Shown in pieces: positions 1 to 64,000 of a DNA stretch of 64,000 nucleotides. Under the pieces are notes generated by a model. The model was not told the origin of the DNA. It did not search any database and was given only the letters and a program-made list of their open reading frames with translations. The translations under genes were made by a program, and so were the position numbers. Location of the stretch: the IMG/VR virus record IMGVR_UViG_3300037264_000690, positions 30,414 through 94,413 of that record; one strand, 5' to 3'. The DNA is from a virus. Numbering within the stretch: position 1 is the stretch's first letter; every line of letters begins with the position of its first letter.

Positions 1-53
1 TCCGGTACGTGGCATAATGTGAGTATGGCGAGTAATTTTCTACTCAGGAGTAC

Positions 54-374
54 ATGATGGTCACGATCCGTTGTTTCCCTGGTGATGTGCTAACTCTGAC
101 GGTCAAGAATCGTGGTAACGATGGCGGTTTCTACATTTCGGCTACGAAGCCTGTGTGGACGCTGTCCAGCCACGTCCTAGCTGAGTTCTTCGAGATGGCT
201 CAGGATGGTCATAGCATCAAGGTTAAGGCCATTGCCGTCGGTGCTCCAGTAGTAACGGCGACCATTGACACCGGTAATGAGACCTTCACGCTTAATATCG
301 TGGCGCCACCGGCTCTGTCGAAGGTGCCAATGGGTGATTATGAGCGTAATCCAGCGTTGCGGCTCAAGCCGTAA
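54..374 (+). CDS. Ig-like (Big-2-like) domain protein
   Basis: AGGAG RBS; beta-rich with PVWTLS...KAIAVG..VVTAT...FTLNIV pattern; similar to the next ORF. Confidence 0.5.
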   Translation: MMVTIRCFPGDVLTLTVKNRGNDGGFYISATKPVWTLSSHVLAEFFEMAQDGHSIKVKAIAVGAPVVTATIDTGNETFTLNIVAPPALSKVPMGDYERNPALRLKP

Positions 375-380
375 TCTGGT

Positions 381-410
381 TTGAACTAACCTGGCCAGAC
401 CTGGTAGAAT
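381..410 (+). promoter_or_regulatory. candidate sigma70-type promoter
   Basis: TTGAAC-18bp-TAGAAT with extended -10 TG (TGGTAGAAT) in an intergenic gap. Confidence 0.45.
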
Positions 411-493
411 CAAGTTGTAGTCGATGCCTTGGTTGATGGAACCTCCCTTGGCCGGGAGGTCAATCAGGCTAGACCACACGGGGGTTTATAATC

Positions 494-838
494 ATGGCCA
501 TTACCGTAACGACCCTGCAGCAAGTTAGGCTGCATGTCGCTGCAGTTGCCCCAACGGGCAAGGTTCCACCAGTACCAGCACCAGTGTGGACTAACAGCCA
601 TCCAACGAAGGTGGCGCTTGCGTTCCCGCAGGGCGATACCAACACGGTTATCGCTATCGGCCTGGCAACGCAGGTTGGTGTCAGCATTACAGCCACGAGC
701 GGTATCCTGGTGCAAGTCTTCACCATTGACGTCGTATCTCCTGATGCAACTGCACTCACCGGCTCCAATGAGCTGCCTGAGAGCCAGAATGACCTCAACC
801 GCAGTCGCGGTCGTGGTCTGGGTCTTGGCTACCAGTAA
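494..838 (+). CDS. Ig-like domain protein, paralog of 54..374
   Basis: PVWTNS...IAIG...ITAT...FTIDV; followed by a terminator. Confidence 0.55.
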   Translation: MAITVTTLQQVRLHVAAVAPTGKVPPVPAPVWTNSHPTKVALAFPQGDTNTVIAIGLATQVGVSITATSGILVQVFTIDVVSPDATALTGSNELPESQNDLNRSRGRGLGLGYQ

Positions 839-862
839 GCCGGCCTGCCGTCATATTTATTG

Positions 863-897
863 CCCGGCACTTCCCAAAAAGTGCCGGGTTTTTCTTT
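863..897 (+). terminator. intrinsic terminator
   Basis: CCCGGCACTT-cccaaa-AAGTGCCGGG followed by TTTTTCTTT. Confidence 0.8.
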
Positions 898-914
898 GAC
901 TGTGAGCTACCACT

Positions 915-1469
915 ATGTCTAGCAAAAAACTGATTCAGTTACACGAAGACAAACTATTCCTTCATGAAGCTCAGCGCTTTCGTAAGTATGCTGATAACGT
1001 TCCGACTCTCCGGAAACGGCTGGTCAAACTTGGTTATAAGGATCAGGCTTGTCTGCTTGATCAACTCCGCTGGCTTAAGGAGCCTGACAAGCTAATAGCA
1101 GTTGACGCACCTGACAGAGCTCCGATCAACATCTTCGGTGGCGGTCAGATCTCTCGACAACCGTTCAACTTCGGCACCATTCCTGATAAGCCAGTTGATG
1201 CTGTTAGCTGGTTGACTAACCTTGGCGCACTGCGTCTAGACAATCATTTTCAGTGTCACTGGGCTGCTTGCACCATCGTCATTGCGGTCAACGGTTGGCG
1301 TGATGATAAGATCACCCGACGCGGCCGGCGGTGGGTCTATCAGCCACCCGATTTACCGCGAGCGTCCTTCCTGTTGCATTGGAAGGATCATCGTGATGTC
1401 TTCAATGACTGGAAGCGACATATGGCCCGTCTTTGTATTGTCGCTGCAACCCTCTATAAAATAACATGA
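915..1469 (+). CDS. hypothetical protein
   Basis: 184-aa ORF filling the gap between terminator and helicase. Confidence 0.65.
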   Translation: MSSKKLIQLHEDKLFLHEAQRFRKYADNVPTLRKRLVKLGYKDQACLLDQLRWLKEPDKLIAVDAPDRAPINIFGGGQISRQPFNFGTIPDKPVDAVSWLTNLGALRLDNHFQCHWAACTIVIAVNGWRDDKITRRGRRWVYQPPDLPRASFLLHWKDHRDVFNDWKRHMARLCIVAATLYKIT

Positions 1470-1534
1470 TGATAAGATGGAGTTCGTTCGCCAGTTGCCA
1501 CTCATGGTCAAAGTCCAGTTTAAGGGTGATGTAG

Positions 1535-3046
1535 ATGGCTAACGATGCAATGATGTCGCTGAATAAGGAGGTGGTCAGTCTCTTCGACTCGATCAAGCAA
1601 GCTGACATCCTTCCTGAAGTACAGATGCAGCCACATCAAGCACGTTTGCAGATGGAAGCGCAAGGCGAACCGTCTCGTAAGCTGCTCTATCATGCTCTTG
1701 GGTCAGGCAAGACGCTCTCGGCCCTAGGAATGGCGGAGGCTCAGCAGCAGCCGTATACTGCCATTGCACCAGCTGCCCTTCGCGCAAACTGGAAGTCGGA
1801 GATCCAGAAATTCACTGACGAGAAGACTCCGCAGCACGTCATGAGCTACTCCGAGCTGGCTCGTGGCAAACCTGTGCCATATCAGCACACAATCATCTTC
1901 GACGAGGCTCATCGGCTGCGCAACATTGGGACTGCTCAGACCAGTCAGGCCCTTCGCGCTGCAGAGAAAGCGCATCAGATTACGTTGCTATCTGGCTCGC
2001 CAGTCGTCAACGATCCACAGGATCTAGCAGTGCCGACTCGGATGCTCACCGGCCAGAAGATCAGCCCTCAGCAGTTCCGTCAGCGTTACGTTGGCGAACG
2101 GGAGGTCAGACCAGGCTTTTGGGCTCGCTTGCGTGGTGTGCCTGCTGGTCGAGAGGAAGACATCCAGAATGCTGAGGAGCTGAAGGCGTTACTCAAGGGT
2201 CGGGTTGACTACTATGCTCCGAAGTCGACGACCGTGCCAGTCAAGCACGAGGTTCATGATGTTGAAATGGGCGTTGAGCAGAGTCAGATCTATCGTGGCA
2301 TGTGGGAGAAGCTGCCGTGGCATATCCGATGGAAGCTGAAGAACGACTTCCCCATGAACTCCGAGGAACTACAGCGATCGGTCAGCTTCCTAACGGGGCC
2401 ACGGCAGGTCAGCCTGTCGCCATACCCGTATATGCGTGAAAAGAATCCGGTCAAAGCATTCCACATGTCGCCCAAGTTGATCAAGGCTCACGAGGAGATG
2501 CAGAAGCACCTCAGTCACCCGGACAAGAAGGCATTGGTCTTCAGCAACTACATCGACGCTGGGCTGACGCCGTACTCTGCCAAGTTGACAGAGCAGGGTG
2601 TACCCAATGCCCTCTTCCATGGTGGGCTCAACGACAAGCAGCGAAAAGAGCTCGTCGAGAACTTCAACACTGGCAAGATTCGTGTGGCCCTGATCGGTCC
2701 CTCTGGTAGTGAGGGCCTGTCATTTAGAGGCACCCAACTGATCCAGATGCTTGATCCGTATTGGCACCAAACCAGAACAAATCAGATGCAAGGACGTGGA
2801 CTGCGGTTCGATAGCCACACTGGTTTGCCGGAGGACCTGAAGGATGTGACTGTGCAGCAGTTCTCCTCGAAGCTACCCCTGGGCTTCAAGGATAGACTGT
2901 TGTCACGGATTGGCTTCGACCGGTCACGTCAGGCAGCTGGTGCTGATGCCTACTTGAAGGAAATGGCTGCTCGCAAGGAGAGGCTGAATCAGAAGTTCCT
3001 GAACCTCTTGAAGGAGGTTGGTTTACAGAATGGACGTGCAGCATGA
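1535..3046 (+). CDS. SF2 (SNF2-like) DEAH helicase/ATPase
   Basis: motif I YHALGSGKT, II IIFDEAH, III LLSGSP, V SEGLSF, VI QMQGRGLR. Confidence 0.9.
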   Translation: MANDAMMSLNKEVVSLFDSIKQADILPEVQMQPHQARLQMEAQGEPSRKLLYHALGSGKTLSALGMAEAQQQPYTAIAPAALRANWKSEIQKFTDEKTPQHVMSYSELARGKPVPYQHTIIFDEAHRLRNIGTAQTSQALRAAEKAHQITLLSGSPVVNDPQDLAVPTRMLTGQKISPQQFRQRYVGEREVRPGFWARLRGVPAGREEDIQNAEELKALLKGRVDYYAPKSTTVPVKHEVHDVEMGVEQSQIYRGMWEKLPWHIRWKLKNDFPMNSEELQRSVSFLTGPRQVSLSPYPYMREKNPVKAFHMSPKLIKAHEEMQKHLSHPDKKALVFSNYIDAGLTPYSAKLTEQGVPNALFHGGLNDKQRKELVENFNTGKIRVALIGPSGSEGLSFRGTQLIQMLDPYWHQTRTNQMQGRGLRFDSHTGLPEDLKDVTVQQFSSKLPLGFKDRLLSRIGFDRSRQAAGADAYLKEMAARKERLNQKFLNLLKEVGLQNGRAA

Positions 3047-3414
3047 TCACGATACTCTTTTTAATCAGTGTTGTAGCTAATAACATCATGATTGTATGGT
3101 GCTACTACACCCGTAGGTCTCGTAACGAGACCAGGTCATTGCGCGGTGGCTTTGAGCATATGTACTTCACTGAGAACGAAAAGCTCAGGAAGGCTCGGGC
3201 TCGTGTTCAAGAGCTGGAGACAGCCGTTGCTACCCATATGAACGCCAAGGGTCATCAGCGGTGCTGGATCAATGACTTGGAGCTGTACCGAGTGATCAAG
3301 CCAGAAGTTGATAAGATGAGTCTTGCTCTACCCTGTTTGCCAGAGTTCCTGCACAACTGCACGGTCTACTGGCGTGATAGCCAACCACCAGAAGCACGGA
3401 AACTCGGAGGCTAA
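3043..3414 (+). CDS. hypothetical membrane-anchored protein
   Basis: ATGA overlap with the helicase; N-terminal hydrophobic segment; H..CW / HNC motifs. Confidence 0.65.
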   Translation: MITILFLISVVANNIMIVWCYYTRRSRNETRSLRGGFEHMYFTENEKLRKARARVQELETAVATHMNAKGHQRCWINDLELYRVIKPEVDKMSLALPCLPEFLHNCTVYWRDSQPPEARKLGG

Positions 3415-3416
3415 CT

Positions 3417-5105
3417 GTGCCAAGACAATCAGTTGGAATCCCCGATCATGATGCCTATGGTGATCCACTGGCTGGCCTGACTACTGGCCAGCTTGCTGAT
3501 TGGGTTGTGCAGCGTCACATGGCTCAACGCGCTGGCGAACACTATGATGTCCGCTTCGGCACACCTGAAACTGGACTGTATTCTTGGGCAGCACGTAATG
3601 GTCTGCCCATGCCTGGCCAGAAACACCTCGCTGTCCAACAACCCATCCATGCTCATGGGTATAAGGACTTCCAGGGTGTCATCCCTCGTGGTTACGGTGC
3701 TGGCTCGGTCAGTAAGACTCAGTCAGGTCACGTCTTGGTAACCAGGATCGAGCCGAATGCAATCCACTTCACCACTGCGCGAAGTCGATTTCCCGAACGA
3801 TTCGCTCTGATCAAGCCGAAGAGTGGCAAGAACTGGCTATTGCTAAACACTACCAAGACCCAACCAATTCCTTACGACAAAGTTCACTACGCGACCATCC
3901 CTACCGAGAAAGCTGAGGAGATTATTGATGGTCTTCAACCAGGAAGCTCAGTACAAGCAAAAGTTGATGGTGCAGCAAGTCTCACAAAACTGTTCAAAGA
4001 CCACGTCGAGGTGGTTTCCTATCGAACGGCAAAAGGAACTGGATACCCAATTGTCCACACCGAGCGAGTGTTCCACGGACGACCCGGGGCTCAGATCCCT
4101 CGTGAGCTTATTGGAACGGTTTTGCGGGGGGAACTATATGGCGTTGGTCCCGAAGGTCGTGCTATTCCATCACAGCAGCTTGGTGGACTCCTCAACGCCG
4201 GAGTGGCTAAGTCGATCCAAAGGCAACGGGATCAGCAGATCAAACTGCGTAATCTTGTTTTCGACATTCACCAGCTTGGAGAATCGCCAACAGCAGCTAT
4301 GCCCTACGCTCAGCGGCTTGCCAAGTTGAAGGAGATCCTGCCGCTTCTGCCGAGCAGCGAGACGTTTCATGCTCCAGAGGAAGCAAGGACTCCAGTTGAA
4401 GCCCGTGCGCTTTTCGAACGTATACGTGCTGGTCAGCATCCATTGACCAGTGAGGGTCTGGTCGTTCACTCACCTACGGGAGTTCCGTCCAAGATCAAGT
4501 TCATGGAAGACCACGATGTTCATGTTCGTAGCATCTTCCCTGGTGAAGGTAAGTATGAGGGCATAGGTGCTGGTGGCTTCAACTACAGCCATGAGCCTGA
4601 AGGTCCCATCATTGGTCGAGTTGGTACTGGACTGTCCGACGAGATGCGTCGTGACTTGTTGGAGAACCAGGACGACTATGTTGGTCGTGTCGCCAGGGTA
4701 CAGGCCCAACAGAAGTTTCCATCTGGTTCGTTACGGGCACCATCGTTCATTTCCTTCCATGAGGACTACCCAGCTCGTCAGGCAGCACAGACCGCTGCAT
4801 CCGAGATGGGGTCGGCACGTCAGCGTATTCGCACCATGCGGCAACCAACGGCTGGCAATCCAGCTGAGCACGTCGGTGGCGCCTTAGCAGCGTTACGTCA
4901 AGCAAAGAAAGAGTCTGATCGCGGTAACTGGCCAGCTAAGCATGATCTGCTACGACAGACCATTCGCTCCGAGCCACACAATTTCATAATTGACTCAGAG
5001 ATGGCTGGCATTACCGGCTTGACACACAAGCCAACCGGGTTCAAAATCCACATTCCAACCCCAACTGTGCCGACGGAGCTGCGAGTTGCAAAGGGGGCCA
5101 TATGA
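3417..5105 (+). CDS. LigD-like 3'-phosphoesterase + ATP-dependent DNA ligase fusion
   Basis: PE motifs VVQRH..HYDVRF..SWA..LAVQ..H..Y.DFQG.IP.GYGAG; ligase motif I KVDG, GELY, VFDI, EGLVV, KIK; OB fold VGTGLSD...SLRAPSF. Confidence 0.85.
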   Translation: MPRQSVGIPDHDAYGDPLAGLTTGQLADWVVQRHMAQRAGEHYDVRFGTPETGLYSWAARNGLPMPGQKHLAVQQPIHAHGYKDFQGVIPRGYGAGSVSKTQSGHVLVTRIEPNAIHFTTARSRFPERFALIKPKSGKNWLLLNTTKTQPIPYDKVHYATIPTEKAEEIIDGLQPGSSVQAKVDGAASLTKLFKDHVEVVSYRTAKGTGYPIVHTERVFHGRPGAQIPRELIGTVLRGELYGVGPEGRAIPSQQLGGLLNAGVAKSIQRQRDQQIKLRNLVFDIHQLGESPTAAMPYAQRLAKLKEILPLLPSSETFHAPEEARTPVEARALFERIRAGQHPLTSEGLVVHSPTGVPSKIKFMEDHDVHVRSIFPGEGKYEGIGAGGFNYSHEPEGPIIGRVGTGLSDEMRRDLLENQDDYVGRVARVQAQQKFPSGSLRAPSFISFHEDYPARQAAQTAASEMGSARQRIRTMRQPTAGNPAEHVGGALAALRQAKKESDRGNWPAKHDLLRQTIRSEPHNFIIDSEMAGITGLTHKPTGFKIHIPTPTVPTELRVAKGAI

Positions 5106-5581
5106 TGAATATAAGTGTAATTGACCTGCTCGTGATATGTCTCGTCACGATGTTGCTCAACTGCATGTTGCTCGTCTTTGTGGCAGTGTGGTTGTACTGC
5201 TACTTTGATGAGAAGATCGAGCAACTGACCAGGTCGAATCGACGTTTGCTTACGCGTCTTGATTGTCAAGAGGATGCGACGAAGAGGTTGCAAATCTTCA
5301 ATCCGCTGGCAGAGGAGATCTATCCGCCAATCTTTGACTTGGCATCGATAGCTGCACAAGTATCACCGATGGCTGAGGAGTTGGCCACGGAGGAACCATC
5401 GCCATACTTCACCTACCTTAAATCACACAAAGAGTTGTGGAGGCTGCAAGTTAAGGGCGAGGATAACTCGGATTATGCCGACTATCTTCGTGGCGTCATG
5501 GACGAGTGCTACGCCAAGCTCAACATAGTTGAGCAAGAGAATGCTGATCGTGAATCAGCCGAGGCGTGGAAGAACATCTAA
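5102..5581 (+). CDS. hypothetical membrane protein
   Basis: overlaps the ligase stop; N-terminal TM helix. Confidence 0.65.
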   Translation: MMNISVIDLLVICLVTMLLNCMLLVFVAVWLYCYFDEKIEQLTRSNRRLLTRLDCQEDATKRLQIFNPLAEEIYPPIFDLASIAAQVSPMAEELATEEPSPYFTYLKSHKELWRLQVKGEDNSDYADYLRGVMDECYAKLNIVEQENADRESAEAWKNI

Positions 5582-5599
5582 AAAGGTCATGGTAACGTG

Positions 5600-5783
5600 T
5601 CAGTATTCAGTGGCGTGGCTTATCATAAAGGCCAAACATCTGCCATCATGAGCAGATGAGCGACGTCGTCCCACCAGTGCTGATTTTTACATCATAGCAC
5701 TTGATATAAGTGGCGAGGACGGTTACAGTTTCCTTATTGGAAGCATCGGGGATGGCAACGGTTGTCAACCTCACTACTTCTTT
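5600..5783 (+). ncRNA. candidate structured RNA(s), two multibranch domains
   Basis: stems TCAGTATT/AGTGCTGA (5600-5683) and AGTGGCGAGG/CCTCACTACT (5709-5778), each enclosing hairpins and followed by T-rich runs. Confidence 0.3.
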
Positions 5784-5808
5784 AGAGCTCAGTTCAGAAA
5801 GGTCAGTC

Positions 5809-5934
5809 ATGACGAACTCGTGTAGCGCACCGGGTGCACCCAAGCCAGCCGCCATCAAAAAGGGCACTCCCCGCAAGGGCAGCACGGCAAAGGGCAAGGG
5901 TACGAAGGGCAAGGGCAGTAGCCGTGGGCGTTAA
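5809..5934 (+). CDS. small very basic Lys/Gly-rich protein (41 aa)
   Basis: GAAAGG RBS before ATG 5809; MTNSCSAPGAPKPAAIKKGTPRKGSTAKGKGTKGKGSSRGR; downstream hairpin. Confidence 0.55.
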   Translation: MTNSCSAPGAPKPAAIKKGTPRKGSTAKGKGTKGKGSSRGR

Positions 5935-5969
5935 GCCCCGGTAACCGCATATTTGCCTCTGTAAGTACA

Positions 5970-5995
5970 CGAGGGGCTCCGCAAGGAGCCCCTCG
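5970..5995 (+). terminator. GC-rich GNRA hairpin (terminator or stabiliser)
   Basis: CGAGGGGCTCC-GCAA-GGAGCCCCTCG; weak U-tract. Confidence 0.5.
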
Positions 5996-6043
5996 TTGCG
6001 TTTCAAGCACAGCGCATTTTCTTTAAGCATCAGGGGGTTGGTA

Positions 6044-7246
6044 GTGTCAACGATGATGAAGATGTTTCAGGATGTCATGATATGTCTCGATCAACAGCTA
6101 AATGTGCTGCTGGTCAGTGCCCCAGGTATGGGCAAGAGTTCATTCACGAAATGGATGGCTAATGAACTGAATGTCTTGCATATCGATATCAATCTCTCGC
6201 AGAATGAGGGTATTGACGTTCACGGAGCTCGAATCATTGCCCGTGAACCAAAGACGATTAATGGGAAGCAATGCACGGTTACAGTGCAAGCCCCACCTGA
6301 TTACGCCATTGACGCTACAGACTCCAATCGTGGCGCATTGATCAACTTCGAGGAGTTGACCTGCATCCCGCCGGCTGAAGCTGGTCCAACACTGGGCATC
6401 TTCTCGGATTACATCATCGGAGGCATCCGTCTCGACAAGGAGAGGATTGGCATCACGGCGTGCTGTAATCCGCCGGAGATGTCCGCTGGTGGTTGGAAGC
6501 TTAGTCTACCCACGATTAACCGATTCGTGCGGCTCAACTTCGATCAAGACGTGACGGAGTGGGCAGAGAATTTCATCACTTACTGGGACAATCCACCAGT
6601 TATCAAGAGATGGAATCGTGAAACTTCTGAGTCCGAGTGGTCGCGTGATCGTGCAGTCGTCGCCTCGTTTGCCAGGCAGTTTCCTGACTTGGTGAACAAA
6701 CCACCCGAAGCTGGCTCCGCTGATGAATCCTTCTGCACATTCCGCTCGCTTGACTTTGCCAGTCGTATCAAGACAGGCTGTCGGCTGCGCAATGCAACCG
6801 AGGATGTGCGACAGAGGCTATGGGCTGGTGCGTTAGGAGGTGCCACCGCTAAACAGTTGTGGGAGTACCTCAACCATTTCGATCTTCCTTCTCCATCGGA
6901 GATCATTGATAATCCGGGGAACTTCGACATGACGATCGTCCCCTCGGACAAGATGTTCTACCTAATCATGGCCTGTGTCGCTGAGATCATGAATCGCAAG
7001 CGGCAGGGCGATGCCAAGAAGAAGGACATGAAGTTCCACAGCTACGTCATCAAGTCGTGGCAGAGTATGTGGGATATTCTGCTGCTGGTACTCAAGAGTC
7101 GTGGCCCAAAAGACATTGTGGCTGCAGCAGCTCGGCGGATTGCCGATCCAGCAAACTACCCGAAAGGTGCTGAGCCACCCACGGCGATTGAAGATATCGT
7201 TAAGGTGGTGCGGGCATCTGGCGTTGATTGGAGAAGGAAGGCATGA
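6044..7246 (+). CDS. MoxR-like AAA+ ATPase
   Basis: Walker A SAPGMGKS, Walker B-like INFEE, sensor ACCNPP, LSLPTINRF arginine finger; start placed at GTG after GGGGG. Confidence 0.85.
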   Translation: MSTMMKMFQDVMICLDQQLNVLLVSAPGMGKSSFTKWMANELNVLHIDINLSQNEGIDVHGARIIAREPKTINGKQCTVTVQAPPDYAIDATDSNRGALINFEELTCIPPAEAGPTLGIFSDYIIGGIRLDKERIGITACCNPPEMSAGGWKLSLPTINRFVRLNFDQDVTEWAENFITYWDNPPVIKRWNRETSESEWSRDRAVVASFARQFPDLVNKPPEAGSADESFCTFRSLDFASRIKTGCRLRNATEDVRQRLWAGALGGATAKQLWEYLNHFDLPSPSEIIDNPGNFDMTIVPSDKMFYLIMACVAEIMNRKRQGDAKKKDMKFHSYVIKSWQSMWDILLLVLKSRGPKDIVAAAARRIADPANYPKGAEPPTAIEDIVKVVRASGVDWRRKA

Positions 7247-7845
7247 GTTTTGCCATCCAGCTCACATGCTCAGATGCAACCCACGAAGTTGTTGTCGATC
7301 TAGAGCGAAAGCTAATCTATCTACCCAGTCATGACGCCGAGTTCGTACGACGCTATCAAGCGTTGTATGAACTCGGCGGTGATCCTATTCCATGTTGTGC
7401 CATGGCCATCGACTTGTTGTCCGGTCTCCACCCTGGATACCTTCAATTGCATTACGATCTGTTTAATTTAGAAGTGCTCACGCCCACGTACTGTAACTGG
7501 CGTGACGCATTATCTAGAGCTATTGACTGTGTTTGTTATCGCGTAACCATCGTGTCAGGATTGAAATCACCAACCATCATTGGGCGAGTTGGTTTCTACA
7601 TCGGAGCAACTCGCGGTCAAATCATCCGTAATGTCAAGGCGTTTGAGGACAAGGGTGGAAAAACCATCTTCTATCCGCCAACGCTTCGTTGTCTTGTTGG
7701 GGAGCATTGGCTTATTGCAAACCGTCTCGTTGAGCGAGCTCTTGATGATGACTTCTCCCCAACAGATCCTGATCCAGCGTGGCATACCGCGACTCTTGCT
7801 GGAGGGCACTATGAGCCAGCTTCGCATTCCAGTGCGGTGCGATGA
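7243..7845 (+). CDS. hypothetical protein, C..H..H..C family member 1
   Basis: ATGA overlap with the AAA gene; CSDATH..H..RRY..L.ELGGDP..C. Confidence 0.7.
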   Translation: MSFAIQLTCSDATHEVVVDLERKLIYLPSHDAEFVRRYQALYELGGDPIPCCAMAIDLLSGLHPGYLQLHYDLFNLEVLTPTYCNWRDALSRAIDCVCYRVTIVSGLKSPTIIGRVGFYIGATRGQIIRNVKAFEDKGGKTIFYPPTLRCLVGEHWLIANRLVERALDDDFSPTDPDPAWHTATLAGGHYEPASHSSAVR

Positions 7846-8086
7846 GGCCGTCCACCACATCGAGATCGATCCGCTCAAATTGGAGGCGTATCTGCTCGAT
7901 CACCAGATCACCATGGAGCGCTACGCATGCCTTGAAGAGATCGGTGGCGATCCACCAATGTGCTACAAGATGTGCAAAGCCTTCAACGACATTTCAGCAC
8001 CATTCCGCAACACCCCGCAGAAGTTCTGGGAGTTCGTGACTGAACTCTCCGACTTTGCGAGGAAAAAGCACGAGGACATCCTATGA
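7811..8086 (+). CDS. hypothetical protein, C..H..H..C family member 2
   Basis: GGAGGG RBS; CDEAVH..H..ERY..L.EIGGDP..C; ATGA overlap with the next gene. Confidence 0.7.
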   Translation: MSQLRIPVRCDEAVHHIEIDPLKLEAYLLDHQITMERYACLEEIGGDPPMCYKMCKAFNDISAPFRNTPQKFWEFVTELSDFARKKHEDIL

Positions 8087-9432
8087 GCGTTGTGACCGTT
8101 GAAATCCCACCTGAGCTTCTGGAAAGGGACATCTACTCTGCTCGTCTCCGTGCTTGTGATGCCACGACCGGGTTCCCTTTTCTCAGCTACGGTTTGATGA
8201 GCCTGATCCCTGTCATCACCAGTAAGGTGAAGACTTGTGCGGTCGACAAGTGGTGGCGGGTGTACGTCAACCCGGACTTCTTCAGCTCGCTGACTCCCGA
8301 CGAGGGAGCCATGGTCATGGTCCACGAGGTCTGGCACTTGCTGCTTGAACACGCACGACGTGCCGTCGACTACGGCATCCCCACAACCGATCACGAGATC
8401 TGGAACTGTGCAGACGACATTGAGATCAACCAGCACGACGCGATCTTCAAGCGGCTGCCAGGCAAGCCACTGACGCCGAATACTTTCGGCTTCAAGCGCA
8501 ACTTGCTGGCTGAGGAATACTACGAGCTGCTCAAGAAGAACACGACCACCATCGAAATCTGCTTCATGCCTGGTTCTGGTGCCTGCGGCTCGTGTGCTCA
8601 TGGCAATCCGGAGGACTACGAGTTGCCGGAACCGACCCACTCGACTGGTGAGTCCAAGGACGGTGAGTCCAAGGACGGTGAGGCTGGCGATGAAAACAGT
8701 CAGAAGGATTACGTGCCTGGCATCAGTGAGATGCGAGCCAAGATCATTGCCCAGGAGGTTGCAAGGCAGATCCAGGAGGCAGCCAAGTCTTGTGGCAACG
8801 TGCCCGAGGGTTGGCAGCGCTGGGCAGACCGGACGCTGACGCCGATGGTGGACTACCGTCCGTTCCTGCGACAGAGCATCCAGGGCATGATCGTTTCTAA
8901 GTCGGGCTATGTCTACCCGAGTTATCGTAAGCCCAGTCGCCGACAACACCTCAACCCCGACTTCCTACGGCCGTTCTACAAGGATATCCTGCCGCAGGTC
9001 GCCATGATCATCGACACCTCTGGTTCGATGAGCGATCAGCAGGTGGGGCAGGGCATTGCTGAAGTGGATGGCGTGCTGTCCACCTTCAGTCACCGGGCTG
9101 CCATCGCGGTGTATTTCACTGACGCTGCAGCTGCTGCAGCACAGAAGGTTTGCTGCACCAAAGACCTACGGCCCATTGGTGGCGGCGGCACAGATATGGG
9201 TGAAGGTTTCCAGGCCATTGACGCTGACGTGAAAAAGAACCCCGGTTCACAGCCATCGACCATCATCGTCATCACCGATGGCTACACGCCGTGGCCAGCA
9301 AAGCCACCCAGCTACGCTAACGTCCTCGTCGTCCTGGTGGGGGATGGTGACACGGCGCCATGGGCCAAACCACCCGTTCATGGCACAATCAAATTGAAGA
9401 TGCCTAAGCCGAAGCCGCAACGGCAGCATTGA
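8083..9432 (+). CDS. metallopeptidase-like + VWA domain protein (DUF2201-like), MoxR partner
   Basis: HEVWH zincin motif, WN..DD.EIN, CGSCAHG, MIDAS DTSGS, GGGTD, ITDG. Confidence 0.85.
   Translation: MSVVTVEIPPELLERDIYSARLRACDATTGFPFLSYGLMSLIPVITSKVKTCAVDKWWRVYVNPDFFSSLTPDEGAMVMVHEVWHLLLEHARRAVDYGIPTTDHEIWNCADDIEINQHDAIFKRLPGKPLTPNTFGFKRNLLAEEYYELLKKNTTTIEICFMPGSGACGSCAHGNPEDYELPEPTHSTGESKDGESKDGEAGDENSQKDYVPGISEMRAKIIAQEVARQIQEAAKSCGNVPEGWQRWADRTLTPMVDYRPFLRQSIQGMIVSKSGYVYPSYRKPSRRQHLNPDFLRPFYKDILPQVAMIIDTSGSMSDQQVGQGIAEVDGVLSTFSHRAAIAVYFTDAAAAAAQKVCCTKDLRPIGGGGTDMGEGFQAIDADVKKNPGSQPSTIIVITDGYTPWPAKPPSYANVLVVLVGDGDTAPWAKPPVHGTIKLKMPKPKPQRQH
8647..8682 (+). repeat. 15-bp tandem repeat encoding GESKD
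   Basis: GGTGAGTCCAAGGAC x2 plus partial GGTGAG in the acidic linker. Confidence 0.8.
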
Positions 9433-9457
9433 TAAACGGTTCCTTGGCCGTCCTGCG

Positions 9458-9498
9458 GAGTGGGTGGTGACATAAGTTGCCACCCACTCTTTTTCTTT
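9458..9498 (+). terminator. intrinsic terminator
   Basis: GAGTGGGTGGTGAC-ataa-GTTGCCACCCACTC then TTTTTCTTT. Confidence 0.8.
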
Positions 9499-9556
9499 AC
9501 CCAACAAGACGTTACACTAGTAATAGTTATGTAGGACCTCTAACTTCGGGGGCAGC

Positions 9557-9865
9557 ATGACCATTAAGCTGTATGACGCTGTTCGTCAGTGCATCCGTGC
9601 TCAGATCAACATGCAAACAGCACAGCACAGCCTGTCTGATCCAGCCAACATCGATAGTCATCGTGACAATCTGAGACACAACTGTTTGCATGAGGCGTTA
9701 TACATGTCGCTTGGAGTTCTGGCTCGACTTGATGTCATCAACGACCCCATGAACGATCAAGCACAAACATCCGCACGCGAGTTGATCGGCGTACTTTCTC
9801 AACGTCTAGACATTGACGTGGAAGACAAGTTCGGTGTACCCTTAAAGTCTAGGGGTGAAGTGTAG
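9557..9865 (+). CDS. hypothetical protein
   Basis: GGGGG RBS, 102 aa. Confidence 0.6.
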   Translation: MTIKLYDAVRQCIRAQINMQTAQHSLSDPANIDSHRDNLRHNCLHEALYMSLGVLARLDVINDPMNDQAQTSARELIGVLSQRLDIDVEDKFGVPLKSRGEV

Positions 9866-9895
9866 CGAGTAGTTTTTTACTGCAGGGATACAGTT

Positions 9896-10372
9896 ATGGC
9901 CAAGGGTCGTCACTATCGCTTTCGCAACCTCGACTACTGGGCTGAGCGAGGTCTCATCAACATCGTCGACGAACGCTTCCCGCCAAGTCATGACAAAGCG
10001 TTTACTGTCGTACCAGTTCGAGAGTTTCTTTATCGACTCAAGGGCCTCAACGATATGATTGGTCGCTGGGGTAAGCAGTGGCCCGATGAACGCAACGAGA
10101 TGCAAACCATGATCGAGAATGGTGTTGAGTGTTGTCGTGAGGCCAAGACACAAGGTCGGCCTGACGATCCTCGTGCTGTCGCCCAGATGCTCAGAGAACG
10201 TCGCCGCTTTATGCTATACGCTGGCACCGGCAGTGTATCGCCGGTTGGTGCGATCTCGTCAGATTTTGCACCTGAAAGCGTCAACCTACCGCCCATCCCG
10301 CAAGCTAATCCGAACAAGCCGATCACGTCGTTAGTCCCAGCGCCAATTACTCTATCCAAACTCTTTACTTGA
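9896..10372 (+). CDS. hypothetical protein
   Basis: AGGGA RBS, 158 aa, tight packing. Confidence 0.65.
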   Translation: MAKGRHYRFRNLDYWAERGLINIVDERFPPSHDKAFTVVPVREFLYRLKGLNDMIGRWGKQWPDERNEMQTMIENGVECCREAKTQGRPDDPRAVAQMLRERRRFMLYAGTGSVSPVGAISSDFAPESVNLPPIPQANPNKPITSLVPAPITLSKLFT

Positions 10373-10385
10373 GGGGGGTTCCGCT

Positions 10386-11297
10386 ATGCTCAGAAAGACT
10401 ATGCTTGCAACTGCGTTTGTCATCATGATGGCAGCCATCACGGTGTCACAAAAGGTCGAAGCACAGAACAAGCCAGCATTCAAGGTTTCTCAGTATCTGC
10501 AGGACATTAGCGTCACAGTTCGCGCCGGCCAGTTCTCTGGCTCCGGAGTCATGGTGCAGACTAGCGACGGTCAAATCTGGATCTGGACGGCTGCTCACGT
10601 CACCGAGCCTCTACGTCGCACACACGAAGTCCTCGACGACAAAGGCGTGAGGCGTCTGAAGGTTGAGTTCGACGATGCCAATATCCTCCGATTCAACAAG
10701 AACAAGGAGGAAGGTCGCATCGTGTCAAGTTATAGCGGCGACGCTGAAGTGATCCGCTACTCTGACTCAAAGAATGGTCATGATCTATGTCTGTTGCGAC
10801 TGCGAGATAAGGACTTCAAGCCAAATAGCTCGGCGAAGTTCTATCTCGAAAAGGGCATCCCTGATATCGGTGAGGACCTGTACCACTGCGGCTCACTACT
10901 CGGACCAATCGGTTCCAATAGCTTGACCAGCGGTATCATGTCTCAGCACGGTCGTGTGTTCGATGGTAGGATTTACGATCAGACGACTGCAACGTCGTTC
11001 CCGGGCAGCTCGGGCGGCATTGTCTGTCTCAAGTTGGATGGACGCTACGTTGGCATGCTGGTGATGGGTGCCGGTGAAGGCTTCGGTCTCATCGTTCCAG
11101 TCAGACGAATGATAGACTGGTCTAAGAAGACTGGTGTTGAGTTTGCACTGGATCCGGCTGTCAAGGTGCCAACCGACGAAGAGTTGCGTAGCAAACCAAT
11201 TGAGGACGGTGTCTTCAGTAGTGGTGGCACCAATCAACACAAGCAGCGTGAAGCCGCCAAGCTGAAGTTTATGCTGAATAATCACCGCGACGATTAG
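10386..11297 (+). CDS. secreted trypsin-like serine protease
   Basis: signal peptide ending VEA; GSG, TAAHV (His), DLCLL (Asp), FPGSSGG (Ser). Confidence 0.85.
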   Translation: MLRKTMLATAFVIMMAAITVSQKVEAQNKPAFKVSQYLQDISVTVRAGQFSGSGVMVQTSDGQIWIWTAAHVTEPLRRTHEVLDDKGVRRLKVEFDDANILRFNKNKEEGRIVSSYSGDAEVIRYSDSKNGHDLCLLRLRDKDFKPNSSAKFYLEKGIPDIGEDLYHCGSLLGPIGSNSLTSGIMSQHGRVFDGRIYDQTTATSFPGSSGGIVCLKLDGRYVGMLVMGAGEGFGLIVPVRRMIDWSKKTGVEFALDPAVKVPTDEELRSKPIEDGVFSSGGTNQHKQREAAKLKFMLNNHRDD

Positions 11298-11374
11298 GTC
11301 GATTTGCGGGAAATGAAGTGCCAGACCCTCTTCCCCCCGGTGGTGAAGCCGGAAGAATAATTCAGGGAGGCAAG

Positions 11375-11791
11375 ATGCCACTCTCATCTCGTGAAGCCTT
11401 CAAGCGTGGCTTCATCAAGCAATGTGTGGACGAGGGTCTGACTGAAGAGGGTCAGATCCTCGCCCTAATTTCTTCTTTTACCAGTGAGAAGCAAGCTGGT
11501 GGTCAGCTTGCTGATGCAGTTAACTGGCTGCATGCTCAGTATTTCAAAGCTCATGGTCCACATAAGAGTGATGAAACGACTAGCTCACCACTGCCAATGG
11601 CGCTAGCCCTTGGTGTTGGTCTTCCTGGTGCTGCCGGTGCTGGTGTCGGTTATCTGGGAAGCAAGTTAAAGGGAAACTGGCTCGACGAAGAGGACGTTAA
11701 GAACCAGGAGCTCATCGGTGAACTGCGGCGGCAAACAGATTTAGCCCGCCAGTTTCGTCGTATTGGGGGATCTTCGCCGTCGTCGTTCTAA
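11375..11791 (+). CDS. putative internal head protein (KxA motif)
   Basis: GGAGG RBS; AFKRGF N-terminus, EKQA, Gly/Ala-rich hydrophobic helix. Confidence 0.55.
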   Translation: MPLSSREAFKRGFIKQCVDEGLTEEGQILALISSFTSEKQAGGQLADAVNWLHAQYFKAHGPHKSDETTSSPLPMALALGVGLPGAAGAGVGYLGSKLKGNWLDEEDVKNQELIGELRRQTDLARQFRRIGGSSPSSF

Positions 11792-11815
11792 TGCCAAAGA
11801 TCAGGGAGGATCTTC

Positions 11816-12457
11816 ATGGCAGAGGAACAGAGAAAGATTTGCACCAGCTGCTACGTTGGTCGTCCGCTCAGTGATTTCCGGTTGAATAAGCGAGTGTTGC
11901 CATCTGGTGTCGTCCGACTGTATTATTCGAGCCCATGTCGAATCTGCCGTCGGAAGCTGGAAAAAGAGCAGCGTGGTGTAAAGGCAAAAACGATCAAGCG
12001 TGTTAATAAGCCGCAGTGTCGTAGGCAATACCAACCGGCCACGATCATTAGTACCGGTCACCGCACAAGTACCGACAAGACACATGCCCAGCACCTTCGC
12101 TGGACTTACGGTTTATCACTTGAAGACTACAACAAAATCTATGACCGGCAGCGGGGTCGCTGTGCAATTTGTCAACGTAAGCCACACCAAATACCCAGCC
12201 GGCAACGACGCCGGCTGGTTGTTGACCACGATCACACTACCGAGCAAGTTCGAGGTTTGCTGTGTCATGATTGCAATTTGGCTCTCGGTTTGTTTCGAGA
12301 TAACCCAGTGCTTATAGAAGCTGCTATGGCTTACTTGAAAGGATATTCGTGTCACTCTTCAAATTCTTCGGAGAACAAGGAGATCTGCACGGCGGGCGAC
12401 TCTTCTGGTCACGCAACTTGCCTGTTCCGTTCAAAGGCACGCATGCACCAACGTTAA
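11816..12457 (+). CDS. endonuclease VII-family (His-Me) nuclease, probable homing endonuclease
   Basis: YGLSLEDY..Q.GRCAIC..LVVDHDH..VRGLLC..CN..LG...DNP; N-terminal CxxC..CxxC. Confidence 0.85.
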   Translation: MAEEQRKICTSCYVGRPLSDFRLNKRVLPSGVVRLYYSSPCRICRRKLEKEQRGVKAKTIKRVNKPQCRRQYQPATIISTGHRTSTDKTHAQHLRWTYGLSLEDYNKIYDRQRGRCAICQRKPHQIPSRQRRRLVVDHDHTTEQVRGLLCHDCNLALGLFRDNPVLIEAAMAYLKGYSCHSSNSSENKEICTAGDSSGHATCLFRSKARMHQR

Positions 12458-12795
12458 CACAGCAAGAGCTTGAAGCAGATGTTGCAATCCAGTTTGAGTA
12501 TCGCAGTGAGTTCTTTGATCTCTCTAGTGCTGAGCAGAAGCAAAAATACGATTGGGTGATGGATCGTGTTGTCAATGGTATGTTCGTCCATCACTTCATC
12601 GACCGACATGTCAACCATGCAAATGGTAAGGTAACGGTGTATATTGAGTGGAGTCAGCGCTATGCGCAGCTTTCTCCACAAGCACGGTTGGCTAGGAGTC
12701 AATGTCATGTCATTCCCACTAGTTCAAGCGGTTTACAAAGTCCGGGGTGGGATGCTGGGCTTGCTGGGCAGCAACACCCATCCGTTGGTATCTGA
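12349..12795 (+). CDS. hypothetical protein
   Basis: GTG start with GAAAGGA RBS inside the endonuclease tail. Confidence 0.6.
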   Translation: MSLFKFFGEQGDLHGGRLFWSRNLPVPFKGTHAPTLTQQELEADVAIQFEYRSEFFDLSSAEQKQKYDWVMDRVVNGMFVHHFIDRHVNHANGKVTVYIEWSQRYAQLSPQARLARSQCHVIPTSSSGLQSPGWDAGLAGQQHPSVGI

Positions 12796-13645
12796 AAAGA
12801 CTGCAGCTGCGTCAGATGCACCTCTAGTGCCTACCCGTGGGCTTGAACTAAATGAGGATTGGGGTCAGCATCGTAATAAGTTGCTCAAGACCTTAGCACT
12901 GCTTGGGTTGAGTAGTGCTGCTATTGGCGGTGGTATAACTGGAGGTTTCGGTCTGCATCGCTTGCATCAAATGCGTAATGAGAAGCCAGAGGCTCTGCCT
13001 GGTAATATCCCGCTCACCATGCCGCCTGGTAGGCTACCACCTAGCGATGAGCCGGAGAAGATTGCAGCCTCAGTACCGTTTGGACACTGGAAGCAGCTCA
13101 TTGGTATGACTGCACAACATCCGTCTGACATTCCACTTGGCTGGCTTGCGGCTCCGGCTGTCGGCGTCGGTGGCCTACTTGGCAGTAGCGCTCTAATGAA
13201 TCGGATTTTGCATAACAAGATGAAGAGCGTACGTAGCAACGAGCTGGCTCAGTCACAGCAAGAGTTCGACAAGGCAATGTTAGAGCAGTATGACAGTCCG
13301 CAGCTACGTAGTGAGAAGATCAGCTCGGCTCTTGACTACCTATACGATGCAGTCGAGAAGCAAGCAATTAGCTCGATTACACCTGGTGCGGTGACCTCAA
13401 CCGACAAGCAACCACTAACAGATGCTAGCAGCTCTGGTAGTGTACTTGGTCCGCTGGCGCTAGCAGCCGCACTAAGCGGTAGTTTCGGTCTGCGCGCTGG
13501 CTATCGTTGGGCGGAAGGACGCAAACCTGAAAATCTACTGCGTGATGTCATGAAGCAGAGAGCGCTTCGCCGTGCACAGGCCATGCCTGAATCGATTCAG
13601 TTCGCAGCACCAAGGCCGGCTGATGAACAGGAACTTGACGAATAA
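12707..13645 (+). CDS. putative internal head/ejection protein (KxA motifs, Gly/Ala helices)
   Basis: AGGAG RBS; EKTA, EKIA and EKQA separate three hydrophobic Gly/Ala-rich modules. Confidence 0.6.
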   Translation: MSFPLVQAVYKVRGGMLGLLGSNTHPLVSEKTAAASDAPLVPTRGLELNEDWGQHRNKLLKTLALLGLSSAAIGGGITGGFGLHRLHQMRNEKPEALPGNIPLTMPPGRLPPSDEPEKIAASVPFGHWKQLIGMTAQHPSDIPLGWLAAPAVGVGGLLGSSALMNRILHNKMKSVRSNELAQSQQEFDKAMLEQYDSPQLRSEKISSALDYLYDAVEKQAISSITPGAVTSTDKQPLTDASSSGSVLGPLALAAALSGSFGLRAGYRWAEGRKPENLLRDVMKQRALRRAQAMPESIQFAAPRPADEQELDE

Positions 13646-16600
13646 TGTTGGAGGGCACGATGCCTAGTATTGTCACCGTGGGGCCAACGCATGACTCCGT
13701 TGAGAGCAGTGCGACGGCGACCACTACTAAGCTGCCAGCACAGCCGCCGCAGCAACGGTCCATTGTAGCTGGTCCTCCACCAGCCCCGGTGACGATGCGC
13801 TCATTCGGTGACTCCGACGCTACCCGCAAAGCTATCTATGATAACGTGCTCAAAGCAGCACAAGATATTCAGCCGGTAGCCAACAACCGTTACAGTCTTG
13901 AGCTAAACGAACCGCATTGGTCCAGTGACGAAGGTGTGTCTATCAACGAACGCAAGAGAGCCATCCTTCGCGGTGAGACACTGAACCGTCGGCTGCGTGG
14001 CACCTGGCGGCTCAAGGACGTTCAAGGTAACCTTGTCAGCGAACGTCTTGCTACGGTTGCGCACGTTCCTCGCATGACTAACCAGGGCACTTTCGTCGTT
14101 AACGGTTCCGAGTACACACTTGGCCATCAGATGCGATTGCGACCTGGTGTCTTCACACGTCGTAAGGAAAATGGTGAGCTGGAGAGCCACATCAACATCA
14201 TGCCCGGTAAGGGTCTGAGCCATCACTACTTCCTGGAACCAGAGACTGGCATTTTCAAGATCCGTGTTGGCCAAGCTAATATGCCACTCGTTTCAGTTAT
14301 GAAGGCGATGGGTGCCACCGATAGCGAATTGCGTGACGCCTGGGGTGCCGAGCTACATGGTCTTAACGCACAGAAGGACGATCCTCGCGTTATGGACAAG
14401 CTCTATGCTCGACTTATCGGCAAGAAGGGTGATCCTAATGCCAGTCTGGAAGACAAGCGTCAAGCAGTTGGTAAGGCGTTTAGTGAGATGGAGCTAGACC
14501 CAGAGGTCACAAAGCGGACACTTGGTCAGCCTTATGGTCGCCTCGGTAAAGAAGTTGCCATAGCGACCACCAAGAAGCTGCTTGGTGTCAGTCGCGGTGA
14601 GGCTGACACCGACGATCGTGACGCGCTAGCTTTCCAGCACTTCATGGGACCGGAAGACCTGTTCGCTGAGCGTATTGGCCGCGACAAGCGGGTACTCAAC
14701 GAACTGCTCTGGAAGGCGACCACGCACGGCAATCTGGATAAGATGCCGACTGGCGCCTTCACCAGACATATCCACGCCGCGCTGCTGGACAGTGGGCTGG
14801 GGCAGTGCTTTGATGTTGAAACAAAGGTGCTGACCGCGCGTGGTTTCATCGCTTGGCCAGTAGTCACCGAAGACGATCTATTTGCTTGCTTGATAAACGG
14901 CAAGTTGAGCTACCACAAAGCTTACAAGCTGTTCAAGTATGAATACGATGGACAGCTATACTGTCGAACAACAAAACGGCTTGATTATTGTGTTACACCT
15001 AACCATCGTTTGTGGTGTAAGTCTAAGTTCTACTCTGATTATCAGACAGAGTTAGCTGAACAAGCACACGGCAAGACCAGAATATTCAACATCGCGCTTC
15101 CACCATATGATGGTGTTGATACGGATTTCGTGTTGCCTTCAGTTAAAACAGGTCGGTGGCAGAATGACACTGGTCCGCTAACTACGCCTGGTGACATCTG
15201 GGCTAGTTTTCTTGGTTGGTATATTAGTGAGGGTTGGGTGTCAACCGAGACGCAGCGAAACGGTAACGAGACACGGCGTATCTGTATCTCGCAGTGTCCT
15301 GTAGCGCATCCGGTGGAGCATGCCGAGATAATTCGTGTGCTGTCGCAACTACCGTGCAAGTGGAATTACAATCATAGCAACAAAACATTCTGTATCAACA
15401 ACAAGCAGTTTGTTGAAGAAGTTGCAAAGTATGGTAGTAATGCTCGGGTTAAGCGTATACCACGATACTGCTTTAGTTGGACTAATCGACGGTTGGCATT
15501 GCTGTTGGATGCCTACATGGCTGGCGACGGCAATGTTTGCAATGGACACCACAAAGCTGAAACTGTTTCTGAACAACTTGCTGAAGATTTGTCGGAAGCC
15601 TTCAATCGTCTTGGTAATGCAGTTTATATCTCAAAGCGGAAGCTAAGTGAAAAGAATCCTGCGTGGGCCGATAGCTATGTTGTTAGTGTACTGAAGACTG
15701 GCTCTACAACTGCATTTGGCCACACTTGTCACAAGCGTCACTATGTAGGTCCGGTCTACTGTGCTCATGTACCTGGAGAGCGTCTTTACATTAGCCGCAA
15801 TCGACGTAACTCCTGGAGTGCCAATAGTTTAGAAGAGATAAATCCAGCAGATGTGTTCGATCAGCAGACCCGAGTCAGCCGACTTGGCTATGGTGGCATT
15901 CCCAGTATCGACGCTGTTCCCGATGAAGCTCGTTCAGTGCAGCCAAGCCACTTGGGTTACATCGACCTGCTCCGCACCCCGGAGTCGTTCAAGGTCGGTG
16001 TCGACTCGCGTGTGAGCCACGTTGCCAAGAAGGGCAGCGACGGGCGCATCTACACGCCATTCCTGGATCCCAAGTCGGGTCAGATGGTCTATCGCAGCCC
16101 GCAGGACGTGGCTGACTTGACACTGGCCTTCCCCGGCGAGCTGCAAAAAGGCAAGCCGCTGGTCGCCGCCATTGTTGGCGGCAAGACCCGGTATGTCCCG
16201 CGCGATCAAGTTGACTTGGCCATGCCGCACGCCGAGCACTGGTTTAGCCCGATCAATAACATGGTGCCAATGAAGTCGGCCGTGAAGGGCCAACGTGCCG
16301 CCATGGCCTCCCGCTTCCTCACTCAGGCCCTGCCGATCAAGGATGCTGAGTCCCCACATGTCCGTGGTCAGGTGCCGGGTGCTGTGGGTCGATCGTTCGA
16401 GGAGCACTATGGCAATCAAGTTGGTGCAGTGTTCGGCGAGCAACAGTCTGGTCGAGTCACTAGCGTGTCGCCCGATGAGATCACCGTCAAGTACGCCGAT
16501 GGTTCGACCAAGACCCACGAGCTGTACAACAACTTCCCATACAACCGGAAGACTTACATTCACAACGAGTCGCTAGTGCAGAAGGGTGACCCAGTAAAGC

Positions 16601-19152
16601 CTGGGCAATTGCTTGCCAAGTCGAACTACACCGACCAACATGGTCACGTTGCCCTGGGCAAAAACCTACGTGTGGCTTACGTTCCGTTCCGTGGGCTTAA
16701 CTATGAGGACGCCTACGTTATCTCCGAGTCAGGTGCCAAGAAGCTCTCCTCTGAGCATATGTACCAGCACGCGATGGAGTGGGATGAGCGGCATCGCAGG
16801 GGCCTCAACAGCTTCATTAGCATCTTCCCGGGCACTTTCCAGAAGCCACAGCTCAGGGGTATGGACACCGATGGTATTGTGAAGCCTGGTACTGTACTCA
16901 AGCCTGGTGATCCGGTTGTCCTTGCCGCTCGCGAACGTGAGTTGTCGCGCAAACAGGTTCACACCTCGCATAAGGGCAGCTTCATTAACGACTCACTCAC
17001 CTGGGATCACCATGCCGAGGGTATGGTCACTGACGTTGAGAAGACCGATAAGGGCGTGACAGTCGCGGTGAAGAGCCTCAACCAGCTGCAGGTCGGCGAC
17101 AAGATGTCTGGCCGCTATGGTGATAAGGGTGTCATCGCTGACGTTATACCTGATGATCAGATGCCGCATGATGAAGAGGGAAACCCCTATGAAGTGCTGG
17201 CCAATCCGCTTGGCGTTATTAGCCGCACTAATCCAGCTCAAATGATCGAGGCTACTCTTGGCGCAATTGCTGCTAAGACAGGTAAGTATTATGCTATCGA
17301 TGACTTCTCCAATATTAAGGACTTGACTGAGTATGCCATGAAGGAGCGTGAGAAGCACGGACTTAACAACTTCGGCAAGATCTTCGACCCAACCACTAAC
17401 AAGTCCATCGACAATGTCTTCACTGGCAATCGCTTCTTCATGAAGCTGCACCATACGTCAGAATCGAAGGGACAGGGTCGCGGTCTGGGTGGTTACACTG
17501 CTGAGGGCATGCCGGCCAAGGGCGGCGTCGAGGGTAGTAAGCGGATGGCCCTCATGGATGTCAATGCGATGCTCTCGCACGGTGCTGTCGAGACGCTGCG
17601 TGACGTCAAGTTGATTCGTGGTCAGAAGAACCAGGAATACTGGTCGAACTTCATGCAGGGCAATCGGCCACCGACGCCACGTGTGCCGATCGTCTACGAG
17701 AAGTTCGTCAACTACCTCAAGGCTTCTGGCGTCAACGTCGTCCGTAAGGGCACGCAGACACACCTGATGGAGTTGACTGATAAGAACGTCGATGACATGG
17801 CTGGCGACCGTGAGCTGCAGAACGTGAAGACGGTCGACTGGAAGACTGGTTTGACCCCCATCAAGGGCGGCCTCTTCGATGAAACGCTTACCGGCGGTCA
17901 CAACGGCAACCGCTGGGCCAAGATCACTCTGCACGAGCCGATGCCCAATCCAGTCATGGAGGAGCCGATCCGTCGACTGCTAGGTTTAACCAAAGAGAAG
18001 TTCGAGAAAGTAATTGCTGGTAGTGACCAACTTGGCGGTAAGACTGGACCAGAGGCTATCCAGAGTGCTCTGGCAGGCGTCAACGTGAAGCAGGCGCTAG
18101 CTCAGTGCCAGGCAGATATTAAGTCGGGTCGGAAGACCTTGCGTGATATTGCTGTGCGGAAGCTGCAGTTCCTCAAGTCGGCAGAGATGAAGGGCATTCA
18201 CCCCAAGGATTGGATGATGACCAAAGTCCCGGTCATCCCGCCCATGTTCCGTCCAATCTCGGTCATGCAGCAAAGCGGTGGTCGGATCATTAGCGACTCC
18301 AACTACCTCTACAAGGAGCTCTTCGACGCCAACCAGGCGCTCAAGGATGTGAAGGGCGTCTCGGAGGATATCGGTGACGAGCGACTTAACCTGTATAACG
18401 CCTATCGTGGCGTCACCGGCCTGGGCGACCCCGTTCATCCTAAGCTTCAGGAGAAGAAGATTAAGGGCTTCCTGCAGCATGTCTTCGGTACTAGCCCGAA
18501 GTTCAGCACAGTGCAGCAGAAGTTGATCGGTACTACGGTCGACCTAGTTGGTCGCGCAGTGGTTGTGCCAAATCCAGACTTACACATGGATGAGGTGGGT
18601 CTTCCCGAGGCCCGCGCCTGGGAAATCTACACTCCGTTCATTGCTCGTCGGCTAGTCAAGCAGGGCGTGCCCCGTGTGCAGGCCCTGGAGCACGTCCGTA
18701 ACAAGCATGACTTGGCCAAGCGGGCAATGCTTGAAGAGATCAACGAGCGTCCAGTTATTGTGACCCGAGCGCCAACTCTGCATCGCTACGGACTCATGTC
18801 ATTCTGGCCACGATTGACAAAGGGTGAGACTCTGCAGATCAGCCCGATTGTGGTTGGTGGCTTCAACATGGACTTTGACGGTGACGCCTCGAACTATCAC
18901 GTCCCGGCTTCTGATGAAGCGCGTAATGAAGCAGTGGACAAGCTGATGCCCAGTAAAAATCTATTCAACGTTAGCCGGTTTCAGGCGCACTACCTTTTAA
19001 GGCAGGAATACATAGGAGGAGTCTACAACGCAACTGCAAAAAAGAATGATAAGCCATCGCGAGTTTTTGCTACCAAACAAGACGCCTTGCGAGCATTCTA
19101 TAATGGTAGTCTGCAGCCAGCTGATCCGATCCATATTGTAGGTGACAAATGA
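13645..19152 (+). CDS. DNA-directed RNA polymerase: beta fused to N-terminal half of beta', intein-containing (alternative start 13660)
   Basis: beta motifs TPES, GLNYEDA, GDKMSGRYGDKG, NPLGVISRTN, MKLHH; beta' motifs GGLFDE, PVIPPMFRP, RAPTLHR, catalytic NMDFDGD (18865-18885). Confidence 0.92.
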   Translation: MLEGTMPSIVTVGPTHDSVESSATATTTKLPAQPPQQRSIVAGPPPAPVTMRSFGDSDATRKAIYDNVLKAAQDIQPVANNRYSLELNEPHWSSDEGVSINERKRAILRGETLNRRLRGTWRLKDVQGNLVSERLATVAHVPRMTNQGTFVVNGSEYTLGHQMRLRPGVFTRRKENGELESHINIMPGKGLSHHYFLEPETGIFKIRVGQANMPLVSVMKAMGATDSELRDAWGAELHGLNAQKDDPRVMDKLYARLIGKKGDPNASLEDKRQAVGKAFSEMELDPEVTKRTLGQPYGRLGKEVAIATTKKLLGVSRGEADTDDRDALAFQHFMGPEDLFAERIGRDKRVLNELLWKATTHGNLDKMPTGAFTRHIHAALLDSGLGQCFDVETKVLTARGFIAWPVVTEDDLFACLINGKLSYHKAYKLFKYEYDGQLYCRTTKRLDYCVTPNHRLWCKSKFYSDYQTELAEQAHGKTRIFNIALPPYDGVDTDFVLPSVKTGRWQNDTGPLTTPGDIWASFLGWYISEGWVSTETQRNGNETRRICISQCPVAHPVEHAEIIRVLSQLPCKWNYNHSNKTFCINNKQFVEEVAKYGSNARVKRIPRYCFSWTNRRLALLLDAYMAGDGNVCNGHHKAETVSEQLAEDLSEAFNRLGNAVYISKRKLSEKNPAWADSYVVSVLKTGSTTAFGHTCHKRHYVGPVYCAHVPGERLYISRNRRNSWSANSLEEINPADVFDQQTRVSRLGYGGIPSIDAVPDEARSVQPSHLGYIDLLRTPESFKVGVDSRVSHVAKKGSDGRIYTPFLDPKSGQMVYRSPQDVADLTLAFPGELQKGKPLVAAIVGGKTRYVPRDQVDLAMPHAEHWFSPINNMVPMKSAVKGQRAAMASRFLTQALPIKDAESPHVRGQVPGAVGRSFEEHYGNQVGAVFGEQQSGRVTSVSPDEITVKYADGSTKTHELYNNFPYNRKTYIHNESLVQKGDPVKPGQLLAKSNYTDQHGHVALGKNLRVAYVPFRGLNYEDAYVISESGAKKLSSEHMYQHAMEWDERHRRGLNSFISIFPGTFQKPQLRGMDTDGIVKPGTVLKPGDPVVLAARERELSRKQVHTSHKGSFINDSLTWDHHAEGMVTDVEKTDKGVTVAVKSLNQLQVGDKMSGRYGDKGVIADVIPDDQMPHDEEGNPYEVLANPLGVISRTNPAQMIEATLGAIAAKTGKYYAIDDFSNIKDLTEYAMKEREKHGLNNFGKIFDPTTNKSIDNVFTGNRFFMKLHHTSESKGQGRGLGGYTAEGMPAKGGVEGSKRMALMDVNAMLSHGAVETLRDVKLIRGQKNQEYWSNFMQGNRPPTPRVPIVYEKFVNYLKASGVNVVRKGTQTHLMELTDKNVDDMAGDRELQNVKTVDWKTGLTPIKGGLFDETLTGGHNGNRWAKITLHEPMPNPVMEEPIRRLLGLTKEKFEKVIAGSDQLGGKTGPEAIQSALAGVNVKQALAQCQADIKSGRKTLRDIAVRKLQFLKSAEMKGIHPKDWMMTKVPVIPPMFRPISVMQQSGGRIISDSNYLYKELFDANQALKDVKGVSEDIGDERLNLYNAYRGVTGLGDPVHPKLQEKKIKGFLQHVFGTSPKFSTVQQKLIGTTVDLVGRAVVVPNPDLHMDEVGLPEARAWEIYTPFIARRLVKQGVPRVQALEHVRNKHDLAKRAMLEEINERPVIVTRAPTLHRYGLMSFWPRLTKGETLQISPIVVGGFNMDFDGDASNYHVPASDEARNEAVDKLMPSKNLFNVSRFQAHYLLRQEYIGGVYNATAKKNDKPSRVFATKQDALRAFYNGSLQPADPIHIVGDK
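14806..15825 (+). mobile_element. 340-aa intein with LAGLIDADG-type endonuclease
   Basis: GQ|CFDVETKVLT, block B VTPNH, FLGWYISEG and LLDAYMAGDG, VYCAHVP, ends SAN|S; removing it restores the beta Rif region. Confidence 0.92.
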
Positions 19153-19607
19153 CTGACCATCGTTGGAACTGGAAAGGCGGCAAGAAAGCTGGGCTTGCCA
19201 GAAAGAAAGCTGCTGGTATCTGTGTAGATTGTACAAACGAGACCAATGGCTGTGTGAAGTGCGATGCTTGCCGGCAGCGAGAAAAAGCTGGTCACAAGAA
19301 GAGGCATTCTAAACTAAAGAATGAAGTCTTCGCTGCCTATGGTGGTTACCACTGCAACTGTCCCGGTTGTGGTGAAACACGACCAAACTTCTTGCACATC
19401 GACCATGTCGACAATAACGGCGCCGAGCATCGCCGGCAGATGGGCGATCCAACTGGTGCCAACTTCTATTCATGGTTGAAGCAGCATGGCTTCCCATTAG
19501 GTTTTCAAGTTCTGTGCGCAAACTGCAACTGGGCCAAGGGTCGATATGGTAAATGTCCTCACGTCGATGAGGTCGAGAAGATTGCTAAGATTCCGTTACA
19601 CTACTAA
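19149..19607 (+). CDS. HNH endonuclease with N-terminal Cys zinc finger
   Basis: CVDC..CDAC; YGG.C..CGE....LHIDH..G..HR...Y.W....FP..FQVLCANCN. Confidence 0.8.
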   Translation: MTDHRWNWKGGKKAGLARKKAAGICVDCTNETNGCVKCDACRQREKAGHKKRHSKLKNEVFAAYGGYHCNCPGCGETRPNFLHIDHVDNNGAEHRRQMGDPTGANFYSWLKQHGFPLGFQVLCANCNWAKGRYGKCPHVDEVEKIAKIPLHY

Positions 19608-19655
19608 TGGGTGAACAATGGGTAGACTTGGCAACACACAGAAATGAGGACTGCG

Positions 19656-20159
19656 ATGGGACTCAACCAACATCTGGTAGAACTTGCTCTGGCGAAACTC
19701 GCTAACGATCCTGCTCCATCTCAGGCACTGAATCTCAGTATGACGCCTGGTTTGCCGGGAGCTCCAGGAATGAGCGGGCCGAAGGGTCCGAGAGGCCCAT
19801 TCTCGTTGGCCGGGCGTGGAGTTGATGCGCTTGGCGGAATGGCCATGAAACATCCGATGCTATCGATTAGTACGCCACTGGCTGCATACGGTGTGAAGAA
19901 GCTATACGACAAATACAACGAGCCGAGCGTCGACAAGCAAGCAAATTTGCCACCAGCTGCAACGCCTCCTGCGACCAATGCTGCACCAGTGGCCCCAGCA
20001 CCGGCCGCTCAGTTTGGCAGTGTGGAGAATGCCCCAGTGCAACAGACGGAACAACCACAGATGCAGGTAACGACCAGCCAGGGTGCCGCCAACGTGCCCA
20101 CTCCTGGTCAAGGCGCGGCCATGAAAGCTCCAGGACTCGTCAAGCCGGCCGGCAAATGA
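19656..20159 (+). CDS. putative internal head protein (Pro/Ala-rich, KxA)
   Basis: GAGGA RBS; AKLA, DKQA; low complexity. Confidence 0.6.
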   Translation: MGLNQHLVELALAKLANDPAPSQALNLSMTPGLPGAPGMSGPKGPRGPFSLAGRGVDALGGMAMKHPMLSISTPLAAYGVKKLYDKYNEPSVDKQANLPPAATPPATNAAPVAPAPAAQFGSVENAPVQQTEQPQMQVTTSQGAANVPTPGQGAAMKAPGLVKPAGK

Positions 20160-20165
20160 TAGAAT
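20157..20165 (+). promoter_or_regulatory. candidate extended -10 promoter
   Basis: TGATAGAAT; same TAGAATCA core as at 405 and 21959. Confidence 0.4.
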
Positions 20166-20207
20166 CAACGGGTGTACTCCCTGAAGCCACAAAGCAAGGA
20201 AGTCAAA

Positions 20208-21236
20208 ATGAATGGACTTAACCCAAACCTTCTAGCTGCTGCAGTCACCAGCTTGCGAGAGAAGTATGGCAGCACGAAGGCGGCGTTCGTGCCTTCTGAC
20301 GCTGCTGCTGGCGGTGGCGCCCCGCCTCCTGGTGATCCGGCTGCCGGCGGTGGTGCTCCGCCTCCACCTCCAGGTGATCCAAGCGCTGGTGGTGCTCCGC
20401 CGCCTGATCCAAGCATGGGCATGCCACCAGACGCTGGTGGTGGTGGCGCAATGCCTCCACCTCCTCCTGATCCAAGCATGGGCGGGGGCGGTGGTGCTGG
20501 CATGGCTGACCCTGCTTCCATCGCTGGACAGGTTGCCATGGGTGTCCAGCAGGGCATGGCGGCCACTGGCCTTCAGGGCAACAAAGGTGTCGGCCCCAAC
20601 GGCAAGCCTGCCGTCAAGCCCGATATCAACACCATCGCCACCGACGTATTCCAGCTGAAGAAGATGCTCTTTGCCATTATGCGTCACGCGAACATTGAGC
20701 TACCTCCAGACGTACTTGACGGTCCTAACCGCGATCCACAGACCGGTGCCCCGGCTGAGAGCCCGACTGGTGGCTCAGACGTTAGCCCTGGTGCCTCGAT
20801 GCAGCAGAGCGCTATCAAGCCAATTGAGGCAATGCAGGGTGCCTTCCCCGGCGGCGGTGGAGGCGGTGGCGGTGATATGGGTGGTATGGGCGGCGGCGCT
20901 CCGATGGGTGGAATGGGCGGTGGCATGGGCAAGCGATCGAGTGACCTTTTCACCAAGACTGTTGGTCGTGAGATCACACAGGCCATCACCGGCGATAGCG
21001 TGCTATCGAAGGCAGCGGCCGTTGCCCTCATGTTCCGTCGTCGTAACGAAACCGGCATGGACAAGGCAGGTATCGTGTCTAGCAATCCAATGACTGATTT
21101 TAGTATCGGTAAGGATGATGGCACGATTGACAAGACGATTGAAGGTATGCCAATCTCCAATTCTGCCCGTGAGAAGGCACATCGTCTTCGGAAAGTCATC
21201 CACGGTTTTACTTCACAGCAGCGTGTCCTTAGTTGA
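20208..21236 (+). CDS. Gly/Pro/Met-rich putative head/scaffold protein
   Basis: AAGGA RBS; TKAA followed by GGGAPPPxDP repeats and GGM tracts. Confidence 0.65.
   Translation: MNGLNPNLLAAAVTSLREKYGSTKAAFVPSDAAAGGGAPPPGDPAAGGGAPPPPPGDPSAGGAPPPDPSMGMPPDAGGGGAMPPPPPDPSMGGGGGAGMADPASIAGQVAMGVQQGMAATGLQGNKGVGPNGKPAVKPDINTIATDVFQLKKMLFAIMRHANIELPPDVLDGPNRDPQTGAPAESPTGGSDVSPGASMQQSAIKPIEAMQGAFPGGGGGGGGDMGGMGGGAPMGGMGGGMGKRSSDLFTKTVGREITQAITGDSVLSKAAAVALMFRRRNETGMDKAGIVSSNPMTDFSIGKDDGTIDKTIEGMPISNSAREKAHRLRKVIHGFTSQQRVLS
20302..20500 (+). repeat. imperfect coding repeats AGGGAPPPP(G)DP
   Basis: about four copies visible in DNA and protein. Confidence 0.7.
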
Positions 21237-21244
21237 GAGACATA

Positions 21245-21496
21245 ATGATCCTTCAGTTGCATGACAAACTCCAGAAGCCGCTGGTCATCAAGGCCACGCG
21301 GCTTCTGGCTACTTATGATGATGGCACTCCATTCGCGCTAATTGTGGAGGTCGTCCCTGGTCACGTTCGCGTTTTCCGTGCTGGTGACCCAGACTTTAAC
21401 GACCGACTCAGACAAGCGGCTATTGACCGTTCAGTCATCGTCGATAAGCTCGAACCAGCCAATCCCACGGCCCATCCCAGTCGTCTAATTTACTAG
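21245..21496 (+). CDS. hypothetical protein
   Basis: short ORF followed by a terminator. Confidence 0.6.
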   Translation: MILQLHDKLQKPLVIKATRLLATYDDGTPFALIVEVVPGHVRVFRAGDPDFNDRLRQAAIDRSVIVDKLEPANPTAHPSRLIY

Positions 21497-21518
21497 GCCA
21501 AACGTGTCATTATCTAAT

Positions 21519-21553
21519 AGCCAAGCGGTATACCTGCTTGGCTGTTTCTTTTT
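21519..21553 (+). terminator. intrinsic terminator
   Basis: AGCCAAGCGG-tatac-CTGCTTGGCT then GTTTCTTTTT. Confidence 0.75.
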
Positions 21554-21586
21554 CTAGCTCAAGGGTTGAAGACACAGGAGGTTAAC

Positions 21587-21961
21587 ATGAACCTTCGCAC
21601 CACACCGTTTCTAGAACTCATCAACGCGTTCATCGAGCTGGAGGGATTATCATGGGTAGAGCAGTCAATTAGAGAGGAAAGAGAGGATCGTAGTTATACG
21701 TTGCTAGGAGCACTGTCGTGGCTAAGCAGAACCAGGCATAACAGCGGCAACCATGTCAGGCAACTTCAAGAACAAGGGGATTCAAGGGACTGGCCAGTCA
21801 TCTTCTCTGAGCTGTTGCTGTATCAGGTGTATGACATCTACGGTTGTGGTGGGTGGAATCGGTATTACGTAGATGCTCATGGCGAGATCAGGTTCAGTCA
21901 CTATCACTCCATAAAAGATGATCAGATCAAAGCGGCTAAGCTGGGGTTCGATGTAAGGTAG
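21587..21961 (+). CDS. hypothetical protein
   Basis: AGGAGG RBS; GGWNRYYV motif. Confidence 0.7.
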   Translation: MNLRTTPFLELINAFIELEGLSWVEQSIREEREDRSYTLLGALSWLSRTRHNSGNHVRQLQEQGDSRDWPVIFSELLLYQVYDIYGCGGWNRYYVDAHGEIRFSHYHSIKDDQIKAAKLGFDVR

Positions 21962-21968
21962 AATCAAG

Positions 21969-22009
21969 GGTGGGCACGGTCAACCGTGCCCACCTAGTTA
22001 TTCTTTTTT
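21969..22009 (+). terminator. hairpin / probable terminator upstream of the beta' C-half gene
   Basis: GGTGGGCACGG-tcaa-CCGTGCCCACC with a delayed T-tract. Confidence 0.5.
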
Positions 22010-22013
22010 AGGT

Positions 22014-23909
22014 ATGGAAGCCATGCTCCACACAACCGCAGGTCAGCTAGCTGTTAACGAACTCCTCCCAGAGGAGATGCGTGACCATGCTCGCATCCTC
22101 GACAAGAAGGGCATCTCGCAACTCTTACAAGAGGTTGCCGAGAAGTACCCTGATAAGTACCGCGACATTGCTCATGGCTTATCCAAGGTCGGATATCATT
22201 CTGCTTATCACACTGGCGGACACAGCTTCGACTTGACGCACATGCGCACTGCTCGTGCGGCACTAACGGCCCGTCAGGAGATCGAGACCAAGATTCAGCA
22301 GATCCACGCCAACCCGCATTTGTCACCCGAGATGAAGGACAATCAGGTCATCGAGCTGGCGTTGAGCCATCATCAACCATTGACCGAGGCCATTCTGCAC
22401 GAAAGCAAGAAGGAGGGCAATCCCCTGGCCGAGCAAGTCACTGCTATCGGTCGTGGCAACCCGGTCAGTCTCAAGTCGCTGCGTGGTAGTGACCTCATGT
22501 ATGTCGACCACAAGGATCGGCCCATTCCAATCCCGATCCTTCGCAGCTACTCTGAGGGCCTGGAGCCGGTCGAATATTACGCTGGCACCTTCGGTGCTCG
22601 GAAGGGTGTCATGGACACCAAGTTCGCCACCCAGGATGCTGGTGCCCTGTCAAAGCAGTTCAACCAACTCGCCCATCGACTGGTCGTCACCAAGCACGAT
22701 CATGACGACGCGAACCATCACGCTCATCAGGGCATGCCTGTCGAGTTGGATGATCCTGATAACGAGGGTGCTCTGCTGGCTTATCCAGCAGGCGGCTATC
22801 CTCGCAATACCGTCCTGCGGCCCAAGATCCTCTCGCACTTGAAGAGTCTGGGTCTGAAGAACATAGTCGTTCGCAGCCCTATCACTACTGGTCCAATGGA
22901 CGGTGGCCTGTACGCCAGAGATGTTGGCTATCGCGAGCGTGGTGGTATTGCGCCACTTGGAGATAACATTGGCATCGCCGCCGCCCAGGCGCTTTCCGAA
23001 CCATTGGCACAAGCTCAGCTCTCGTCGAAGCACTCCGGCGGTATTGTCGGTGCGGCTAAGGGTGTCAGTGGCTTCAAGTTAATCAACCAGCTCACCCAGG
23101 TGCCTAAGACCTTCAAGGGTGGTGCTGCTCATGCCCAACTTGATGGCCGTGTTAGTGACATTGAAGTAGCGCCACAAGGCGGTAACTACATCGTCATCGG
23201 CGGCCAGCGACACTACGTTGGCACTGGTTACGACCCCAAGGTTAAGCGTGGGGATGAAGTCGAGGCTGGCGACGTGATCTCTGATGGCACTCCTAACCCA
23301 GCTGAAATTGTCAGGCATAAGGGCATCGGTGAAGGCCGTCGCTATTTCGTCGACTCCTTCCGCAATGCCTATAAGGAGTCTGGTCTGCCGCATCACCGTC
23401 GGAACATTGAAGTCATGGCTCGTGGCTTGATTGACCACGTTCGGCTAACTGAGGAGCATGGTCAGTATGTGCCAGGCGACATTGTGTCCTATAGCCGACT
23501 TGAGCATTCATATAAGCCGCGTGAGGGCAGCCTTCAGGGTGATCCGAAGCGAGCCATGAATCATTATCTGGAGAAACCAGTCCTGCACTACTCGATCGGC
23601 ACTAAGATTCGACCCAGCACTGTAAACACATTGCAGCAGTACGGCATCAAGAACGTCGTGGCTCATCCAGAGCCACCACCGTTTGAGCCGGAAATGATTC
23701 GTGGCATGGAGAACCTGAGTCATGATCCGGACTGGATGGTTCGCTTCCTTGGGTCATATCAGGAGAAGAATCTACTGCGCGGTGTTCACCGTGGAGACAT
23801 CAGTGAGGAGAAAGGCACCAGCTATGTGCCAGCACTGTCACGTGCAGTTGACTTTGGCAAGGTTGGGCCTGTGCAACCGTGGAAGCCGAGTTCGATCCTC
23901 AAGTCTTGA
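22014..23909 (+). CDS. RNA polymerase beta' C-terminal half (bridge helix, trigger loop)
   Basis: TTAG start; SYSEGL..EY....GARKG..DT bridge helix; GIAAAQALSEPLAQAQLSSKHSGG trigger loop; HRRNIEVMAR. Confidence 0.9.
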   Translation: MEAMLHTTAGQLAVNELLPEEMRDHARILDKKGISQLLQEVAEKYPDKYRDIAHGLSKVGYHSAYHTGGHSFDLTHMRTARAALTARQEIETKIQQIHANPHLSPEMKDNQVIELALSHHQPLTEAILHESKKEGNPLAEQVTAIGRGNPVSLKSLRGSDLMYVDHKDRPIPIPILRSYSEGLEPVEYYAGTFGARKGVMDTKFATQDAGALSKQFNQLAHRLVVTKHDHDDANHHAHQGMPVELDDPDNEGALLAYPAGGYPRNTVLRPKILSHLKSLGLKNIVVRSPITTGPMDGGLYARDVGYRERGGIAPLGDNIGIAAAQALSEPLAQAQLSSKHSGGIVGAAKGVSGFKLINQLTQVPKTFKGGAAHAQLDGRVSDIEVAPQGGNYIVIGGQRHYVGTGYDPKVKRGDEVEAGDVISDGTPNPAEIVRHKGIGEGRRYFVDSFRNAYKESGLPHHRRNIEVMARGLIDHVRLTEEHGQYVPGDIVSYSRLEHSYKPREGSLQGDPKRAMNHYLEKPVLHYSIGTKIRPSTVNTLQQYGIKNVVAHPEPPPFEPEMIRGMENLSHDPDWMVRFLGSYQEKNLLRGVHRGDISEEKGTSYVPALSRAVDFGKVGPVQPWKPSSILKS

Positions 23910-23934
23910 CAGACGTATATCAATGCGGCATAAT
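23906..23934 (+). promoter_or_regulatory. sigma70-type promoter driving the RNA-gene cluster
   Basis: TTGACA-17bp-CATAAT. Confidence 0.65.
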
Positions 23935-24103
23935 ACACCTAGTTCTTGGTTTCTGGTTTGGCCTGGCGGTGGGTAACGGAGTGCGGGCACCCGCCGCCAG
24001 GCACCCCTAAAATACACGTCTCATAGCGTCATTATTAAGTAGGGCCACTTATCCGGCATCGTGTCATAGTTGTTTATGACATGGGGTAGTGGTATCATTG
24101 AAT

Positions 24104-24272
24104 CAGCTCTTGGTCTAACGGCAAGACGTTCGAACCTCAACCAGCTGCGGCTAGCTCAGCCGCGATAAGCGAACCAGGTGGAGTCGAAGTAGCCCGTTTG
24201 AGCAACGGCAGTGAAAAGCCCCACCTGCAACAGAGGGTTCGGAAAATCCGGGTTCGACTCCCGGCGGGCATC
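24104..24272 (+). ncRNA. tRNA-like RNA with a 105-nt structured insert replacing the anticodon loop
   Basis: D arm GTCT-AACGGCA-AGAC, anticodon stem TTCGA/TCGGA, T arm CCGGG-TTCGACT-CCCGG; acceptor stem only 4 bp. Confidence 0.7.
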
Positions 24273-24319
24273 TTTCACTATGATGCGACACTGCAAGAAG
24301 CATGGCATGATTTGATTAC

Positions 24320-24391
24320 GGTCCCGTAGCTCAGCGGCAGAGCGATTGCCTGTTAAGCAATAGTGCCTGGGTTCGAGTCCCAGCGGGGCCT
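24320..24391 (+). tRNA. tRNA-Asn(GTT)
   Basis: full cloverleaf: GGTCCCG/CGGGGCC, D GCTC/GAGC, ATTGC-CTGTTAA-GCAAT, T CTGGG-TTCGAGT-CCCAG; CCA not encoded. Confidence 0.9.
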
Positions 24392-24413
24392 CTCATGGCG
24401 ATCTTTCGGTAAC

Positions 24414-24442
24414 AAGGCGACCGAAAGGTCGCTTTTTTTTTT
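24414..24442 (+). terminator. intrinsic terminator after the tRNA cluster
   Basis: AAGGCGACC-GAAA-GGTCGCTTT plus a long T-run. Confidence 0.9.
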
Positions 24443-24462
24443 GTTGCGCCAGGAGAATTGTC

Positions 24463-24945
24463 ATGAAGATCAATTCAGTTGCGAACATCGGTGATAGGGT
24501 CATCTTCCAGCAAAAGAAAGGTAAATACCGTCTAGCCAGTTGGCAGCACGGCTGGGAGGTGGTTGGCGTTACGAAGAACGTACATGACATTGTTCACCGG
24601 ATCATCATCTCGAAGGGGAAAGTTAAACGGACGTTGGAAATCTTCAAGGAGGCCACCTATGTCGTGCCACCGCACCATCAAATCGCGCATTACGACGATG
24701 TGATTGCTAACTACTCCAATCTGGTAGTGGTCCGTCATCGTGGGACTGAACCACCAAAATATCGGCTCCTTTGTGTTGACTGCCATGCGGTCGTCAGTGT
24801 GACGCAGCAGTACACCGAATCATTCGAGCTGGTGTTAAGTAATGGCAGCATTGATGGTTCTAAACCGTACATCGAAGATAGCTCTGAGAAGGTTGGCTGC
24901 GAGTGTGATGGCAGACACTACGAGATTGAGTACGAACCCTATTGA
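24463..24945 (+). CDS. hypothetical protein
   Basis: AGGAG RBS; CxxC..CxC near the C-terminus. Confidence 0.7.
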   Translation: MKINSVANIGDRVIFQQKKGKYRLASWQHGWEVVGVTKNVHDIVHRIIISKGKVKRTLEIFKEATYVVPPHHQIAHYDDVIANYSNLVVVRHRGTEPPKYRLLCVDCHAVVSVTQQYTESFELVLSNGSIDGSKPYIEDSSEKVGCECDGRHYEIEYEPY

Positions 24946-24954
24946 GGATGAACC

Positions 24955-25380
24955 ATGCGTCGCGTTGTAGCAACCGTTATGGTGTCGTGTGATGGTGCCA
25001 AGCATCGCGTTGGCTTATGTCGTGACGGTAGCTTCATCTACTACAATCACACCGCCATTCACGTCCGTCGTTATCGCTTGCTGGCTGAAATTGGCGCAGC
25101 CACGCCCATATGTCTGAGTTTTTACAAAGACAGAGCCAGCGAATTAATCGTCTACCCTGACATTTCAGAGGTCAACAAGAATCGACGATTCCGGGAAGCG
25201 ATTCGTCGTGTGCAATTGCAGCGTATAACCCTTAACCTTACTCGTAAAAGTGCTGCTACGTTAAAGCCGGTGCCTGTCAAGCAGCTACGCCGTAGTTGTT
25301 TTCGAAAGTCAAAATCTGCAATCTGGTGGTCTGTTGATGGACGGCCTCGACGACGGAAAGTGTGGGAAGTGTCACAGTGA
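24955..25380 (+). CDS. hypothetical protein, C..H..H..C family member 3
   Basis: GAGGA RBS; CDGAKH..H..RRY.LL.EIG...P.C; basic C-terminus. Confidence 0.7.
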   Translation: MRRVVATVMVSCDGAKHRVGLCRDGSFIYYNHTAIHVRRYRLLAEIGAATPICLSFYKDRASELIVYPDISEVNKNRRFREAIRRVQLQRITLNLTRKSAATLKPVPVKQLRRSCFRKSKSAIWWSVDGRPRRRKVWEVSQ

Positions 25381-25416
25381 GATCAGGATTGATCTTGCAA
25401 ACCAAGGAGGTGATTC

Positions 25417-25632
25417 GTGGCTCGATCTCAATTCGTCTGCCGGTTCTGTAATGACAAGGTTAGCACGGATGGAGCAATTTGCTTCACCTGTCAAATGGAG
25501 GGCCGAAGTACAGAGCCGGGCATTCCCAGTGCGCATGATTACTTGGATATGGATTATCACGGGTTTAATCGTGAGCCCGAACAGTCGTCACATAATCAGT
25601 ATCACGGAGATTCCATCCGTGATGACATCTGA
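25417..25632 (+). CDS. small zinc-ribbon protein
   Basis: AGGAGGT RBS, GTG start; CRFC..CFTC. Confidence 0.65.
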   Translation: MARSQFVCRFCNDKVSTDGAICFTCQMEGRSTEPGIPSAHDYLDMDYHGFNREPEQSSHNQYHGDSIRDDI

Positions 25633-25686
25633 TTAACACCAGCCGTCTCTTAAACTGAGCGGCAAACACTGAAAGGAAGACGCGGT

Positions 25687-25890
25687 ATGAGTATGCAACT
25701 GATCGAAAGCGTGATCAAGCAGCTTGATTACAATGAAGAGCTCCTCAAGACCCAACTGCAGGACATCGCACAGAAAAGGGCGAACGTCGTCAAGCTTATG
25801 GAAGGCCAACAGGCGCTAGACGTCAGCCTCAAGGCGATCGCCATCTGGCTGGACTCGCCTACGCTTTATCGGTGCAGAGTGGTCACCTGA
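25687..25890 (+). CDS. small coiled-coil protein
   Basis: AAGGA RBS; heptad pattern. Confidence 0.55.
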   Translation: MSMQLIESVIKQLDYNEELLKTQLQDIAQKRANVVKLMEGQQALDVSLKAIAIWLDSPTLYRCRVVT

Positions 25891-26007
25891 GATTTTCAGT
25901 AAATCCAGGAAAAAGATGCAGGCTGATCGACAAAGGATTGGTGCACAGACACGGCATGCCTCACAGTACGACCATGAAGTATTCTTTGGTTGACTGACAA
26001 AAGCCCT

Positions 26008-26050
26008 GTCGGGTCGCTCTTCGGAGCGACCCGACTTGCCCATTTCTTTT
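26008..26050 (+). terminator. terminator before the structural module
   Basis: GTCGGGTCGCTC-TTCG-GAGCGACCCGAC with a delayed T-tract. Confidence 0.7.
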
Positions 26051-26112
26051 AGCTATCCGCTATAATCCTCAATAGGTGATCTGCTGACTTCTCAGTTCAA
26101 GGATGGACGGCT

Positions 26113-28971
26113 ATGACTGTAACCATGCCCGGATCTCTACGTAACCGACTTCGGTCTGGTGATTTCAATTTCAGTACCACTGGCACTTCCCCCGGTTGGT
26201 GGCTGAAGTCTGCGTCCTACTGGCGCGATGTATGTCGATATCATCGCTTCAAGCATGGTGAGGTCAAGACTGCCGAGCTCGGTGGCGGCCAGGACACTCC
26301 GTTCGAGCAGGCATTCTCCAACCTGGCCCACGCCTATCTCAAGGATAAGGCTCCGAAACTGCTCGACTATGAAGTTGGCTTCCAACTGTTGGAAAAGAAT
26401 CAGGAGAACACCAAGTCAGTCGGCGTGTTTGGCTTCAAGGTCGGCAGCCAGTGGATCTATTGCCCAGTGCTATTCCTCAATGGCGACTTGAAGGGCCATG
26501 AGCTCATGTACATCAAGTCGCAGGACATGTTCGTCCCGTTGAAGGAAGAATGGATCGATTACATCTTGGGTAAGAAGCCGGCCATCCTCGGCGAGGGTGT
26601 CAACCGTAACCTCAGCCTCATGGGTGTTATGCCGCCCAACCTTTACCAGCTCAGTCGCTCCCCACAGAAATTCGCTGCCGATCAATCTAGTGGCAAGATC
26701 GTACCCACGACGAACACCGAACCTGACCTTCCGATCACAACGCCAGCCGGCTGCCCGAAGATGGCTAGTTGGGCTCGTGAGTTCATGCCAACTCTGGGTT
26801 ACTTAACAACCACGCCAGTTGATTACACTGGCATCAAGGGCGTCCCCGATTTGCTCAAGGAGGCCGGCGAGACTCTCTTCCGCTTCGTTACTGATCAGAT
26901 CGGCGTGAAGTACCCAACCGTCTTCGCTGACATCGACCGCTTCTATGGTCATGAAATGTTGACTGATGTGGCACAGCACATCTATGCTCAGAAGAAGGCT
27001 GCTGCTAGCAAGAGCCTCGTCAAGAATTCCGCCACTATGGCGTTTGGCGACAAGCCGCCGAAGGACTGGAACGGCACTATGCAGCGGCCATCCAAGAAGA
27101 ACGGTGGCGTGCGTTCCGATGGTGAGGAAGCCTGGGATCTGTCTCAAGTCGGCCGCCGTCGGACTGGTGCCCACGTTGGGCACCTGGGCGATAGTGCCAA
27201 GATGGCTAACTATCCCGGCTGTGGCGGCCCGAAGGGTCCAGCATCGATGAAGTGCGAAAAGTGCGGCATGATCAACTGCAAGTGCCCGCACATGAAGAAG
27301 AAGGCATCGATCATCCCGTCGGAGATTGGCCCAACTGAGGCACTACCGGAAGGCATCAAGCATAAGGTCATCAGCAAGGAGACGGTCAAGCTCGATCCAC
27401 AGCTCGTCCACGGTATGTCGTCCGATGAACGGCAGACCCTGCTCAAGGAGCGGGTGGTCTTCAAGGATCATCGTGAGGACAAGGACGTCACGATTGCGTA
27501 CAACGTCCAGACTCCGCTGCGGATGCAGAACCCCGATCACACTGGCCTCTACTACGTCTTGGTCAAGCCAGACAAGTTCGAGAAGTGCCTGGTGATCTAC
27601 CACCCGTACAACGCCGAGCAGCGGCTGGGCCTCTGCACTGTTGTCCGTTTGGACGGCGAGAAGAACTACGTCAACACCCACCCGGCCAATGTTTGGCACC
27701 GGGGCGAGGTTGACAACGACACCTGGAAGAAGTGGCTCGACAAGGAGAAGACCTGCGAGTCGGTGCCGCTGCAGCGCCGCACCAAGAAGTACGGCGATTA
27801 TGATTATGATGACAAGCGGGTCTTTCTACTCCTTGGACCGAACGGCGAGGGTACAGCCCCGTTCAAGGCCAGAGAGGAGTACACCGGTGGCGATGACGAG
27901 CAAGTTGTCTATGACGTGCGGTTCGAGGATCATGAGTGGTCTAGTCGGCCAGCTTACCTGCCCGATCATGGTCGTGGCATGAAGAATTACGCCGATCCGT
28001 GCTGTTTGAACGCGGACGGTGAGCACCTAACATTGACCAAGCGCCCCGGCGTCAAGATCACCGTGAAGTCGGGCTACCTCATGGTCCCAGACCAGTTCAA
28101 GATTATTCAGTGCCGGGACGAGGATGCCTCCGAGAAGACTCGTAACAAGCCGCTGCAACTTGGTACACTTGTTGACGTTCAGACCAAGATCATGAGCTAC
28201 ACCGAGCCGCTGCGGGTGGTCTCCGATGGTAAGGATGTCACGGTTGAAGAGAACCGCATGGACAAACTGTCGGCCGTCATGCATCTCTTTTACGATTACG
28301 GTCTCCGCAAGGAAGCAGCCGAAGAGATCGTCGACCGTGCGCTCAAACATGGAAAGTGCGAGCCACGGTTGGTCTACTCGAATTACATCAAGGCTTGCTG
28401 GTCACTCACCGAGAAGCAAGCTGCTGACTCAGGCAATGACATGATCCGTGGTGCGCCAAACGCCCCGCCGTTCCCAGAGCCATACACTGGCTATGACCCA
28501 CTGACTGGTGGCAACGTTCCGACCATGCAGGAGTCTCAGTTCAACATCCCGATTCAGGACATGTCGGCCTCGAAGACAGATCGTTCGATCTACCATCCGT
28601 TCGGCCCGGACCCGAAGGCCATGCAGGTTGCACAGGATGCCAGCCGCACCGGGCAGAAGGAAGTCTTCGATACCGCCATGCTGGGCAGTCTGCTCAAGGT
28701 GCTTCGCCAGGACAACATGGTTGATCGCTACATGGGCGACCTGATGAAGGGTATGGATCGACTGGGCCGCATCCTATTCCTCTACTACTGGCATGGTGAG
28801 GAGTTTGAGGATCGCTATGGCAAGCAGGATATGCCTGAGCTGGAAGACGGCCTTCGCAATGCCTTTGAGGGTATCGGCGATATCGTCTTAGTCCTCAAGC
28901 GTAAGGCCATCGAGCCACAGATGTCGGACGATACTGGTAAGGTGGACCTTGGCCCAATTGCCAATCAGTAA
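26113..28971 (+). CDS. large head-associated protein (KxA-rich)
   Basis: 952 aa; first gene of the structural block; about a dozen KxA motifs; CEKC..CKC. Confidence 0.7.
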   Translation: MTVTMPGSLRNRLRSGDFNFSTTGTSPGWWLKSASYWRDVCRYHRFKHGEVKTAELGGGQDTPFEQAFSNLAHAYLKDKAPKLLDYEVGFQLLEKNQENTKSVGVFGFKVGSQWIYCPVLFLNGDLKGHELMYIKSQDMFVPLKEEWIDYILGKKPAILGEGVNRNLSLMGVMPPNLYQLSRSPQKFAADQSSGKIVPTTNTEPDLPITTPAGCPKMASWAREFMPTLGYLTTTPVDYTGIKGVPDLLKEAGETLFRFVTDQIGVKYPTVFADIDRFYGHEMLTDVAQHIYAQKKAAASKSLVKNSATMAFGDKPPKDWNGTMQRPSKKNGGVRSDGEEAWDLSQVGRRRTGAHVGHLGDSAKMANYPGCGGPKGPASMKCEKCGMINCKCPHMKKKASIIPSEIGPTEALPEGIKHKVISKETVKLDPQLVHGMSSDERQTLLKERVVFKDHREDKDVTIAYNVQTPLRMQNPDHTGLYYVLVKPDKFEKCLVIYHPYNAEQRLGLCTVVRLDGEKNYVNTHPANVWHRGEVDNDTWKKWLDKEKTCESVPLQRRTKKYGDYDYDDKRVFLLLGPNGEGTAPFKAREEYTGGDDEQVVYDVRFEDHEWSSRPAYLPDHGRGMKNYADPCCLNADGEHLTLTKRPGVKITVKSGYLMVPDQFKIIQCRDEDASEKTRNKPLQLGTLVDVQTKIMSYTEPLRVVSDGKDVTVEENRMDKLSAVMHLFYDYGLRKEAAEEIVDRALKHGKCEPRLVYSNYIKACWSLTEKQAADSGNDMIRGAPNAPPFPEPYTGYDPLTGGNVPTMQESQFNIPIQDMSASKTDRSIYHPFGPDPKAMQVAQDASRTGQKEVFDTAMLGSLLKVLRQDNMVDRYMGDLMKGMDRLGRILFLYYWHGEEFEDRYGKQDMPELEDGLRNAFEGIGDIVLVLKRKAIEPQMSDDTGKVDLGPIANQ

Positions 28972-28983
28972 CAGGAGATAGTC

Positions 28984-29454
28984 ATGCCTCGGGTCTACAC
29001 TCGAATCTTTTCTGATGAAGCATTTGCGGCTCGACTACCATCTAGTCAGCCTGCCGTGGTTATTGGTGGCACCAAGAAGCGGATTGTGCGCATGAAGATG
29101 GGCTCGGAAGGCCGACTCACTGAACTGACCGTCAAGCAGTTGGAGTCGGAAGCTCAGGTGGCGTTCACGATCGAGGTTCTCAAGTCAAAGATTCCGTTCC
29201 CAGTCGTCGACGCTGATATCGGTGTGGCTGTTGTTCCTGTAGACACCATTAGCCTTTATCGTGTTATATTGCCCATCGTTGGTGTAGCCGGCTCACCAAT
29301 CCAGCTCGACGAACAACATGGATTTGCCTACAAGAACATGGATGGTGGTTGGACAGAGAATCAGCAATTCCTCTATCTGTTGATTGAGCCCACAGCGGCA
29401 GTAGCGACGACATGGAAAGTCTCCATGACCGTCGAACGTGACATCGGTAAGTGA
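28984..29454 (+). CDS. putative virion protein
   Basis: AGGAG RBS; beta-rich. Confidence 0.6.
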   Translation: MPRVYTRIFSDEAFAARLPSSQPAVVIGGTKKRIVRMKMGSEGRLTELTVKQLESEAQVAFTIEVLKSKIPFPVVDADIGVAVVPVDTISLYRVILPIVGVAGSPIQLDEQHGFAYKNMDGGWTENQQFLYLLIEPTAAVATTWKVSMTVERDIGK

Positions 29455-29470
29455 GTATTTTTTTACTGCT

Positions 29471-30412
29471 ATGATTCCATCTAAAGATGATCCACTGAGG
29501 CCACCCGACTGGCGGTGGCTACGAGCAAACTGGCTTAGGTCCACTGGCAAGTACGCGAAGAAAAGCCGTGAGGACGCTGAGACAATGCTCATCAAGCGCT
29601 ACCTCTCAGCGAAGGCATTATGCCATAACGAGCTGCAACTGGAGCGGTTGATGTATAAGATGCCAGGTCTGTATCACGCGGAGCAGTTACACGACCGCGA
29701 GGATTTGGATCTGCGGTGGGAAATGGAGGCACGATTCCTGGCACGTGAATCGTTCGAGTCCATTGGCGGTAAGATTGGCATCGATGTTGAGGTAGTGTTC
29801 TGGTACGAGCGAGCCTTCTATAACGTGCTTGAGAAGCTCAACAACCAGAGCTACATTGGCAACGTGGCCATGGGTCGTTCAGTTCATCGTGGACTCTTTG
29901 AGCGTGACTATGACTTGCTGTGGAAAATGTTCGGCTATGCTTGCGGCCCACTGATGATTGACAGTCTCACCCGCAAGCTAACGAATCCACAACAGGTTGA
30001 TGCAGCAGATCAAGTTGACGTAGCCAAGCATGCGCTAACGAGCTCTGCTTTAGTCGATAAGGCTTTAACTGCAGCAATGACGATCCCGGTAAGTTACAAT
30101 CAATCTATCATCCTAGAGTTCTATCATAAGATGTTGGAGATTCAGCGGAACTCAGGTAAGGGCGGCGACATCATCGCGATGATTACTAATAACATCAATT
30201 CGGCGTTAACAGCTTTGCCTTTCTCAGCTGAGCGTTCAACAGTTACTGCACCACAACTGTCGTATTACGATGATCAGAGTGCCGAACTACGAGCAGACGA
30301 GGTGCTTGCAGTCGATTTGGGGTTCGACTCACCGGCTCTTCGAGATGCCGTAAAGGTTACCTTCCCGGGGGCCAAGGATGGCAACAATGCAGCGAATCAG
30401 CAAGGAAACTGA
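29471..30412 (+). CDS. hypothetical protein (head module)
   Basis: long ORF in the tightly packed operon; start uncertain. Confidence 0.65.
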   Translation: MIPSKDDPLRPPDWRWLRANWLRSTGKYAKKSREDAETMLIKRYLSAKALCHNELQLERLMYKMPGLYHAEQLHDREDLDLRWEMEARFLARESFESIGGKIGIDVEVVFWYERAFYNVLEKLNNQSYIGNVAMGRSVHRGLFERDYDLLWKMFGYACGPLMIDSLTRKLTNPQQVDAADQVDVAKHALTSSALVDKALTAAMTIPVSYNQSIILEFYHKMLEIQRNSGKGGDIIAMITNNINSALTALPFSAERSTVTAPQLSYYDDQSAELRADEVLAVDLGFDSPALRDAVKVTFPGAKDGNNAANQQGN

Positions 30413-31748
30413 GACGAAGCTCGTACGTTCGCTGGAGAAGGTGGCTAACCTTGTCCAGGATGGCGAGACGCCTAGTGACGCTATCGTCAAAGTGGCTCAA
30501 GGTGATGATCTGCCCATTGGGCATGTGCAGTTGATGGTTCAGGCGTATAACAACGCCCGGTTCAATCAACAGCGCAAGTCATCCAGCCTACTTGCCGAGA
30601 AGACAGCTCACTTTACATTGGCGAACCCGAAGGACATCTACGAGCAGCTTTGGCCAAGCAACGTTAAGGAAGCGCATGTCAAGCTGATGCGCAACCACAA
30701 CGAGATTGCTGATGATTACAGTCGGCCACCAGAGAACATCACACCAGATCGCTTCTCGATGCCACATTTCACCAAGGTGGCTAAGGCACTGTCTGCTAGC
30801 GGTAAGTCGTTGCCTCGTGAATCGGACTATCACATGAAGAAGGCGCATAGCTTACTCAAAGAGCTTGATGTTGAGCATGCAGAGAAGCGTCGCCTCATGA
30901 ACGCAGCGCGTGACAAAGTTGCTGAGTCCTTCGATGACTTGAACGATTATTTCAAGGGCAACTATCACTTGCCGTTCACAGCGGTAAAGGAAGCTGCCGT
31001 TTTACTGTATGGACCAGAAGCCGATCCGATCTTTGCTCATCTAGCTGATGTATCGCCGCGTCTGCTCAAGGATAGTGTTGGTCACTACAAGTGCGCTGTC
31101 GATCGTACCCAGCCGCCCTATACTCTGATCGAAAAGTGCTTAACCAATGTCAGCGACTACTTGCACCGCTTCAATGATCTTGGTAAGTTCAGCAAGCAAG
31201 CCGGGGCCGCGACTGCTGACTTGATGGAGCAGTTTATGCCGCTGCAACGCATCCCAATCAGGGGCTCGCTGCTGCAGCATCGAGGCGTTGAGAAGTGTGC
31301 TGATAACTTAGGCATGCTGACTGGTCCCATTGGTCAGATCGGTCAGACGGTTATGGGACACGCGCTAGCCTCGCAGTTGATGAAGGGTACCGAACCAAAG
31401 GAACCGGAGAAGATGGAGCGGAAGTCGCTCATCAGTCTCATGGACCCTGCTCACGAGCAGAGACTGAGAGGTGTCCGCGCTCAGGCTACCTTTCACGACC
31501 TAATGGCTAATGATGAGTATCTCCAAGGTGCTGATCCAACTCATGCCACCAAGTTGTACAACGAGATTTCTCGGGTGTCACCGCGTGCGGTTGACCAACC
31601 ACTGTTGATGCGTGCCCTGCTTCGTCGATACCTGGCACAGGGTCAAGTTGACCCGAGCGAAGTTCAGCAGCTTGCTGATATTGAAGGTAAACTCAAGGAC
31701 CGTGAAGCTCCACAAGAGCAGCATCCGCTCTTTGCTAAGCAGGAGTAA
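30378..31748 (+). CDS. KxA-rich head protein
   Basis: 11 KxA in the first ~310 aa, none in the C-terminal part. Confidence 0.65.
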   Translation: MATMQRISKETETKLVRSLEKVANLVQDGETPSDAIVKVAQGDDLPIGHVQLMVQAYNNARFNQQRKSSSLLAEKTAHFTLANPKDIYEQLWPSNVKEAHVKLMRNHNEIADDYSRPPENITPDRFSMPHFTKVAKALSASGKSLPRESDYHMKKAHSLLKELDVEHAEKRRLMNAARDKVAESFDDLNDYFKGNYHLPFTAVKEAAVLLYGPEADPIFAHLADVSPRLLKDSVGHYKCAVDRTQPPYTLIEKCLTNVSDYLHRFNDLGKFSKQAGAATADLMEQFMPLQRIPIRGSLLQHRGVEKCADNLGMLTGPIGQIGQTVMGHALASQLMKGTEPKEPEKMERKSLISLMDPAHEQRLRGVRAQATFHDLMANDEYLQGADPTHATKLYNEISRVSPRAVDQPLLMRALLRRYLAQGQVDPSEVQQLADIEGKLKDREAPQEQHPLFAKQE

Positions 31749-31753
31749 TCGAC

Positions 31754-33208
31754 ATGATGATTAAGTCGATTCTTAGTTCGTCATATGACTTTGGCGAGCC
31801 GCCCCTGCAGCTCGTCAAGTCTGGTGCGAATGGGCTACGTGGCGAAGACTTCCGTTCATTTGTTAAGCGGGCTGGTTTCGCAATGGCGGATGTTGCTCGT
31901 AAGGTCGAATTGCACCCAGGCGAAGAGCTGATTCATGGTATTGCTCTGGGCACAACCGAACACTATGGTCCGAACCGAAACGGCGATGGCTTCAAGGAAG
32001 CGGCCTGCCGGCTCTACCATCCCACATTCGTAAAGTACGCTCGGTGGTATCGCCATCACGCCAACAAGGACACCAAGAAGTCCTATGGCATCATCAAGTA
32101 CAGCCACTTCAACGACGACATGAAGCGCATCGAGCTCTTAGCGGCACTAAATCGCACGAAGGAAGCAGCCGAACGTAACGGCGGCCTGGTCGCCGACGAA
32201 GAGCTCGAAGCCCTACACGACGGCAAGGACGTGCCAACCAGTATGGCCTGCAAGGTTGCTTATGACGTGTGTGCTGGTTGCGGTCATAAGGCTAAGAACC
32301 GCACTGAATACTGCACTGGCAACGATGAAGGTGGCATGTGCAAGCGGGGCGGTGTGAAGAATCGGATGGGCTTCGTCCATGACGATGGCTTCATGAACCA
32401 CGTTGATAATCCACACCCGCACTTCTTCGATTGGTCGAAGGTGTATCGTGGTGCGGACCGGACGAGTTTCGCTGACGGCATCCTCAAGGCTGCCGCCACT
32501 GGTGGCGTTGTCATCGGTGGTGCTGAGCTGGCCGAGAAGATGGGAGTGCAGCTGCCCGACATCATCATGGACGTGCCAGCTGTTAACCTGTGGCCAACCC
32601 GACTTGAAAAGCTGGCTACCAAGCTGGCCGCCATCGAACAGAAGTTCGATCGTGGCGGTTACCAGCAGTACGACCTGGCCCTTTCGCCTGAGTTCGAGAA
32701 GGAAGCTGAGCTGGATGTCCTTCCGAGCGGGCCAACTCATCTTCAGCTCGCCGCGTTGGCAATGCAGAAGATCGCTCTGCCGGTTGAATCGTGGTTCAAG
32801 CTGGTCCATGGCGACTCGTGCAAATGGGCGAGCGCTGATATGATCCGTGATGGGCTTCCGGGTATCTACGGCCGTATGCTGGCCGATGGGTACATCAAGG
32901 AGGCAAGCGGATCATTGCCTTCGATTGGCGGCATGATTCCACACTCCCACTGTAAGTGGGCTTATGACCTGGCACCAGAACTTTCACTTGATCGCTCGCA
33001 CCTTGATATCCGCGTGAAGCGAGCAGCCATTCGTGGCTACTCTGTTCCTGACGTTCGCCGTGCACCGTTGGTGAAGTCAGCTGGTGCAGCCGAGACCCTG
33101 GCTCGTGGGTACGCGCTGTACAAGTTGGCCTTTCTCCAGGCACTTGAAGGTCGAGATACGGATTTCGATTTGACATGTACCATGGTGACACGGCAGAATT
33201 ACATTTGA
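31754..33208 (+). CDS. putative prohead maturation protease
   Basis: NRNGDGF, TF....YRHH.N, SMACKV.YDVC..CG (candidate catalytic His/Ser); lies upstream of scaffold and capsid genes. Confidence 0.65.
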   Translation: MMIKSILSSSYDFGEPPLQLVKSGANGLRGEDFRSFVKRAGFAMADVARKVELHPGEELIHGIALGTTEHYGPNRNGDGFKEAACRLYHPTFVKYARWYRHHANKDTKKSYGIIKYSHFNDDMKRIELLAALNRTKEAAERNGGLVADEELEALHDGKDVPTSMACKVAYDVCAGCGHKAKNRTEYCTGNDEGGMCKRGGVKNRMGFVHDDGFMNHVDNPHPHFFDWSKVYRGADRTSFADGILKAAATGGVVIGGAELAEKMGVQLPDIIMDVPAVNLWPTRLEKLATKLAAIEQKFDRGGYQQYDLALSPEFEKEAELDVLPSGPTHLQLAALAMQKIALPVESWFKLVHGDSCKWASADMIRDGLPGIYGRMLADGYIKEASGSLPSIGGMIPHSHCKWAYDLAPELSLDRSHLDIRVKRAAIRGYSVPDVRRAPLVKSAGAAETLARGYALYKLAFLQALEGRDTDFDLTCTMVTRQNYI

Positions 33209-33253
33209 TCTATCGGCAACCATGCCGTAACGAGCCAAAGGAGTGGCTTAGCA

Positions 33254-34513
33254 ATGCCTACTACGATTCCTCAGAACTCGGTAATCGGTCGTATCAGCTC
33301 GCTGATCGAAGAGATCAACGGCGTGAAGACCGCTGCTGACAAGGGTCACACCAAGAAGGGGACCGAGTTGGACCTGAGCGGTTCTGCCAAGCAGGACCCA
33401 GGTGGTTACAAGGGCAAGTCGGACCACCCAAGCGCTCGTGCTGCATCGAATGTCCAGAAGACTCCGCTTGGCTCTCGGGCCAAGGAGAATGAGACAGACG
33501 TCAAGCACGACCATCCCGGTGCCGGTGTGGATAACACCAGCGGCAGTGGTGGCGACCAGGATTCCAAGCAACTCAACATCGGCACGCATCAGTCTGCTAC
33601 CGGTGAAGACCCCAAGGTTGAAGACGACTTCAAGGGCACCAAGGAGGACGGGCGTGATGGTGACCGTGGTGGCACATCGCACCCGGCAAGCGCCGAAGAT
33701 ATTGGCGGAAAATACGCCTCGGCCAAGTTTGCTGACTTGACCAAGGTGGCTTACGCCAAGATGAATGAACTACTGGCGGATGTGGCCAATGGCTCAGCCC
33801 CAGTCAGTGCTCCGATCAAGACGGCATCGGTTAGCCAGAACGTGTCACAGGCTTCAGATGTCGAGAAGCAGGCTGCTGCTCAGGCAATTATCGAGCAGAC
33901 CATCATCGATGCTCGCGTCAACGCCGACCTCGTTGGTGAGTTCCTCACCAAGTACAGCGAGAAGTATGCACACCTCTTGAAGGGTGCCGCCACTGACGGC
34001 CCAATGGGTGGCGCAATGGATGGCGAAGGCGGCGATGTTGGTGGTGGTCCACCCCCAGAGATGGGTAGCGGCGCGCCGCCGGAAATGGGTGGCGGTCCTG
34101 AAGAGGGTGGTGGCGCTGAGGGTGGGCTTGACGAAATGATCAATGCCCTGCTTCAGATGGGCATGACCCCAGAGGACATTGAAGCGGCCCTACAAGCCCA
34201 CATGAACGGCGGCGGTGAAGGTGGCGCACCTGGCGGTGCACCGCCTCCGGAAGCTGCCATGGCCGGTGCTGGTGGCCCACCAATGGGTGGCGGTGATATG
34301 GGCGGTGGCGGTGATATGGGCAAGATGGGCTCAGCTCGTCGGCGTGGTCTGAACGAGGATCAGCTCATCATGTTCAAGGCTGCAAACATGGCTTCGTACC
34401 GGTTCCGCACCGGCAAGTGGCAGCCTCGCACTGTTCAGCCAGGCACCAAGGAAGCTCAGGAGCGCACTGAACTGCAGCGCTACATCCTAGAGGTTTGCGG
34501 CTTCAACCGTTAA
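33254..34513 (+). CDS. putative scaffolding protein
   Basis: disordered, Gly/Pro/Met tracts, 10 KxA; between protease and capsid. Confidence 0.55.
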   Translation: MPTTIPQNSVIGRISSLIEEINGVKTAADKGHTKKGTELDLSGSAKQDPGGYKGKSDHPSARAASNVQKTPLGSRAKENETDVKHDHPGAGVDNTSGSGGDQDSKQLNIGTHQSATGEDPKVEDDFKGTKEDGRDGDRGGTSHPASAEDIGGKYASAKFADLTKVAYAKMNELLADVANGSAPVSAPIKTASVSQNVSQASDVEKQAAAQAIIEQTIIDARVNADLVGEFLTKYSEKYAHLLKGAATDGPMGGAMDGEGGDVGGGPPPEMGSGAPPEMGGGPEEGGGAEGGLDEMINALLQMGMTPEDIEAALQAHMNGGGEGGAPGGAPPPEAAMAGAGGPPMGGGDMGGGGDMGKMGSARRRGLNEDQLIMFKAANMASYRFRTGKWQPRTVQPGTKEAQERTELQRYILEVCGFNR

Positions 34514-34526
34514 GAAGGAGACAAGC

Positions 34527-34955
34527 ATGAACTTTCCAGAACGAGTCGTTGAGACTCTTCAAATCTCGGCGCTGGCATTGCAGAAAGCCGAGAAGGAAGC
34601 CAACGAGAAGACGTCCGCCGAACAGCGCTACACGAACAAGATTGCCAGTGCAGTTGAGAAGTGCGTGAAGTGTGGGCGTATCGATGACACCACCGATGAA
34701 CGTGAGAAGCTGGCTGCTTGGCTGATAACGCCAGAAGGTGCGCTAGAAGTCATCGAGAAGCTAGCCGAGCACGAGATCGATCCACCGATCGCTGCAGGTC
34801 TCGGCAAGCAGGTCGACGCACAAGGTCGATCCACAAGCAATGGTCATACCAAGAAGGCGTCCTATGACAGCCTGAATGATCCATACGTTGGTCGTCGTAC
34901 CGGTCAGGAGCCTGAGTCCTGGCGTCGACTGACAACTGGCCTGGGAATCGCGTAA
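34527..34955 (+). CDS. small helical scaffold-like protein (KxA)
   Basis: AGGAG RBS; 5 KxA. Confidence 0.6.
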   Translation: MNFPERVVETLQISALALQKAEKEANEKTSAEQRYTNKIASAVEKCVKCGRIDDTTDEREKLAAWLITPEGALEVIEKLAEHEIDPPIAAGLGKQVDAQGRSTSNGHTKKASYDSLNDPYVGRRTGQEPESWRRLTTGLGIA

Positions 34956-34996
34956 TTGCTACAATCCGGTAGTATAAAATACCACTGGAGTTAGCA

Positions 34997-35182
34997 ATGG
35001 GTTGGTGTAACAACGAAAAACGTAGGGAACATGTTAGGCAACAGTTGCAAAACGGTGTTTGTCCAACTTGTTGTCGCAACAAAACAGAAGGCTTTAGTAG
35101 ATGTGCTGCTTGCAGACAGAAACATAATGAAGTCAGTAAGCAGACGCATTGGAAGTTGAAACAAAAGGTCTTTGGTCACTAG
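34997..35182 (+). pseudogene. truncated zinc-finger HNH endonuclease remnant
   Basis: CPTC..RCAAC..KLKQKVFGH* matches the N-terminus of 19149 (KLKNEVFAAYGG); stops at the YGG position with no HNH core. Confidence 0.6.
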
Positions 35183-35257
35183 GACTTACTGAAGAAAGTG
35201 GTTGAGATAGGGTTGGATGAATACTAGCCCTAACTCCTTTACGACACGGAGGTTATC

Positions 35258-35803
35258 ATGCCATTGCCAGGCCAGATGTTTGATCACATGCTGAACCCAG
35301 CCAAGGGCTGGCCACACATGGCTGCCCTTGACTTCCAGGCTCGGCAATCCGCCAACGTCCAGTATCGGCTACGTGCCGGACAGGTCGGCCACGTCAATCT
35401 GGCCGGCGAGCTGGAGCCTGGCGTGCAGTTGACGCAAATGGGTCTGTTCCTCTTCCAGGGCGCTGATGACCTGGACGTGAACAACCAGGGCAACGACCAG
35501 TGGACTCCGGTTAGCCCGTCCGGCCGGATCATGTGCCTCGTGGCCGGCGGTGACTATGAGCTGGAGACCACTGAGTTCATCGCCTCACTGACATTCCAGC
35601 CAAACAACATGCTTCGTTCACCGGTCGGTAATGCGGTGGGCGACGAGTTCCTTTCCGGGATGTTGCGCAACGATGCGCTCGGCACGTTGTACTCGGCTGA
35701 CACGGAAGCTATCGTTGGTGTGGTCAGTCGTGGTACGTTCAATAACGCCTACGGTCGGCGAGTCCTGGCCTTCTGGCCACGTTGGCTGCCAGGTCGCGTG
35801 TAA
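35258..35803 (+). CDS. putative capsid decoration/cement protein
   Basis: GGAGG RBS; immediately upstream of the capsid gene; beta-rich. Confidence 0.55.
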   Translation: MPLPGQMFDHMLNPAKGWPHMAALDFQARQSANVQYRLRAGQVGHVNLAGELEPGVQLTQMGLFLFQGADDLDVNNQGNDQWTPVSPSGRIMCLVAGGDYELETTEFIASLTFQPNNMLRSPVGNAVGDEFLSGMLRNDALGTLYSADTEAIVGVVSRGTFNNAYGRRVLAFWPRWLPGRV

Positions 35804-35862
35804 TCTGAGTCAGACCAGGAGTTTCATTCCTACGGTCAAAACGGCACATGGAGGTGCTTAAA

Positions 35863-36789
35863 ATGGCGACTCCCGCTGAAGCCAGGATGGTGAACGAAGC
35901 TCTCTTTGAGCAGCTTGGCACTCCTGGTCTGGAGAAGCGTGCGATTGATGCGGTGAACGACTTCACGCGAACCAAGATGCGTGAAGACGGCTTCTACCGC
36001 CGTATCATTCCGCCGCTGCAGATCACCAATGACGAGCTCGATCGGCAGGTCGACACCGACAAGCCGGTCAAGGTCGTGGACAAGGAACCGGACAGCCCGG
36101 CTGCTATCAGCCTGCCGTTCGCCAACTTGCCCATCAACATCTACATCAAGGGTCCACGCTACCGGGTCCTGTTCGATCGCGTCGTCACACCTCGGTTCAC
36201 CAAGGATGTTGACGAACTGCGAACCTGGATCATGGACATTCGTCAGGTGCTGTCTGACAACAGCATCAAGGACATACTGGCCGAAGAGGACACCAAGTTC
36301 CTCACCGCCGTCAACACGGCGCTTGTCGGTCAGGACGTCATTCTGCCAACATCTGGTGTGGCTCAGTTCGTCGGTATTGGCGGTGGCATCACCCGCGAAA
36401 CGATGCAGGACGCCTTCAAGGTTATGCCACGGACTCCAAGCCACCTCGAAGTCCACACGGTCCTTATCAACAACATCACCATTCGTGAAGTGATGAAGTG
36501 GGATCGTGATGAGATGGGTGGTGACTTCAGCCAGGATCTCGTCAGGAACGGTTGGTCCGAGCAGGAGTTCATGAACGCCCGCTGGATCATCACGATCAAG
36601 CGGGACCTGGTTCCGGATGATCACATCTACATGTTCAGCGACCCGAAGTTCATCGGCAAGTCGTATCTTTTGGAAGACACGACGATGTACATCAAGCGGG
36701 AAGCCTACCTGCTTGAGTTCTTTGCCTACGAGACCATTGGCGGCGCGCTGGGTCATTATAATGGGTTGAGTCACGTGGTCTTTGAGTAA
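35863..36789 (+). CDS. major capsid protein (HK97-like fold, inferred)
   Basis: GGAGGT RBS, strong codon bias, position after protease/scaffold/decoration; single KxA at residues 25-27. Confidence 0.75.
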   Translation: MATPAEARMVNEALFEQLGTPGLEKRAIDAVNDFTRTKMREDGFYRRIIPPLQITNDELDRQVDTDKPVKVVDKEPDSPAAISLPFANLPINIYIKGPRYRVLFDRVVTPRFTKDVDELRTWIMDIRQVLSDNSIKDILAEEDTKFLTAVNTALVGQDVILPTSGVAQFVGIGGGITRETMQDAFKVMPRTPSHLEVHTVLINNITIREVMKWDRDEMGGDFSQDLVRNGWSEQEFMNARWIITIKRDLVPDDHIYMFSDPKFIGKSYLLEDTTMYIKREAYLLEFFAYETIGGALGHYNGLSHVVFE

Positions 36790-36796
36790 AAGTCCA

Positions 36797-36852
36797 TTGT
36801 AGTGTCCAACGTTGTTTGGTATGATAGCCCCTAGATTAATCAATCTAGGAGG
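36797..36852 (+). promoter_or_regulatory. promoter plus RBS-sequestering hairpin for the HNH gene
   Basis: TTGTAG-17bp-TATGAT (TG-extended); CCTAGATT-aatc-AATCTAGG overlaps AGGAGG. Confidence 0.6.
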
Positions 36853-36857
36853 TTATC

Positions 36858-37481
36858 ATGACCAAGAAAGAACTGCGTGACACCAGACGTGATGCTGGAT
36901 TGTGTATTGACTGCAATACACCATCAACGGCTTTAAGGTGTCCTGAACACACCACGAGAAACAAAAAGCAGCTTGCGAGCTTCTACACAAGGAAAAAGGA
37001 AAGACGCGAGTGTATTATTCCTGGGTGCAAGAAACGTGTGCTTGATAAAGCTGTCAGATGCGTAGTACACACCCAGGAACGAAAGGATGCTTACGCCAAG
37101 AAGGTTGCTCAAGGAGTATGTACCAAATGTCCATCGGCAGCAACGTGCGGCAACAAGTGCAATAAGCACGCAATAATGCAACAAGCACTCAACTGGCGAC
37201 GTAAGCAAATGATCATGGATCACTATGGTGGTCCGACTTGTGTAGGATGTAATGAGACAGAACTCGCAGTTCTACAACTTGACCACAAGGACGGAGGAGG
37301 CAACAAGCATCGAAGGAAGATAGGTAATGGTGATCTGCGGAAAGGTAGTGTCAACACTTACCAGTGGATCATCGAAAACAACTATCCGCCTCTCTTCCGG
37401 GTGCTTTGTGCTAACTGCAACGTTAGAGCTAGATGTAGACTGCAGTTTCCTCGTGAACGCGGAAAGCTCAAGGACGAGTGA
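36858..37481 (+). CDS. HNH endonuclease with repeated Cys/His zinc knuckles
   Basis: three CxxC..C..H units, then HYGG.TC..C....LQLDH..GG..HR...FRVLCANCN. Confidence 0.8.
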   Translation: MTKKELRDTRRDAGLCIDCNTPSTALRCPEHTTRNKKQLASFYTRKKERRECIIPGCKKRVLDKAVRCVVHTQERKDAYAKKVAQGVCTKCPSAATCGNKCNKHAIMQQALNWRRKQMIMDHYGGPTCVGCNETELAVLQLDHKDGGGNKHRRKIGNGDLRKGSVNTYQWIIENNYPPLFRVLCANCNVRARCRLQFPRERGKLKDE

Positions 37482-37894
37482 GTATGCCGTTAAGCAAGAC
37501 GACCTACGAAGATCGGAAGGCAAAAGGACTTTGCGTGCAGTGCGGCGAATCGACAGGTGGTATCATTGGAGCAGTAAGCAACGGCAAGGTTCGTTGCGAC
37601 GCGTGTCTCCGAGGCAACAAATTGGCCCGACGGAAACGTCGGGCTGATCGTAAGAAGACGGGTCTCTGCACTGAGTGCCCGAACAATGCAATGCCTGACT
37701 GCTCGCTCTGTGACAAATGTAGTGCTGTTAGGTCCAAGTCATCAACCAAACGTTACTACAAGAATAAGCAAGCGGGAGTGTGTCGGTTCTGCGGGGCTGA
37801 AACTGAAAACGGTGAGTCCCGTTGTCCAAAGCACAAAGAACAGCTAAGCAACTGGCGAGAACGACAGAGACAGCTGAAAATCCAAGAAGATTGA
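37478..37894 (+). CDS. zinc-knuckle repeat protein without nuclease domain
   Basis: three GxCxxC...C..(C/H) repeats; Lys/Arg-rich. Confidence 0.7.
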   Translation: MSMPLSKTTYEDRKAKGLCVQCGESTGGIIGAVSNGKVRCDACLRGNKLARRKRRADRKKTGLCTECPNNAMPDCSLCDKCSAVRSKSSTKRYYKNKQAGVCRFCGAETENGESRCPKHKEQLSNWRERQRQLKIQED

Positions 37895-37918
37895 CATCAG
37901 ATAAAGGAAGGAACTGCA

Positions 37919-38314
37919 ATGCCGAATGAAATCCAGTTTCCTGGCGAATCTGTGGAGATTATGGCTGGCGGCCTCCACGATCCGTTCTTCTTCGACAAGC
38001 TCGCCTCTGCTTGGAACGTCGTCCCTCGGACGCAGTCTGAGCGAGAACAGCTACTTGAGTTAGCCACCATGCTTCGCGAAGCCCGCGACACTGAGACCGT
38101 GAAGCAAGCCGGCGACGGCAACCAGTTCCTGTCCGGCGCCATTGACAGCCTAAAGGTTGCCATGAGCGCCCACGGCTACGACACCGCACCTACCTCTGAG
38201 CTGATTGGAATCAAGAACGCTGCCGCTCAGATCGCAACTGACCCGCAGTTCCAGAAGGCTGCCCTTGACTATGGTATGTACCTGATCAACCTGGAGGCCG
38301 GCAACGGCAAGTAA
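37919..38314 (+). CDS. small KxA-rich head protein
   Basis: 5 of its 6 lysines lie in KxA. Confidence 0.65.
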   Translation: MPNEIQFPGESVEIMAGGLHDPFFFDKLASAWNVVPRTQSEREQLLELATMLREARDTETVKQAGDGNQFLSGAIDSLKVAMSAHGYDTAPTSELIGIKNAAAQIATDPQFQKAALDYGMYLINLEAGNGK

Positions 38315-38372
38315 CTAATTGCCCTTCCTAACTAATGGTTAAGGATTGGCATTTTAGTAAGGAGAAAATGAG

Positions 38373-38708
38373 ATGCCTGACACCACTTGCCTTTACACGA
38401 CTGTGAAGAACCCACTAGCGTTTTCTCGCACCTATGGCTATCTAGGTGCTCACGGCAAACTGCTACCTGCTGGTGCACACTTCACACAGATCGGCGACCT
38501 GGTTGACACCTTGATGGGTAGCAAACGATACAAGAAGCGTCAGACGGCCGCCCTTGAGCGCGATCTACTGAACTCAAAGATCGAGATCATCACCACGCCG
38601 CGTCCCATCTTGAAGGACGCAACTACCTCCGCAATCAAGGCGCTTGATCTGGATGCCGCCGCCATCGGTGTCATTGACCCGTGTTGGGGCGCTTACACTG
38701 ATGTATAA
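38373..38708 (+). CDS. putative virion protein
   Basis: AAGGAG RBS; structural context. Confidence 0.6.
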   Translation: MPDTTCLYTTVKNPLAFSRTYGYLGAHGKLLPAGAHFTQIGDLVDTLMGSKRYKKRQTAALERDLLNSKIEIITTPRPILKDATTSAIKALDLDAAAIGVIDPCWGAYTDV

Positions 38709-38752
38709 CGCCTGATTTGCTAAGCCAAGTATCTTCCGGGGAGGGAGTACAA

Positions 38753-39640
38753 ATGCCAATACAAAGCGTTGCGCGTGATCTCTTCAGCACTCCGTTTGCG
38801 TGCCTTGCCGGCCTCGCTGTTGGCAAGTGTGTTTACCTGTCTGCAGGTAACACTGTAGCGGTTGCTGATGGTAACGACGTGGCCAAGATGCCATGCATTG
38901 GTATCGTCGTGGAGAAGCCAACAACCATTACCTGCATCGTTCAGCACGGTGGTGAGTGTGATGCAGTGGCCGGGCTGACTGCCGGTCAAACTTACTACGT
39001 CAACGCATCTGGCAACCTGGTGAATAGCCCAGCTGGCTTGGCTGTTCCACAGGCGCTTGGTTTTGCTCGTGACGCTGACACGTTGGTCATGTTCGGGCTT
39101 GTCGCTGGTGGTGACGGTGGTGGGTCAGATGCGTGGCCAGCGCTATTCGACGATTTGCGTGTGTGGGATGCCTTCGCCACATTGCTACCGGCCACGCCAC
39201 TGACGGACAATCTTGGGCTCGTGACCAACACCTGGTTGACGACCGCACCAACAGTTGAAACCGAAGACTTGAAAACTGCTGGTCTCACCACCAGCTTCTG
39301 CCGCTTCCAGTTCGCTGTCCCAGACAACTACGTGGCGGCTGGACCCGTCACGCTTCGACTCTTTGCTGGCATGAAGACCACTGTGGCTGACGTTACAGCT
39401 ACGATTGATGCTGAAGTGGTCCGTACTGCTGCGCCAAGTGTTGACATCTGTAGCACTGGTGCACAGAGCATCAATAGCTTGACTCCAGCCAACAAGGACT
39501 TCGTCCTTACTCCAACAGCAATTGTGCCAGGTGACATCCTTGACGTGCGTATCGCAATCGCCGTCAATGACGCAGCGTCTATCACTGTTGTCATTGGTCA
39601 ACTGCAGCACATCACCATGTTGCTGACTAACAATGGCTAA
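38753..39640 (+). CDS. putative head fibre/decoration protein
   Basis: N-terminal GKCVY..AD..CIGIV..GLTAG.TYY..G.L module typical of phage fibres; beta-rich C-terminus. Confidence 0.55.
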   Translation: MPIQSVARDLFSTPFACLAGLAVGKCVYLSAGNTVAVADGNDVAKMPCIGIVVEKPTTITCIVQHGGECDAVAGLTAGQTYYVNASGNLVNSPAGLAVPQALGFARDADTLVMFGLVAGGDGGGSDAWPALFDDLRVWDAFATLLPATPLTDNLGLVTNTWLTTAPTVETEDLKTAGLTTSFCRFQFAVPDNYVAAGPVTLRLFAGMKTTVADVTATIDAEVVRTAAPSVDICSTGAQSINSLTPANKDFVLTPTAIVPGDILDVRIAIAVNDAASITVVIGQLQHITMLLTNNG

Positions 39641-39659
39641 AAATCGCGGATGAAAATTT

Positions 39660-39697
39660 ACCCTCTTGTCTGATATATTCGGACAAGAGGGTTTTTT
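39660..39697 (+). terminator. intrinsic terminator
   Basis: ACCCTCTTGTCTGA...TCGGACAAGAGGGT then T-run. Confidence 0.8.
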
Positions 39698-39731
39698 AAT
39701 GGCCTGAGTAAAAAACTACTTGAGGTGAATC

Positions 39732-40280
39732 ATGCTGACGTATGTCTTGGCGGCGATGTTACTTGTTGGCGACCCAGATGACGTGGTTAAAATCGATCCT
39801 AGCTTGTACTACATCTGCGCTGATGAATTGCGTGACCTATCCGTTAGCCTGCAGATCATTGACGTGCAAGAGCGTCGTTACACCTTGGTTCTGCCATCAG
39901 ATTTTCATGAGGATCTAGCAAAACTACGCAAGCGTAATAACGAGCTACACGACGCACCGTCCGCTGAGGACGCACTTCGTTTTCCCAGTAGAGAAGTTGT
40001 CAATAAGCTCCTGGAGTTCAACCGGGAATATCGACAGCATCTTGTCAATGTGAGGGATGCATTCCCGTATCGTTACTGGGAGTATGTTTTTGTAATTGAG
40101 GAGACTGAAAGGTTGTACAGAATCTGGGATCTGGTTCGTGATGCCGGTTGCGAATACTACTACATCACAGTTAGACGACAGGCGTTGAAGGAATTACGCG
40201 ACCTGATCGGGTATGATGATTACTACAGAAGTAAGCTGCCGCCGTGGGTGCCGACTTGGCGGTTTCAAGCGATCAATTAA
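39732..40280 (+). CDS. hypothetical protein with short signal-like N-terminus
   Basis: GAGGT RBS; helical, Tyr/Arg-rich. Confidence 0.7.
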   Translation: MLTYVLAAMLLVGDPDDVVKIDPSLYYICADELRDLSVSLQIIDVQERRYTLVLPSDFHEDLAKLRKRNNELHDAPSAEDALRFPSREVVNKLLEFNREYRQHLVNVRDAFPYRYWEYVFVIEETERLYRIWDLVRDAGCEYYYITVRRQALKELRDLIGYDDYYRSKLPPWVPTWRFQAIN

Positions 40281-40292
40281 GGAGGTCAAGAG

Positions 40293-41306
40293 ATGCTCAG
40301 GTTCATAGATGGAGCAGATCACTACGACACTGCCAAACTGACGACCAAGTGGAACAACGCGGTTGGTGTCACTGTGCTTGCTGCTGCTGGGCGTTTCGGT
40401 GGCAATGCCATTCGCATCAACGATGTTGGTGCTGGCGGCTTGCTACTCAAAACGATTAACGCCCAACCGACCTGGATTGTCGGTTTTGCGTTATATACTG
40501 GCACCTTCCCGACTACTAACACGATCATTCTCAAGGTGCTAGACGCAGGTGCTGTTCAAGTCGATCTGCGGTTGTATAGCGATGGCACCCTCGCGGTGAC
40601 TCGCAACGGTGCAGCTCTCTCCGGTGGTCAATCAACATTTGCACTCTCGACCAACACCTGGCATTATGTTGAGTTCAAAGTTACCATTGCTAACGCGATT
40701 GGGGCGAGCACCTGCCAAGTAAAGGTAGACAATGCCCAGGTGCTTGACGTCGCCGCTGGCCAGGATACTCAGGACACTGCCAACTCAACGGCCAACTCGA
40801 TTTCCTTCCACGGCTCTGTGCCGAACGCCACGTTTGACGACATTTACATCTGCGATGCTGCTGGCGGTGTTTGCACCGACTTCATCGGCGATAGTCGCAT
40901 CGTCACGCTGCTACCTAATGCAGCTGGTGACTTGACGCAGTGGACTGTCGTCAACGCAGGCAACAACTGGTCGGCTCAAGCAAATAACCCGTCGCTCAAC
41001 GATGGTCAATACGTCTACAGTGCTACACCTGGTCAGGTTGACCTCTATAACTTGCAGGATCCGTCGCTCACAGGTCCGATCAAGGGCATCCAGGCGTCGG
41101 TATACTCTCGCAAGGATGACTCAGGCATCAGGCAAATTGCCACGGATATCAAGACCGGTGGTGTGGAATTTGTTGGTACCACTCGCAACCTGACGACCAG
41201 CTACGTCTACTACAGCTCGATCTACGAGTTGAATCCGGATACCGTGTTGGCCTGGACTCCTGCCAACTTGATTGCCCTACAGGCTGGCATTAAATTGGTG
41301 GCGTAA
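40293..41306 (+). CDS. LamG/ConA-like virion appendage protein
   Basis: TWHYVEFKV, FDDIYI; two beta-sandwich domains. Confidence 0.6.
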   Translation: MLRFIDGADHYDTAKLTTKWNNAVGVTVLAAAGRFGGNAIRINDVGAGGLLLKTINAQPTWIVGFALYTGTFPTTNTIILKVLDAGAVQVDLRLYSDGTLAVTRNGAALSGGQSTFALSTNTWHYVEFKVTIANAIGASTCQVKVDNAQVLDVAAGQDTQDTANSTANSISFHGSVPNATFDDIYICDAAGGVCTDFIGDSRIVTLLPNAAGDLTQWTVVNAGNNWSAQANNPSLNDGQYVYSATPGQVDLYNLQDPSLTGPIKGIQASVYSRKDDSGIRQIATDIKTGGVEFVGTTRNLTTSYVYYSSIYELNPDTVLAWTPANLIALQAGIKLVA

Positions 41307-41316
41307 GGAGGCCCTT

Positions 41317-41541
41317 GTGGCTGTTACTAATGCACGGTCGGCACAGGAAGCTGTCGAGGTTCTGGTCGAGCAGGTCCAGTTGGCTCGCTCGGCTCAGATT
41401 GCCGTTGAGGTTGCGGATCAGTCACCAGGTAGCGCCAGGTCGTCCCAGGTGCCTGTTGAAGCCATCTATGCAGACCCTGGCAGTGCAAGGTCATCACAGG
41501 TCGCGGTTGAGGTGTTGGTCACGAGGACGTGTCCTCCGTAA
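41317..41541 (+). CDS. small repeat protein (4x ARSxQxxVEV)
   Basis: AAGGAGG RBS, GTG start; four ~17-aa repeats. Confidence 0.7.
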   Translation: MAVTNARSAQEAVEVLVEQVQLARSAQIAVEVADQSPGSARSSQVPVEAIYADPGSARSSQVAVEVLVTRTCPP

Positions 41542-41552
41542 GGAGGTGCGGC

Positions 41553-42011
41553 ATGCCGCCAAAAAATATTGCGATTGTGAAAGTACATTGGGTCGATGCT
41601 CACTCGCATGGAATCGGCTGGCTCGACGAAGACGAATTCAATCAGTGGCTCGACGAGCCTGGAATTATGGTCAGTGTTGGTCTGCTTCTACATCGCGGCA
41701 AGAAGTGGATTGCATTGTCGATGTCTGTTGGACTTGATGCCGTGTCTGACTGTTTGAAAATACCTATTGGCATGGTCAAGAAGGTTGAACGCCTGGGAAC
41801 AGTAACCGCGAAGGATATGGCCGGCCTACACCCAGGGGGGAGAAAGCGATGCCATCAATCCTTTGTGCTGACCAACTCACGGTCCGACCGGTCGTCTCGA
41901 TCTCATCTAATGGCCAGCCAATCCTCAAGCGCCCCCGTGGCGTCCAAGTTGCCCAAGGCCAAGAAGCGACCATCCGCTACACGATGCTCAGCCAGAACGG
42001 CGACCCGGTAG
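41553..42011 (+). CDS. hypothetical protein (V.W.DA...W...SVG.L...IP family)
   Basis: AAGGAGGT RBS; C-terminal tail overlaps the next gene. Confidence 0.6.
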   Translation: MPPKNIAIVKVHWVDAHSHGIGWLDEDEFNQWLDEPGIMVSVGLLLHRGKKWIALSMSVGLDAVSDCLKIPIGMVKKVERLGTVTAKDMAGLHPGGRKRCHQSFVLTNSRSDRSSRSHLMASQSSSAPVASKLPKAKKRPSATRCSARTATR

Positions 42012-42772
42012 ACTTGAGCGTCTGCCTCCTGGCCGGTGGGTCTGTGAAGGCTCGTATCCACGAAACAGCACTTTGTGTCCCACCTGACTATGTTCAAGTC
42101 AATTGCACCATAGTCAACAACACAGATAATGACCCCGGTAAGGATGGTTGCGTTGACTGTCTGCTGCCATCTGACATTGTTGCCTGTCCTGGCATCTTCA
42201 AGATCGAGTTCGCGTTGCTGGATGTCGATGACAACGTAAAATTCACCAACTGGATCTATCTTGTTATCAACAAGGGTCAGTGGGGTGCGGCTGGGTCGCT
42301 GACGCAGGTGGGTGGCTCGCTTACCATTCCCGAAGTAAAGTTGTTCCTTCGTGATAGTGATCCTGCTGACAACCTATGGCTGGGCGTTGAAGAGTTCGAC
42401 ATTGCCGAGATTGCAGCCTGCATAGCTTTGCCGATTGACTACTTCAACCAATCACAGCCGCCGCTTCATCAGTCGTGGACCACTCAGAACTTCCCGTGGC
42501 GGTACTTCTGGCTGCAGGCCACCTGCGCTCAGCTCTATAAGCTGGCTGCACGGCACTACACTCGCGTGCATCTGCCCTATCAGCAGCAGGGTGGTCTAAT
42601 GATCGACGACAAGAACAAGGCCAAGGAATACTGGGCCATGTACGAGCATGACTGGAATGAGTGGAAGGACTGGACGCTCCACAAGAAGGTCGAGCTCAAC
42701 GCTTGGGGTGCTGTGCAGGGCGTCGGCTCACCGTACTTTGGTATTCAGTGGGACAATAGCAACCACGGGTAA
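41849..42772 (+). CDS. putative head-tail adaptor (neck 1)
   Basis: N-terminal beta domain plus helical adaptor-like C-terminus; position after head genes. Confidence 0.55.
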   Translation: MPSILCADQLTVRPVVSISSNGQPILKRPRGVQVAQGQEATIRYTMLSQNGDPVDLSVCLLAGGSVKARIHETALCVPPDYVQVNCTIVNNTDNDPGKDGCVDCLLPSDIVACPGIFKIEFALLDVDDNVKFTNWIYLVINKGQWGAAGSLTQVGGSLTIPEVKLFLRDSDPADNLWLGVEEFDIAEIAACIALPIDYFNQSQPPLHQSWTTQNFPWRYFWLQATCAQLYKLAARHYTRVHLPYQQQGGLMIDDKNKAKEYWAMYEHDWNEWKDWTLHKKVELNAWGAVQGVGSPYFGIQWDNSNHG

Positions 42773-42776
42773 TCAA

Positions 42777-43634
42777 ATGGCGGTCCTCTGTGAAAACCCA
42801 CTGGTCGTCTTCGAGCGTGTGACGGTTGATTTCGTCGTTACTGGTGGTGCGCGCATCAACTGGTATGTCAGCCCTCACTTCCACGGACCTGAGCCATGGA
42901 GCTTACAGGTCCAGACGGCTGAGTCTGACTTACTACAAGCAAACTGGGTTGATGTTGGCACCCCTGTGCAGAACACTTGCTTCGTGATCGATCCAGAGTG
43001 GCGGGTTAAGTTCGGCAAGGAGCCGAACATCTTCTACCGTGTTAAGTTGACTGATGCTGATAATGTGACTTATACCTCTGAGGCCATTCATGCCCTCGAT
43101 CGACTTGATTTCAAGTCATGGAATTACTTCCTGGAAATCCAACGGAAGGAACTGATCCGACTGCGAGCCTTGAATGTCGGTGTCAATGCTTGGCTGCTCA
43201 AGATCAAGCGGTCAGGTACGCCATGTCAGGTATGTCTGGATCAATTCACCCAGGAGGTGACGAACAGCAACTGTCCGACTTGCTATGGTTCTAGTTGGGA
43301 AGGCGGCTACTATGAGCCTGAGCCGCTGGTCTATGCTGACATTACCGGTGAGGAGACGTATCTGCAGCGGGCCACCGAGGACGGCATGGGCATGGTTGCA
43401 CCTATGACTGTTCGTGGTATGTGTCTCGCTAACCCACATTTGATCACGATGGATATCATTGTTAATCACCACACCGATGTTCGATATCACGTTCACAATG
43501 TCAGCCCAAGGACGCACATTCGCGGTGTGCCAACACTAGTTACCGTTGACCTGCGACCCGTGCCGTTTGACAATGTTGTTTACAAATTTCCGGTTCCGAG
43601 AACCTATCCACCTTGTCCGGTTCCTGGGTGCTAA
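42777..43634 (+). CDS. putative head closure (neck 2) protein
   Basis: GTPCQVC..CPTCYG..WEGGYY zinc motif seen in large-myovirus neck proteins; position. Confidence 0.55.
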   Translation: MAVLCENPLVVFERVTVDFVVTGGARINWYVSPHFHGPEPWSLQVQTAESDLLQANWVDVGTPVQNTCFVIDPEWRVKFGKEPNIFYRVKLTDADNVTYTSEAIHALDRLDFKSWNYFLEIQRKELIRLRALNVGVNAWLLKIKRSGTPCQVCLDQFTQEVTNSNCPTCYGSSWEGGYYEPEPLVYADITGEETYLQRATEDGMGMVAPMTVRGMCLANPHLITMDIIVNHHTDVRYHVHNVSPRTHIRGVPTLVTVDLRPVPFDNVVYKFPVPRTYPPCPVPGC

Positions 43635-43635
43635 A

Positions 43636-43821
43636 ATGAATAAGCCGGCAATCAGCAACCCGTTCTTCCCTGATGATTCTGGGCTAAGCTACATGCCAAG
43701 CTGTGCTGACATTGAACAGCAGTTGATTGATGATGCAGTGCTGGAGGAGATCCAAGCTGGTCGGTTGGCTGGACGGTTGTTGACCCCTGATACACAGGCA
43801 AGAATTCTTGGTAGCAAGTAA
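43636..43821 (+). CDS. small hypothetical protein
   Basis: fills the gap; TAATG coupling to the next gene. Confidence 0.45.
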   Translation: MNKPAISNPFFPDDSGLSYMPSCADIEQQLIDDAVLEEIQAGRLAGRLLTPDTQARILGSK

Positions 43822-44495
43822 TGTCTCATCAAACAACACCTGAGCAGGAAGTCTCACGGCTGGACGCTAAATGGTTCGCAGGCGTCTGTGAGCTTGGCCC
43901 TCGTCCGCTTGTGGCCACTGGCTGGTTAAAGCTGTGGATGCAGGGCCATTTCACTGATCGTGCCAATATTGAGGATTACCAGGGGCCTGACCCCACCGGT
44001 CCGCTTTGGAAGCCGGATTTCAAGATGACCAACATGGCCATCGAGTCAGCCTCCAGGTGGACCCCCGAGCTGACAGAAATGCGTCCTTCGATTATCATAA
44101 GACGTAATAGCTGGAAGCGCATCCGACTGGGTATTGACGATCGAATGTTCTTCCATTTGGCCGCTGATGCTCAAAACAGGTATGCTAACTGGTGGCAAGG
44201 AAGCCATACGCTTTTCTGTATCACTGGTGACGGCGCTGAGAGCGAGAAACTAGGTGCCGAGGTCTTTCGAGAACTGAACGAGTTCGGCCCCATTGTCCGT
44301 ATAATTCTTGATCTGAAGCGCTTTGAGGTTGTTGAAGTTGGAGCCCTGTTAAAGGTCAAGACGGATGCTCGCGAGAACTATGCGGTCCCGATCACGATTA
44401 GTTACGTGTACGAGGAAGCCTGGAAGGTCAATCAGGAAGCACCCAAATTCAAGCGGATGAGTCAGCGGATTGACTTGAAGCACTTCCAGCCCTGA
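43821..44495 (+). CDS. putative tail terminator/completion protein
   Basis: immediately before the sheath; RPSIIIRR motif. Confidence 0.5.
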   Translation: MSHQTTPEQEVSRLDAKWFAGVCELGPRPLVATGWLKLWMQGHFTDRANIEDYQGPDPTGPLWKPDFKMTNMAIESASRWTPELTEMRPSIIIRRNSWKRIRLGIDDRMFFHLAADAQNRYANWWQGSHTLFCITGDGAESEKLGAEVFRELNEFGPIVRIILDLKRFEVVEVGALLKVKTDARENYAVPITISYVYEEAWKVNQEAPKFKRMSQRIDLKHFQP

Positions 44496-44525
44496 CGCAG
44501 GATATAGCGACACGGAGGTCTGCAC

Positions 44526-47294
44526 ATGGCGGTTCTCACCCAAGCAGCGATCTGGACGGAGTTCAACACGGTCATCCCGGCCGAAGTGAAGCAGTATCTA
44601 CGTGCGCATATCGTTGGCCCGCAGGGCGAGCTTCATCGTTACTCCGATCCAGACGAAAAAGTTGACATTGCAGTTGGTCCGTATGTTGACGCCATGCCAA
44701 CGACTTATCCATGGCCGGCTAAGGAAGCAGATTCTCTGGTGGACCTGGACTCTGTGGCAGTCTTCATTGACAACGCCCTATTGCGTTACTTCACCGATCC
44801 AGAGGGTGGCGGCTCTGGCACCATCACTCCGGTAGCGTTGTATTTGAACCGGATCATCACCAACGCTGCTTCTGGCTTCAAGGAGAATGGTGTCTTAGTC
44901 CGTGACCCGTTGCTTTTCGATCGCGACGTACAGATCGGCGATGTGGTTCACGTCAAGCATCTTACCAGTGAGTTGTGGACCACGGTTCGTAGCCTCATCG
45001 GCACAGTCATCCCGGCAACTATTGCTGCAGCTACGTTTGATCCGGCTAACCCAGCCACTCAGGGTTTCTCAGACACCAACCTGCAGACTGCAGGTCTGGT
45101 CAACGACGTCGCCGTGGTTGAAAATGGCGCCGCCTATAACGGTCTGGAGTCCGGCTTTATCAATGAGACCTACACGGTCCTTGTGGTGCAAGGCTCTGTT
45201 GGTGGTGATGCAACTACTGCCAAGGTCAATGTCACTGCTGGCTCTGGTACTGATAACGCTACCAACGTTGTTCCAGCTGCGTTCGGTGTGGACTTTGCCC
45301 TTGGCACACGTGGTGCCTTGATGCGATTCACCCACGTTGGTGATGACCTGGTGGTTGGTCAGACCTGGTTGATCACGATTGCCCAGGCGTTCACACGACC
45401 AATCCCAACCTCGGGTGGCACGTACACCGGTGCTGTGTCACAAACCTACATCATCGAGGTTATCGACGGTGGCTTATACACTGACGTAAGTAAGCCGAAG
45501 GTGGTCGTAACCAGTAACCTTGGTATCGACTCTAGCGGTCCAACCGATGTACCCGCTGCTGTCACCAACGTTATTGTGGGCACGTTTGGTGTGCTGATAC
45601 AGTTCACTGGCACTCAACTTCGCAAGGGCGATAAGTATTACATAGTGGTTACCGGCCCAGGTGTTGGTGCCTACAAGACCATTGAGCTCAACGATAACCT
45701 GCCAGCCCCATTGCTGGTGGCTCCGGACATGTTGCTGGAACTGCACATCAAGAAGAACTTGCCAGTGCCACAGCAGCGCGTCAGCTCGCCGCCGACGCTC
45801 AACTGGACAGCTAGTCAGGGTAACATCAACCTCAACTCCGGCATTGATGCCACAGACTCGACCCTCACCAATCTAGGTGTGGAGTTCTACGTCCCGGTGG
45901 TTAGCGGTCCGACCCCACCAATTGGTACGACGGTCTACATTAGCTACCGTGCCTGGTCAACTGCCTGGTGTGCTAAGGTCGGTGAACTATCTGACCCACT
46001 GCTGGTTGAAAGCGTGATAGGCACAGTGACACCAGAAAACCCGCTGGCCTACGCCGTCTTCAAGGCGTTGCTTAATGCGAACGGTCAGACGGTGAACTTC
46101 ACCGGCATTTGCGATCCGGACGACTTGGCTCTGTGGGAGGACGCTTTCACTATCCTCGAAGGTCTGAACATCTCCACGATCGTCCCGCTGACCTTCGATG
46201 CCGATGTTGGGTTGGCTTTGCAGGATCACGTTGACGCTCAGTCGCAAGATGAGGTTGGCAGCTGGAGGCACGGTTGGCTGACCCTCCAGGCCACTCAGAG
46301 CGTCGCGATAGTCGACGAAGACCTCAGTAGCGACGACAATGTGGTTCTGGCTACACTCGGTGATGATCCAGGCACTGCTGGCACTCAGTACACTTACTTC
46401 ACGGTAACAACTGGCAATGCCAAGTTCGTCACCAAAGGTGTGCGGCTTGGTGATAAGGTTCGCTACCTATTCACCGTCGATCTCTTCGGCAACCCAAGCT
46501 ACACCGAGTTCACGGTTGCTACAGTAGTCAACGAAGATACACTCATCGTCTCAGCTCCAGGCAACCCAATTGCTGTCGGCGTGGCTCAGAAACTAGAGGT
46601 CTGGCGTAATCAGACTTCAGCCGAGATGTCTGCACAGCTTGCAGCACAGGCAACCGCGATGCTGAACAAGCGGATGATTATGCTGTGGCCTGACCAGGTA
46701 GACGCCGCTGAGGGCTCTGCTCTGCCGGGCTACTTCCTGACGGCTGCTTTCGCTGGCTTCGTCAATGGCGTTGCCCCGCATCAGGGCATCGAGACTGTAC
46801 CGATCCTGGGCTTCACCGCTGTGCCTCGATCGACATCGTTCTTCAACAACGGCGACCTCAACACCCTAGCCGCTGGCGGTGTCTTCGTCGTTTCGCAGAG
46901 TGGCTCTGAGATCTTCGCCAAGTTCGCTCGAACGACCGATCAGAGCTCAGCGGATAACAAGTGGGAACTTGTCGTACGCAATGATGACGCCGTCCGCCGC
47001 GTGATCTATGGTCGAGTGGCTCGGTTCTTTGGTATCAGCAACCTGACCCAGGCTGCTCTGGTCATCATCCGCAGCGAAATCGAATCGGCTTTCTTCATGC
47101 TGGAGAGCGCGACCTATATCGATCGAATCGATCGCATGGTCCTCTCGCACAGTATCACGGACATTCGGGTTAGCACCACTTCGCCAGATACTATCGTCGT
47201 AGTGGCAGTTGCAGAGCGTCCGATTCCAATTGGTGCCTTACAGTTGGAGTTGATCTTCATACACCCGATTATTTCGATCACTACCCCGGTGTAA
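44526..47294 (+). CDS. contractile tail sheath protein
   Basis: 922 aa; C-terminal PGYF..AA.AG..PHQG....GF...LNTLAAGGV...RTTD; followed by tube gene and terminator. Confidence 0.8.
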   Translation: MAVLTQAAIWTEFNTVIPAEVKQYLRAHIVGPQGELHRYSDPDEKVDIAVGPYVDAMPTTYPWPAKEADSLVDLDSVAVFIDNALLRYFTDPEGGGSGTITPVALYLNRIITNAASGFKENGVLVRDPLLFDRDVQIGDVVHVKHLTSELWTTVRSLIGTVIPATIAAATFDPANPATQGFSDTNLQTAGLVNDVAVVENGAAYNGLESGFINETYTVLVVQGSVGGDATTAKVNVTAGSGTDNATNVVPAAFGVDFALGTRGALMRFTHVGDDLVVGQTWLITIAQAFTRPIPTSGGTYTGAVSQTYIIEVIDGGLYTDVSKPKVVVTSNLGIDSSGPTDVPAAVTNVIVGTFGVLIQFTGTQLRKGDKYYIVVTGPGVGAYKTIELNDNLPAPLLVAPDMLLELHIKKNLPVPQQRVSSPPTLNWTASQGNINLNSGIDATDSTLTNLGVEFYVPVVSGPTPPIGTTVYISYRAWSTAWCAKVGELSDPLLVESVIGTVTPENPLAYAVFKALLNANGQTVNFTGICDPDDLALWEDAFTILEGLNISTIVPLTFDADVGLALQDHVDAQSQDEVGSWRHGWLTLQATQSVAIVDEDLSSDDNVVLATLGDDPGTAGTQYTYFTVTTGNAKFVTKGVRLGDKVRYLFTVDLFGNPSYTEFTVATVVNEDTLIVSAPGNPIAVGVAQKLEVWRNQTSAEMSAQLAAQATAMLNKRMIMLWPDQVDAAEGSALPGYFLTAAFAGFVNGVAPHQGIETVPILGFTAVPRSTSFFNNGDLNTLAAGGVFVVSQSGSEIFAKFARTTDQSSADNKWELVVRNDDAVRRVIYGRVARFFGISNLTQAALVIIRSEIESAFFMLESATYIDRIDRMVLSHSITDIRVSTTSPDTIVVVAVAERPIPIGALQLELIFIHPIISITTPV

Positions 47295-47345
47295 GTAGAA
47301 AACTACTGAGACGTAGCGACATGAAAACGTCAAGGAGGATTTTAG

Positions 47346-47804
47346 ATGGCTCTCGACATCTTTGGTCGCCTGCCAATGCAGTTTGGAGGCGCTTTTGCCG
47401 CTGACGCTGCCGTGGCTAGCTTTGGCGGTCTCGCCGGTGGTGGCGTCGGTCTGTTGTGTCAGCAGCTGCAGTTCTCGTACACACAGCGGATCACACGACT
47501 TTATGAAATCGGCTCACGATTCGTCTTCTACGTTGTGGGTCGTTCTCAGGGTGATGCAGCTGCTCAACGCGTACTTGGGCCGCGTCCGGTGTCGCTGGCC
47601 TTCTATCGACTCTATGGCAACCCATGTACGTCGGGCACCTTACTCTTCCAGGTTGGTGTAGGTTGCTTCCTCGGCGATATTACCGGCTCGTTGACGTTCT
47701 TGCTAACGGGTGTCATTCTCGTCAGCATTCAGATCTCGGTTCGAGCCGAAGACATGATTGTCGGAGAGGCCCTTCAGATGATGTACGTAGCTTTGGTTGT
47801 ATAA
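47346..47804 (+). CDS. tail tube protein
   Basis: 152 aa after the sheath; Q.QFSY.Q.I.RLYEIGS...Y.V.GR. Confidence 0.75.
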   Translation: MALDIFGRLPMQFGGAFAADAAVASFGGLAGGGVGLLCQQLQFSYTQRITRLYEIGSRFVFYVVGRSQGDAAAQRVLGPRPVSLAFYRLYGNPCTSGTLLFQVGVGCFLGDITGSLTFLLTGVILVSIQISVRAEDMIVGEALQMMYVALVV

Positions 47805-47826
47805 TCCGCCCGAAGCCTGGATAATG

Positions 47827-47869
47827 AAGGGCGATCCGCTCAGTCCCTCTGGGCGGGCCGCCTTTTGTT
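47827..47869 (+). terminator. terminator after sheath-tube
   Basis: AAGGGCG.TCCGCTCAG/CTGGGCGGG.CGCCTTT plus T-rich tail. Confidence 0.65.
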
Positions 47870-47885
47870 GTTATGAGACGAGAAC

Positions 47886-50800
47886 ATGCTCGGACACTTT
47901 GTCCCAATCCTGGAACTCTTCCGCGCGGATCGTCGAGCATTGGCGCTAGAGCGAGCGATGTTGATGGAGAACCCATCAACACGTGCTCAACTTGCCTCCT
48001 CTCGTGATTCCTATGGTGCCTTATCGTCACAGCGGACAGCTCTTGAACGTGAGCCGTTCTTGTGTCTGGGTCGTGTTGGCGACCCCATTGCATACACGCA
48101 CTTCTATAAGATTCGGCTGTACCGTCAGGGCGGTATCATCCCGGCTTGTATGGCGACTCAGACTTCACATGAAGTCACCGGTGCGCACCAACTCAACGTC
48201 CTGGTGCCTGGCACTCAAGTTATTGTCATGTGGGCACCGCACATGGCGTTCGGCATCATCCTGGGTGTTGTTCCAGACTTCATGCTGTCGCCGCGAGATG
48301 CCATGGGCGATCGCGTTGTGCAGGGCAGCAACGTCGGTCTGAATATTGATGCCTACCACAACTTCGCCTTCAGTTTAGTAATGGCTGGTGGCATCATCGA
48401 CTGGTCAGCTGGTCGACCTAACGACCAGATCACCACTGGCGAGTGGGGTGCTACTACTGAAACTGGCCTTATGTTCTTCTTGGACCCGTTCATGATGATG
48501 ATGCGGGTTGATGAAGAAACTGGCGTCTTCGGCTTCTACGATGATCAGTTGCTACGTGTCGCTGGACATAATCTTGAGATTCGCTCGTCTGGTTATGAGC
48601 GGACGGACGATGACGATGAGTGGGAGTTCAACCTAATCGAAGGTGTGGTCCCGGGATATCTGTGGGAGGGACGTGGTGCATTCGAGCGTGACCGGGTCAT
48701 CTATCGCACCTATAGCACTGAGGACGTGCAAGCCACTTTGCCATGGTACTCCGAGCATGAGCCTTTTGACGACCATCAACAGGCCATCCGTCGCTATCGG
48801 AAGTACATGGGCTATCTGGGACAGGGTTACAAACGAACCTTGTTCATCCTTCCAGAACCGGACTCGGCCGATCGCAATGAGGAGATTCCGAACCTTCTCA
48901 AGATCACCGACTTGATCAAGTTCCCCGGCGTGGCCGAAGAACAATGGGGCATGGATGGCCACATTAGTCAGCGGTCTGCTAAGGGCATCATCCTCTCGAA
49001 GCGCATCCTCATTCCGATGGCCAAGCGGACGAAGCTGGAGGAGGATACGGCTGGCGATACAGCAGCCAACTACAAGCAAGATGGTGTTTTCGGTGTCGGC
49101 GCAGCTCACCTAGTTGGCGATATTGCCTATCCAAACTGTGTTGGCACCAACCTGCTGCAAGCTGCTGCCTTCTTAGACCTGTACGCTCATGTCTTCAATT
49201 GGCGTGGCCTGCATCCGTTCCATTACCACGAGCTCGATTACTACATGCCGGAGGATGATGACTACTGGTTTGCCCCGGAGATGGTGCGCGGCAACCCGCC
49301 ATTCATTGACTGTCGTAGCCCAAGTCAGGGTATGCTGGCTCCAATGCCACTCATGTTCACCGTAGATGAGCGGTATGGTCAAGTCATGTACTTCCCTAAC
49401 AACAGCTACATCGCCATGATTGATGATGGTGGTGTGGTCATTGGCGATGGCTACGGTTCGGAAATCCGGCTTACTGCTGGCAACATATATGAGACTGCTG
49501 CTAATGACATCTACGCGCTCCCTGGTAAGAACTGGGCCTGTTGGGCTGGTCATGACTTTGTGGCTCGTGCCAACTGGAATGCTCATCTGGTTGCTAACCG
49601 TTGCAACGTTTTTATCAAGGCTGAGAACAAGACCTTGATCATGGGTGGCAACGATAAGTGCGGCGGTGTGCTTATCGAGAGCAAATCACCCAAGACACAG
49701 TTCGAAACAGAAACACCGCCGAATAGTCCACCAAAGTGCTCTATTTCTCAGTCGGGTGGCTTCCGTAACAGTGTCACTGCTACGTGTAATTGTGCTGCCT
49801 ATACGCCGCCAAACCTCAAGGACATCTTCAGGATTTGTGTTACGACTGGAGGCGCCTTCGGGGCTGCTATCGGTGATGTTGTATCTGCTAGTGGCAATCA
49901 TGATGCTGCTGGTGTTGGTCTAGGCGCGCTATTAGTGGTTGGTGGCTGCAATATCAACTTTGCCACTTTGGGTGATGACTTTGTGGTTGGACAGGAGTGG
50001 ACGCTGTCTGTCACCGTTGACTCTAATGACTTGAATGACGAGACTATCGCCGGCGTGATCTTACGAGCTAAAGAGTCAACGGTATTCACCTATGCTGCTA
50101 ACATCGAGAACCTGCTTTCGCATGACGGCATCGGTGGTCTGATGATCTACGATGCTGGCCGCAACGGCATGCATGTTATGCACGGTGGCAACCTGGTGCG
50201 GCATACTGAAAATCACATGGATGACATCTTCTGGACGACAACACCTCCGTCATTTGAAATCCTCTTTGAGTCTACGGGAGCAATTAAGGACGCCACGTAT
50301 TACTTTGGCCCATATTGCACGTACACGATCAGCTGCATCGCAGGCAACTACGATCAGCCACTCAATGCTGCTCGTGTCAGCGTTACTTCAACATGCGGTG
50401 ATAATGATGACAGTGTTGTCGTGGCGGTCCCACCGACATTGACAGCCATTGGCAATCGTGGCTTCCGCTGGACGCCAACAGCAGCAAACATAGTCCCCGG
50501 TGATTCGTGGGCGTATCTGCTGAAACAGGATTTCGAGCCATGTGTTAACCACTGGGATAAGAAAAGTGCGACACTCTGCCAGGAATTGTGTGCTAACAAC
50601 ATTGTGGCCGAATGCATCATGGCCTCGGATAACATCACCACTTTGAAGGCGTTCGTCGGTGATAATTACGCACAACTGACTGCTGAGGACGTGGCGATTA
50701 TCGAAGGTCAGCAGCTGGATTGTGCCAATATACGTGGAGCACACTTTACCTGGGCCTACTCAGCTCGACAAGATCTAACGATTATCAAGGACAGCACCAA

Positions 50801-51167
50801 GGTCACCAAGATGGAGTTCTTCTTTCCGTCGTCGTTCCAAAACTGCACTGAGCCACCCTGGAAGCTATATGAGTCGCGATGGCAGCAGATGGATCGTCAT
50901 CAGGGCGGTGCGGCTGTGCTGTGGACTGAGCACTACGTCACTGGCGCTGATGCTTCATGCTTCGTTACTGCTACCTTCCAGCCGTGGCCTGGCAAGTTTA
51001 GCTGGAGTATTTGGGAGACCTATTTCAAGGAAGACGTCGATCTGTTCAAATTGAATCAGAATCTGTTGTTGGATCGTGGTGGGGCACCATACGAAGCACC
51101 GGCCTACAACCCGCCGACTTCTAGCCCCTTCAACGGTCAGTGGCGTATCATTGAGAACACCTGTTGA
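47886..51167 (+). CDS. putative baseplate spike/hub protein (gp5/VgrG-like)
   Basis: OB-like N-terminus (PGTQVIV...GIILG), beta-helix-like DGYGSEIRL.AGNI segment; tail context. Confidence 0.45.
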   Translation: MLGHFVPILELFRADRRALALERAMLMENPSTRAQLASSRDSYGALSSQRTALEREPFLCLGRVGDPIAYTHFYKIRLYRQGGIIPACMATQTSHEVTGAHQLNVLVPGTQVIVMWAPHMAFGIILGVVPDFMLSPRDAMGDRVVQGSNVGLNIDAYHNFAFSLVMAGGIIDWSAGRPNDQITTGEWGATTETGLMFFLDPFMMMMRVDEETGVFGFYDDQLLRVAGHNLEIRSSGYERTDDDDEWEFNLIEGVVPGYLWEGRGAFERDRVIYRTYSTEDVQATLPWYSEHEPFDDHQQAIRRYRKYMGYLGQGYKRTLFILPEPDSADRNEEIPNLLKITDLIKFPGVAEEQWGMDGHISQRSAKGIILSKRILIPMAKRTKLEEDTAGDTAANYKQDGVFGVGAAHLVGDIAYPNCVGTNLLQAAAFLDLYAHVFNWRGLHPFHYHELDYYMPEDDDYWFAPEMVRGNPPFIDCRSPSQGMLAPMPLMFTVDERYGQVMYFPNNSYIAMIDDGGVVIGDGYGSEIRLTAGNIYETAANDIYALPGKNWACWAGHDFVARANWNAHLVANRCNVFIKAENKTLIMGGNDKCGGVLIESKSPKTQFETETPPNSPPKCSISQSGGFRNSVTATCNCAAYTPPNLKDIFRICVTTGGAFGAAIGDVVSASGNHDAAGVGLGALLVVGGCNINFATLGDDFVVGQEWTLSVTVDSNDLNDETIAGVILRAKESTVFTYAANIENLLSHDGIGGLMIYDAGRNGMHVMHGGNLVRHTENHMDDIFWTTTPPSFEILFESTGAIKDATYYFGPYCTYTISCIAGNYDQPLNAARVSVTSTCGDNDDSVVVAVPPTLTAIGNRGFRWTPTAANIVPGDSWAYLLKQDFEPCVNHWDKKSATLCQELCANNIVAECIMASDNITTLKAFVGDNYAQLTAEDVAIIEGQQLDCANIRGAHFTWAYSARQDLTIIKDSTKVTKMEFFFPSSFQNCTEPPWKLYESRWQQMDRHQGGAAVLWTEHYVTGADASCFVTATFQPWPGKFSWSIWETYFKEDVDLFKLNQNLLLDRGGAPYEAPAYNPPTSSPFNGQWRIIENTC

Positions 51168-51178
51168 AAGGTAGAATC

Positions 51179-52351
51179 ATGGCAAAGTCCATTGGATTGA
51201 CTGAGGAACACACGAAGCAGCTGCCGGCTCGACACCCCGTACTCAGGCCACGTCAGATCAAAGGCGTGGCCGGCGTTTCGGGCACGATCCCGCTGCAACC
51301 TGGTGAGATCATCCTCTCGGAGTACGAGAAGAAGAAGCTGGCCAAGTTCGGCTGGAAGGAGGGCGATCCACTGCCAGGTAACATCGCCGATTTGATGGTT
51401 AAGGCCAAGCAGGAAGTCGCGGATGATATTCGCACTGCGCAACCGTTCAAGAACCGGCCGATTTTCAAGGCGCCAGAGCCGATCGACATTAACGATCTAA
51501 CCGACGATAAGCGTGCGGAGCTGCAGGCTCACCTGGCGAAGTTCAAGGAGCTAGCACCGAAGATTGAGGCAGCTGCAAGAAGCCAGGAGCACATGGCCGC
51601 CTTACCGCCTGAGATTCAGAAGGCGATACGTGATGCTGGTGGTGTTGAGGTTGTCGATAGTCGCGGTGAGCAATCCGACGATCCGGTTAAGGCGATGCAG
51701 CGTAAGATCGACGAAGCGGAGGGGCGTGTTGAGCCTGGTGATAGCGGCACTGGCCTTGAAGACGAGGATGAGCAGAGCAAGGAGAAGGTAGAGTCGCAGA
51801 CTGGGCTCACTAGTGAGCATATTAGCTGCCCTCGCTGCAACTGGACGCTAGCTGCCAAGCCAAACGAGCCATCACAAGCGGACAAGCTGAACTATGTCGC
51901 TGGCCTTCTCGGTGACAAGCTATTTGAGAAGGGCTACAGCCTATATGGCGGCAAGCTGCAGATCAACTTCCGACAACTCACAACCGAACGATCGGACATG
52001 ATTTTCTATCAGGTTGCCCACGAGATTCGTGCAGGCATTCTTGGTGAAGACACCTATCGTAAGGTGATGCTTTACCGAATGGTCTTGTCCATCGACACCC
52101 TCGCGTTGGGCGACAAGGAACCAATTGCTATTGGTAACGCTGTTGATGTCTTCATGGAAGAAGATAACAGCGAAATCAAGCCATATGACATGCTGCCTCT
52201 GGTTCTCAACCGGCTGCAGAAGACTGAGCCGCTCAAGAATGAGTCGGTGTGGCGTGCTTGTCGAGAGTCATTTGAGCGATTTAACACTCTGCTTGATGAT
52301 CTAGACGCGAGGGCCGACAACCCGGATTTTTGGAACGCGATCGAGAGCTAA
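51179..52351 (+). CDS. tail assembly chaperone (G-like)
   Basis: position before tape measure; ends NPDFW at the slippery site GGATTTT. Confidence 0.55.
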   Translation: MAKSIGLTEEHTKQLPARHPVLRPRQIKGVAGVSGTIPLQPGEIILSEYEKKKLAKFGWKEGDPLPGNIADLMVKAKQEVADDIRTAQPFKNRPIFKAPEPIDINDLTDDKRAELQAHLAKFKELAPKIEAAARSQEHMAALPPEIQKAIRDAGGVEVVDSRGEQSDDPVKAMQRKIDEAEGRVEPGDSGTGLEDEDEQSKEKVESQTGLTSEHISCPRCNWTLAAKPNEPSQADKLNYVAGLLGDKLFEKGYSLYGGKLQINFRQLTTERSDMIFYQVAHEIRAGILGEDTYRKVMLYRMVLSIDTLALGDKEPIAIGNAVDVFMEEDNSEIKPYDMLPLVLNRLQKTEPLKNESVWRACRESFERFNTLLDDLDARADNPDFWNAIES

Positions 52352-52779
52352 GCCTTCTGAGACAGGCCCATTTTGAGGGCCTCCTGGATTGCCGGGAGGC
52401 CCGACTCTCTGATCGCAGATGGTGGCGTAAAGCACGTTGGGCAATGGATTGGGCGGAGAAGCGCAACCGTAACGAGGTGCGACGCTTATACCACGAGCAT
52501 AACGTCGCCATGCTTGACTACTTCACCGGTGAACGAGCCATGGACTTGCACTGGGAGCAGTCTCTTCAAATTCAGAATCGCTTTGCCAAGGCGATCATTC
52601 CTTGGGAGAAGTATGGAAAACAGAAGTTCTCGCGGAGTCGATTCAACGATATGGTACGGCTGTGGGAGACTGTCTTTGGCAAGCTGGCTGATCCTGAAAC
52701 GCAGAAGCGTATTGAACATACAGCTCAACAACTCAGCGAAATAGCCGACAGAGCAATAAATGGAGTTCGTCATGGCTGA
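52324..52779 (+). CDS. tail assembly chaperone T-like frame, probably reached by -1 frameshift
   Basis: -1 frame is open from G GAT TTT (52324-52330); no good RBS for TTG 52330. Confidence 0.55.
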   Translation, partial: GFLERDRELSLLRQAHFEGLLDCREARLSDRRWWRKARWAMDWAEKRNRNEVRRLYHEHNVAMLDYFTGERAMDLHWEQSLQIQNRFAKAIIPWEKYGKQKFSRSRFNDMVRLWETVFGKLADPETQKRIEHTAQQLSEIADRAINGVRHG

Positions 52780-54217
52780 GCCCAACCAACGTAAACCGAG
52801 CAACCCGTTCGTTGGCGATATGGCTAAGTTCCAGGCGCCGGAGTTTGCCGGTGCGCGCGAAGCTGCGCGTGGTATTGCAGTTGGCGCTGGCGGTGCTGGC
52901 AGCGATAGTAACGTTGCCAGTGTCATGGGTCAGTTTCAGCAAGTTGGTGGTGGGGCATCCGGAGCGCAGGGCATGGAAATGCTCATGCGGACGACACAAA
53001 ACCTGGCACAACGAAATGGCATGACCTACAACGAGATGATTCAGATGGGTCGTGCTGGTGGGCAGGTTGGTGGTCAGATGGGCTTTGATCCACGTATTGG
53101 TATGGCAACGGCTATTCAGGCTGCTGGGTTCGGGCAGGCATATCAGGAGCGTGGCGGGCAATCATCACTGGCTCCAGCACAGGCACGTCAGTTGGACCAA
53201 GAGCTGCGACTATCTGCTGCACGTTCACCTATGGCCAATATGCTTGGTGCAGCTATGGCCATGTCTGAGACTGGTATGTTCAAAGGTAAAGGCGGTGCTC
53301 TGGGTGCATTGAGCGGCAACGACCCCGCTAAGCGACAGGAGGCATTGTCACAACTCGCTCGGTTAAACCCAGCACAGTTCGTTGACACCATGCGGCAGGC
53401 TGGTATCAACCCAGAGACAGCTTCGCAGTTCCTCGGGGCTCAGAATGCCAACCGCGATCAGATTGCTCGCCATGGCATCCAGGACATAGTTCGATCGCAT
53501 CAAGGTGCAGAAGTTCGTGGCATGATGGCTGAGGAGATGAGTGGTGCGTTCACCGGTGCTTTGCGACAAGCGGGTGTTCGTGATTCACGAGCACGTCGTG
53601 ATATGTCCATGTCTGCTGGCGACGCGATTCAGCAAGAGATGGCTGCGATGGCCGCTGACCCTAAATCTCGCAATCTCAGTACGGAGCAACGTAACCAGCG
53701 TCTTGCTGCTGCTGCGAATAAAGCCCTTAGTGGTTCGGGCTTGAACCAAGAGCAAGTCGGACAGTTGACGGCTGGTGCAGTTCGGAGCATGGAGGAACGG
53801 GTTCGTGCTGATCCTGACCTACGTCGCTTTGGTGATGTGCAGGGTCTGCTCAACATGAATCGTGGAGACGTCCTTCAGCAAGGTGCTGCTAATGCAGCTC
53901 AAGCAGAGGCACATGCTAAGGCCAATCTGGGTAAGGCCGGTCCACAACAAGGACCACAAAGAGCTGCACCGAACGCCGGTGGCGGTGGACCACCTATGAA
54001 CCATGAACAGAATGAACTGGTCAAACTACACAACGAACAGAAAGCTGCTGACCGAGCACAGGAGGCAGTCGGTGATCAGCGTGGCGGTAAAGGTGGTGCT
54101 GGCAATCAACAGGGTGGAGGTGGGCAGCAGACAGTTCGTATTGTCGGCACCTTAAACGTTCGTGCGGACGGTTCCGGTCAGCTCGACGATGCCACAGGTG
54201 TACCAGTCAACGAGTGA
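52772..54217 (+). CDS. putative tape measure protein (short, ~481 aa)
   Basis: Ala/Gly/Gln/Met-rich helical protein right after the chaperone pair. Confidence 0.6.
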   Translation: MAEPNQRKPSNPFVGDMAKFQAPEFAGAREAARGIAVGAGGAGSDSNVASVMGQFQQVGGGASGAQGMEMLMRTTQNLAQRNGMTYNEMIQMGRAGGQVGGQMGFDPRIGMATAIQAAGFGQAYQERGGQSSLAPAQARQLDQELRLSAARSPMANMLGAAMAMSETGMFKGKGGALGALSGNDPAKRQEALSQLARLNPAQFVDTMRQAGINPETASQFLGAQNANRDQIARHGIQDIVRSHQGAEVRGMMAEEMSGAFTGALRQAGVRDSRARRDMSMSAGDAIQQEMAAMAADPKSRNLSTEQRNQRLAAAANKALSGSGLNQEQVGQLTAGAVRSMEERVRADPDLRRFGDVQGLLNMNRGDVLQQGAANAAQAEAHAKANLGKAGPQQGPQRAAPNAGGGGPPMNHEQNELVKLHNEQKAADRAQEAVGDQRGGKGGAGNQQGGGGQQTVRIVGTLNVRADGSGQLDDATGVPVNE

Positions 54218-54224
54218 GGTGGAT

Positions 54225-54692
54225 ATGGACATCTTCCGTCACAGCCGTGGTCGTGTAGTGGCTCACGATGAGCCGAGTGGCATCCCCATGCAGCTCTTGC
54301 TAGAGGGTTGGGGTGGATTCTTCGGTTTCAAGTCGATCATCACTAGCATGAAGCTGGAGGCCACCGGTGGTGTGCAGTTCCTGCATACACTGCGTGACTT
54401 CATCTACATCTACGTGTTCGGTGACCGAATCAGCTCGATGCAGATATCAGGACTATCTTTCTGGGATAGGTGCGATGCGCCTAACTACCATGGCATTGAG
54501 TATGTCAACGCCTACTACCTGAATAACCGCGTTAGCCAGAGGGCTACACCTGTTACGATGGTGATTGGAATTGGTACCCCGTTCTTTGGGTTCCTGATCA
54601 GGCTTTTCTTTGACTACAACGACCCAGAGCAACAGATCGCCCAGTTCACACTAGACTTCCGTGTCATTCCTGAAGCGAGCGCACTAGGATGA
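54225..54692 (+). CDS. tube-like baseplate/tail initiator protein
   Basis: GAGGT RBS; QF..TL..FIY.YVFGDR.....ISG; follows tape measure. Confidence 0.55.
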   Translation: MDIFRHSRGRVVAHDEPSGIPMQLLLEGWGGFFGFKSIITSMKLEATGGVQFLHTLRDFIYIYVFGDRISSMQISGLSFWDRCDAPNYHGIEYVNAYYLNNRVSQRATPVTMVIGIGTPFFGFLIRLFFDYNDPEQQIAQFTLDFRVIPEASALG

Positions 54693-55474
54693 TAAACGCG
54701 CTGCGAACACTGTTGTTGAATCGATCGGGCTCTGATAATCCAGGGTTTTCGTATCCCGGTGAAGAGTTCGTGCCACCTTTGTATGCTGCCAAAAGCCTAC
54801 CTGTTGCATTGAAACTTGTGCATCAGTGCATCTTTGGCCTCAACCCTGATCGTGCACAACTCAACTGGCGTCTACGTGAGCTATTAGCTATCCTGCACAC
54901 TACGCCAATGGTTGAATCGGTGCTCGAACTTGACCCACGGGTGACCTATGTTCCATTTGCTAGCAATCTATTCACGGAAGTCACCGCCGGACCGGTGATC
55001 GAGCCGCAAGGTGGCACGACGGCTTTGCTGTATCCTCTGGTCAATTTAGAGGATGTGGATGATCAGGTCTACTACAGTTGGAACATCACCGTTGTTAATG
55101 GCACCGATGTGTCTATCCAAGTGCTAGCTAACCCGGTGCTTATTCCGCCGCCAGTCACCTTGAATTACACCGTGTCTGGTGGCATAAGCAGCGTGGTACC
55201 ACTACCAAGTTCGCAGCATAGCATACGCTTCCAGCCAACTGTTGGCGCTCGATGGATTTTGACGCTGCTACAACCACCAGCTCGTAACCTGATGGAGATC
55301 TACGACAACCTCAAACAAGGGCTGTTGCAGGATACAGCCAACGCACTTTTCGGTGTACCGCCAGTCGAGCCGTATCTATCGTTCAAGAATCTGTGGGAGC
55401 TGAGTCCGCATCCATCTTGGCAACTCTGCGGGCCAGTGTTGGCACTTGGTTACCGGATCAATGAACTGGGGTAA
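54689..55474 (+). CDS. putative baseplate protein
   Basis: ATGA coupling; context. Confidence 0.55.
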   Translation: MINALRTLLLNRSGSDNPGFSYPGEEFVPPLYAAKSLPVALKLVHQCIFGLNPDRAQLNWRLRELLAILHTTPMVESVLELDPRVTYVPFASNLFTEVTAGPVIEPQGGTTALLYPLVNLEDVDDQVYYSWNITVVNGTDVSIQVLANPVLIPPPVTLNYTVSGGISSVVPLPSSQHSIRFQPTVGARWILTLLQPPARNLMEIYDNLKQGLLQDTANALFGVPPVEPYLSFKNLWELSPHPSWQLCGPVLALGYRINELG

Positions 55475-55476
55475 CC

Positions 55477-57114
55477 ATGGCGCTTACCAATTTTAGCGTG
55501 AACAAGATTCGGCTCTGGGCCGTCGTCAACGGCGTAGAGATCGAGCTGACGCGCGTTGAGATTGAACAACCATTGAGCGGCATCCCTCGATCTACGTTAG
55601 TGTGTGCGATTGGTCGAGAGGTGAAGACCAAGTCGCTAGCCCCTGCACCTATCCATGGCATATATGATCAGCTCAAGGTCAACGTACCCATTGTTGTTTG
55701 GTGTGAGGCTTTTGAAGCAGCGAACTCCGGTTTCTCTGGTGGTATCTGGCCAGCTGGTCCGTTCATCTGCTTTTTGGGTGTTATCGTCGGTGTTGGCTAT
55801 CGTAAGGCTCGCAGCGGTGCAGCTAACCTCACACTTAGCTGTCGGCACTTCACTGTCGACTTAGAGTTCTCGTGGTCACCGAACAAGAAGACCCATCCGC
55901 TTAACATGGGTAACTTCCACAATGAAGCTGGCATCAAGATGGCAGGTGGCATTCACTTCCTTATCAGCACGCTGGCGGAGAAGTATTTCACCCGTGACAA
56001 CGTCATTTCTGATTACTGGGCCAAGTCGCTACAGCCGTGGTTGGTGGACATCTGTAGCCAAAAGCAGATCTTCGAGGGTGAAGCTAGCGATGCCGGTAAT
56101 GCTGATGCTATTAGCGCGTTGAATCTATTTGAGCCATTCATCGCCGGTGGTTATAAATTCGGAGTGCCGATGACGATGTCCAATTTCGACATCCTCGGTA
56201 CTCGACCCGGTATTGATGCTGTTGTCACAGATGCTTCAAATGAGGGGCTGCGGTCATTTATTGGCAGCACGATCTGGGAGAAGATCGTCAGCGACTATGG
56301 CTCTCGCTACTTGTTCTCTATCTGCCCAATGGCAACTCGTGCTTTGGTGGTTCCTGTTATTCCAGGTTTGAAGACGCTGTGGACTACTATCGATCCGGTA
56401 GATTATGACTCTGTTGCGCTAAGCAACTTCCTGCCTCGGCCACTTCGTGGAGTGATACTAGAGACAGGTGCCAACTCATTGACTGGGGCCTGGGGACTAC
56501 TGCGAGGGCGAGGGCTTGACATCAACTCCATCGGTGGTCGTTTCGAGAATAACAACATGGATAAAGGCATGATATTCTTCCGCGAGGCGCCACAGTGGAT
56601 TGCTAACGGTGTCTCGCAGATGGCCTGGGCTCACAACGCTGCTCTGCTGCTTCATGGCAATGCGTTTGCTGGTGCTGTCGGTGCGGTGCCTCCACTACCT
56701 GATCCAAAGGTCTTGCGCAGAATGTGCAAGGTTCTGTGGGATGAGTATGCTAAGGCGATTTATCTTTACGAGGTATTCAAGACACGACGAGGTACGGTCA
56801 CTGGCAAGATTCGCTTTGATATTGCCCCTGGTTCCTCGGTTGGGCTGATTACAACTGAAGAGAAATTTGTGGCTGCGAGCGGTGTCAACCTTGGCTCGCA
56901 GATTCTCTTCGGGATCGTTACGAACGTGACGATTATGATCGATTCAGAGGCAGTGCAGGGCTATACCGCCTTCGAGATCAGCTATCTGCGAGATGAGATA
57001 GAGAATCTAGACCCTAACCTCACGACTGATAAACATCCACTGTGGTCGAAGCCGTGGGCTGGCGCACCGCTAGTTGAGCAGTTTGGTGGTCCTACGCCGC
57101 CGCCGGGTGTGTAA
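55477..57114 (+). CDS. putative baseplate hub protein
   Basis: R.GTV.GKIRFDIAPGS.V C-terminal hub-like motif; context. Confidence 0.5.
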   Translation: MALTNFSVNKIRLWAVVNGVEIELTRVEIEQPLSGIPRSTLVCAIGREVKTKSLAPAPIHGIYDQLKVNVPIVVWCEAFEAANSGFSGGIWPAGPFICFLGVIVGVGYRKARSGAANLTLSCRHFTVDLEFSWSPNKKTHPLNMGNFHNEAGIKMAGGIHFLISTLAEKYFTRDNVISDYWAKSLQPWLVDICSQKQIFEGEASDAGNADAISALNLFEPFIAGGYKFGVPMTMSNFDILGTRPGIDAVVTDASNEGLRSFIGSTIWEKIVSDYGSRYLFSICPMATRALVVPVIPGLKTLWTTIDPVDYDSVALSNFLPRPLRGVILETGANSLTGAWGLLRGRGLDINSIGGRFENNNMDKGMIFFREAPQWIANGVSQMAWAHNAALLLHGNAFAGAVGAVPPLPDPKVLRRMCKVLWDEYAKAIYLYEVFKTRRGTVTGKIRFDIAPGSSVGLITTEEKFVAASGVNLGSQILFGIVTNVTIMIDSEAVQGYTAFEISYLRDEIENLDPNLTTDKHPLWSKPWAGAPLVEQFGGPTPPPGV

Positions 57115-57134
57115 AAAAATACTGGAGGCTAACG

Positions 57135-57935
57135 ATGTCTAGCATTCTCAAGCAGGTTCCTATGACTCCGCCAGCTTCGGCTGCGCCAATCCAGGAACCA
57201 CAGACCATGTTAGAGGATGAGTTCACCGAACCATACAAGGCATGGAAGGCTGCGCCTGGACCAGCCACCATGACGCCGCTACTCAAGTCGCTCAATCCAG
57301 TGATCGACTCAGCCATGCGAACCTACGCTGGCAAGGGCAGCCCAACGTTGCGTAGCCGTGCTAAGCTAATCATGGCCGACGCGATTAACAAGTACGATCC
57401 ATCGAGGGGAAAGCTGCGGACACATCTAATGTACAACCTTCAGGGCCTTCGTCGCGCTAACGCACAGGAGAATCAGATCATTACGTTGCCAGAACGGGTA
57501 GCTATCGATCTGTATCACTTGAAGCAGCACGAGGGTAACCTTCGTGATGAGCTTGGCCGTGATCCTTCAATGAATGAGCTTGCTGATCGTAGTGGCTTAT
57601 CCAGGCGTCGCATTAGCTATATTAATAAGTCACAACCAGGATTGCCTGAAGGCATGTTGTCGTCAGAGGGTAATGCTGGTGAAGAACAGGTTGCACTGGG
57701 GCCAGCCGTTCAGCAAGCTGATGCCGAGCGTGTGTGGCATGAGTACATCTACCATGACCTGCAGCCGGCTGATCAAATTATCATGGAGCACACACTTGGC
57801 TTATTTGGTAAGCCAACGCTACCCAAGAAGCAGATTGCGGTGATGCTGGGCATATCATCTGGAGCGGTTACACAGCGAGCCGCCAAGATTCAGGAGAAGA
57901 TTGACCGTCGTGAAGAACTGAGTCCGATGACATAA
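57135..57935 (+). CDS. sigma70-family RNA polymerase sigma factor
   Basis: region 2 AINKYDPSRG.KL.TH, region 3 ELGRDPS..ELAD..G, region 4 HTH IAVMLGISSGAVTQ. Confidence 0.8.
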   Translation: MSSILKQVPMTPPASAAPIQEPQTMLEDEFTEPYKAWKAAPGPATMTPLLKSLNPVIDSAMRTYAGKGSPTLRSRAKLIMADAINKYDPSRGKLRTHLMYNLQGLRRANAQENQIITLPERVAIDLYHLKQHEGNLRDELGRDPSMNELADRSGLSRRRISYINKSQPGLPEGMLSSEGNAGEEQVALGPAVQQADAERVWHEYIYHDLQPADQIIMEHTLGLFGKPTLPKKQIAVMLGISSGAVTQRAAKIQEKIDRREELSPMT

Positions 57936-57943
57936 GGTGAACT

Positions 57944-58378
57944 ATGGGCGCCCCTACTATCATCCATACGGTTTTCGCTAACAATGTCGCCAACCAACAG
58001 GCGGTTTCGGACAAGGTCCATAAAGGCAATACTGATCTATCACAACGGATCTGGCGGATTCCACCAAGTTGGGCAGGTGATCCACTGGACATACCGTTGT
58101 TCAGCGTTCCGTTCACTCGACTGACCATCAACGAAGACTACATGCTCACGTTTCAGAGTGAGGATGGGCGTGAAGCTGATGCCATGGCTGCAAAGTTGCA
58201 GGGTGATCACGTCTCATCACAGGAGCGGGCATTCCGTTACCGACATGCTGGGCATATTCGCTGTGTCATGCATGGGGCTAACCGACGGAGGGGCCACGCG
58301 ATGGCTGGTTCTGGTATTCACGCTCGTATCGTGGAGCATGTTCAGGATGTGATCGTGTCCCGCAACGCGGGAGGGTAA
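57944..58378 (+). CDS. hypothetical protein
   Basis: AAGGT RBS; packing. Confidence 0.6.
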   Translation: MGAPTIIHTVFANNVANQQAVSDKVHKGNTDLSQRIWRIPPSWAGDPLDIPLFSVPFTRLTINEDYMLTFQSEDGREADAMAAKLQGDHVSSQERAFRYRHAGHIRCVMHGANRRRGHAMAGSGIHARIVEHVQDVIVSRNAGG

Positions 58379-58379
58379 A

Positions 58380-58823
58380 ATGGCGTCACTGATTGACATC
58401 AAGGCTTTCCACATTCAATCCGATGGTCAAGTCGTGCAGGCATTAGCCAACGAGGAGACTGCCGGTGAGACTGTAGATGGTGCCACCAAGCTGACGCAGA
58501 AGTTCTGGATTCTGCTCATGGAACAGAAGGGCTCAGTGCCGTATTTACCGGCACAGGGCACAATCTTTATGAATCGATTCCTGACTGGTCAGTTCGTTGA
58601 CGATGCCGACGTCTTCGTTAATTTCTCAGCTGCCATGGTCGATATTCGACCACAACTGGAAAACACGGAAACAGTCGATGATCCACCCGATGAGCAGTAC
58701 GTTCGTGGCGTGATTGAGAAAATCTTCATTACACCAGACGAGATTCTGGTACAGGCCAGGGTTGAAACTCAAGAGAGCGAAGGAATGACCTTCTTGCTAC
58801 CTCTGAGATTCCTGGTTCGATAA
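58380..58823 (+). CDS. gp25-like baseplate wedge/sheath initiator
   Basis: G..KL.QKF..LL....GS.P..P..GT; precedes the J-like gene. Confidence 0.6.
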   Translation: MASLIDIKAFHIQSDGQVVQALANEETAGETVDGATKLTQKFWILLMEQKGSVPYLPAQGTIFMNRFLTGQFVDDADVFVNFSAAMVDIRPQLENTETVDDPPDEQYVRGVIEKIFITPDEILVQARVETQESEGMTFLLPLRFLVR

Positions 58824-58832
58824 GAGGAAGCT

Positions 58833-60491
58833 ATGCCTATCACAGTTCAAGACTTGGATGATCTGGACCCCACGCTGGTAACTCAGTTTGATGCTGCGCT
58901 AACAGCGATTGTCCAGGAAGACAACCCAACGTTCGAGCTGCGCGCCGGCGTGCTGCATGACATGCTGATTCACGTCAAGGCTCAGCTTGACGCTGCGACG
59001 CAGACCAACATCAACCTGGTACGACAGTCCAATAGCCTTCAGGCCATCGAAGAAAATCCCGACTTGGCTGACACCGAGGTCGTGGACCAGATGCTCTCCA
59101 ACTACAACATCGTCCGCAATCCCGGTGAGCAGGCTAGCGGCCCAGTCACCTTCGTCCTCGATACCATGATTGGCGTCGTAATCCCTAATACGATGGTGCT
59201 GACCATCAACGGCCTGGAGTTCAACCCAGACATCACTTACGCTGCTCGTACATCCTCGCTGTCAATCATTACTGACTCAGATACGCTGATCTACCAGATT
59301 GGTCCAAGTCTGTGGGCCTTCGATATCAATGTGACAGCTGTAGAGCTTGGCTCTGCTGGTAACGCGGCGCGTGCTGTTACTGCTACACCTGATGTGGAGC
59401 CTCCGCACTTCGTCAAGGCATATGTCAAGAGCGACTTCACCGGCGGTGTTGACGCAGACACCAACCAGACGTTGATCGATAAGCTGGAGTCTGGCTTGGC
59501 CGTGAAGGCGTGGTCTAATCGGCCAAGCATCCTGGGTCTGCTGCGTGAGCAGACTGACTTCGCCGACATCCTGTACATCAGCAGCATTGGCTTCGGCGAC
59601 CCGGAAATGGCTCGTGATCAGCATGCAGTCTGGCCTGGACATATGGGCGGTCGTTCCGACTTGTACCTACAGAGCCAGCCGCTCTACCAGAACCTCACGG
59701 TGCTTAAAACAGCCACTCTGATCTCCAAGGTGGGTCCGCTGGGCACTTGGCAGGCCGGTCTGGCTATTGATGAAGCCCCTGGCTTCTATCAAGTCGATCG
59801 TGTGCTGCTGCCGGACGTAGATCAGTCAACCCCCGGCTTCCCGGCATCGAGCGATGTACGATCCATCGACTTGATCTCACCGCCATCAGACACCTTGCTG
59901 CCGCCTGACATCATCACCGTACCTGAAGGTACGTATAGTCGATACCAGGCTGTCGTTATTCGATGGGCGGACACGATTACCGATGCCACACCTCTGGCCA
60001 TTGGTGCCACCAATGACTACAACGTGGTGGTGCGGATCATGCCGTTGATTGCTGAGATCCAGGACTTCCTGAACGGTCGTGAACAACGGCCGCCTATGTG
60101 CGATGTGCTGGTGCGTGGGGCCGTGCCGTGCTTCACCACGGTAGCCTTCACGGTCAATTACAAGAAGAATACCCCAGCGCCAAGCATCTCCGAGATTCAG
60201 ACGGCAGTTGCTAATGCCGTCAACAACATGGGCTTCACAGGTGAGCTGCCTCGGTCGTTCATCGACCAGGTGCTGCACGAAATGCTTAATAATCTGGTGT
60301 CGGTGGTGAATTACACCCTGTCTGGAACTATTCGTCAGCCGGACGGTATCAACGTCTTCATCACTGATCCACAGAAGCTCGTCATCCCCAGTGATCCGGT
60401 CAACACAGTAACTGGTCGGACAACCATCTTCTTTTTGAAGCCAGATGACATCACGGTTACATTAGTTGCTGTTGATGTGCCAGTAGTTTGA
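58833..60491 (+). CDS. baseplate J-like wedge protein
   Basis: R.PG..ASG.V.F, V.A.E.GSAGN, FTGG.D..T...L motifs. Confidence 0.75.
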   Translation: MPITVQDLDDLDPTLVTQFDAALTAIVQEDNPTFELRAGVLHDMLIHVKAQLDAATQTNINLVRQSNSLQAIEENPDLADTEVVDQMLSNYNIVRNPGEQASGPVTFVLDTMIGVVIPNTMVLTINGLEFNPDITYAARTSSLSIITDSDTLIYQIGPSLWAFDINVTAVELGSAGNAARAVTATPDVEPPHFVKAYVKSDFTGGVDADTNQTLIDKLESGLAVKAWSNRPSILGLLREQTDFADILYISSIGFGDPEMARDQHAVWPGHMGGRSDLYLQSQPLYQNLTVLKTATLISKVGPLGTWQAGLAIDEAPGFYQVDRVLLPDVDQSTPGFPASSDVRSIDLISPPSDTLLPPDIITVPEGTYSRYQAVVIRWADTITDATPLAIGATNDYNVVVRIMPLIAEIQDFLNGREQRPPMCDVLVRGAVPCFTTVAFTVNYKKNTPAPSISEIQTAVANAVNNMGFTGELPRSFIDQVLHEMLNNLVSVVNYTLSGTIRQPDGINVFITDPQKLVIPSDPVNTVTGRTTIFFLKPDDITVTLVAVDVPVV

Positions 60492-60497
60492 TATAAT
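60489..60497 (+). promoter_or_regulatory. candidate extended -10 promoter for the envelope/protease cluster
   Basis: TGATATAAT at the baseplate J stop codon. Confidence 0.5.
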
Positions 60498-60526
60498 TAG
60501 TCGTCGCCTCACCAAGGGAGCTTACC

Positions 60527-61354
60527 ATGAAGAATTGGCCACGAGGGGCAGTGCTGACTGCTGGTGTTGTGCTGCTGCTAGTAGCTGGAGCTGGTACCTG
60601 CACGAAGTATATCGGCCAAAACTGGTTTCCACCAACTCCGCCTGAGCCAAGGCCGAGCCCTAATCCGCGACCCGAGCCCTCAGACATATGGAAGTCGCTT
60701 GACTCTCCATCGTCTAACGTGCTCCAGGGTGTGCTGGTGTTGCCACCACCCATGGAGGTCAGTTCGAGCCGTCGCTTTGTGCCCATCGTGGCCAAGTGTG
60801 ACAATGAGGTCAAATGGCTGGTGAGTAGTCAGGCATCGCATCAAGTCGATGTACTGGAGAGTCGGGAGACCAACTCCATCATGGTCTTCCCGAAGCCCAA
60901 CCTCGACGACATGATCGTGGTGCTGGCCTACACCTCTAAGGAAGGCAAGCCGACCAACGCGGTCATCACCTTCATTGCTGTGAAGACTGACCGGCCGCCG
61001 CCTGGACCGACGCCACCCTCGCCAGACCCGCCAGTACCGGGTGCTATCACCAAGCTGCACGTCACCTTCCTATTGGACTACACCAAGCAGACTCGTGCGA
61101 TCTCTGACATCGTCAATAGCAAGGAATTACGACAGTGGCTGAAGGAGCGAGGACATGAGACGCACGAGCTGAGCGTTCGTGATAACCTCAAAGCCCTTGG
61201 CTTAGATGAACACGTCAAAGGCAAGACACCGCCGCTCTTGATCTTGCAGACGGCTGGTGAGTCGAACGTGCCGGAGGGCCAGGTGCTTTTCGTCGGCAAT
61301 CTGGCTTCAGTGCAGACGGTAAAAGATAGCGTCACCAAGATCACCGGCAAGTAA
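60527..61354 (+). CDS. exported/membrane-anchored Pro-linker protein
   Basis: N-terminal hydrophobic anchor (possible lipoprotein Cys), two Pro-rich linkers, thioredoxin-like C-terminus lacking CxxC. Confidence 0.65.
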   Translation: MKNWPRGAVLTAGVVLLLVAGAGTCTKYIGQNWFPPTPPEPRPSPNPRPEPSDIWKSLDSPSSNVLQGVLVLPPPMEVSSSRRFVPIVAKCDNEVKWLVSSQASHQVDVLESRETNSIMVFPKPNLDDMIVVLAYTSKEGKPTNAVITFIAVKTDRPPPGPTPPSPDPPVPGAITKLHVTFLLDYTKQTRAISDIVNSKELRQWLKERGHETHELSVRDNLKALGLDEHVKGKTPPLLILQTAGESNVPEGQVLFVGNLASVQTVKDSVTKITGK

Positions 61355-61364
61355 GGAGCTGGCG

Positions 61365-62372
61365 ATGGCTGTTCGATACATTGACGGCGTTCCGTGCATT
61401 GACGGCGGCGGTGAAATCCGCAAGCTCGCTGCTATGCCGCCACCGCCGCAAATGCTGGCCACGGCGAAGCAGTATACAGCCGACTACATGGCACCCGACC
61501 CGTCGACCTGGGCGGACTTCGACTTCGCTGACATTCTGACACTCATCATTCGCAACCAGAGCCAGTACGGCTCTTGTACAGGACACGCTGGTGTTACCGC
61601 TACGGACATCATCCTGCGGAAGATCGGCAGCGACGTACCGTTGTTGTCCTGCACCTTCCCATATGCGCAGGTGAATGGTGGTCGTGATAACGGTGCCAGC
61701 GTCAGCTCGATCCTCAAGGTGCTGACGCAGTTGGGCACCTGCACGCACGCTGAATGTGGCACGGATCAGATCTACAAGCAGCAGATCCCGCAGAGTGCCT
61801 ACGCGACCGCCAAGAAGTATCAGGTCACCGAAGCTTTCCTATGTCGGACTTACAATGAGATCGTCGATGCCATCAACCGTGGCTTCCCGGTCCCGCTAGG
61901 CATTCAGGTTGGTAACAACTTCAGTCGACTTGATAATAACGGTATTGCACCGCTGCCAGACATGGCGATCGGTGGCCATGCTTTGTGCGGCATTGGCATC
62001 AAGCAGTATCGAGGCGAATGGCTCGTTAAGGTGCAGAACAGCTGGGATACGCGCTGGGGCATGAAGGGCTGCTGCTATCTGACTCGCAGCCACTTCATCC
62101 ACATGATTGATGCCTACGCCATCATGTATGGCGACAACCTTAACCCACCACCAATTGCAAAAGCAGAAGAGAAGGTAACGCTACCAGAACTCGTATTACA
62201 GGAGGTAGTACCGCAAGCTCCTGAATCACAAGAAGTCACAGAGGAGAACTCACTCCTGGCTCAGTTCCAGGAATCTGAACAAGAGTTGGATGCAGGTACT
62301 CCTGGCTTAACTCACACAGACCCCGATGGTCTCATGGAGACCACTGGTAAGAAGAAACGTCACAAGCATTGA
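61365..62372 (+). CDS. papain-like (C1A) cysteine peptidase
   Basis: NQSQYGSC (Gln/Cys), GGHAL (His), QNSW..RWG..G (Asn). Confidence 0.88.
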   Translation: MAVRYIDGVPCIDGGGEIRKLAAMPPPPQMLATAKQYTADYMAPDPSTWADFDFADILTLIIRNQSQYGSCTGHAGVTATDIILRKIGSDVPLLSCTFPYAQVNGGRDNGASVSSILKVLTQLGTCTHAECGTDQIYKQQIPQSAYATAKKYQVTEAFLCRTYNEIVDAINRGFPVPLGIQVGNNFSRLDNNGIAPLPDMAIGGHALCGIGIKQYRGEWLVKVQNSWDTRWGMKGCCYLTRSHFIHMIDAYAIMYGDNLNPPPIAKAEEKVTLPELVLQEVVPQAPESQEVTEENSLLAQFQESEQELDAGTPGLTHTDPDGLMETTGKKKRHKH

Positions 62373-62379
62373 GGTGAAC

Positions 62380-62802
62380 ATGGCACGACCAAAGAAGCTC
62401 GTTCTCAAGGTTCCCAGCAAGGCAGCCCTTGTAAAGCAGGGTGCCACGCTTGGGCTCGATAACGCTCTGATCACCAAGCTGATCGGGCTGTTCGGACCAA
62501 AACTATTGGCACTGATCTTGAAGTGGCTAGCCGACAAACAGAAGCTTGGCGGTCTTTTCGACGGCGACTTGCTGCGTAAGATCGTCATTGACTTCATCGT
62601 CAATAGCCGCGACGAGGTGCTGGAGTGGGTTGAGACAGGCGAAGATGCCCTCTATGACGCCCTCACAGCACTGGTGGCCTCACGTGGCGCTGGACTGGCA
62701 CTGCTGCTCGCGCAGTACAAGGACAAGATCACCAGCCTCGACGACAGCATCACAGCGGAAGTCCTCGATCGTGTCATCGAGACACTGAAGAACGTCGACT
62801 GA
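62380..62802 (+). CDS. hypothetical amphipathic helical protein
   Basis: GAGGT RBS; Leu-rich helices. Confidence 0.6.
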   Translation: MARPKKLVLKVPSKAALVKQGATLGLDNALITKLIGLFGPKLLALILKWLADKQKLGGLFDGDLLRKIVIDFIVNSRDEVLEWVETGEDALYDALTALVASRGAGLALLLAQYKDKITSLDDSITAEVLDRVIETLKNVD

Positions 62803-62826
62803 TCGCCTGTGATTGTGGAGCAAGTT

Positions 62827-64000
62827 ATGCGCATGATGCGCGCCATACTGTGTGTCGCAACTGCCGTCAGTTTGTATCTCACACTGGCGGCAGTTGCTGC
62901 GCCTCCAGCCACACCTGCAGCTCGCGCACGCGGTAGATTTCCAGTAAGCAAGATCGAAGGTGTCTTGCAGACTCACAGTGAGGCAGTGGAGGTTGCTGAT
63001 GTTGACTCAGCTATATTAGCCAAGACCGTAAGTCCGGAAGAGCTGTACTACATCCGCTACCTCGACATGCACAACATTCCTGTCTCACAGCGTGGGGTCT
63101 ATTGGGGTGTCACCTCTGTGATCCTGAATGGCTTCGCCAAGAGCCGTACAACCATAATCCGTCCAGCCTATGGTGGCCCAGAGAACATACTAATACGCAT
63201 TAACCTGTTTGACTACGGCATCGACCCCGCTGCTTGGGACCGACTTGCCGTCAAGGACCCCTACTTCCATCAGATCATTCTTCAGACTGATGTCATCACT
63301 AAGCAAGTGCAGACGAACGAGCTAGAGTGGTATCAGACCGGTCTGTACTATGGTGGTGATATCAACAAGCCGGAATGGAAGCAGCGCTATAAGGTTATTG
63401 CAGTGGTTGAAACCACCAGGCCAATCAAGAAGCAGGTTCAGGCTGCCTGGCTCAACAAAGATGCCGCAGGCAGGTTGGGTGTTCGACTCAAGACTAACTT
63501 TCCAATCCTGCGAGCAGATTGGTTTATTACCAACGTCACTCTAGAACCACACTACTCGGATTTTCTCGGCATCAAGACGCTCGATCAGCTCAAGGAACAC
63601 GGAGCATTTGATAAGCGAGCTGATGTCACCGAGGTCAAGGCCACCATCGTGACTTCTGGTTCTGATGGACTGTGTGCTCGTGTAGCTCGCCACAACCGTG
63701 TGCTGGCACGACGACAAACCATCTATGGTGATTGGTGGGAGACGTTCGACTTCAAGACTTCGATTGGTGATCAGAACGTCATCTTGAACTTCATTGCTGC
63801 GATCAAGGAAGCTGGTAGCAGGAAGCTCAAGCGTGATGCTGGCGAGTACATTGTGCGAGCACCTAATGGCTTGCAGTGGTATTTACTGGTCGACGGCGAA
63901 GACAAGACGGTTCCTGAAGGTGACATCAAGATCGTTACTGACACCATGGCACAGGACGCCATTGTGAGAAATGGCCGTAGCTGTATGTGGTGCCACACAG
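62827..64000 (+). CDS. exported c-type-heme (CxxCH) protein, runs off the window end
   Basis: not in the ORF track; my translation is open from ATG 62827: signal peptide, LRADWF, RHNRV, WETFDF, DAGE.I...PNGLQ, VRNGRSCMWCH (63982-63996). Confidence 0.75.
   Translation, partial: MRMMRAILCVATAVSLYLTLAAVAAPPATPAARARGRFPVSKIEGVLQTHSEAVEVADVDSAILAKTVSPEELYYIRYLDMHNIPVSQRGVYWGVTSVILNGFAKSRTTIIRPAYGGPENILIRINLFDYGIDPAAWDRLAVKDPYFHQIILQTDVITKQVQTNELEWYQTGLYYGGDINKPEWKQRYKVIAVVETTRPIKKQVQAAWLNKDAAGRLGVRLKTNFPILRADWFITNVTLEPHYSDFLGIKTLDQLKEHGAFDKRADVTEVKATIVTSGSDGLCARVARHNRVLARRQTIYGDWWETFDFKTSIGDQNVILNFIAAIKEAGSRKLKRDAGEYIVRAPNGLQWYLLVDGEDKTVPEGDIKIVTDTMAQDAIVRNGRSCMWCHT

Follow-up and report, generated by a model that had tools for sequence, protein, structure and literature searches.

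Bacterial RNA polymerases with fused beta and beta' subunits retain alpha, omega and the zinc sites, and the only well-studied exceptions to assembly on alpha are, to our knowledge, the very divergent enzymes of phages phiKZ and AR9, which have no sigma. In all cellular multisubunit polymerases, beta and beta' assemble on an alpha dimer (PMC7598289). According to the same review, the beta' split of phiKZ and AR9 coincides with that of cyanobacteria, and in the phiKZ-type enzymes, which work with no sigma, beta is also split and two paralogous sets exist, one of the virion and one not (PMC7598289). The beta::beta' fusion of Helicobacter and Wolinella is described in PMC1557499, which cites Zakharova et al. 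1999. Salmonella phage Arash was published in 2023, and its annotation names gp206 simply 'beta', with a fusion unmentioned (PMC10585845).

The window analysed here, from a large phage that has not been cultured, comprises 64,000 nucleotides, positions 30,414 to 94,413 of IMG/VR virus record IMGVR_UViG_3300037264_000690, and its features are given in Table 1. One gene encodes both beta and the N-terminal part of beta' (chain 1); the public gene call begins at M51 (nt 13795), giving 1785 aa (P0003). Domain mapping of this chain gave the following results. First, Pfam recognises the beta domains Rpb2_3 and Rpb2_6 (2.9e-49) together with the beta' domains Rpb1_1 and Rpb1_2 (6.4e-24). Second, beta chains from the PDB align at aa 73-256 and 726-1394 (1.7e-66), with beta unsplit and the conserved Lys-rich motif of its barrel present (GDKMSGRYGDKGV, aa 1151-1163), and PDB beta' chains align at aa 1441-1833. 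Third, the beta' N-terminal module matches positions 155-533 of TIGR02386 (rpoC) and 181-550 of 619 of rpoC1_cyan, and the catalytic NMDFDGD lies in the same chain as beta. A MAFFT alignment of the junction with Salmonella, Staphylococcus and phage homologues shows the beta' zinc ribbon to be deleted, with a 32-column gap where bacteria have four cysteines. The chain terminates at IHIVGDK, 88 residues past NMDFDGD, at about residue 555 of Salmonella/E. coli beta'.

Table 1. Position of the polymerase genes and associated features in the window.
Feature	Coordinates	Strand	Basis or detail
SNF2-family helicase, homologue of Arash gp217	1535..3046	+	Pfam SNF2-rel_dom + Helicase_C; tblastn 4e-60
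Fused gene: beta, intein, beta' N-terminal part	13645..19152	+	one open frame, 1835 aa
Class-1 intein with LAGLIDADG endonuclease, 340 aa (aa 388-727)	14806..15825	+	motifs; absent in L003
beta C-terminus, KFVNYLKASGVNV (aa 1353-1365)	17701..17739	+	
Junction: KFVNYLKASGVNV, linker of ~15-35 aa, beta' GGLFD motif	17701..17898	+	MAFFT alignment
beta' N-terminal module (aa 1396-1835): clamp helices and double-psi barrel	17830..19149	+	TIGR02386, rpoC1_cyan, PDB
beta' catalytic NMDFDGD (aa 1741-1747)	18865..18885	+	
Stop codon of fused gene	19150..19152	+	
HNH endonuclease gene, free-standing	19149..19607	+	H-x-D-H...N...C-x-N-C-N motifs in translation
ORF of 171 aa	19644..20159	+	homologue in L003 only, among related loci
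Gene X, Pro/Gly/Ala-rich, one conserved central helix	20172..21236	+	clustering and HMM search of gap ORFs
Gene Y, ~80 aa	21233..21496	+	clustering and HMM search of gap ORFs
ORF of 131 aa	21566..21961	+	no homologue in any related locus
beta' C-terminal chain (chain 2, P0002), 631 aa	22014..23909	+	Pfam Rpb1_5 3.9e-21, PDB, TIGR02386
Bridge helix (P0002 aa 194-221)	22593..22676	+	
Trigger loop (P0002 aa 323-343)	22980..23042	+	
sigma70-family protein, 266 aa, orthologue of Arash virion protein gp10	57135..57935	+	tblastn, NCBIfam, PDB

The remainder of beta' is encoded by a separate gene (chain 2), whose product begins at a TTAGQ motif and aligns to PDB beta' residues 658-1171, a stretch covering TTxG, the bridge helix and the trigger loop. 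Its profile matches cover positions 546-783 of TIGR02386 and 5-340 of rpoC2_cyan, its first 100 aa match only actinobacterial beta' in the PDB, and it contains no cysteine, so that the second four-Cys zinc site of beta' is absent as well. The original prediction, namely an RNA polymerase re-partitioned into a beta plus beta'N chain and a beta'C chain apart, is upheld by this HMM domain mapping. The open frame, the Pfam matches and the PDB alignments agree with its claim that the beta C-terminus runs straight into beta' N-terminal motifs and NMDFDGD, and its placement of the bridge helix and trigger loop 2.9 kb downstream corresponds to a gap of 2861 nt holding the HNH gene and four same-strand ORFs. 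It had further stated that cyanobacteria split beta' nearby with TTxG placed oppositely, which is borne out by the NCBIfam boundaries. The cyanobacterial gamma profile TIGR02387 extends ~65 positions beyond the end of chain 1, and the beta'' profile TIGR02388 begins at about residue 23-27 of P0002 (rpoC2_cyan position 5 being residue 27); TTxG is therefore N-terminal of the cut in cyanobacteria and C-terminal of it here. The present cut lies ~25 residues, or one conserved motif (TTxG...LP), upstream of the gamma/beta'' cut and of that in phiKZ.

The same junction in one ORF, with the same cut, occurs in ~60 independent IMG/VR contigs, the longest of 235 kb, and the layout is shared by Arash (gp206 and gp216) and Vibrio phages D69, D148 and D181. 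In the ~60 loci the junction falls inside one tblastn HSP, the end of the fused ORF corresponds to query aa 1823-1835 (for most loci 1831-1835) and the beta'C match begins at query aa 1-9, both ends being alike in Arash and D69. Among metagenome proteins, the best 120 of 1118 clusters all span the junction, with Rpb2_6 and Rpb1_2. The combination had been predicted to be unusual, which stands in so far as we found no paper describing a fusion-plus-split layout within the searchable literature; it does not stand for the window as such, which is not unique, because a large clade of phages, sequenced isolates among them, has this architecture as its norm. One of the refuting observations named with the prediction, a described phage clade in which the architecture is standard, therefore applies in part.

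What is new here are full fusions in distant, uncultured relatives, sister to all split forms, in which beta and the whole of beta' occupy one frame (L062, 2339 codons; L063/64/66, 2399 codons), colinear across the cut and with no extra residues. Phylogenies were obtained with two fast methods, FastTree and IQ-TREE --fast with SH-aLRT, and rooted with three bacterial sequences and one other phage, including only two full-fusion sequences. In both trees the split forms are one group (0.987 in FastTree; SH-aLRT 97.8 in IQ-TREE), with the full fusions as sister group and with bacteria and Cobetia phage Carin-5 outside. On this branching, a single fission of a full beta::beta' fusion is, judging from these sequences, the most likely origin of the layout. 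The ancestor would have carried the complete fusion, and the one fission would have fallen in a poorly conserved surface loop, around E. coli beta' 555-565. It is unlikely, yet worth weighing, that the two-chain layout is ancestral and that the single ORFs of L062 and L063 resulted from later re-fusion of beta'C, as the tree is unrooted in itself, just two full-fusion sequences were sampled, and neighbouring genes commonly fuse. Such a history would demand three events, namely cutting beta', fusing beta to beta'N and re-fusing, rather than two, and it sits poorly with the fusions branching outside the split group when bacteria are the outgroup, with their exact colinearity at the cut, and with a clade that breaks its polymerase gene elsewhere through mobile elements.

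Neither alpha nor omega had been recognised in the window. This holds for the entire 94-kb record, in which the Pfam models for alpha (PF01000, PF01193) and omega (PF01192) gave no match at E <= 1; PF01000 and PF01192 also had no match in five complete relatives, and the controls for these searches were detected in 14/14 genomes; a very divergent analogue could escape such models. Each of the five complete relatives has exactly one Rpb2_6 match. A T7-type single-subunit polymerase (PF00940) gave no match, but its control also matched nowhere.

A candidate specificity factor is encoded in the window. The sigma70-family protein is 30% identical to Arash gp10 (4e-11, tblastn), matches NCBIfam sigma models with a best value of 1.3e-9, all below cut-offs, and matches SigB in the PDB at 7.6e-6. 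A search of the genomes of complete relatives found one orthologue in each (7/7); when used alone as the query for related loci, the protein gave no match. In the model of its complex with beta'N, ipSAE was 0.67 against 0.00 for the best control, passing a mark that 58 of 80 solved complexes attained, as did 2 of 110 mismatched pairs; this pass is to be read as likeness only, because the pair resembles solved holoenzymes. At least 57% of contacts were common between runs, the partner pLDDT was at least 70, and the modelled interface joins beta'N 143-190 (P0001 aa 1538-1585, the clamp helices) to sigma 42-81. The model places the protein on the beta' clamp helices, and the protein is the probable specificity factor of the two-chain polymerase. 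The SNF2 helicase gene in relatives adjoins the polymerase genes or lies between them, being within the gap in L034/35/37/38.

Taken jointly, we consider it probable that the locus encodes a two-polypeptide phage RNA polymerase core, derived by fission of a full fusion, that uses its own sigma and is packed in the virion. Chain 1 contains all of beta, a short linker, and the beta' clamp helices and Mg-binding barrel, and would be functional only once the intein is spliced out; chain 2 supplies the remaining beta', with the bridge helix and trigger loop as well as the cleft and jaw. The chains would assemble non-covalently, with no RNA or protein splicing joining them, into an enzyme without alpha or omega of its own and with both beta' zinc sites lost, in which the covalent beta-beta' tether plausibly replaces the alpha-dimer assembly platform. 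Promoters would most likely be recognised by the phage sigma seated, as modelled, on the clamp helices of chain 1. Homology with Arash makes it probable that the enzyme travels in the capsid and is injected, starting transcription without the host polymerase, and it probably transcribes the whole genome, because complete relatives have this as their only RNAP-like gene set. Among the proteins of the Arash virion, gp206 leads with 3516 spectra and gp216 ranks fifth with 1210, and the proteome also includes sigma gp10 and helicase gp217 (PMC10585845). Virion packaging is known for Arash alone, whose polymerase is ~30% identical.

The phage chains could instead replace host beta and beta' and assemble on the host alpha dimer, perhaps with omega, a hybrid that we regard as rather improbable. 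It would account for the lack of a phage alpha or omega and for the need of all cellular polymerases for an alpha platform (PMC7598289), and the phage chains are far nearer to bacterial beta and beta' (E 1e-66) than phiKZ-type enzymes are. The Arash virion proteome, as far as the available table goes, contains gp206, gp216 and sigma gp10 and no alpha (PMC10585845); since it names phage gene products only, it would not show a host alpha. Nevertheless, the hybrid would need to be packed in the capsid together with host alpha, the phiKZ and AR9 polymerases function without alpha (PMC7598289), and the covalent beta-beta' link would remove much of the need for a platform. It is tempting to speculate, although we would not yet wager on it, that beta::beta'N, beta'C and the phage sigma make up a self-sufficient three-protein holoenzyme that is carried in the capsid and enters the cell with the DNA; with the tether in place of the platform, it would need neither alpha nor omega.

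Genes X and Y, found between the polymerase genes in 54 and 56, respectively, of the 59 related loci having a gap, could be extra polymerase subunits; in a bolder extension, they would be new polymerase-associated or capsid-targeting subunits. The AlphaFold2 model of gene Y has five strands and one helix (pLDDT 84.7), and a Foldseek comparison with the PDB gave no match at E <= 0.001 and no tie to alpha or omega. Neither X and Y nor the HNH gene and other gap ORFs matched Pfam, PHROGs or NCBIfam, and X and Y yielded no usable lead in the ESM Atlas. The start codon of the HNH gene and the TGA stop of the fused gene overlap as ATGA, and the HNH gene is probably mobile, with homologues among related loci only in L040, at the same position, and in L004, elsewhere.

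Chain 1 is itself interrupted by an intein, which opens with CFDVET, contains TPNH as block B along with two LAGLIDADG-like motifs, and closes with WSAN, S being the next residue, just before the SLEEINP (fork-loop / Rif-cluster I) motif of beta. The Pfam LAGLIDADG_3 match is weak, and the penultimate residue in this intein family is Ala or Gly rather than His. Locus L003, 83% identical, lacks exactly these 340 residues, and no other intein occupies this site among 66 loci and 119 protein clusters; those of L004 and L010-12 were considered and ruled out, their sites being equivalent to aa 753 and 780. The intein was not among the observations of the original prediction. Elsewhere in the clade, other elements break the polymerase gene: a split intein in L045/47/48, at a site equivalent to aa 1297-1301, and, in Vibrio phage D181, a group I intron (Rfam, 100.7 bits) together with an endonuclease gene. 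At the gathering threshold, Rfam gave no intron for the interrupted polymerase genes of L045/47/48 and L030.

Given that relatives use such devices, the two halves might be rejoined into one polypeptide or mRNA, through a large intron, trans-splicing split inteins or recoding, but this is highly improbable. Positions 13000-26000 have no Rfam intron match at E <= 0.1, and the translations and alignment reveal no intein halves at the end of chain 1 or the start of P0002, there being no intein blocks at either place and only ~7 residues more than in the full fusion. Moreover, two protein genes lie in the gap and are conserved across 54-56 of 59 loci, and in Arash the gap genes are mostly on the opposite strand.

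Finally, although the window is a single metagenome contig, estimated to be 46% complete, the chance that the apparent layout stems from a mis-assembled junction or from a nonsense mutation of recent date is close to nil, and the assembly error at junction or stop that had been named as refuting the prediction is excluded: the identical layout in ~60 independent contigs and four isolates and a second assembly of the probable source run, covering 17617-22841 with zero differences, already refute it, both halves are conserved at 26-83% identity, and the Arash table gives 100% coverage for gp206 and 89% for gp216 (PMC10585845). Contigs from RNA libraries of a second sediment study are 99% identical to pieces of the locus; they are not counted as evidence of expression because none bridges the junction or stop and DNA carry-over is possible.

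Together, these observations describe a polymerase that is clearly alignable to bacterial enzymes and has a recognisable sigma, yet is without alpha, omega and zinc sites, with its chains cut unlike those of any cellular lineage. Because the clade is abundant in metagenomes and has cultured isolates, namely Arash (on Salmonella Typhimurium) and Vibrio phages D69, D148 and D181, minimal assembly, sigma action on a tethered core and capsid packaging are directly testable. The sister full-fusion lineage offers a rare chance to infer in which order the two largest polymerase subunits were fused and split. If the three-protein holoenzyme were true, it would be the simplest known sigma-dependent RNA polymerase of cellular type, and the clade would amount to a natural experiment in which a catalytic core is re-cut at will, by full fusion, fission, inteins, a split intein and an intron.

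Several known systems share parts of this architecture. The 'fractured genes' of Dassa et al. 2009, among whose listed genes RNA polymerase does not figure (PMC2677866), may be likened to the split intein of L045/47/48 and to the HNH gene at the cut of the window; unlike them, the beta'N/beta'C cut has no intein remnants. In the fusions of Helicobacter, Wolinella and Wolbachia (NF007172, NF011417), the beta C-terminus is in frame with the beta' N-terminus, as in the window, but they carry the whole of beta', as L062 and L063 do, whereas here beta'C is a separate gene; the window scores 135.9 bits against these families, with a cut-off of 5372. In the gamma (RpoC1) and beta'' (RpoC2) of cyanobacteria and plastids, and in phiKZ/AR9, beta' is cut soon after the Mg-binding barrel, as here, which places the bridge helix and trigger loop on the other chain. 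Nevertheless, cyanobacterial gamma is a free subunit whereas beta'N is fused to beta, and the gamma/beta'' boundary is unmatched, the rpoC1_cyan match ending at 550 of 619 with the cut ~25 residues upstream. The window also differs from phiKZ/AR9 in having a whole beta, a sigma70-family gene and, in its complete relatives, one Rpb2_6 match per genome. Cobetia phage Carin-5 and the metagenomic mReC lineage (PMC7481178) likewise have phage-borne beta and beta' that can still be aligned with those of bacteria, and a sigma gene close by; in Carin-5, beta (1083 aa) and beta' (927 aa) are separate and unsplit, sigma lies upstream, and the beta' zinc ribbon, deleted in the window, is retained, in a phage that branches outside the fused clade. 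The nearest likeness is with Arash (gp206, 1525 aa; gp216, 606 aa; OQ632216) and Vibrio phages D69, D148 and D181. Their polymerases are only ~30% identical to that of the window, gp206 has no intein, and genes X and Y, of the window's subgroup, were not detected in them, but they agree with it in layout, junction and cut, in having one polymerase set per genome and no alpha or omega, and, in Arash, in orthologues of the sigma (gp10) and the SNF2 helicase (gp217).

The original prediction described a chain in which beta runs into the N-terminal part of beta' and the catalytic NMDFDGD motif, with the bridge helix and trigger loop in a gene 2.9 kb downstream, past an HNH gene and four others. 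All of these sequence statements were confirmed by open reading frame, domain, motif and gap results obtained on the window, which is the final 64 kb of a 94,413-bp IMG/VR virus contig (46% complete by CheckV). First, the fused chain carries the Pfam beta domains Rpb2_3 and Rpb2_6 (2.9e-49) together with the beta' domains Rpb1_1 and Rpb1_2 (6.4e-24); solved bacterial beta chains align to its residues 73-256 and 726-1394, and solved beta' chains to residues 1441-1833, with the beta C-terminus motif at nt 17701-17739 and NMDFDGD at nt 18865-18885. Second, the beta'C chain aligns with beta' over a region that starts at the TTxG motif and takes in the bridge helix (aa 194-221) and the trigger loop (aa 323-343). 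Third, the 2861-nt gap between both genes holds five same-strand ORFs, the first being the HNH gene. The first 50 codons of the fused ORF (13645-13794) are Pro/Thr/Ala-rich, and the public gene call begins at M51; the upstream start may nevertheless be real, as L003, an 83%-identical relative, matches these codons from residue 2 onwards at 76% identity.

Features of the window and of related loci (L-numbers) discussed in the text
Feature	Position	Strand	Remarks
SNF2 helicase	1535-3046	+	Homologue of Arash gp217
562-aa ORF	3417-5105		LigD-type 3'-phosphoesterase domain and ATP-dependent DNA ligase (Pfam 8.4e-13, 8.9e-7)
HNH-family gene, 449 aa	8083-9432		Free-standing, near polymerase; phrog_1314, 2.9e-49
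Endonuclease VII-like gene	11816-12457		Free-standing, near polymerase; Pfam 8.3e-23
Fused gene	13645-19152	+	Single open frame, 1835 codons
LAGLIDADG intein	14806-15825		340 aa (aa 388-727 of fused chain), inside beta
HNH endonuclease gene	19149-19607	+	Free-standing; ATG overlaps stop codon of fused gene
Gene family X	20172-21236	+	Pro/Gly-rich, one conserved helix; between polymerase genes in 54/59 related loci
Gene family Y	21233-21496	+	About 80 aa, small, beta-rich; between polymerase genes in 56/59 related loci
beta'C chain	22014-23909	+	631 aa; Pfam Rpb1_5
tRNA, standard	24320-24391		Rfam 68.9 bits; just downstream of beta'C
Sigma70-family protein, divergent	57135-57935	+	NCBIfam sigma models down to 1.3e-9; PDB SigB 7.6e-6
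Split intein spans	L045:9100-9990; L047:7600-9990; L048:9200-9990
Group I intron and homing endonuclease gene, Vibrio phage D181 (OZ196140)	L081:4479-5390		Intron RF00028, 100.7 bits
Second group I intron, D181	L081:682-889

The junction and the stop are not assembly errors. The region 17617-22841 was reproduced with zero differences in another assembly of the probable source run, which is not an independent sample but rules out a one-off assembly join. An IMG/VR scan using the fused chain from the junction to its end yielded 66 loci, on contigs of up to 235 kb. In about 60 of these a single HSP and a single ORF contain the beta-to-beta' junction, the fused frame stops at query aa 1823-1835 (most at 1831-1835), and the beta'C match starts at query aa 1-9, 0.6-6.4 kb downstream. 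A tblastn search of a phage collection showed that isolates share this arrangement: in Salmonella phage Arash, gp206 (1525 aa) and gp216 (606 aa) are separated by 4.7 kb, and Vibrio phages D69, D148 and D181 have the pair as well. The junction region is also matched by 1118 clusters (E <= 1e-5) of a 5.8-billion-protein collection; all of the best 120 cover the junction fully and contain both Rpb2_6 and Rpb1_2, and their names, if any, are nearly always 'RNA polymerase subunit beta', with a few mislabels. Separately, short contigs in sediment metatranscriptome libraries of another study match pieces of window 14587-22967 at identities of at least 99%, which shows that this phage, or one almost identical to it, occurs elsewhere too, the source being RNA or carried-over DNA.

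In a MAFFT alignment of 24 concatenated sequences, the GGLFD motif of beta' comes roughly 15-35 residues after the beta C-terminus (which corresponds to the end of E. coli beta). The 32 columns of the four-Cys zinc ribbon are deleted across the whole clade, and are present in bacteria and Cobetia phage Carin-5; the second beta' zinc site is also gone, because chain 2 is entirely free of cysteine. The cut falls at about 555 to 566 in Salmonella/E. coli beta' numbering, inside a stretch of variable length. Since the end of the fused chain reaches only position 550 of the 619 of the cyanobacterial gamma model (NCBIfam rpoC1_cyan), and the beta'' model (rpoC2_cyan) begins around residue 23-27 of chain 2, cyanobacteria cut beta' further downstream, by one conserved motif, in agreement with the predicted difference between them. 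The beta' cut of phiKZ and AR9 coincides with the cyanobacterial one (review PMC7598289). At the conserved beta'N/beta'C cut, Rfam detected no intron signal in the window and no intein remnants were found, so on sequence grounds the two chains are almost certainly separate proteins.

The origin of this layout may be traced through four distant loci (L062 and L063/64/66), about 31-35% identical to the window, in which beta and the entire beta' occupy a single frame of 2339 codons (L062) or 2399 codons (L063/64/66, intein included). These align colinearly across the cut position with zero extra residues. In trees from about 1900 trimmed columns, obtained with FastTree (LG+gamma) and IQ-TREE (LG+G4, SH-aLRT), the split forms, including Arash and D69, constitute one group (support 0.987 and 97.8, respectively); in both, two full fusions are sister to the split forms, and three bacteria and Carin-5, with separate, unsplit genes, fall outside. 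Fusion followed by a single fission would therefore be the simplest history, as far as few outgroups and fast tree methods allow. These same limits leave some room for the reverse order, namely, an ancestral split layout from which the full fusions arose by later re-fusion, but the topology makes this unlikely.

The intein within beta, which the original prediction does not mention, has Cys as its first residue, a TPNH block B, two LAGLIDADG-like motifs and a terminal Asn followed by Ser, the residue before this Asn being Ala or Gly in its family, not His; it directly precedes the SLEEINP motif (fork-loop / Rif-cluster I). L003 lacks exactly aa 388-727 of the fused chain, and no intein was found at site 388 elsewhere among 66 related loci and 119 related protein clusters. 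Apart from this intein, whose site is so far unique, the window is an ordinary member of its clade. In relatives, inteins occupy positions corresponding to window aa 753, 780, 969, ~1155-1195 and 1301, and also occur in beta'C. In three loci (L045, L047 and L048) the fused gene is broken at the equivalent of window aa 1297-1301 by a naturally split intein, whose N-half (Cys1 and block B) ends the upstream ORF and whose C-half, ending Asn-Ser, opens the downstream one; a 638-aa ORF separates the halves in L047, and L054 has a contiguous intein at this site. The arrangement is similar to the 'fractured genes' of PMC2677866, among which RNA polymerase is not included. In D181 an intron and endonuclease gene interrupt the fused gene, which is uninterrupted there in its close relative D69; in the D181 record each exon is listed as a hypothetical protein of its own. 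Homologues of the HNH gene that follows the fused gene occur in just two loci, in L040 at the same position and in L004 at another, which fits a mobile gene. The polymerase gene of this clade is a playground for mobile elements. Neither family X nor family Y was detected in Arash, in D69 or in the loci with a full fusion, and family, Atlas and fold searches returned no function for them; both may be polymerase-associated or virion proteins.

The predicted lack of a recognisable alpha or omega subunit was extended to the whole 94,413-bp record and five complete relatives, where models gave zero matches, with positive controls in 14/14 reference genomes; Rpb2_6 has exactly one match per complete relative. 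The sigma-like ORF is matched across regions 2-3, more weakly in region 4, with every score below curated cut-offs, and is the orthologue of Arash gp10, with one orthologue in each of seven complete relatives. The complex of this sigma and the beta'N module was modelled with a score of 0.67, a mark attained by 58/80 solved complexes and 2/110 mismatched pairs, and the best of three controls scored 0.00; at least 57% of contacts were common between runs, and partner pLDDT was at least 70. The modelled interface joins sigma 42-81 to beta'N 143-190 (P0001, the fused chain, aa 1538-1585), the clamp helices. Since sigma region 2 binding to the beta' clamp helices is a textbook contact, this pass may reflect likeness to solved holoenzymes, and binding is predicted for this copy. 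The SNF2 helicase adjoins or sits between the polymerase genes in relatives. In the Arash virion proteome, gp206 has the most spectra (3516), with 1210 for gp216, 1148 for gp217 and 467 for sigma gp10 (PMC10585845). The window genes would therefore probably encode a virion-carried, sigma-dependent polymerase without alpha, with two catalytic chains; we infer packaging in the virion, independence from host alpha and a tether role.

Each part has known counterparts, in multisubunit polymerases of phages, in fusions of beta to beta', and in beta' chains cut after the catalytic barrel. The arrangement also occurs in phage isolates (Arash, D69, D148 and D181), and no paper describing the fusion-plus-split combination was found in the literature searched; the Arash paper annotates gp206 simply as 'beta' (PMC10585845). 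Helicobacter and Wolinella have beta::beta' fusions (PMC1557499). The window differs from them in its cut beta', in having lost both zinc sites, and in the lack of alpha and omega. Cyanobacteria and phiKZ likewise cut beta' after the catalytic barrel, and the window differs by its fusion and shifted cut; Carin-5 has separate, unsplit genes and the zinc ribbon, whereas the window clade is fused and split, with the ribbon deleted. The layout is widespread, and cultured phages offer a way to test it; its combination of fusion with a shifted cut, two lost zinc sites, no alpha or omega, and a retained sigma differs from each of these known kinds.

Follow-up and report, generated by a model that had tools for sequence, protein, structure and literature searches.

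The window analysed here is a 64,000-nucleotide stretch of viral DNA (IMG/VR record IMGVR_UViG_3300037264_000690, positions 30,414 to 94,413), and the closest cultured relative of this large, uncultured phage is the orphan phage Arash. The head module at positions 26,113 to 38,314 of the window contains the features listed below, in which ORFs are named after their first nucleotide and K-x-A denotes a Lys, any residue and an Ala.

26113..28971, + strand: large head-module protein of 952 aa, homolog of the Arash virion protein gp218 (profile match, E 4e-17), with 12 K-x-A
30378..31748, + strand: all-helical three-block protein of 456 aa, homolog of Arash gp220, with 11 K-x-A between residues 21 and 308
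31754..33208, + strand: predicted prohead protease of 484 aa, with a gp21/assemblin-fold domain (~16–240), a helical C-terminal domain (250–484) and 16 K-x-A
31865..31873, + strand: K38-R-A40, candidate N-terminal self-processing site of 31754 (K and A invariant in 117/117 homologs)
32057..32059, + strand: codon of His102, candidate catalytic histidine of 31754 (invariant in 101 homologs; Arash gp222 and phage G gp19 have His at the aligned position)
32240..32242, + strand: codon of Ser163, candidate catalytic serine of 31754 in an S-M-A-C motif (invariant in 101 homologs; the Arash and phage G proteins share the aligned Ser)
32486..32494, + strand: K245-A-A247, candidate site for separating the protease domain of 31754 from its helical C-terminal domain (K kept in 114/117 homologs, A in 116/117)
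33254..34513, + strand: scaffold-like protein of 419 aa with 10 K-x-A, encoded between the protease and capsid genes
34527..34955, + strand: small head-module protein of 142 aa with five K-x-A at a spacing of 15–31 residues
35863..36789, + strand: major capsid protein of 308 aa (PHROG 2522, major head protein) with a single K-x-A and a start supported by a Shine-Dalgarno (SD) sequence
35935..35943, + strand: K25-R-A27, candidate propeptide cleavage site of the capsid protein (K-x-A column present in 74/74 capsid proteins)
37919..38314, + strand: small protein of 131 aa in which five of the six Lys lie within K-x-A

Structural modelling of 31754 (AF2, pLDDT 87) yielded an alignment with T4 gp21 (5jbl_B) at a Z-score of 11.4 and an rmsd of 3.1 Å for 141/164 residues (model residues 16–240), and Foldseek comparison of the model with 5jbl returned probabilities of 0.95–0.99. 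Furthermore, 97 structures in BFVD matched 31754 at E <= 0.001, among them phage G gp19 and proteins annotated as prohead proteases. At the sequence level, a weak match to PHROG 18299 ('head maturation protease', E 0.0064) was obtained; a Pfam search gave no family match (Peptidase_S77, S21 and S78 included), none of the 101 homologs matched a protease family at E <= 1, hhalign produced no alignment between the 31754 family profile and T4 gp21, and a profile search of PDB sequences with this family returned no protease match. His102 and Ser163, judged by their conservation, are likely to form the catalytic pair; they are separated by 61 residues, compared to 55 between His85 and Ser140 of gp21. 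The protease fold with a His-Ser pair that the initial annotation had anticipated for 31754 was thereby borne out. Some homologs additionally carry inteins, which are inserted directly after His102 or, most commonly, after Ala165, i.e. right after Ser163-Met-Ala.

Six ORFs of the window (26113, 30378, 31754, 33254, 34527 and 37919) together contain 59 K-x-A where 16.4 would be expected (Poisson 4e-16), and the motif ranked first among 1600 residue-pair/gap patterns when these ORFs were pooled, the runner-up having a P of ~2e-4. Shuffling with preservation of the composition of each ORF gave p values of 0.001 (26113), 1e-4 (30378), <5e-5 (31754), 4e-4 (33254), 0.002 (34527) and 1.5e-4 (37919). 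Conversely, the remaining 57 window ORFs contain 60 K-x-A versus 68.9 expected, and the tail-side ORFs 15 versus ~24, in agreement with an earlier impression that tail proteins display few. The counts that had been made by eye for the six ORFs (12, 11, 16, 10, 5 and 5 of 6 Lys) proved exact, and the proposed enrichment over composition-shuffled controls is both strong and specific to K-x-A: the control patterns KA, KxxA, AxK and RxA show no excess over expectation in the six ortholog families, while LxE, IxE and AxE are absent from the patterns enriched in the six ORFs, the enriched motif ending in Ala. When counted at the DNA level, AARNNNGCN occurs 59, 10 and 0 times in the three frames of the coding strand and 2, 6 and 2 times in those of the reverse strand, and the K-x-A sites draw on all four Ala codons; the signal is thus frame-specific and resides at the protein rather than the DNA level.

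The same bias extends to related phages. In the matching head genes K-x-A was the top-ranking pattern in 80/80 related loci (median P 7e-10), as it was in the cultured Salmonella phage Arash when its head module was scanned (42 versus 18 expected), and a whole-genome scan of Arash placed the highest-ranking ORFs (per-ORF P 0.001–0.045) in that module; K-x-A is also raised in gp19 and gp21 of phage G. An identical scan of T4 gp68, gp21 and gp22, which served as a positive control, recovered the established motif of gp21 in the forms IxE and LxE, whereas the head proteins of the negative controls PaBG and RSL1 displayed no K-x-A bias. K-x-A accompanies the 31754 protease family in phages of Salmonella, Vibrio and Lysinibacillus/Bacillus and in freshwater metagenomes. 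A description of the K-x-A motif, including for Arash gp222 or phage G gp19, was not found in a literature search.

The distribution of K-x-A within the individual proteins is uneven. All 11 sites of 30378 lie in the first ~310 aa, as had been noted initially, with the last at residues 306–308 of 456, and the conserved C-terminal domain (343–443) has no site; among the orthologs the N-terminal part contains 12.5 K-x-A versus 3.7 expected and the C-terminal domain 0.05 versus 0.74. The invariant columns of this family, which has gap-rich linkers, are mostly the K or A of a K-x-A (K38/A40, K75/A77, K133/A135 and K306), and conservation within the motif is 0.47 for K and 0.57 for A compared to 0.10 for x. 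The disordered linkers 107–148 and 285–342 hold one conserved K-x-A each, and six of the 11 sites are located inside predicted helices. Only in the 30378 family are the K and A of the motif positionally conserved significantly above other K and A residues; in the remaining families the number of K-x-A is kept while their positions turn over. Across the 80 related loci and Arash, the motif is retained as islands within otherwise unalignable linkers.

The 12 sites of 26113 include one overlapping KKAA pair; ten of them are confined to residues 32–398, the others being at 733 and 768, and the N-terminal part of its orthologs contains 6.6 K-x-A versus 2.7 expected. The mostly low-complexity, G/P/E/M-rich protein 33254 has a K-x-A at residue 25 that is shared by 100% of 20 orthologs; similarly, each of the five sites of 34527 is kept in 79–100% of 47 orthologs, and those at residues 27 and 62 of 37919 in 100% of 21. 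A family match was found for none of the candidate scaffold and cargo proteins, and 26113 matched nothing in Pfam, PHROG or Atlas.

The densest carrier is the protease itself, whose homologs contain on average 13.7–13.9 K-x-A versus 3.6 expected. The residues aligned with K38-R-A40 are KQA (Arash) and KTA (phage G), and K245-A-A247, which sits in a variable, low-pLDDT linker (237–255), aligns with KVA in both Arash gp222 and phage G gp19, such that the proteases of all three phages (~27% identity) have aligned sites at both ends of the protease domain. Approximately five of the 16 sites of 31754 are inside predicted helices and not loops, and the conserved sites K38, K94 and K136 are within the folded protease domain and could have a structural role.

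The capsid protein matched phage G gp27 (PDB 6WKK, E 5e-5) and the major capsid protein (MCP) of Arash. Its gene starts at 35863, 7 nt downstream of GGAGG, and its sole K-x-A is therefore at residues 25–27, the KMA at positions 5–7 of the longer ORF being upstream of this start; the single K-x-A proposed for these residues is thus confirmed by the SD-supported start and by the column shared by all 74 relatives. The central residue of this column is variable (R, Q, T, N, E, K or A), and the Arash counterpart is K27-E-A29. The position behind the capsid motif is occupied by Ile, Leu or Val, a class that is disfavoured (0.3-fold) at other K-x-A sites, and the related capsid protein of phage G lacks K-x-A.

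Taken together, these results are probably best explained by a protease, 31754, that cuts after the Ala of Φ-[EVIT]-K-x-A↓[S/A], and that would in this manner shred scaffold-like proteins, process itself and trim the capsid protein. The enzyme would read K-x-A as P3-P2-P1, with an extended preference for hydrophobic-[E/V/I/T]-K-x-A↓[S/A]-[D/A]. Among 3032 ortholog sites, the residue following the motif is enriched for Ser (2.9-fold) and Ala (2.1-fold), the residue before K for Glu (3.4-fold) and the one further back for Phe (3.4-fold), while Gly and Pro do not occur at P2; these flanking preferences look like a protease subsite profile. Cleavage at K-x-A and the fate of the resulting fragments are inferred, and by analogy with characterised enzymes the scissile bond would be located directly after the Ala.

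The motif might be recognised by 31754 with the bond elsewhere, either directly behind Lys (which would make Lys P1 and Ala P2') or one position beyond the Ala, and the more strongly defined flank on the Lys side (the Glu and Phe enrichments preceding K) would fit such an arrangement; we nevertheless consider it improbable, since the known specificities of the T4, herpesvirus and phiKZ/SPN3US (PMC10052503) enzymes read P3 and P1 and leave P2 free, and since the small Ser or Ala right behind the motif fits a P1' preference. It is similarly improbable that K-x-A represents a docking or capsid-targeting motif that binds the capsid shell, scaffold or portal and is no cleavage site at all. Its restriction to proteins that have to assemble together in the prohead would suit this role, as would the location of several sites within helices. 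However, docking does not readily account for 5–16 copies per protein with positional turnover, for sites on either side of the protease domain and within disordered linkers, or for the avoidance of K-x-A by the C-terminal domain of 30378, which is presumably retained in the head; moreover, the established capsid targeting sequence of T4 is a single N-terminal tag. That K-x-A is the code of another enzyme, i.e. a host protease or another phage peptidase, appears more improbable still, as the motif travels with the 31754 family through phages of very different hosts and is densest in the protease itself, with conserved sites flanking its catalytic domain. Such a phage peptidase might be encoded further upstream in the window, where the ORF at 5996–7246 matched an ATPase family in PHROG. 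Least credible is that K-x-A is a structural or compositional by-product (for example a helix-packing or helix-capping preference in scaffold-type proteins rich in Lys and Ala) without signal value, for although its carriers are mostly helical or disordered and Ala-rich, the excess was measured against composition-preserving shuffles with KA, KxxA and AxK at expectation, the conserved islands lie in disordered, gap-rich linkers free of packing constraint, and the bias is absent from the head proteins of PaBG and RSL1.

In the case that 31754 cuts after K-x-A, all cleavages would take place inside the assembled prohead. The protease would initially free itself through cleavage at two of its own sites, K38-R-A40 and the linker motif K245-A-A247, and would then reduce 33254, 34527 and 37919 to short peptides, together with the first two thirds of 30378 and the N-terminal portion of 26113. 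Folded domains devoid of the motif, such as the C-terminal domain of 30378, would be released and remain in the head, and the capsid protein would lose 27 residues. The designation of these substrates as 'scaffold' and 'cargo' reflects our interpretation of them. More tentatively, and with considerable doubt, it may be proposed that a very large clade of 150–230-kb, almost all uncultured phages shares the K-x-A code, read by a divergent gp21-fold protease that cuts after Ala as herpesvirus assemblin does; the code would mark disposable scaffold as opposed to retained or ejected cargo. This clade encompasses >3400 protease clusters at 50% identity, in addition to Arash and, more loosely, phage G; if the proposal is true, mature virion proteomes and cargo modules would be predictable from sequence alone for thousands of metagenomic phages.

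Homologs of 31754 are encoded in syntenic head modules by Arash (gp222; OQ632216; PMC10585845) and Bacillus phage G (gp19), with 36% and 27% identity, respectively. Phage G gp19 has been named a head maturation protease (PMC12484599), and the virion proteomics of Arash comprises coverage figures without peptide termini (PMC10585845). In the GenBank records, Arash gp222 is a 'structural protein' and phage G gp19 has no product name.

T4 gp21 (PDB 5JBL) shares its fold with 31754, and its gene likewise precedes the scaffold and capsid genes within the head module. It cleaves (L/I)-x-E sites in gp22, gp67, gp68, gp23, gp24 and internal proteins, and in both T4 and the window a P3-x-P1 motif is over-represented in core or scaffold proteins and in the protease, with an N-terminal site in the capsid protein. 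As the motif is K-x-A and not L/I-x-E, P1 would be Ala instead of Glu and P3 basic instead of aliphatic, and the K-x-A rule is thus most likely distinct from the cut-after-glutamate rule of the studied phages. Furthermore, 31754 differs from gp21 in its length of 484 aa, its 240-aa helical C-terminal domain and a four-Cys insertion, and it has no sequence-level match to gp21 or the gp21 Pfam family.

The proteases of phiKZ (gp175) and SPN3US (gp245) cut after A/S/G-x-E. Proteases of this gp21-like type process many head proteins, cut themselves and remove N-terminal propeptides with multiple motifs, and the A-x-E motif of SPN3US favours Ser at P1' (PMC10052503). Like these phages, the window phage and Arash possess genes for a multisubunit RNA polymerase of their own; only for SPN3US has the polymerase been reported to be packaged in the head (PMC10052503), and RNA polymerase subunits were abundant in Arash particle preparations (PMC10585845). 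In contrast to phiKZ and SPN3US, the window phage would employ Ala at P1 and Lys at P3, and it belongs to another phage lineage.

Herpesvirus assemblin (HSV UL26, HCMV UL80a; MEROPS S21) cuts (V/L/I)-x-A↓S. It resembles 31754 in its related fold, in the P1 Ala and small P1' residue (Ser/Ala) proposed here, and in the joining of the protease domain to a scaffold-like C-terminal part by a linker with a conserved site. Conversely, 31754 is a protein of a bacterial virus with a presumed P3 Lys rather than an aliphatic residue (RxA not being enriched), and its structural similarity to herpesvirus proteases (Z 5.4–8.0) is far lower than that to gp21. The flanks of K-x-A parallel the P3-x-P1 logic that is common to T4 (L/I-x-E), SPN3US (A-x-E) and the herpesvirus proteases.

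The window comprises the terminal 64 kb of a 94-kb record (estimated completeness approximately 46%), and the ORFs considered here, each named by its start coordinate, lie in a single block of head-assembly genes:

26.1-38.3 kb of the window: co-directional head module

The Lys-any-Ala triplet (K-x-A) had been proposed in the initial annotation as a candidate head-protease cleavage motif, and its by-eye counts proved exact when every long ORF was recounted: 12 in 26113, 11 in 30378 (456 aa; none beyond residues 306-308), 16 in the candidate prohead protease 31754, ten in 33254 and five in 34527, with five of the six Lys residues of 37919 placed within the motif. Composition-preserving shuffles gave p-values from 0.002 to <5e-5 for each of these six ORFs, thereby establishing the suspected enrichment, and none of the remaining window ORFs reached p < 0.03. 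When pooled, the six ORFs carry 59 K-x-A against 16.4 expected (Poisson 4e-16), as compared to 60 against 68.9 expected in the other 57 window ORFs, and K-x-A ranked first among all 1600 residue-pair patterns (gaps 0-3) scanned without bias, with a lead of twelve orders of magnitude. As a positive control, the same scan applied to T4 gp68, gp21 and gp22 placed IxE and LxE in the first two ranks, recovering the motif established by experiment for T4 gp21. The possibility that ORFs around the RNA polymerase are similarly tagged was discarded, as their individual counts in the shuffles were not significant (19149: 4 versus 1.4, p 0.03; others p > 0.2).

By frame, the corresponding nucleotide pattern, AARNNNGCN, occurs 59, 10 and 0 times on the coding strand and 2, 6 and 2 times on the opposite strand, and the K-x-A sites in the window use all four Ala codons. 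This frame specificity and codon diversity rule out a DNA-level origin such as a nucleotide motif or methylation site, indicating that the signal is read in the protein rather than in the DNA. Additionally, the patterns KA, KxxA, AxK and RxA were at expectation in all six ortholog families, and thus a general Lys/Ala helical bias does not account for the excess.

The 484-aa product of 31754 has no Pfam match and weakly matches a PHROG annotated as 'head maturation protease'. The protease fold suspected for this protein was borne out by an AlphaFold2 model (101 homologs, pLDDT 87): residues 16-240 align with T4 gp21 (5jbl_B; Z 11.4, rmsd 3.1 Å over 141 residues), and the model also matches herpesvirus proteases (Z 5.4-8.0), with Foldseek probabilities of 0.95-0.99. 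Matches in BFVD include Bacillus phage G gp19 and many annotated prohead proteases. Neither hhalign of the family profile against T4 gp21 nor a profile search of PDB sequences recovered a link to gp21, and the relationship predicted from the model is visible by structure only, not by sequence. The candidates for the anticipated catalytic His-Ser pair are His102 and Ser163, which are invariant among the 101 homologs and are aligned with a His and a Ser in phage G gp19 and in gp222 of the cultured Salmonella phage Arash (OQ632216). In the model, residues 250-484 form a helical domain; the linker between it and the protease domain (237-255) is of low confidence and bears the near-invariant K245-A-A247. 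Approximately 40 longer homologs (600-1300 aa) contain inteins (Cys...His-Asn|Cys) at four insertion points, following Gly72, His102 or Ser163-Met-Ala (the last being the commonest) or preceding Cys173. Two inteins are present in some homologs; the window's own copy is without an intein.

Window 32240-32350 (31754 residues 163-196): intein site region in homologs P0012, P0061, P0114 and P0122-P0139

Since inteins home to functionally critical motifs, their presence at the His102 and Ser163 motifs supports the active-site assignment. Just past the candidate catalytic Ser, an invariant four-Cys cluster is inserted (C173, C176, C187 and C196; window 32270-32341), which is probably a zinc ribbon and is shared by Arash gp222 and phage G gp19; we know of no such cluster in T4 gp21.

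The remaining five carriers (26113, 30378, 33254, 34527 and 37919) have no Pfam or PHROG family. The 30378 family shares approximately 29% identity, and most of its (near-)invariant columns fall on the K or A of the motif (K38/A40, K75/A77, K133/A135 and K306), forming islands within gap-rich, otherwise unalignable stretches. Within the motif, conservation was 0.47 for K, 0.57 for A and 0.10 for x, as compared to 0.21 for K and 0.25 for A outside it. The AlphaFold2 model of 30378 has three helical blocks with two disordered linkers between them, and a single one of these conserved K-x-A lies in each linker. Over 65 orthologs, K-x-A numbers 12.5 (3.7 expected) in the N-terminal 310 residues and 0.05 (0.74 expected) in the C-terminal domain; the motif is thus enriched in the part that would be disposable and avoided in the part that would need to survive. 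A BFVD search with this model returned only non-specific long-helix matches of the tape-measure type. A Gly-rich hydrophobic, glycine-zipper-like segment follows the conserved K306-C-A308 (residues 306-340; window 31293-31400).

Mostly low-complexity in sequence, 33254 occupies the expected position of a scaffold gene and includes a long Gly/Pro/Glu/Met tract (residues ~250-370; window 34000-34360). The small proteins 34527 and 37919 possess K-x-A sites that are found in 76-100% of orthologs and, if cut, would yield predicted pieces of 14-35 residues. For 26113 (952 aa), the ESM Atlas gave nothing usable. Its assignment as the portal protein was abandoned: the Arash homolog is gp218, whereas the portal annotated in Arash is gp204, and a tblastn search of phage records was empty. 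This protein is approximately 150 residues longer than in most relatives, and a Cys-rich knuckle (C-x11-C-x2-C-x4-C-x-C; residues ~363-398; window 27200-27300) immediately precedes its K396-K-A398.

The capsid gene was found to start at 35863 rather than 35848, with GGAGG 7 nt upstream and orthologs beginning at the same Met, and from this start the only K-x-A of the capsid protein is K25-R-A27, in agreement with the single site at residues 25-27 noted initially. All 74 relatives keep the motif at this one column, with different residues at x, and Arash carries it as K27-E-A29. P1' at this site is atypical, and the phage G capsid protein is without K-x-A. Two Cys-rich ORFs of 207 and 138 aa (window 36858-37894) separate the capsid gene from 37919; with homologs in just 3/80 and 1/80 related loci, respectively, they resemble a mobile endonuclease that has inserted into the head module.

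The 31754 family is very large (3442 clusters at 50% identity, E <= 0.001), and its normal-length members average 13.7-13.9 K-x-A against 3.6 expected, with a minimum of eight. In 80 related loci taken from 150-230-kb viral contigs, enrichment falls in the syntenic counterparts of the window's K-x-A-rich ORFs, and K-x-A leads the 1600 patterns in 80/80 (median P 7e-10). In the closest cultured relative, the orphan phage Arash, gp218, gp220 and gp222 are the counterparts of 26113, 30378 and 31754, and K-x-A is again the top pattern of the head module (42 versus 18); across the whole genome gp220, gp223 and gp222 rank highest, with modest per-ORF P (0.001-0.045), and the genome overall is at expectation (247 versus 262). 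In phage G, gp19 (27% identical to 31754) carries eight K-x-A against 2.5 expected and gp21 seven against 2.8. A joint alignment placed the motif on both sides of the protease domain in all three lineages, the N-terminal site being KRA in the window, KQA in Arash and KTA in phage G, and the junction site, 10-13 residues past a conserved R-x-A-D motif, KAA, KVA and KVA, respectively. Strict positional conservation was rejected as a general property: motif K and A are significantly above other K and A in the 30378 family only, and elsewhere the count is kept as positions turn over. PaBG and RSL1, whose proteases match 31754 at the fold level only (BFVD), are without any K-x-A-enriched ORF, indicating that the code is not general to all proteases of this fold.

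In most related loci, the 30378 homolog and the protease gene are separated by an additional ORF (320-515 aa; e.g. L004:8633-9982), in which K-x-A is not enriched; this ORF is missing from the window, where 30378 adjoins 31754. A 428-aa ORF located 5 kb upstream of the window start (G000:C1:25397-26683; L084:598-1884) carries eight K-x-A against 2.0 expected; its only PHROG matches are weak and of unknown function, and it may represent a further protease substrate encoded outside the head module.

Over 3032 ortholog sites, the flanks of K-x-A display a subsite-like profile: Phe/Leu/Met two residues before K and Glu/Val/Ile/Thr adjacent to it, no Gly, Pro or Asp at x, and Ser (2.9x) or Ala (2.1x) after A, followed by Asp or Ala. 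The T4 protease cuts at L/I-x-E↓ and the herpesvirus proteases at V/L/I-x-A↓S. The SPN3US enzyme cuts at A-x-E↓ with Ser at P1' (PMC10052503). By analogy with these specificities, as with every mapped protease of the fold, K-x-A would represent P3-P2-P1, with the bond after Ala being cut. The 31754 zymogen would enter the prohead via its helical C-terminal domain, its catalytic domain would free itself at K38 and K245, and it would then shred the scaffold-like proteins and finally itself, while motif-free domains would be released and the capsid protein trimmed. Other readings were weighed, namely that the scissile bond lies elsewhere within the same motif, that K-x-A is a docking motif rather than a cleavage site, that it is read by a protease other than 31754, or that it is a structural by-product; many sites do fall in predicted helices, and three conserved sites within the catalytic domain may be structural. 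None of these four readings accounts at once for the many copies per protein, the islands in linkers, the K-x-A sites on both sides of the catalytic domain, the avoidance of the motif in a domain that would be retained and the co-inheritance with the protease family.

No paper on a K-x-A cleavage motif in phages was found (KXA, K-X-A or Lys-X-Ala with prohead, capsid or protease). The Arash virion paper and its supplements provide coverage figures and sequences and no peptide termini (PMC10585845), and a 2025 multi-omics study of phage G names gp19 as head maturation protease, with nothing on cleavage sites (PMC12484599). In GenBank, Arash gp222 is annotated as 'structural protein' only and gp19 is without a product name. 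The motif offers a sequence-only means of annotating otherwise unrecognisable head genes, and allows propeptides, scaffold remnants and retained internal proteins to be predicted across a widespread group of large environmental phages. Prohead proteases that recognise short cleavage motifs are well established, and the present system would belong to that kind, a gp21-fold protease maturing the head by a motif code but with a specificity that is new. To our knowledge, all phage proteases of this fold with a mapped specificity cut after Glu (T4, phiKZ and SPN3US); a Lys-x-Ala rule, if true, would constitute a second specificity class and a phage counterpart of the herpesvirus cut after Ala, thus bearing on the shared ancestry of these enzymes.
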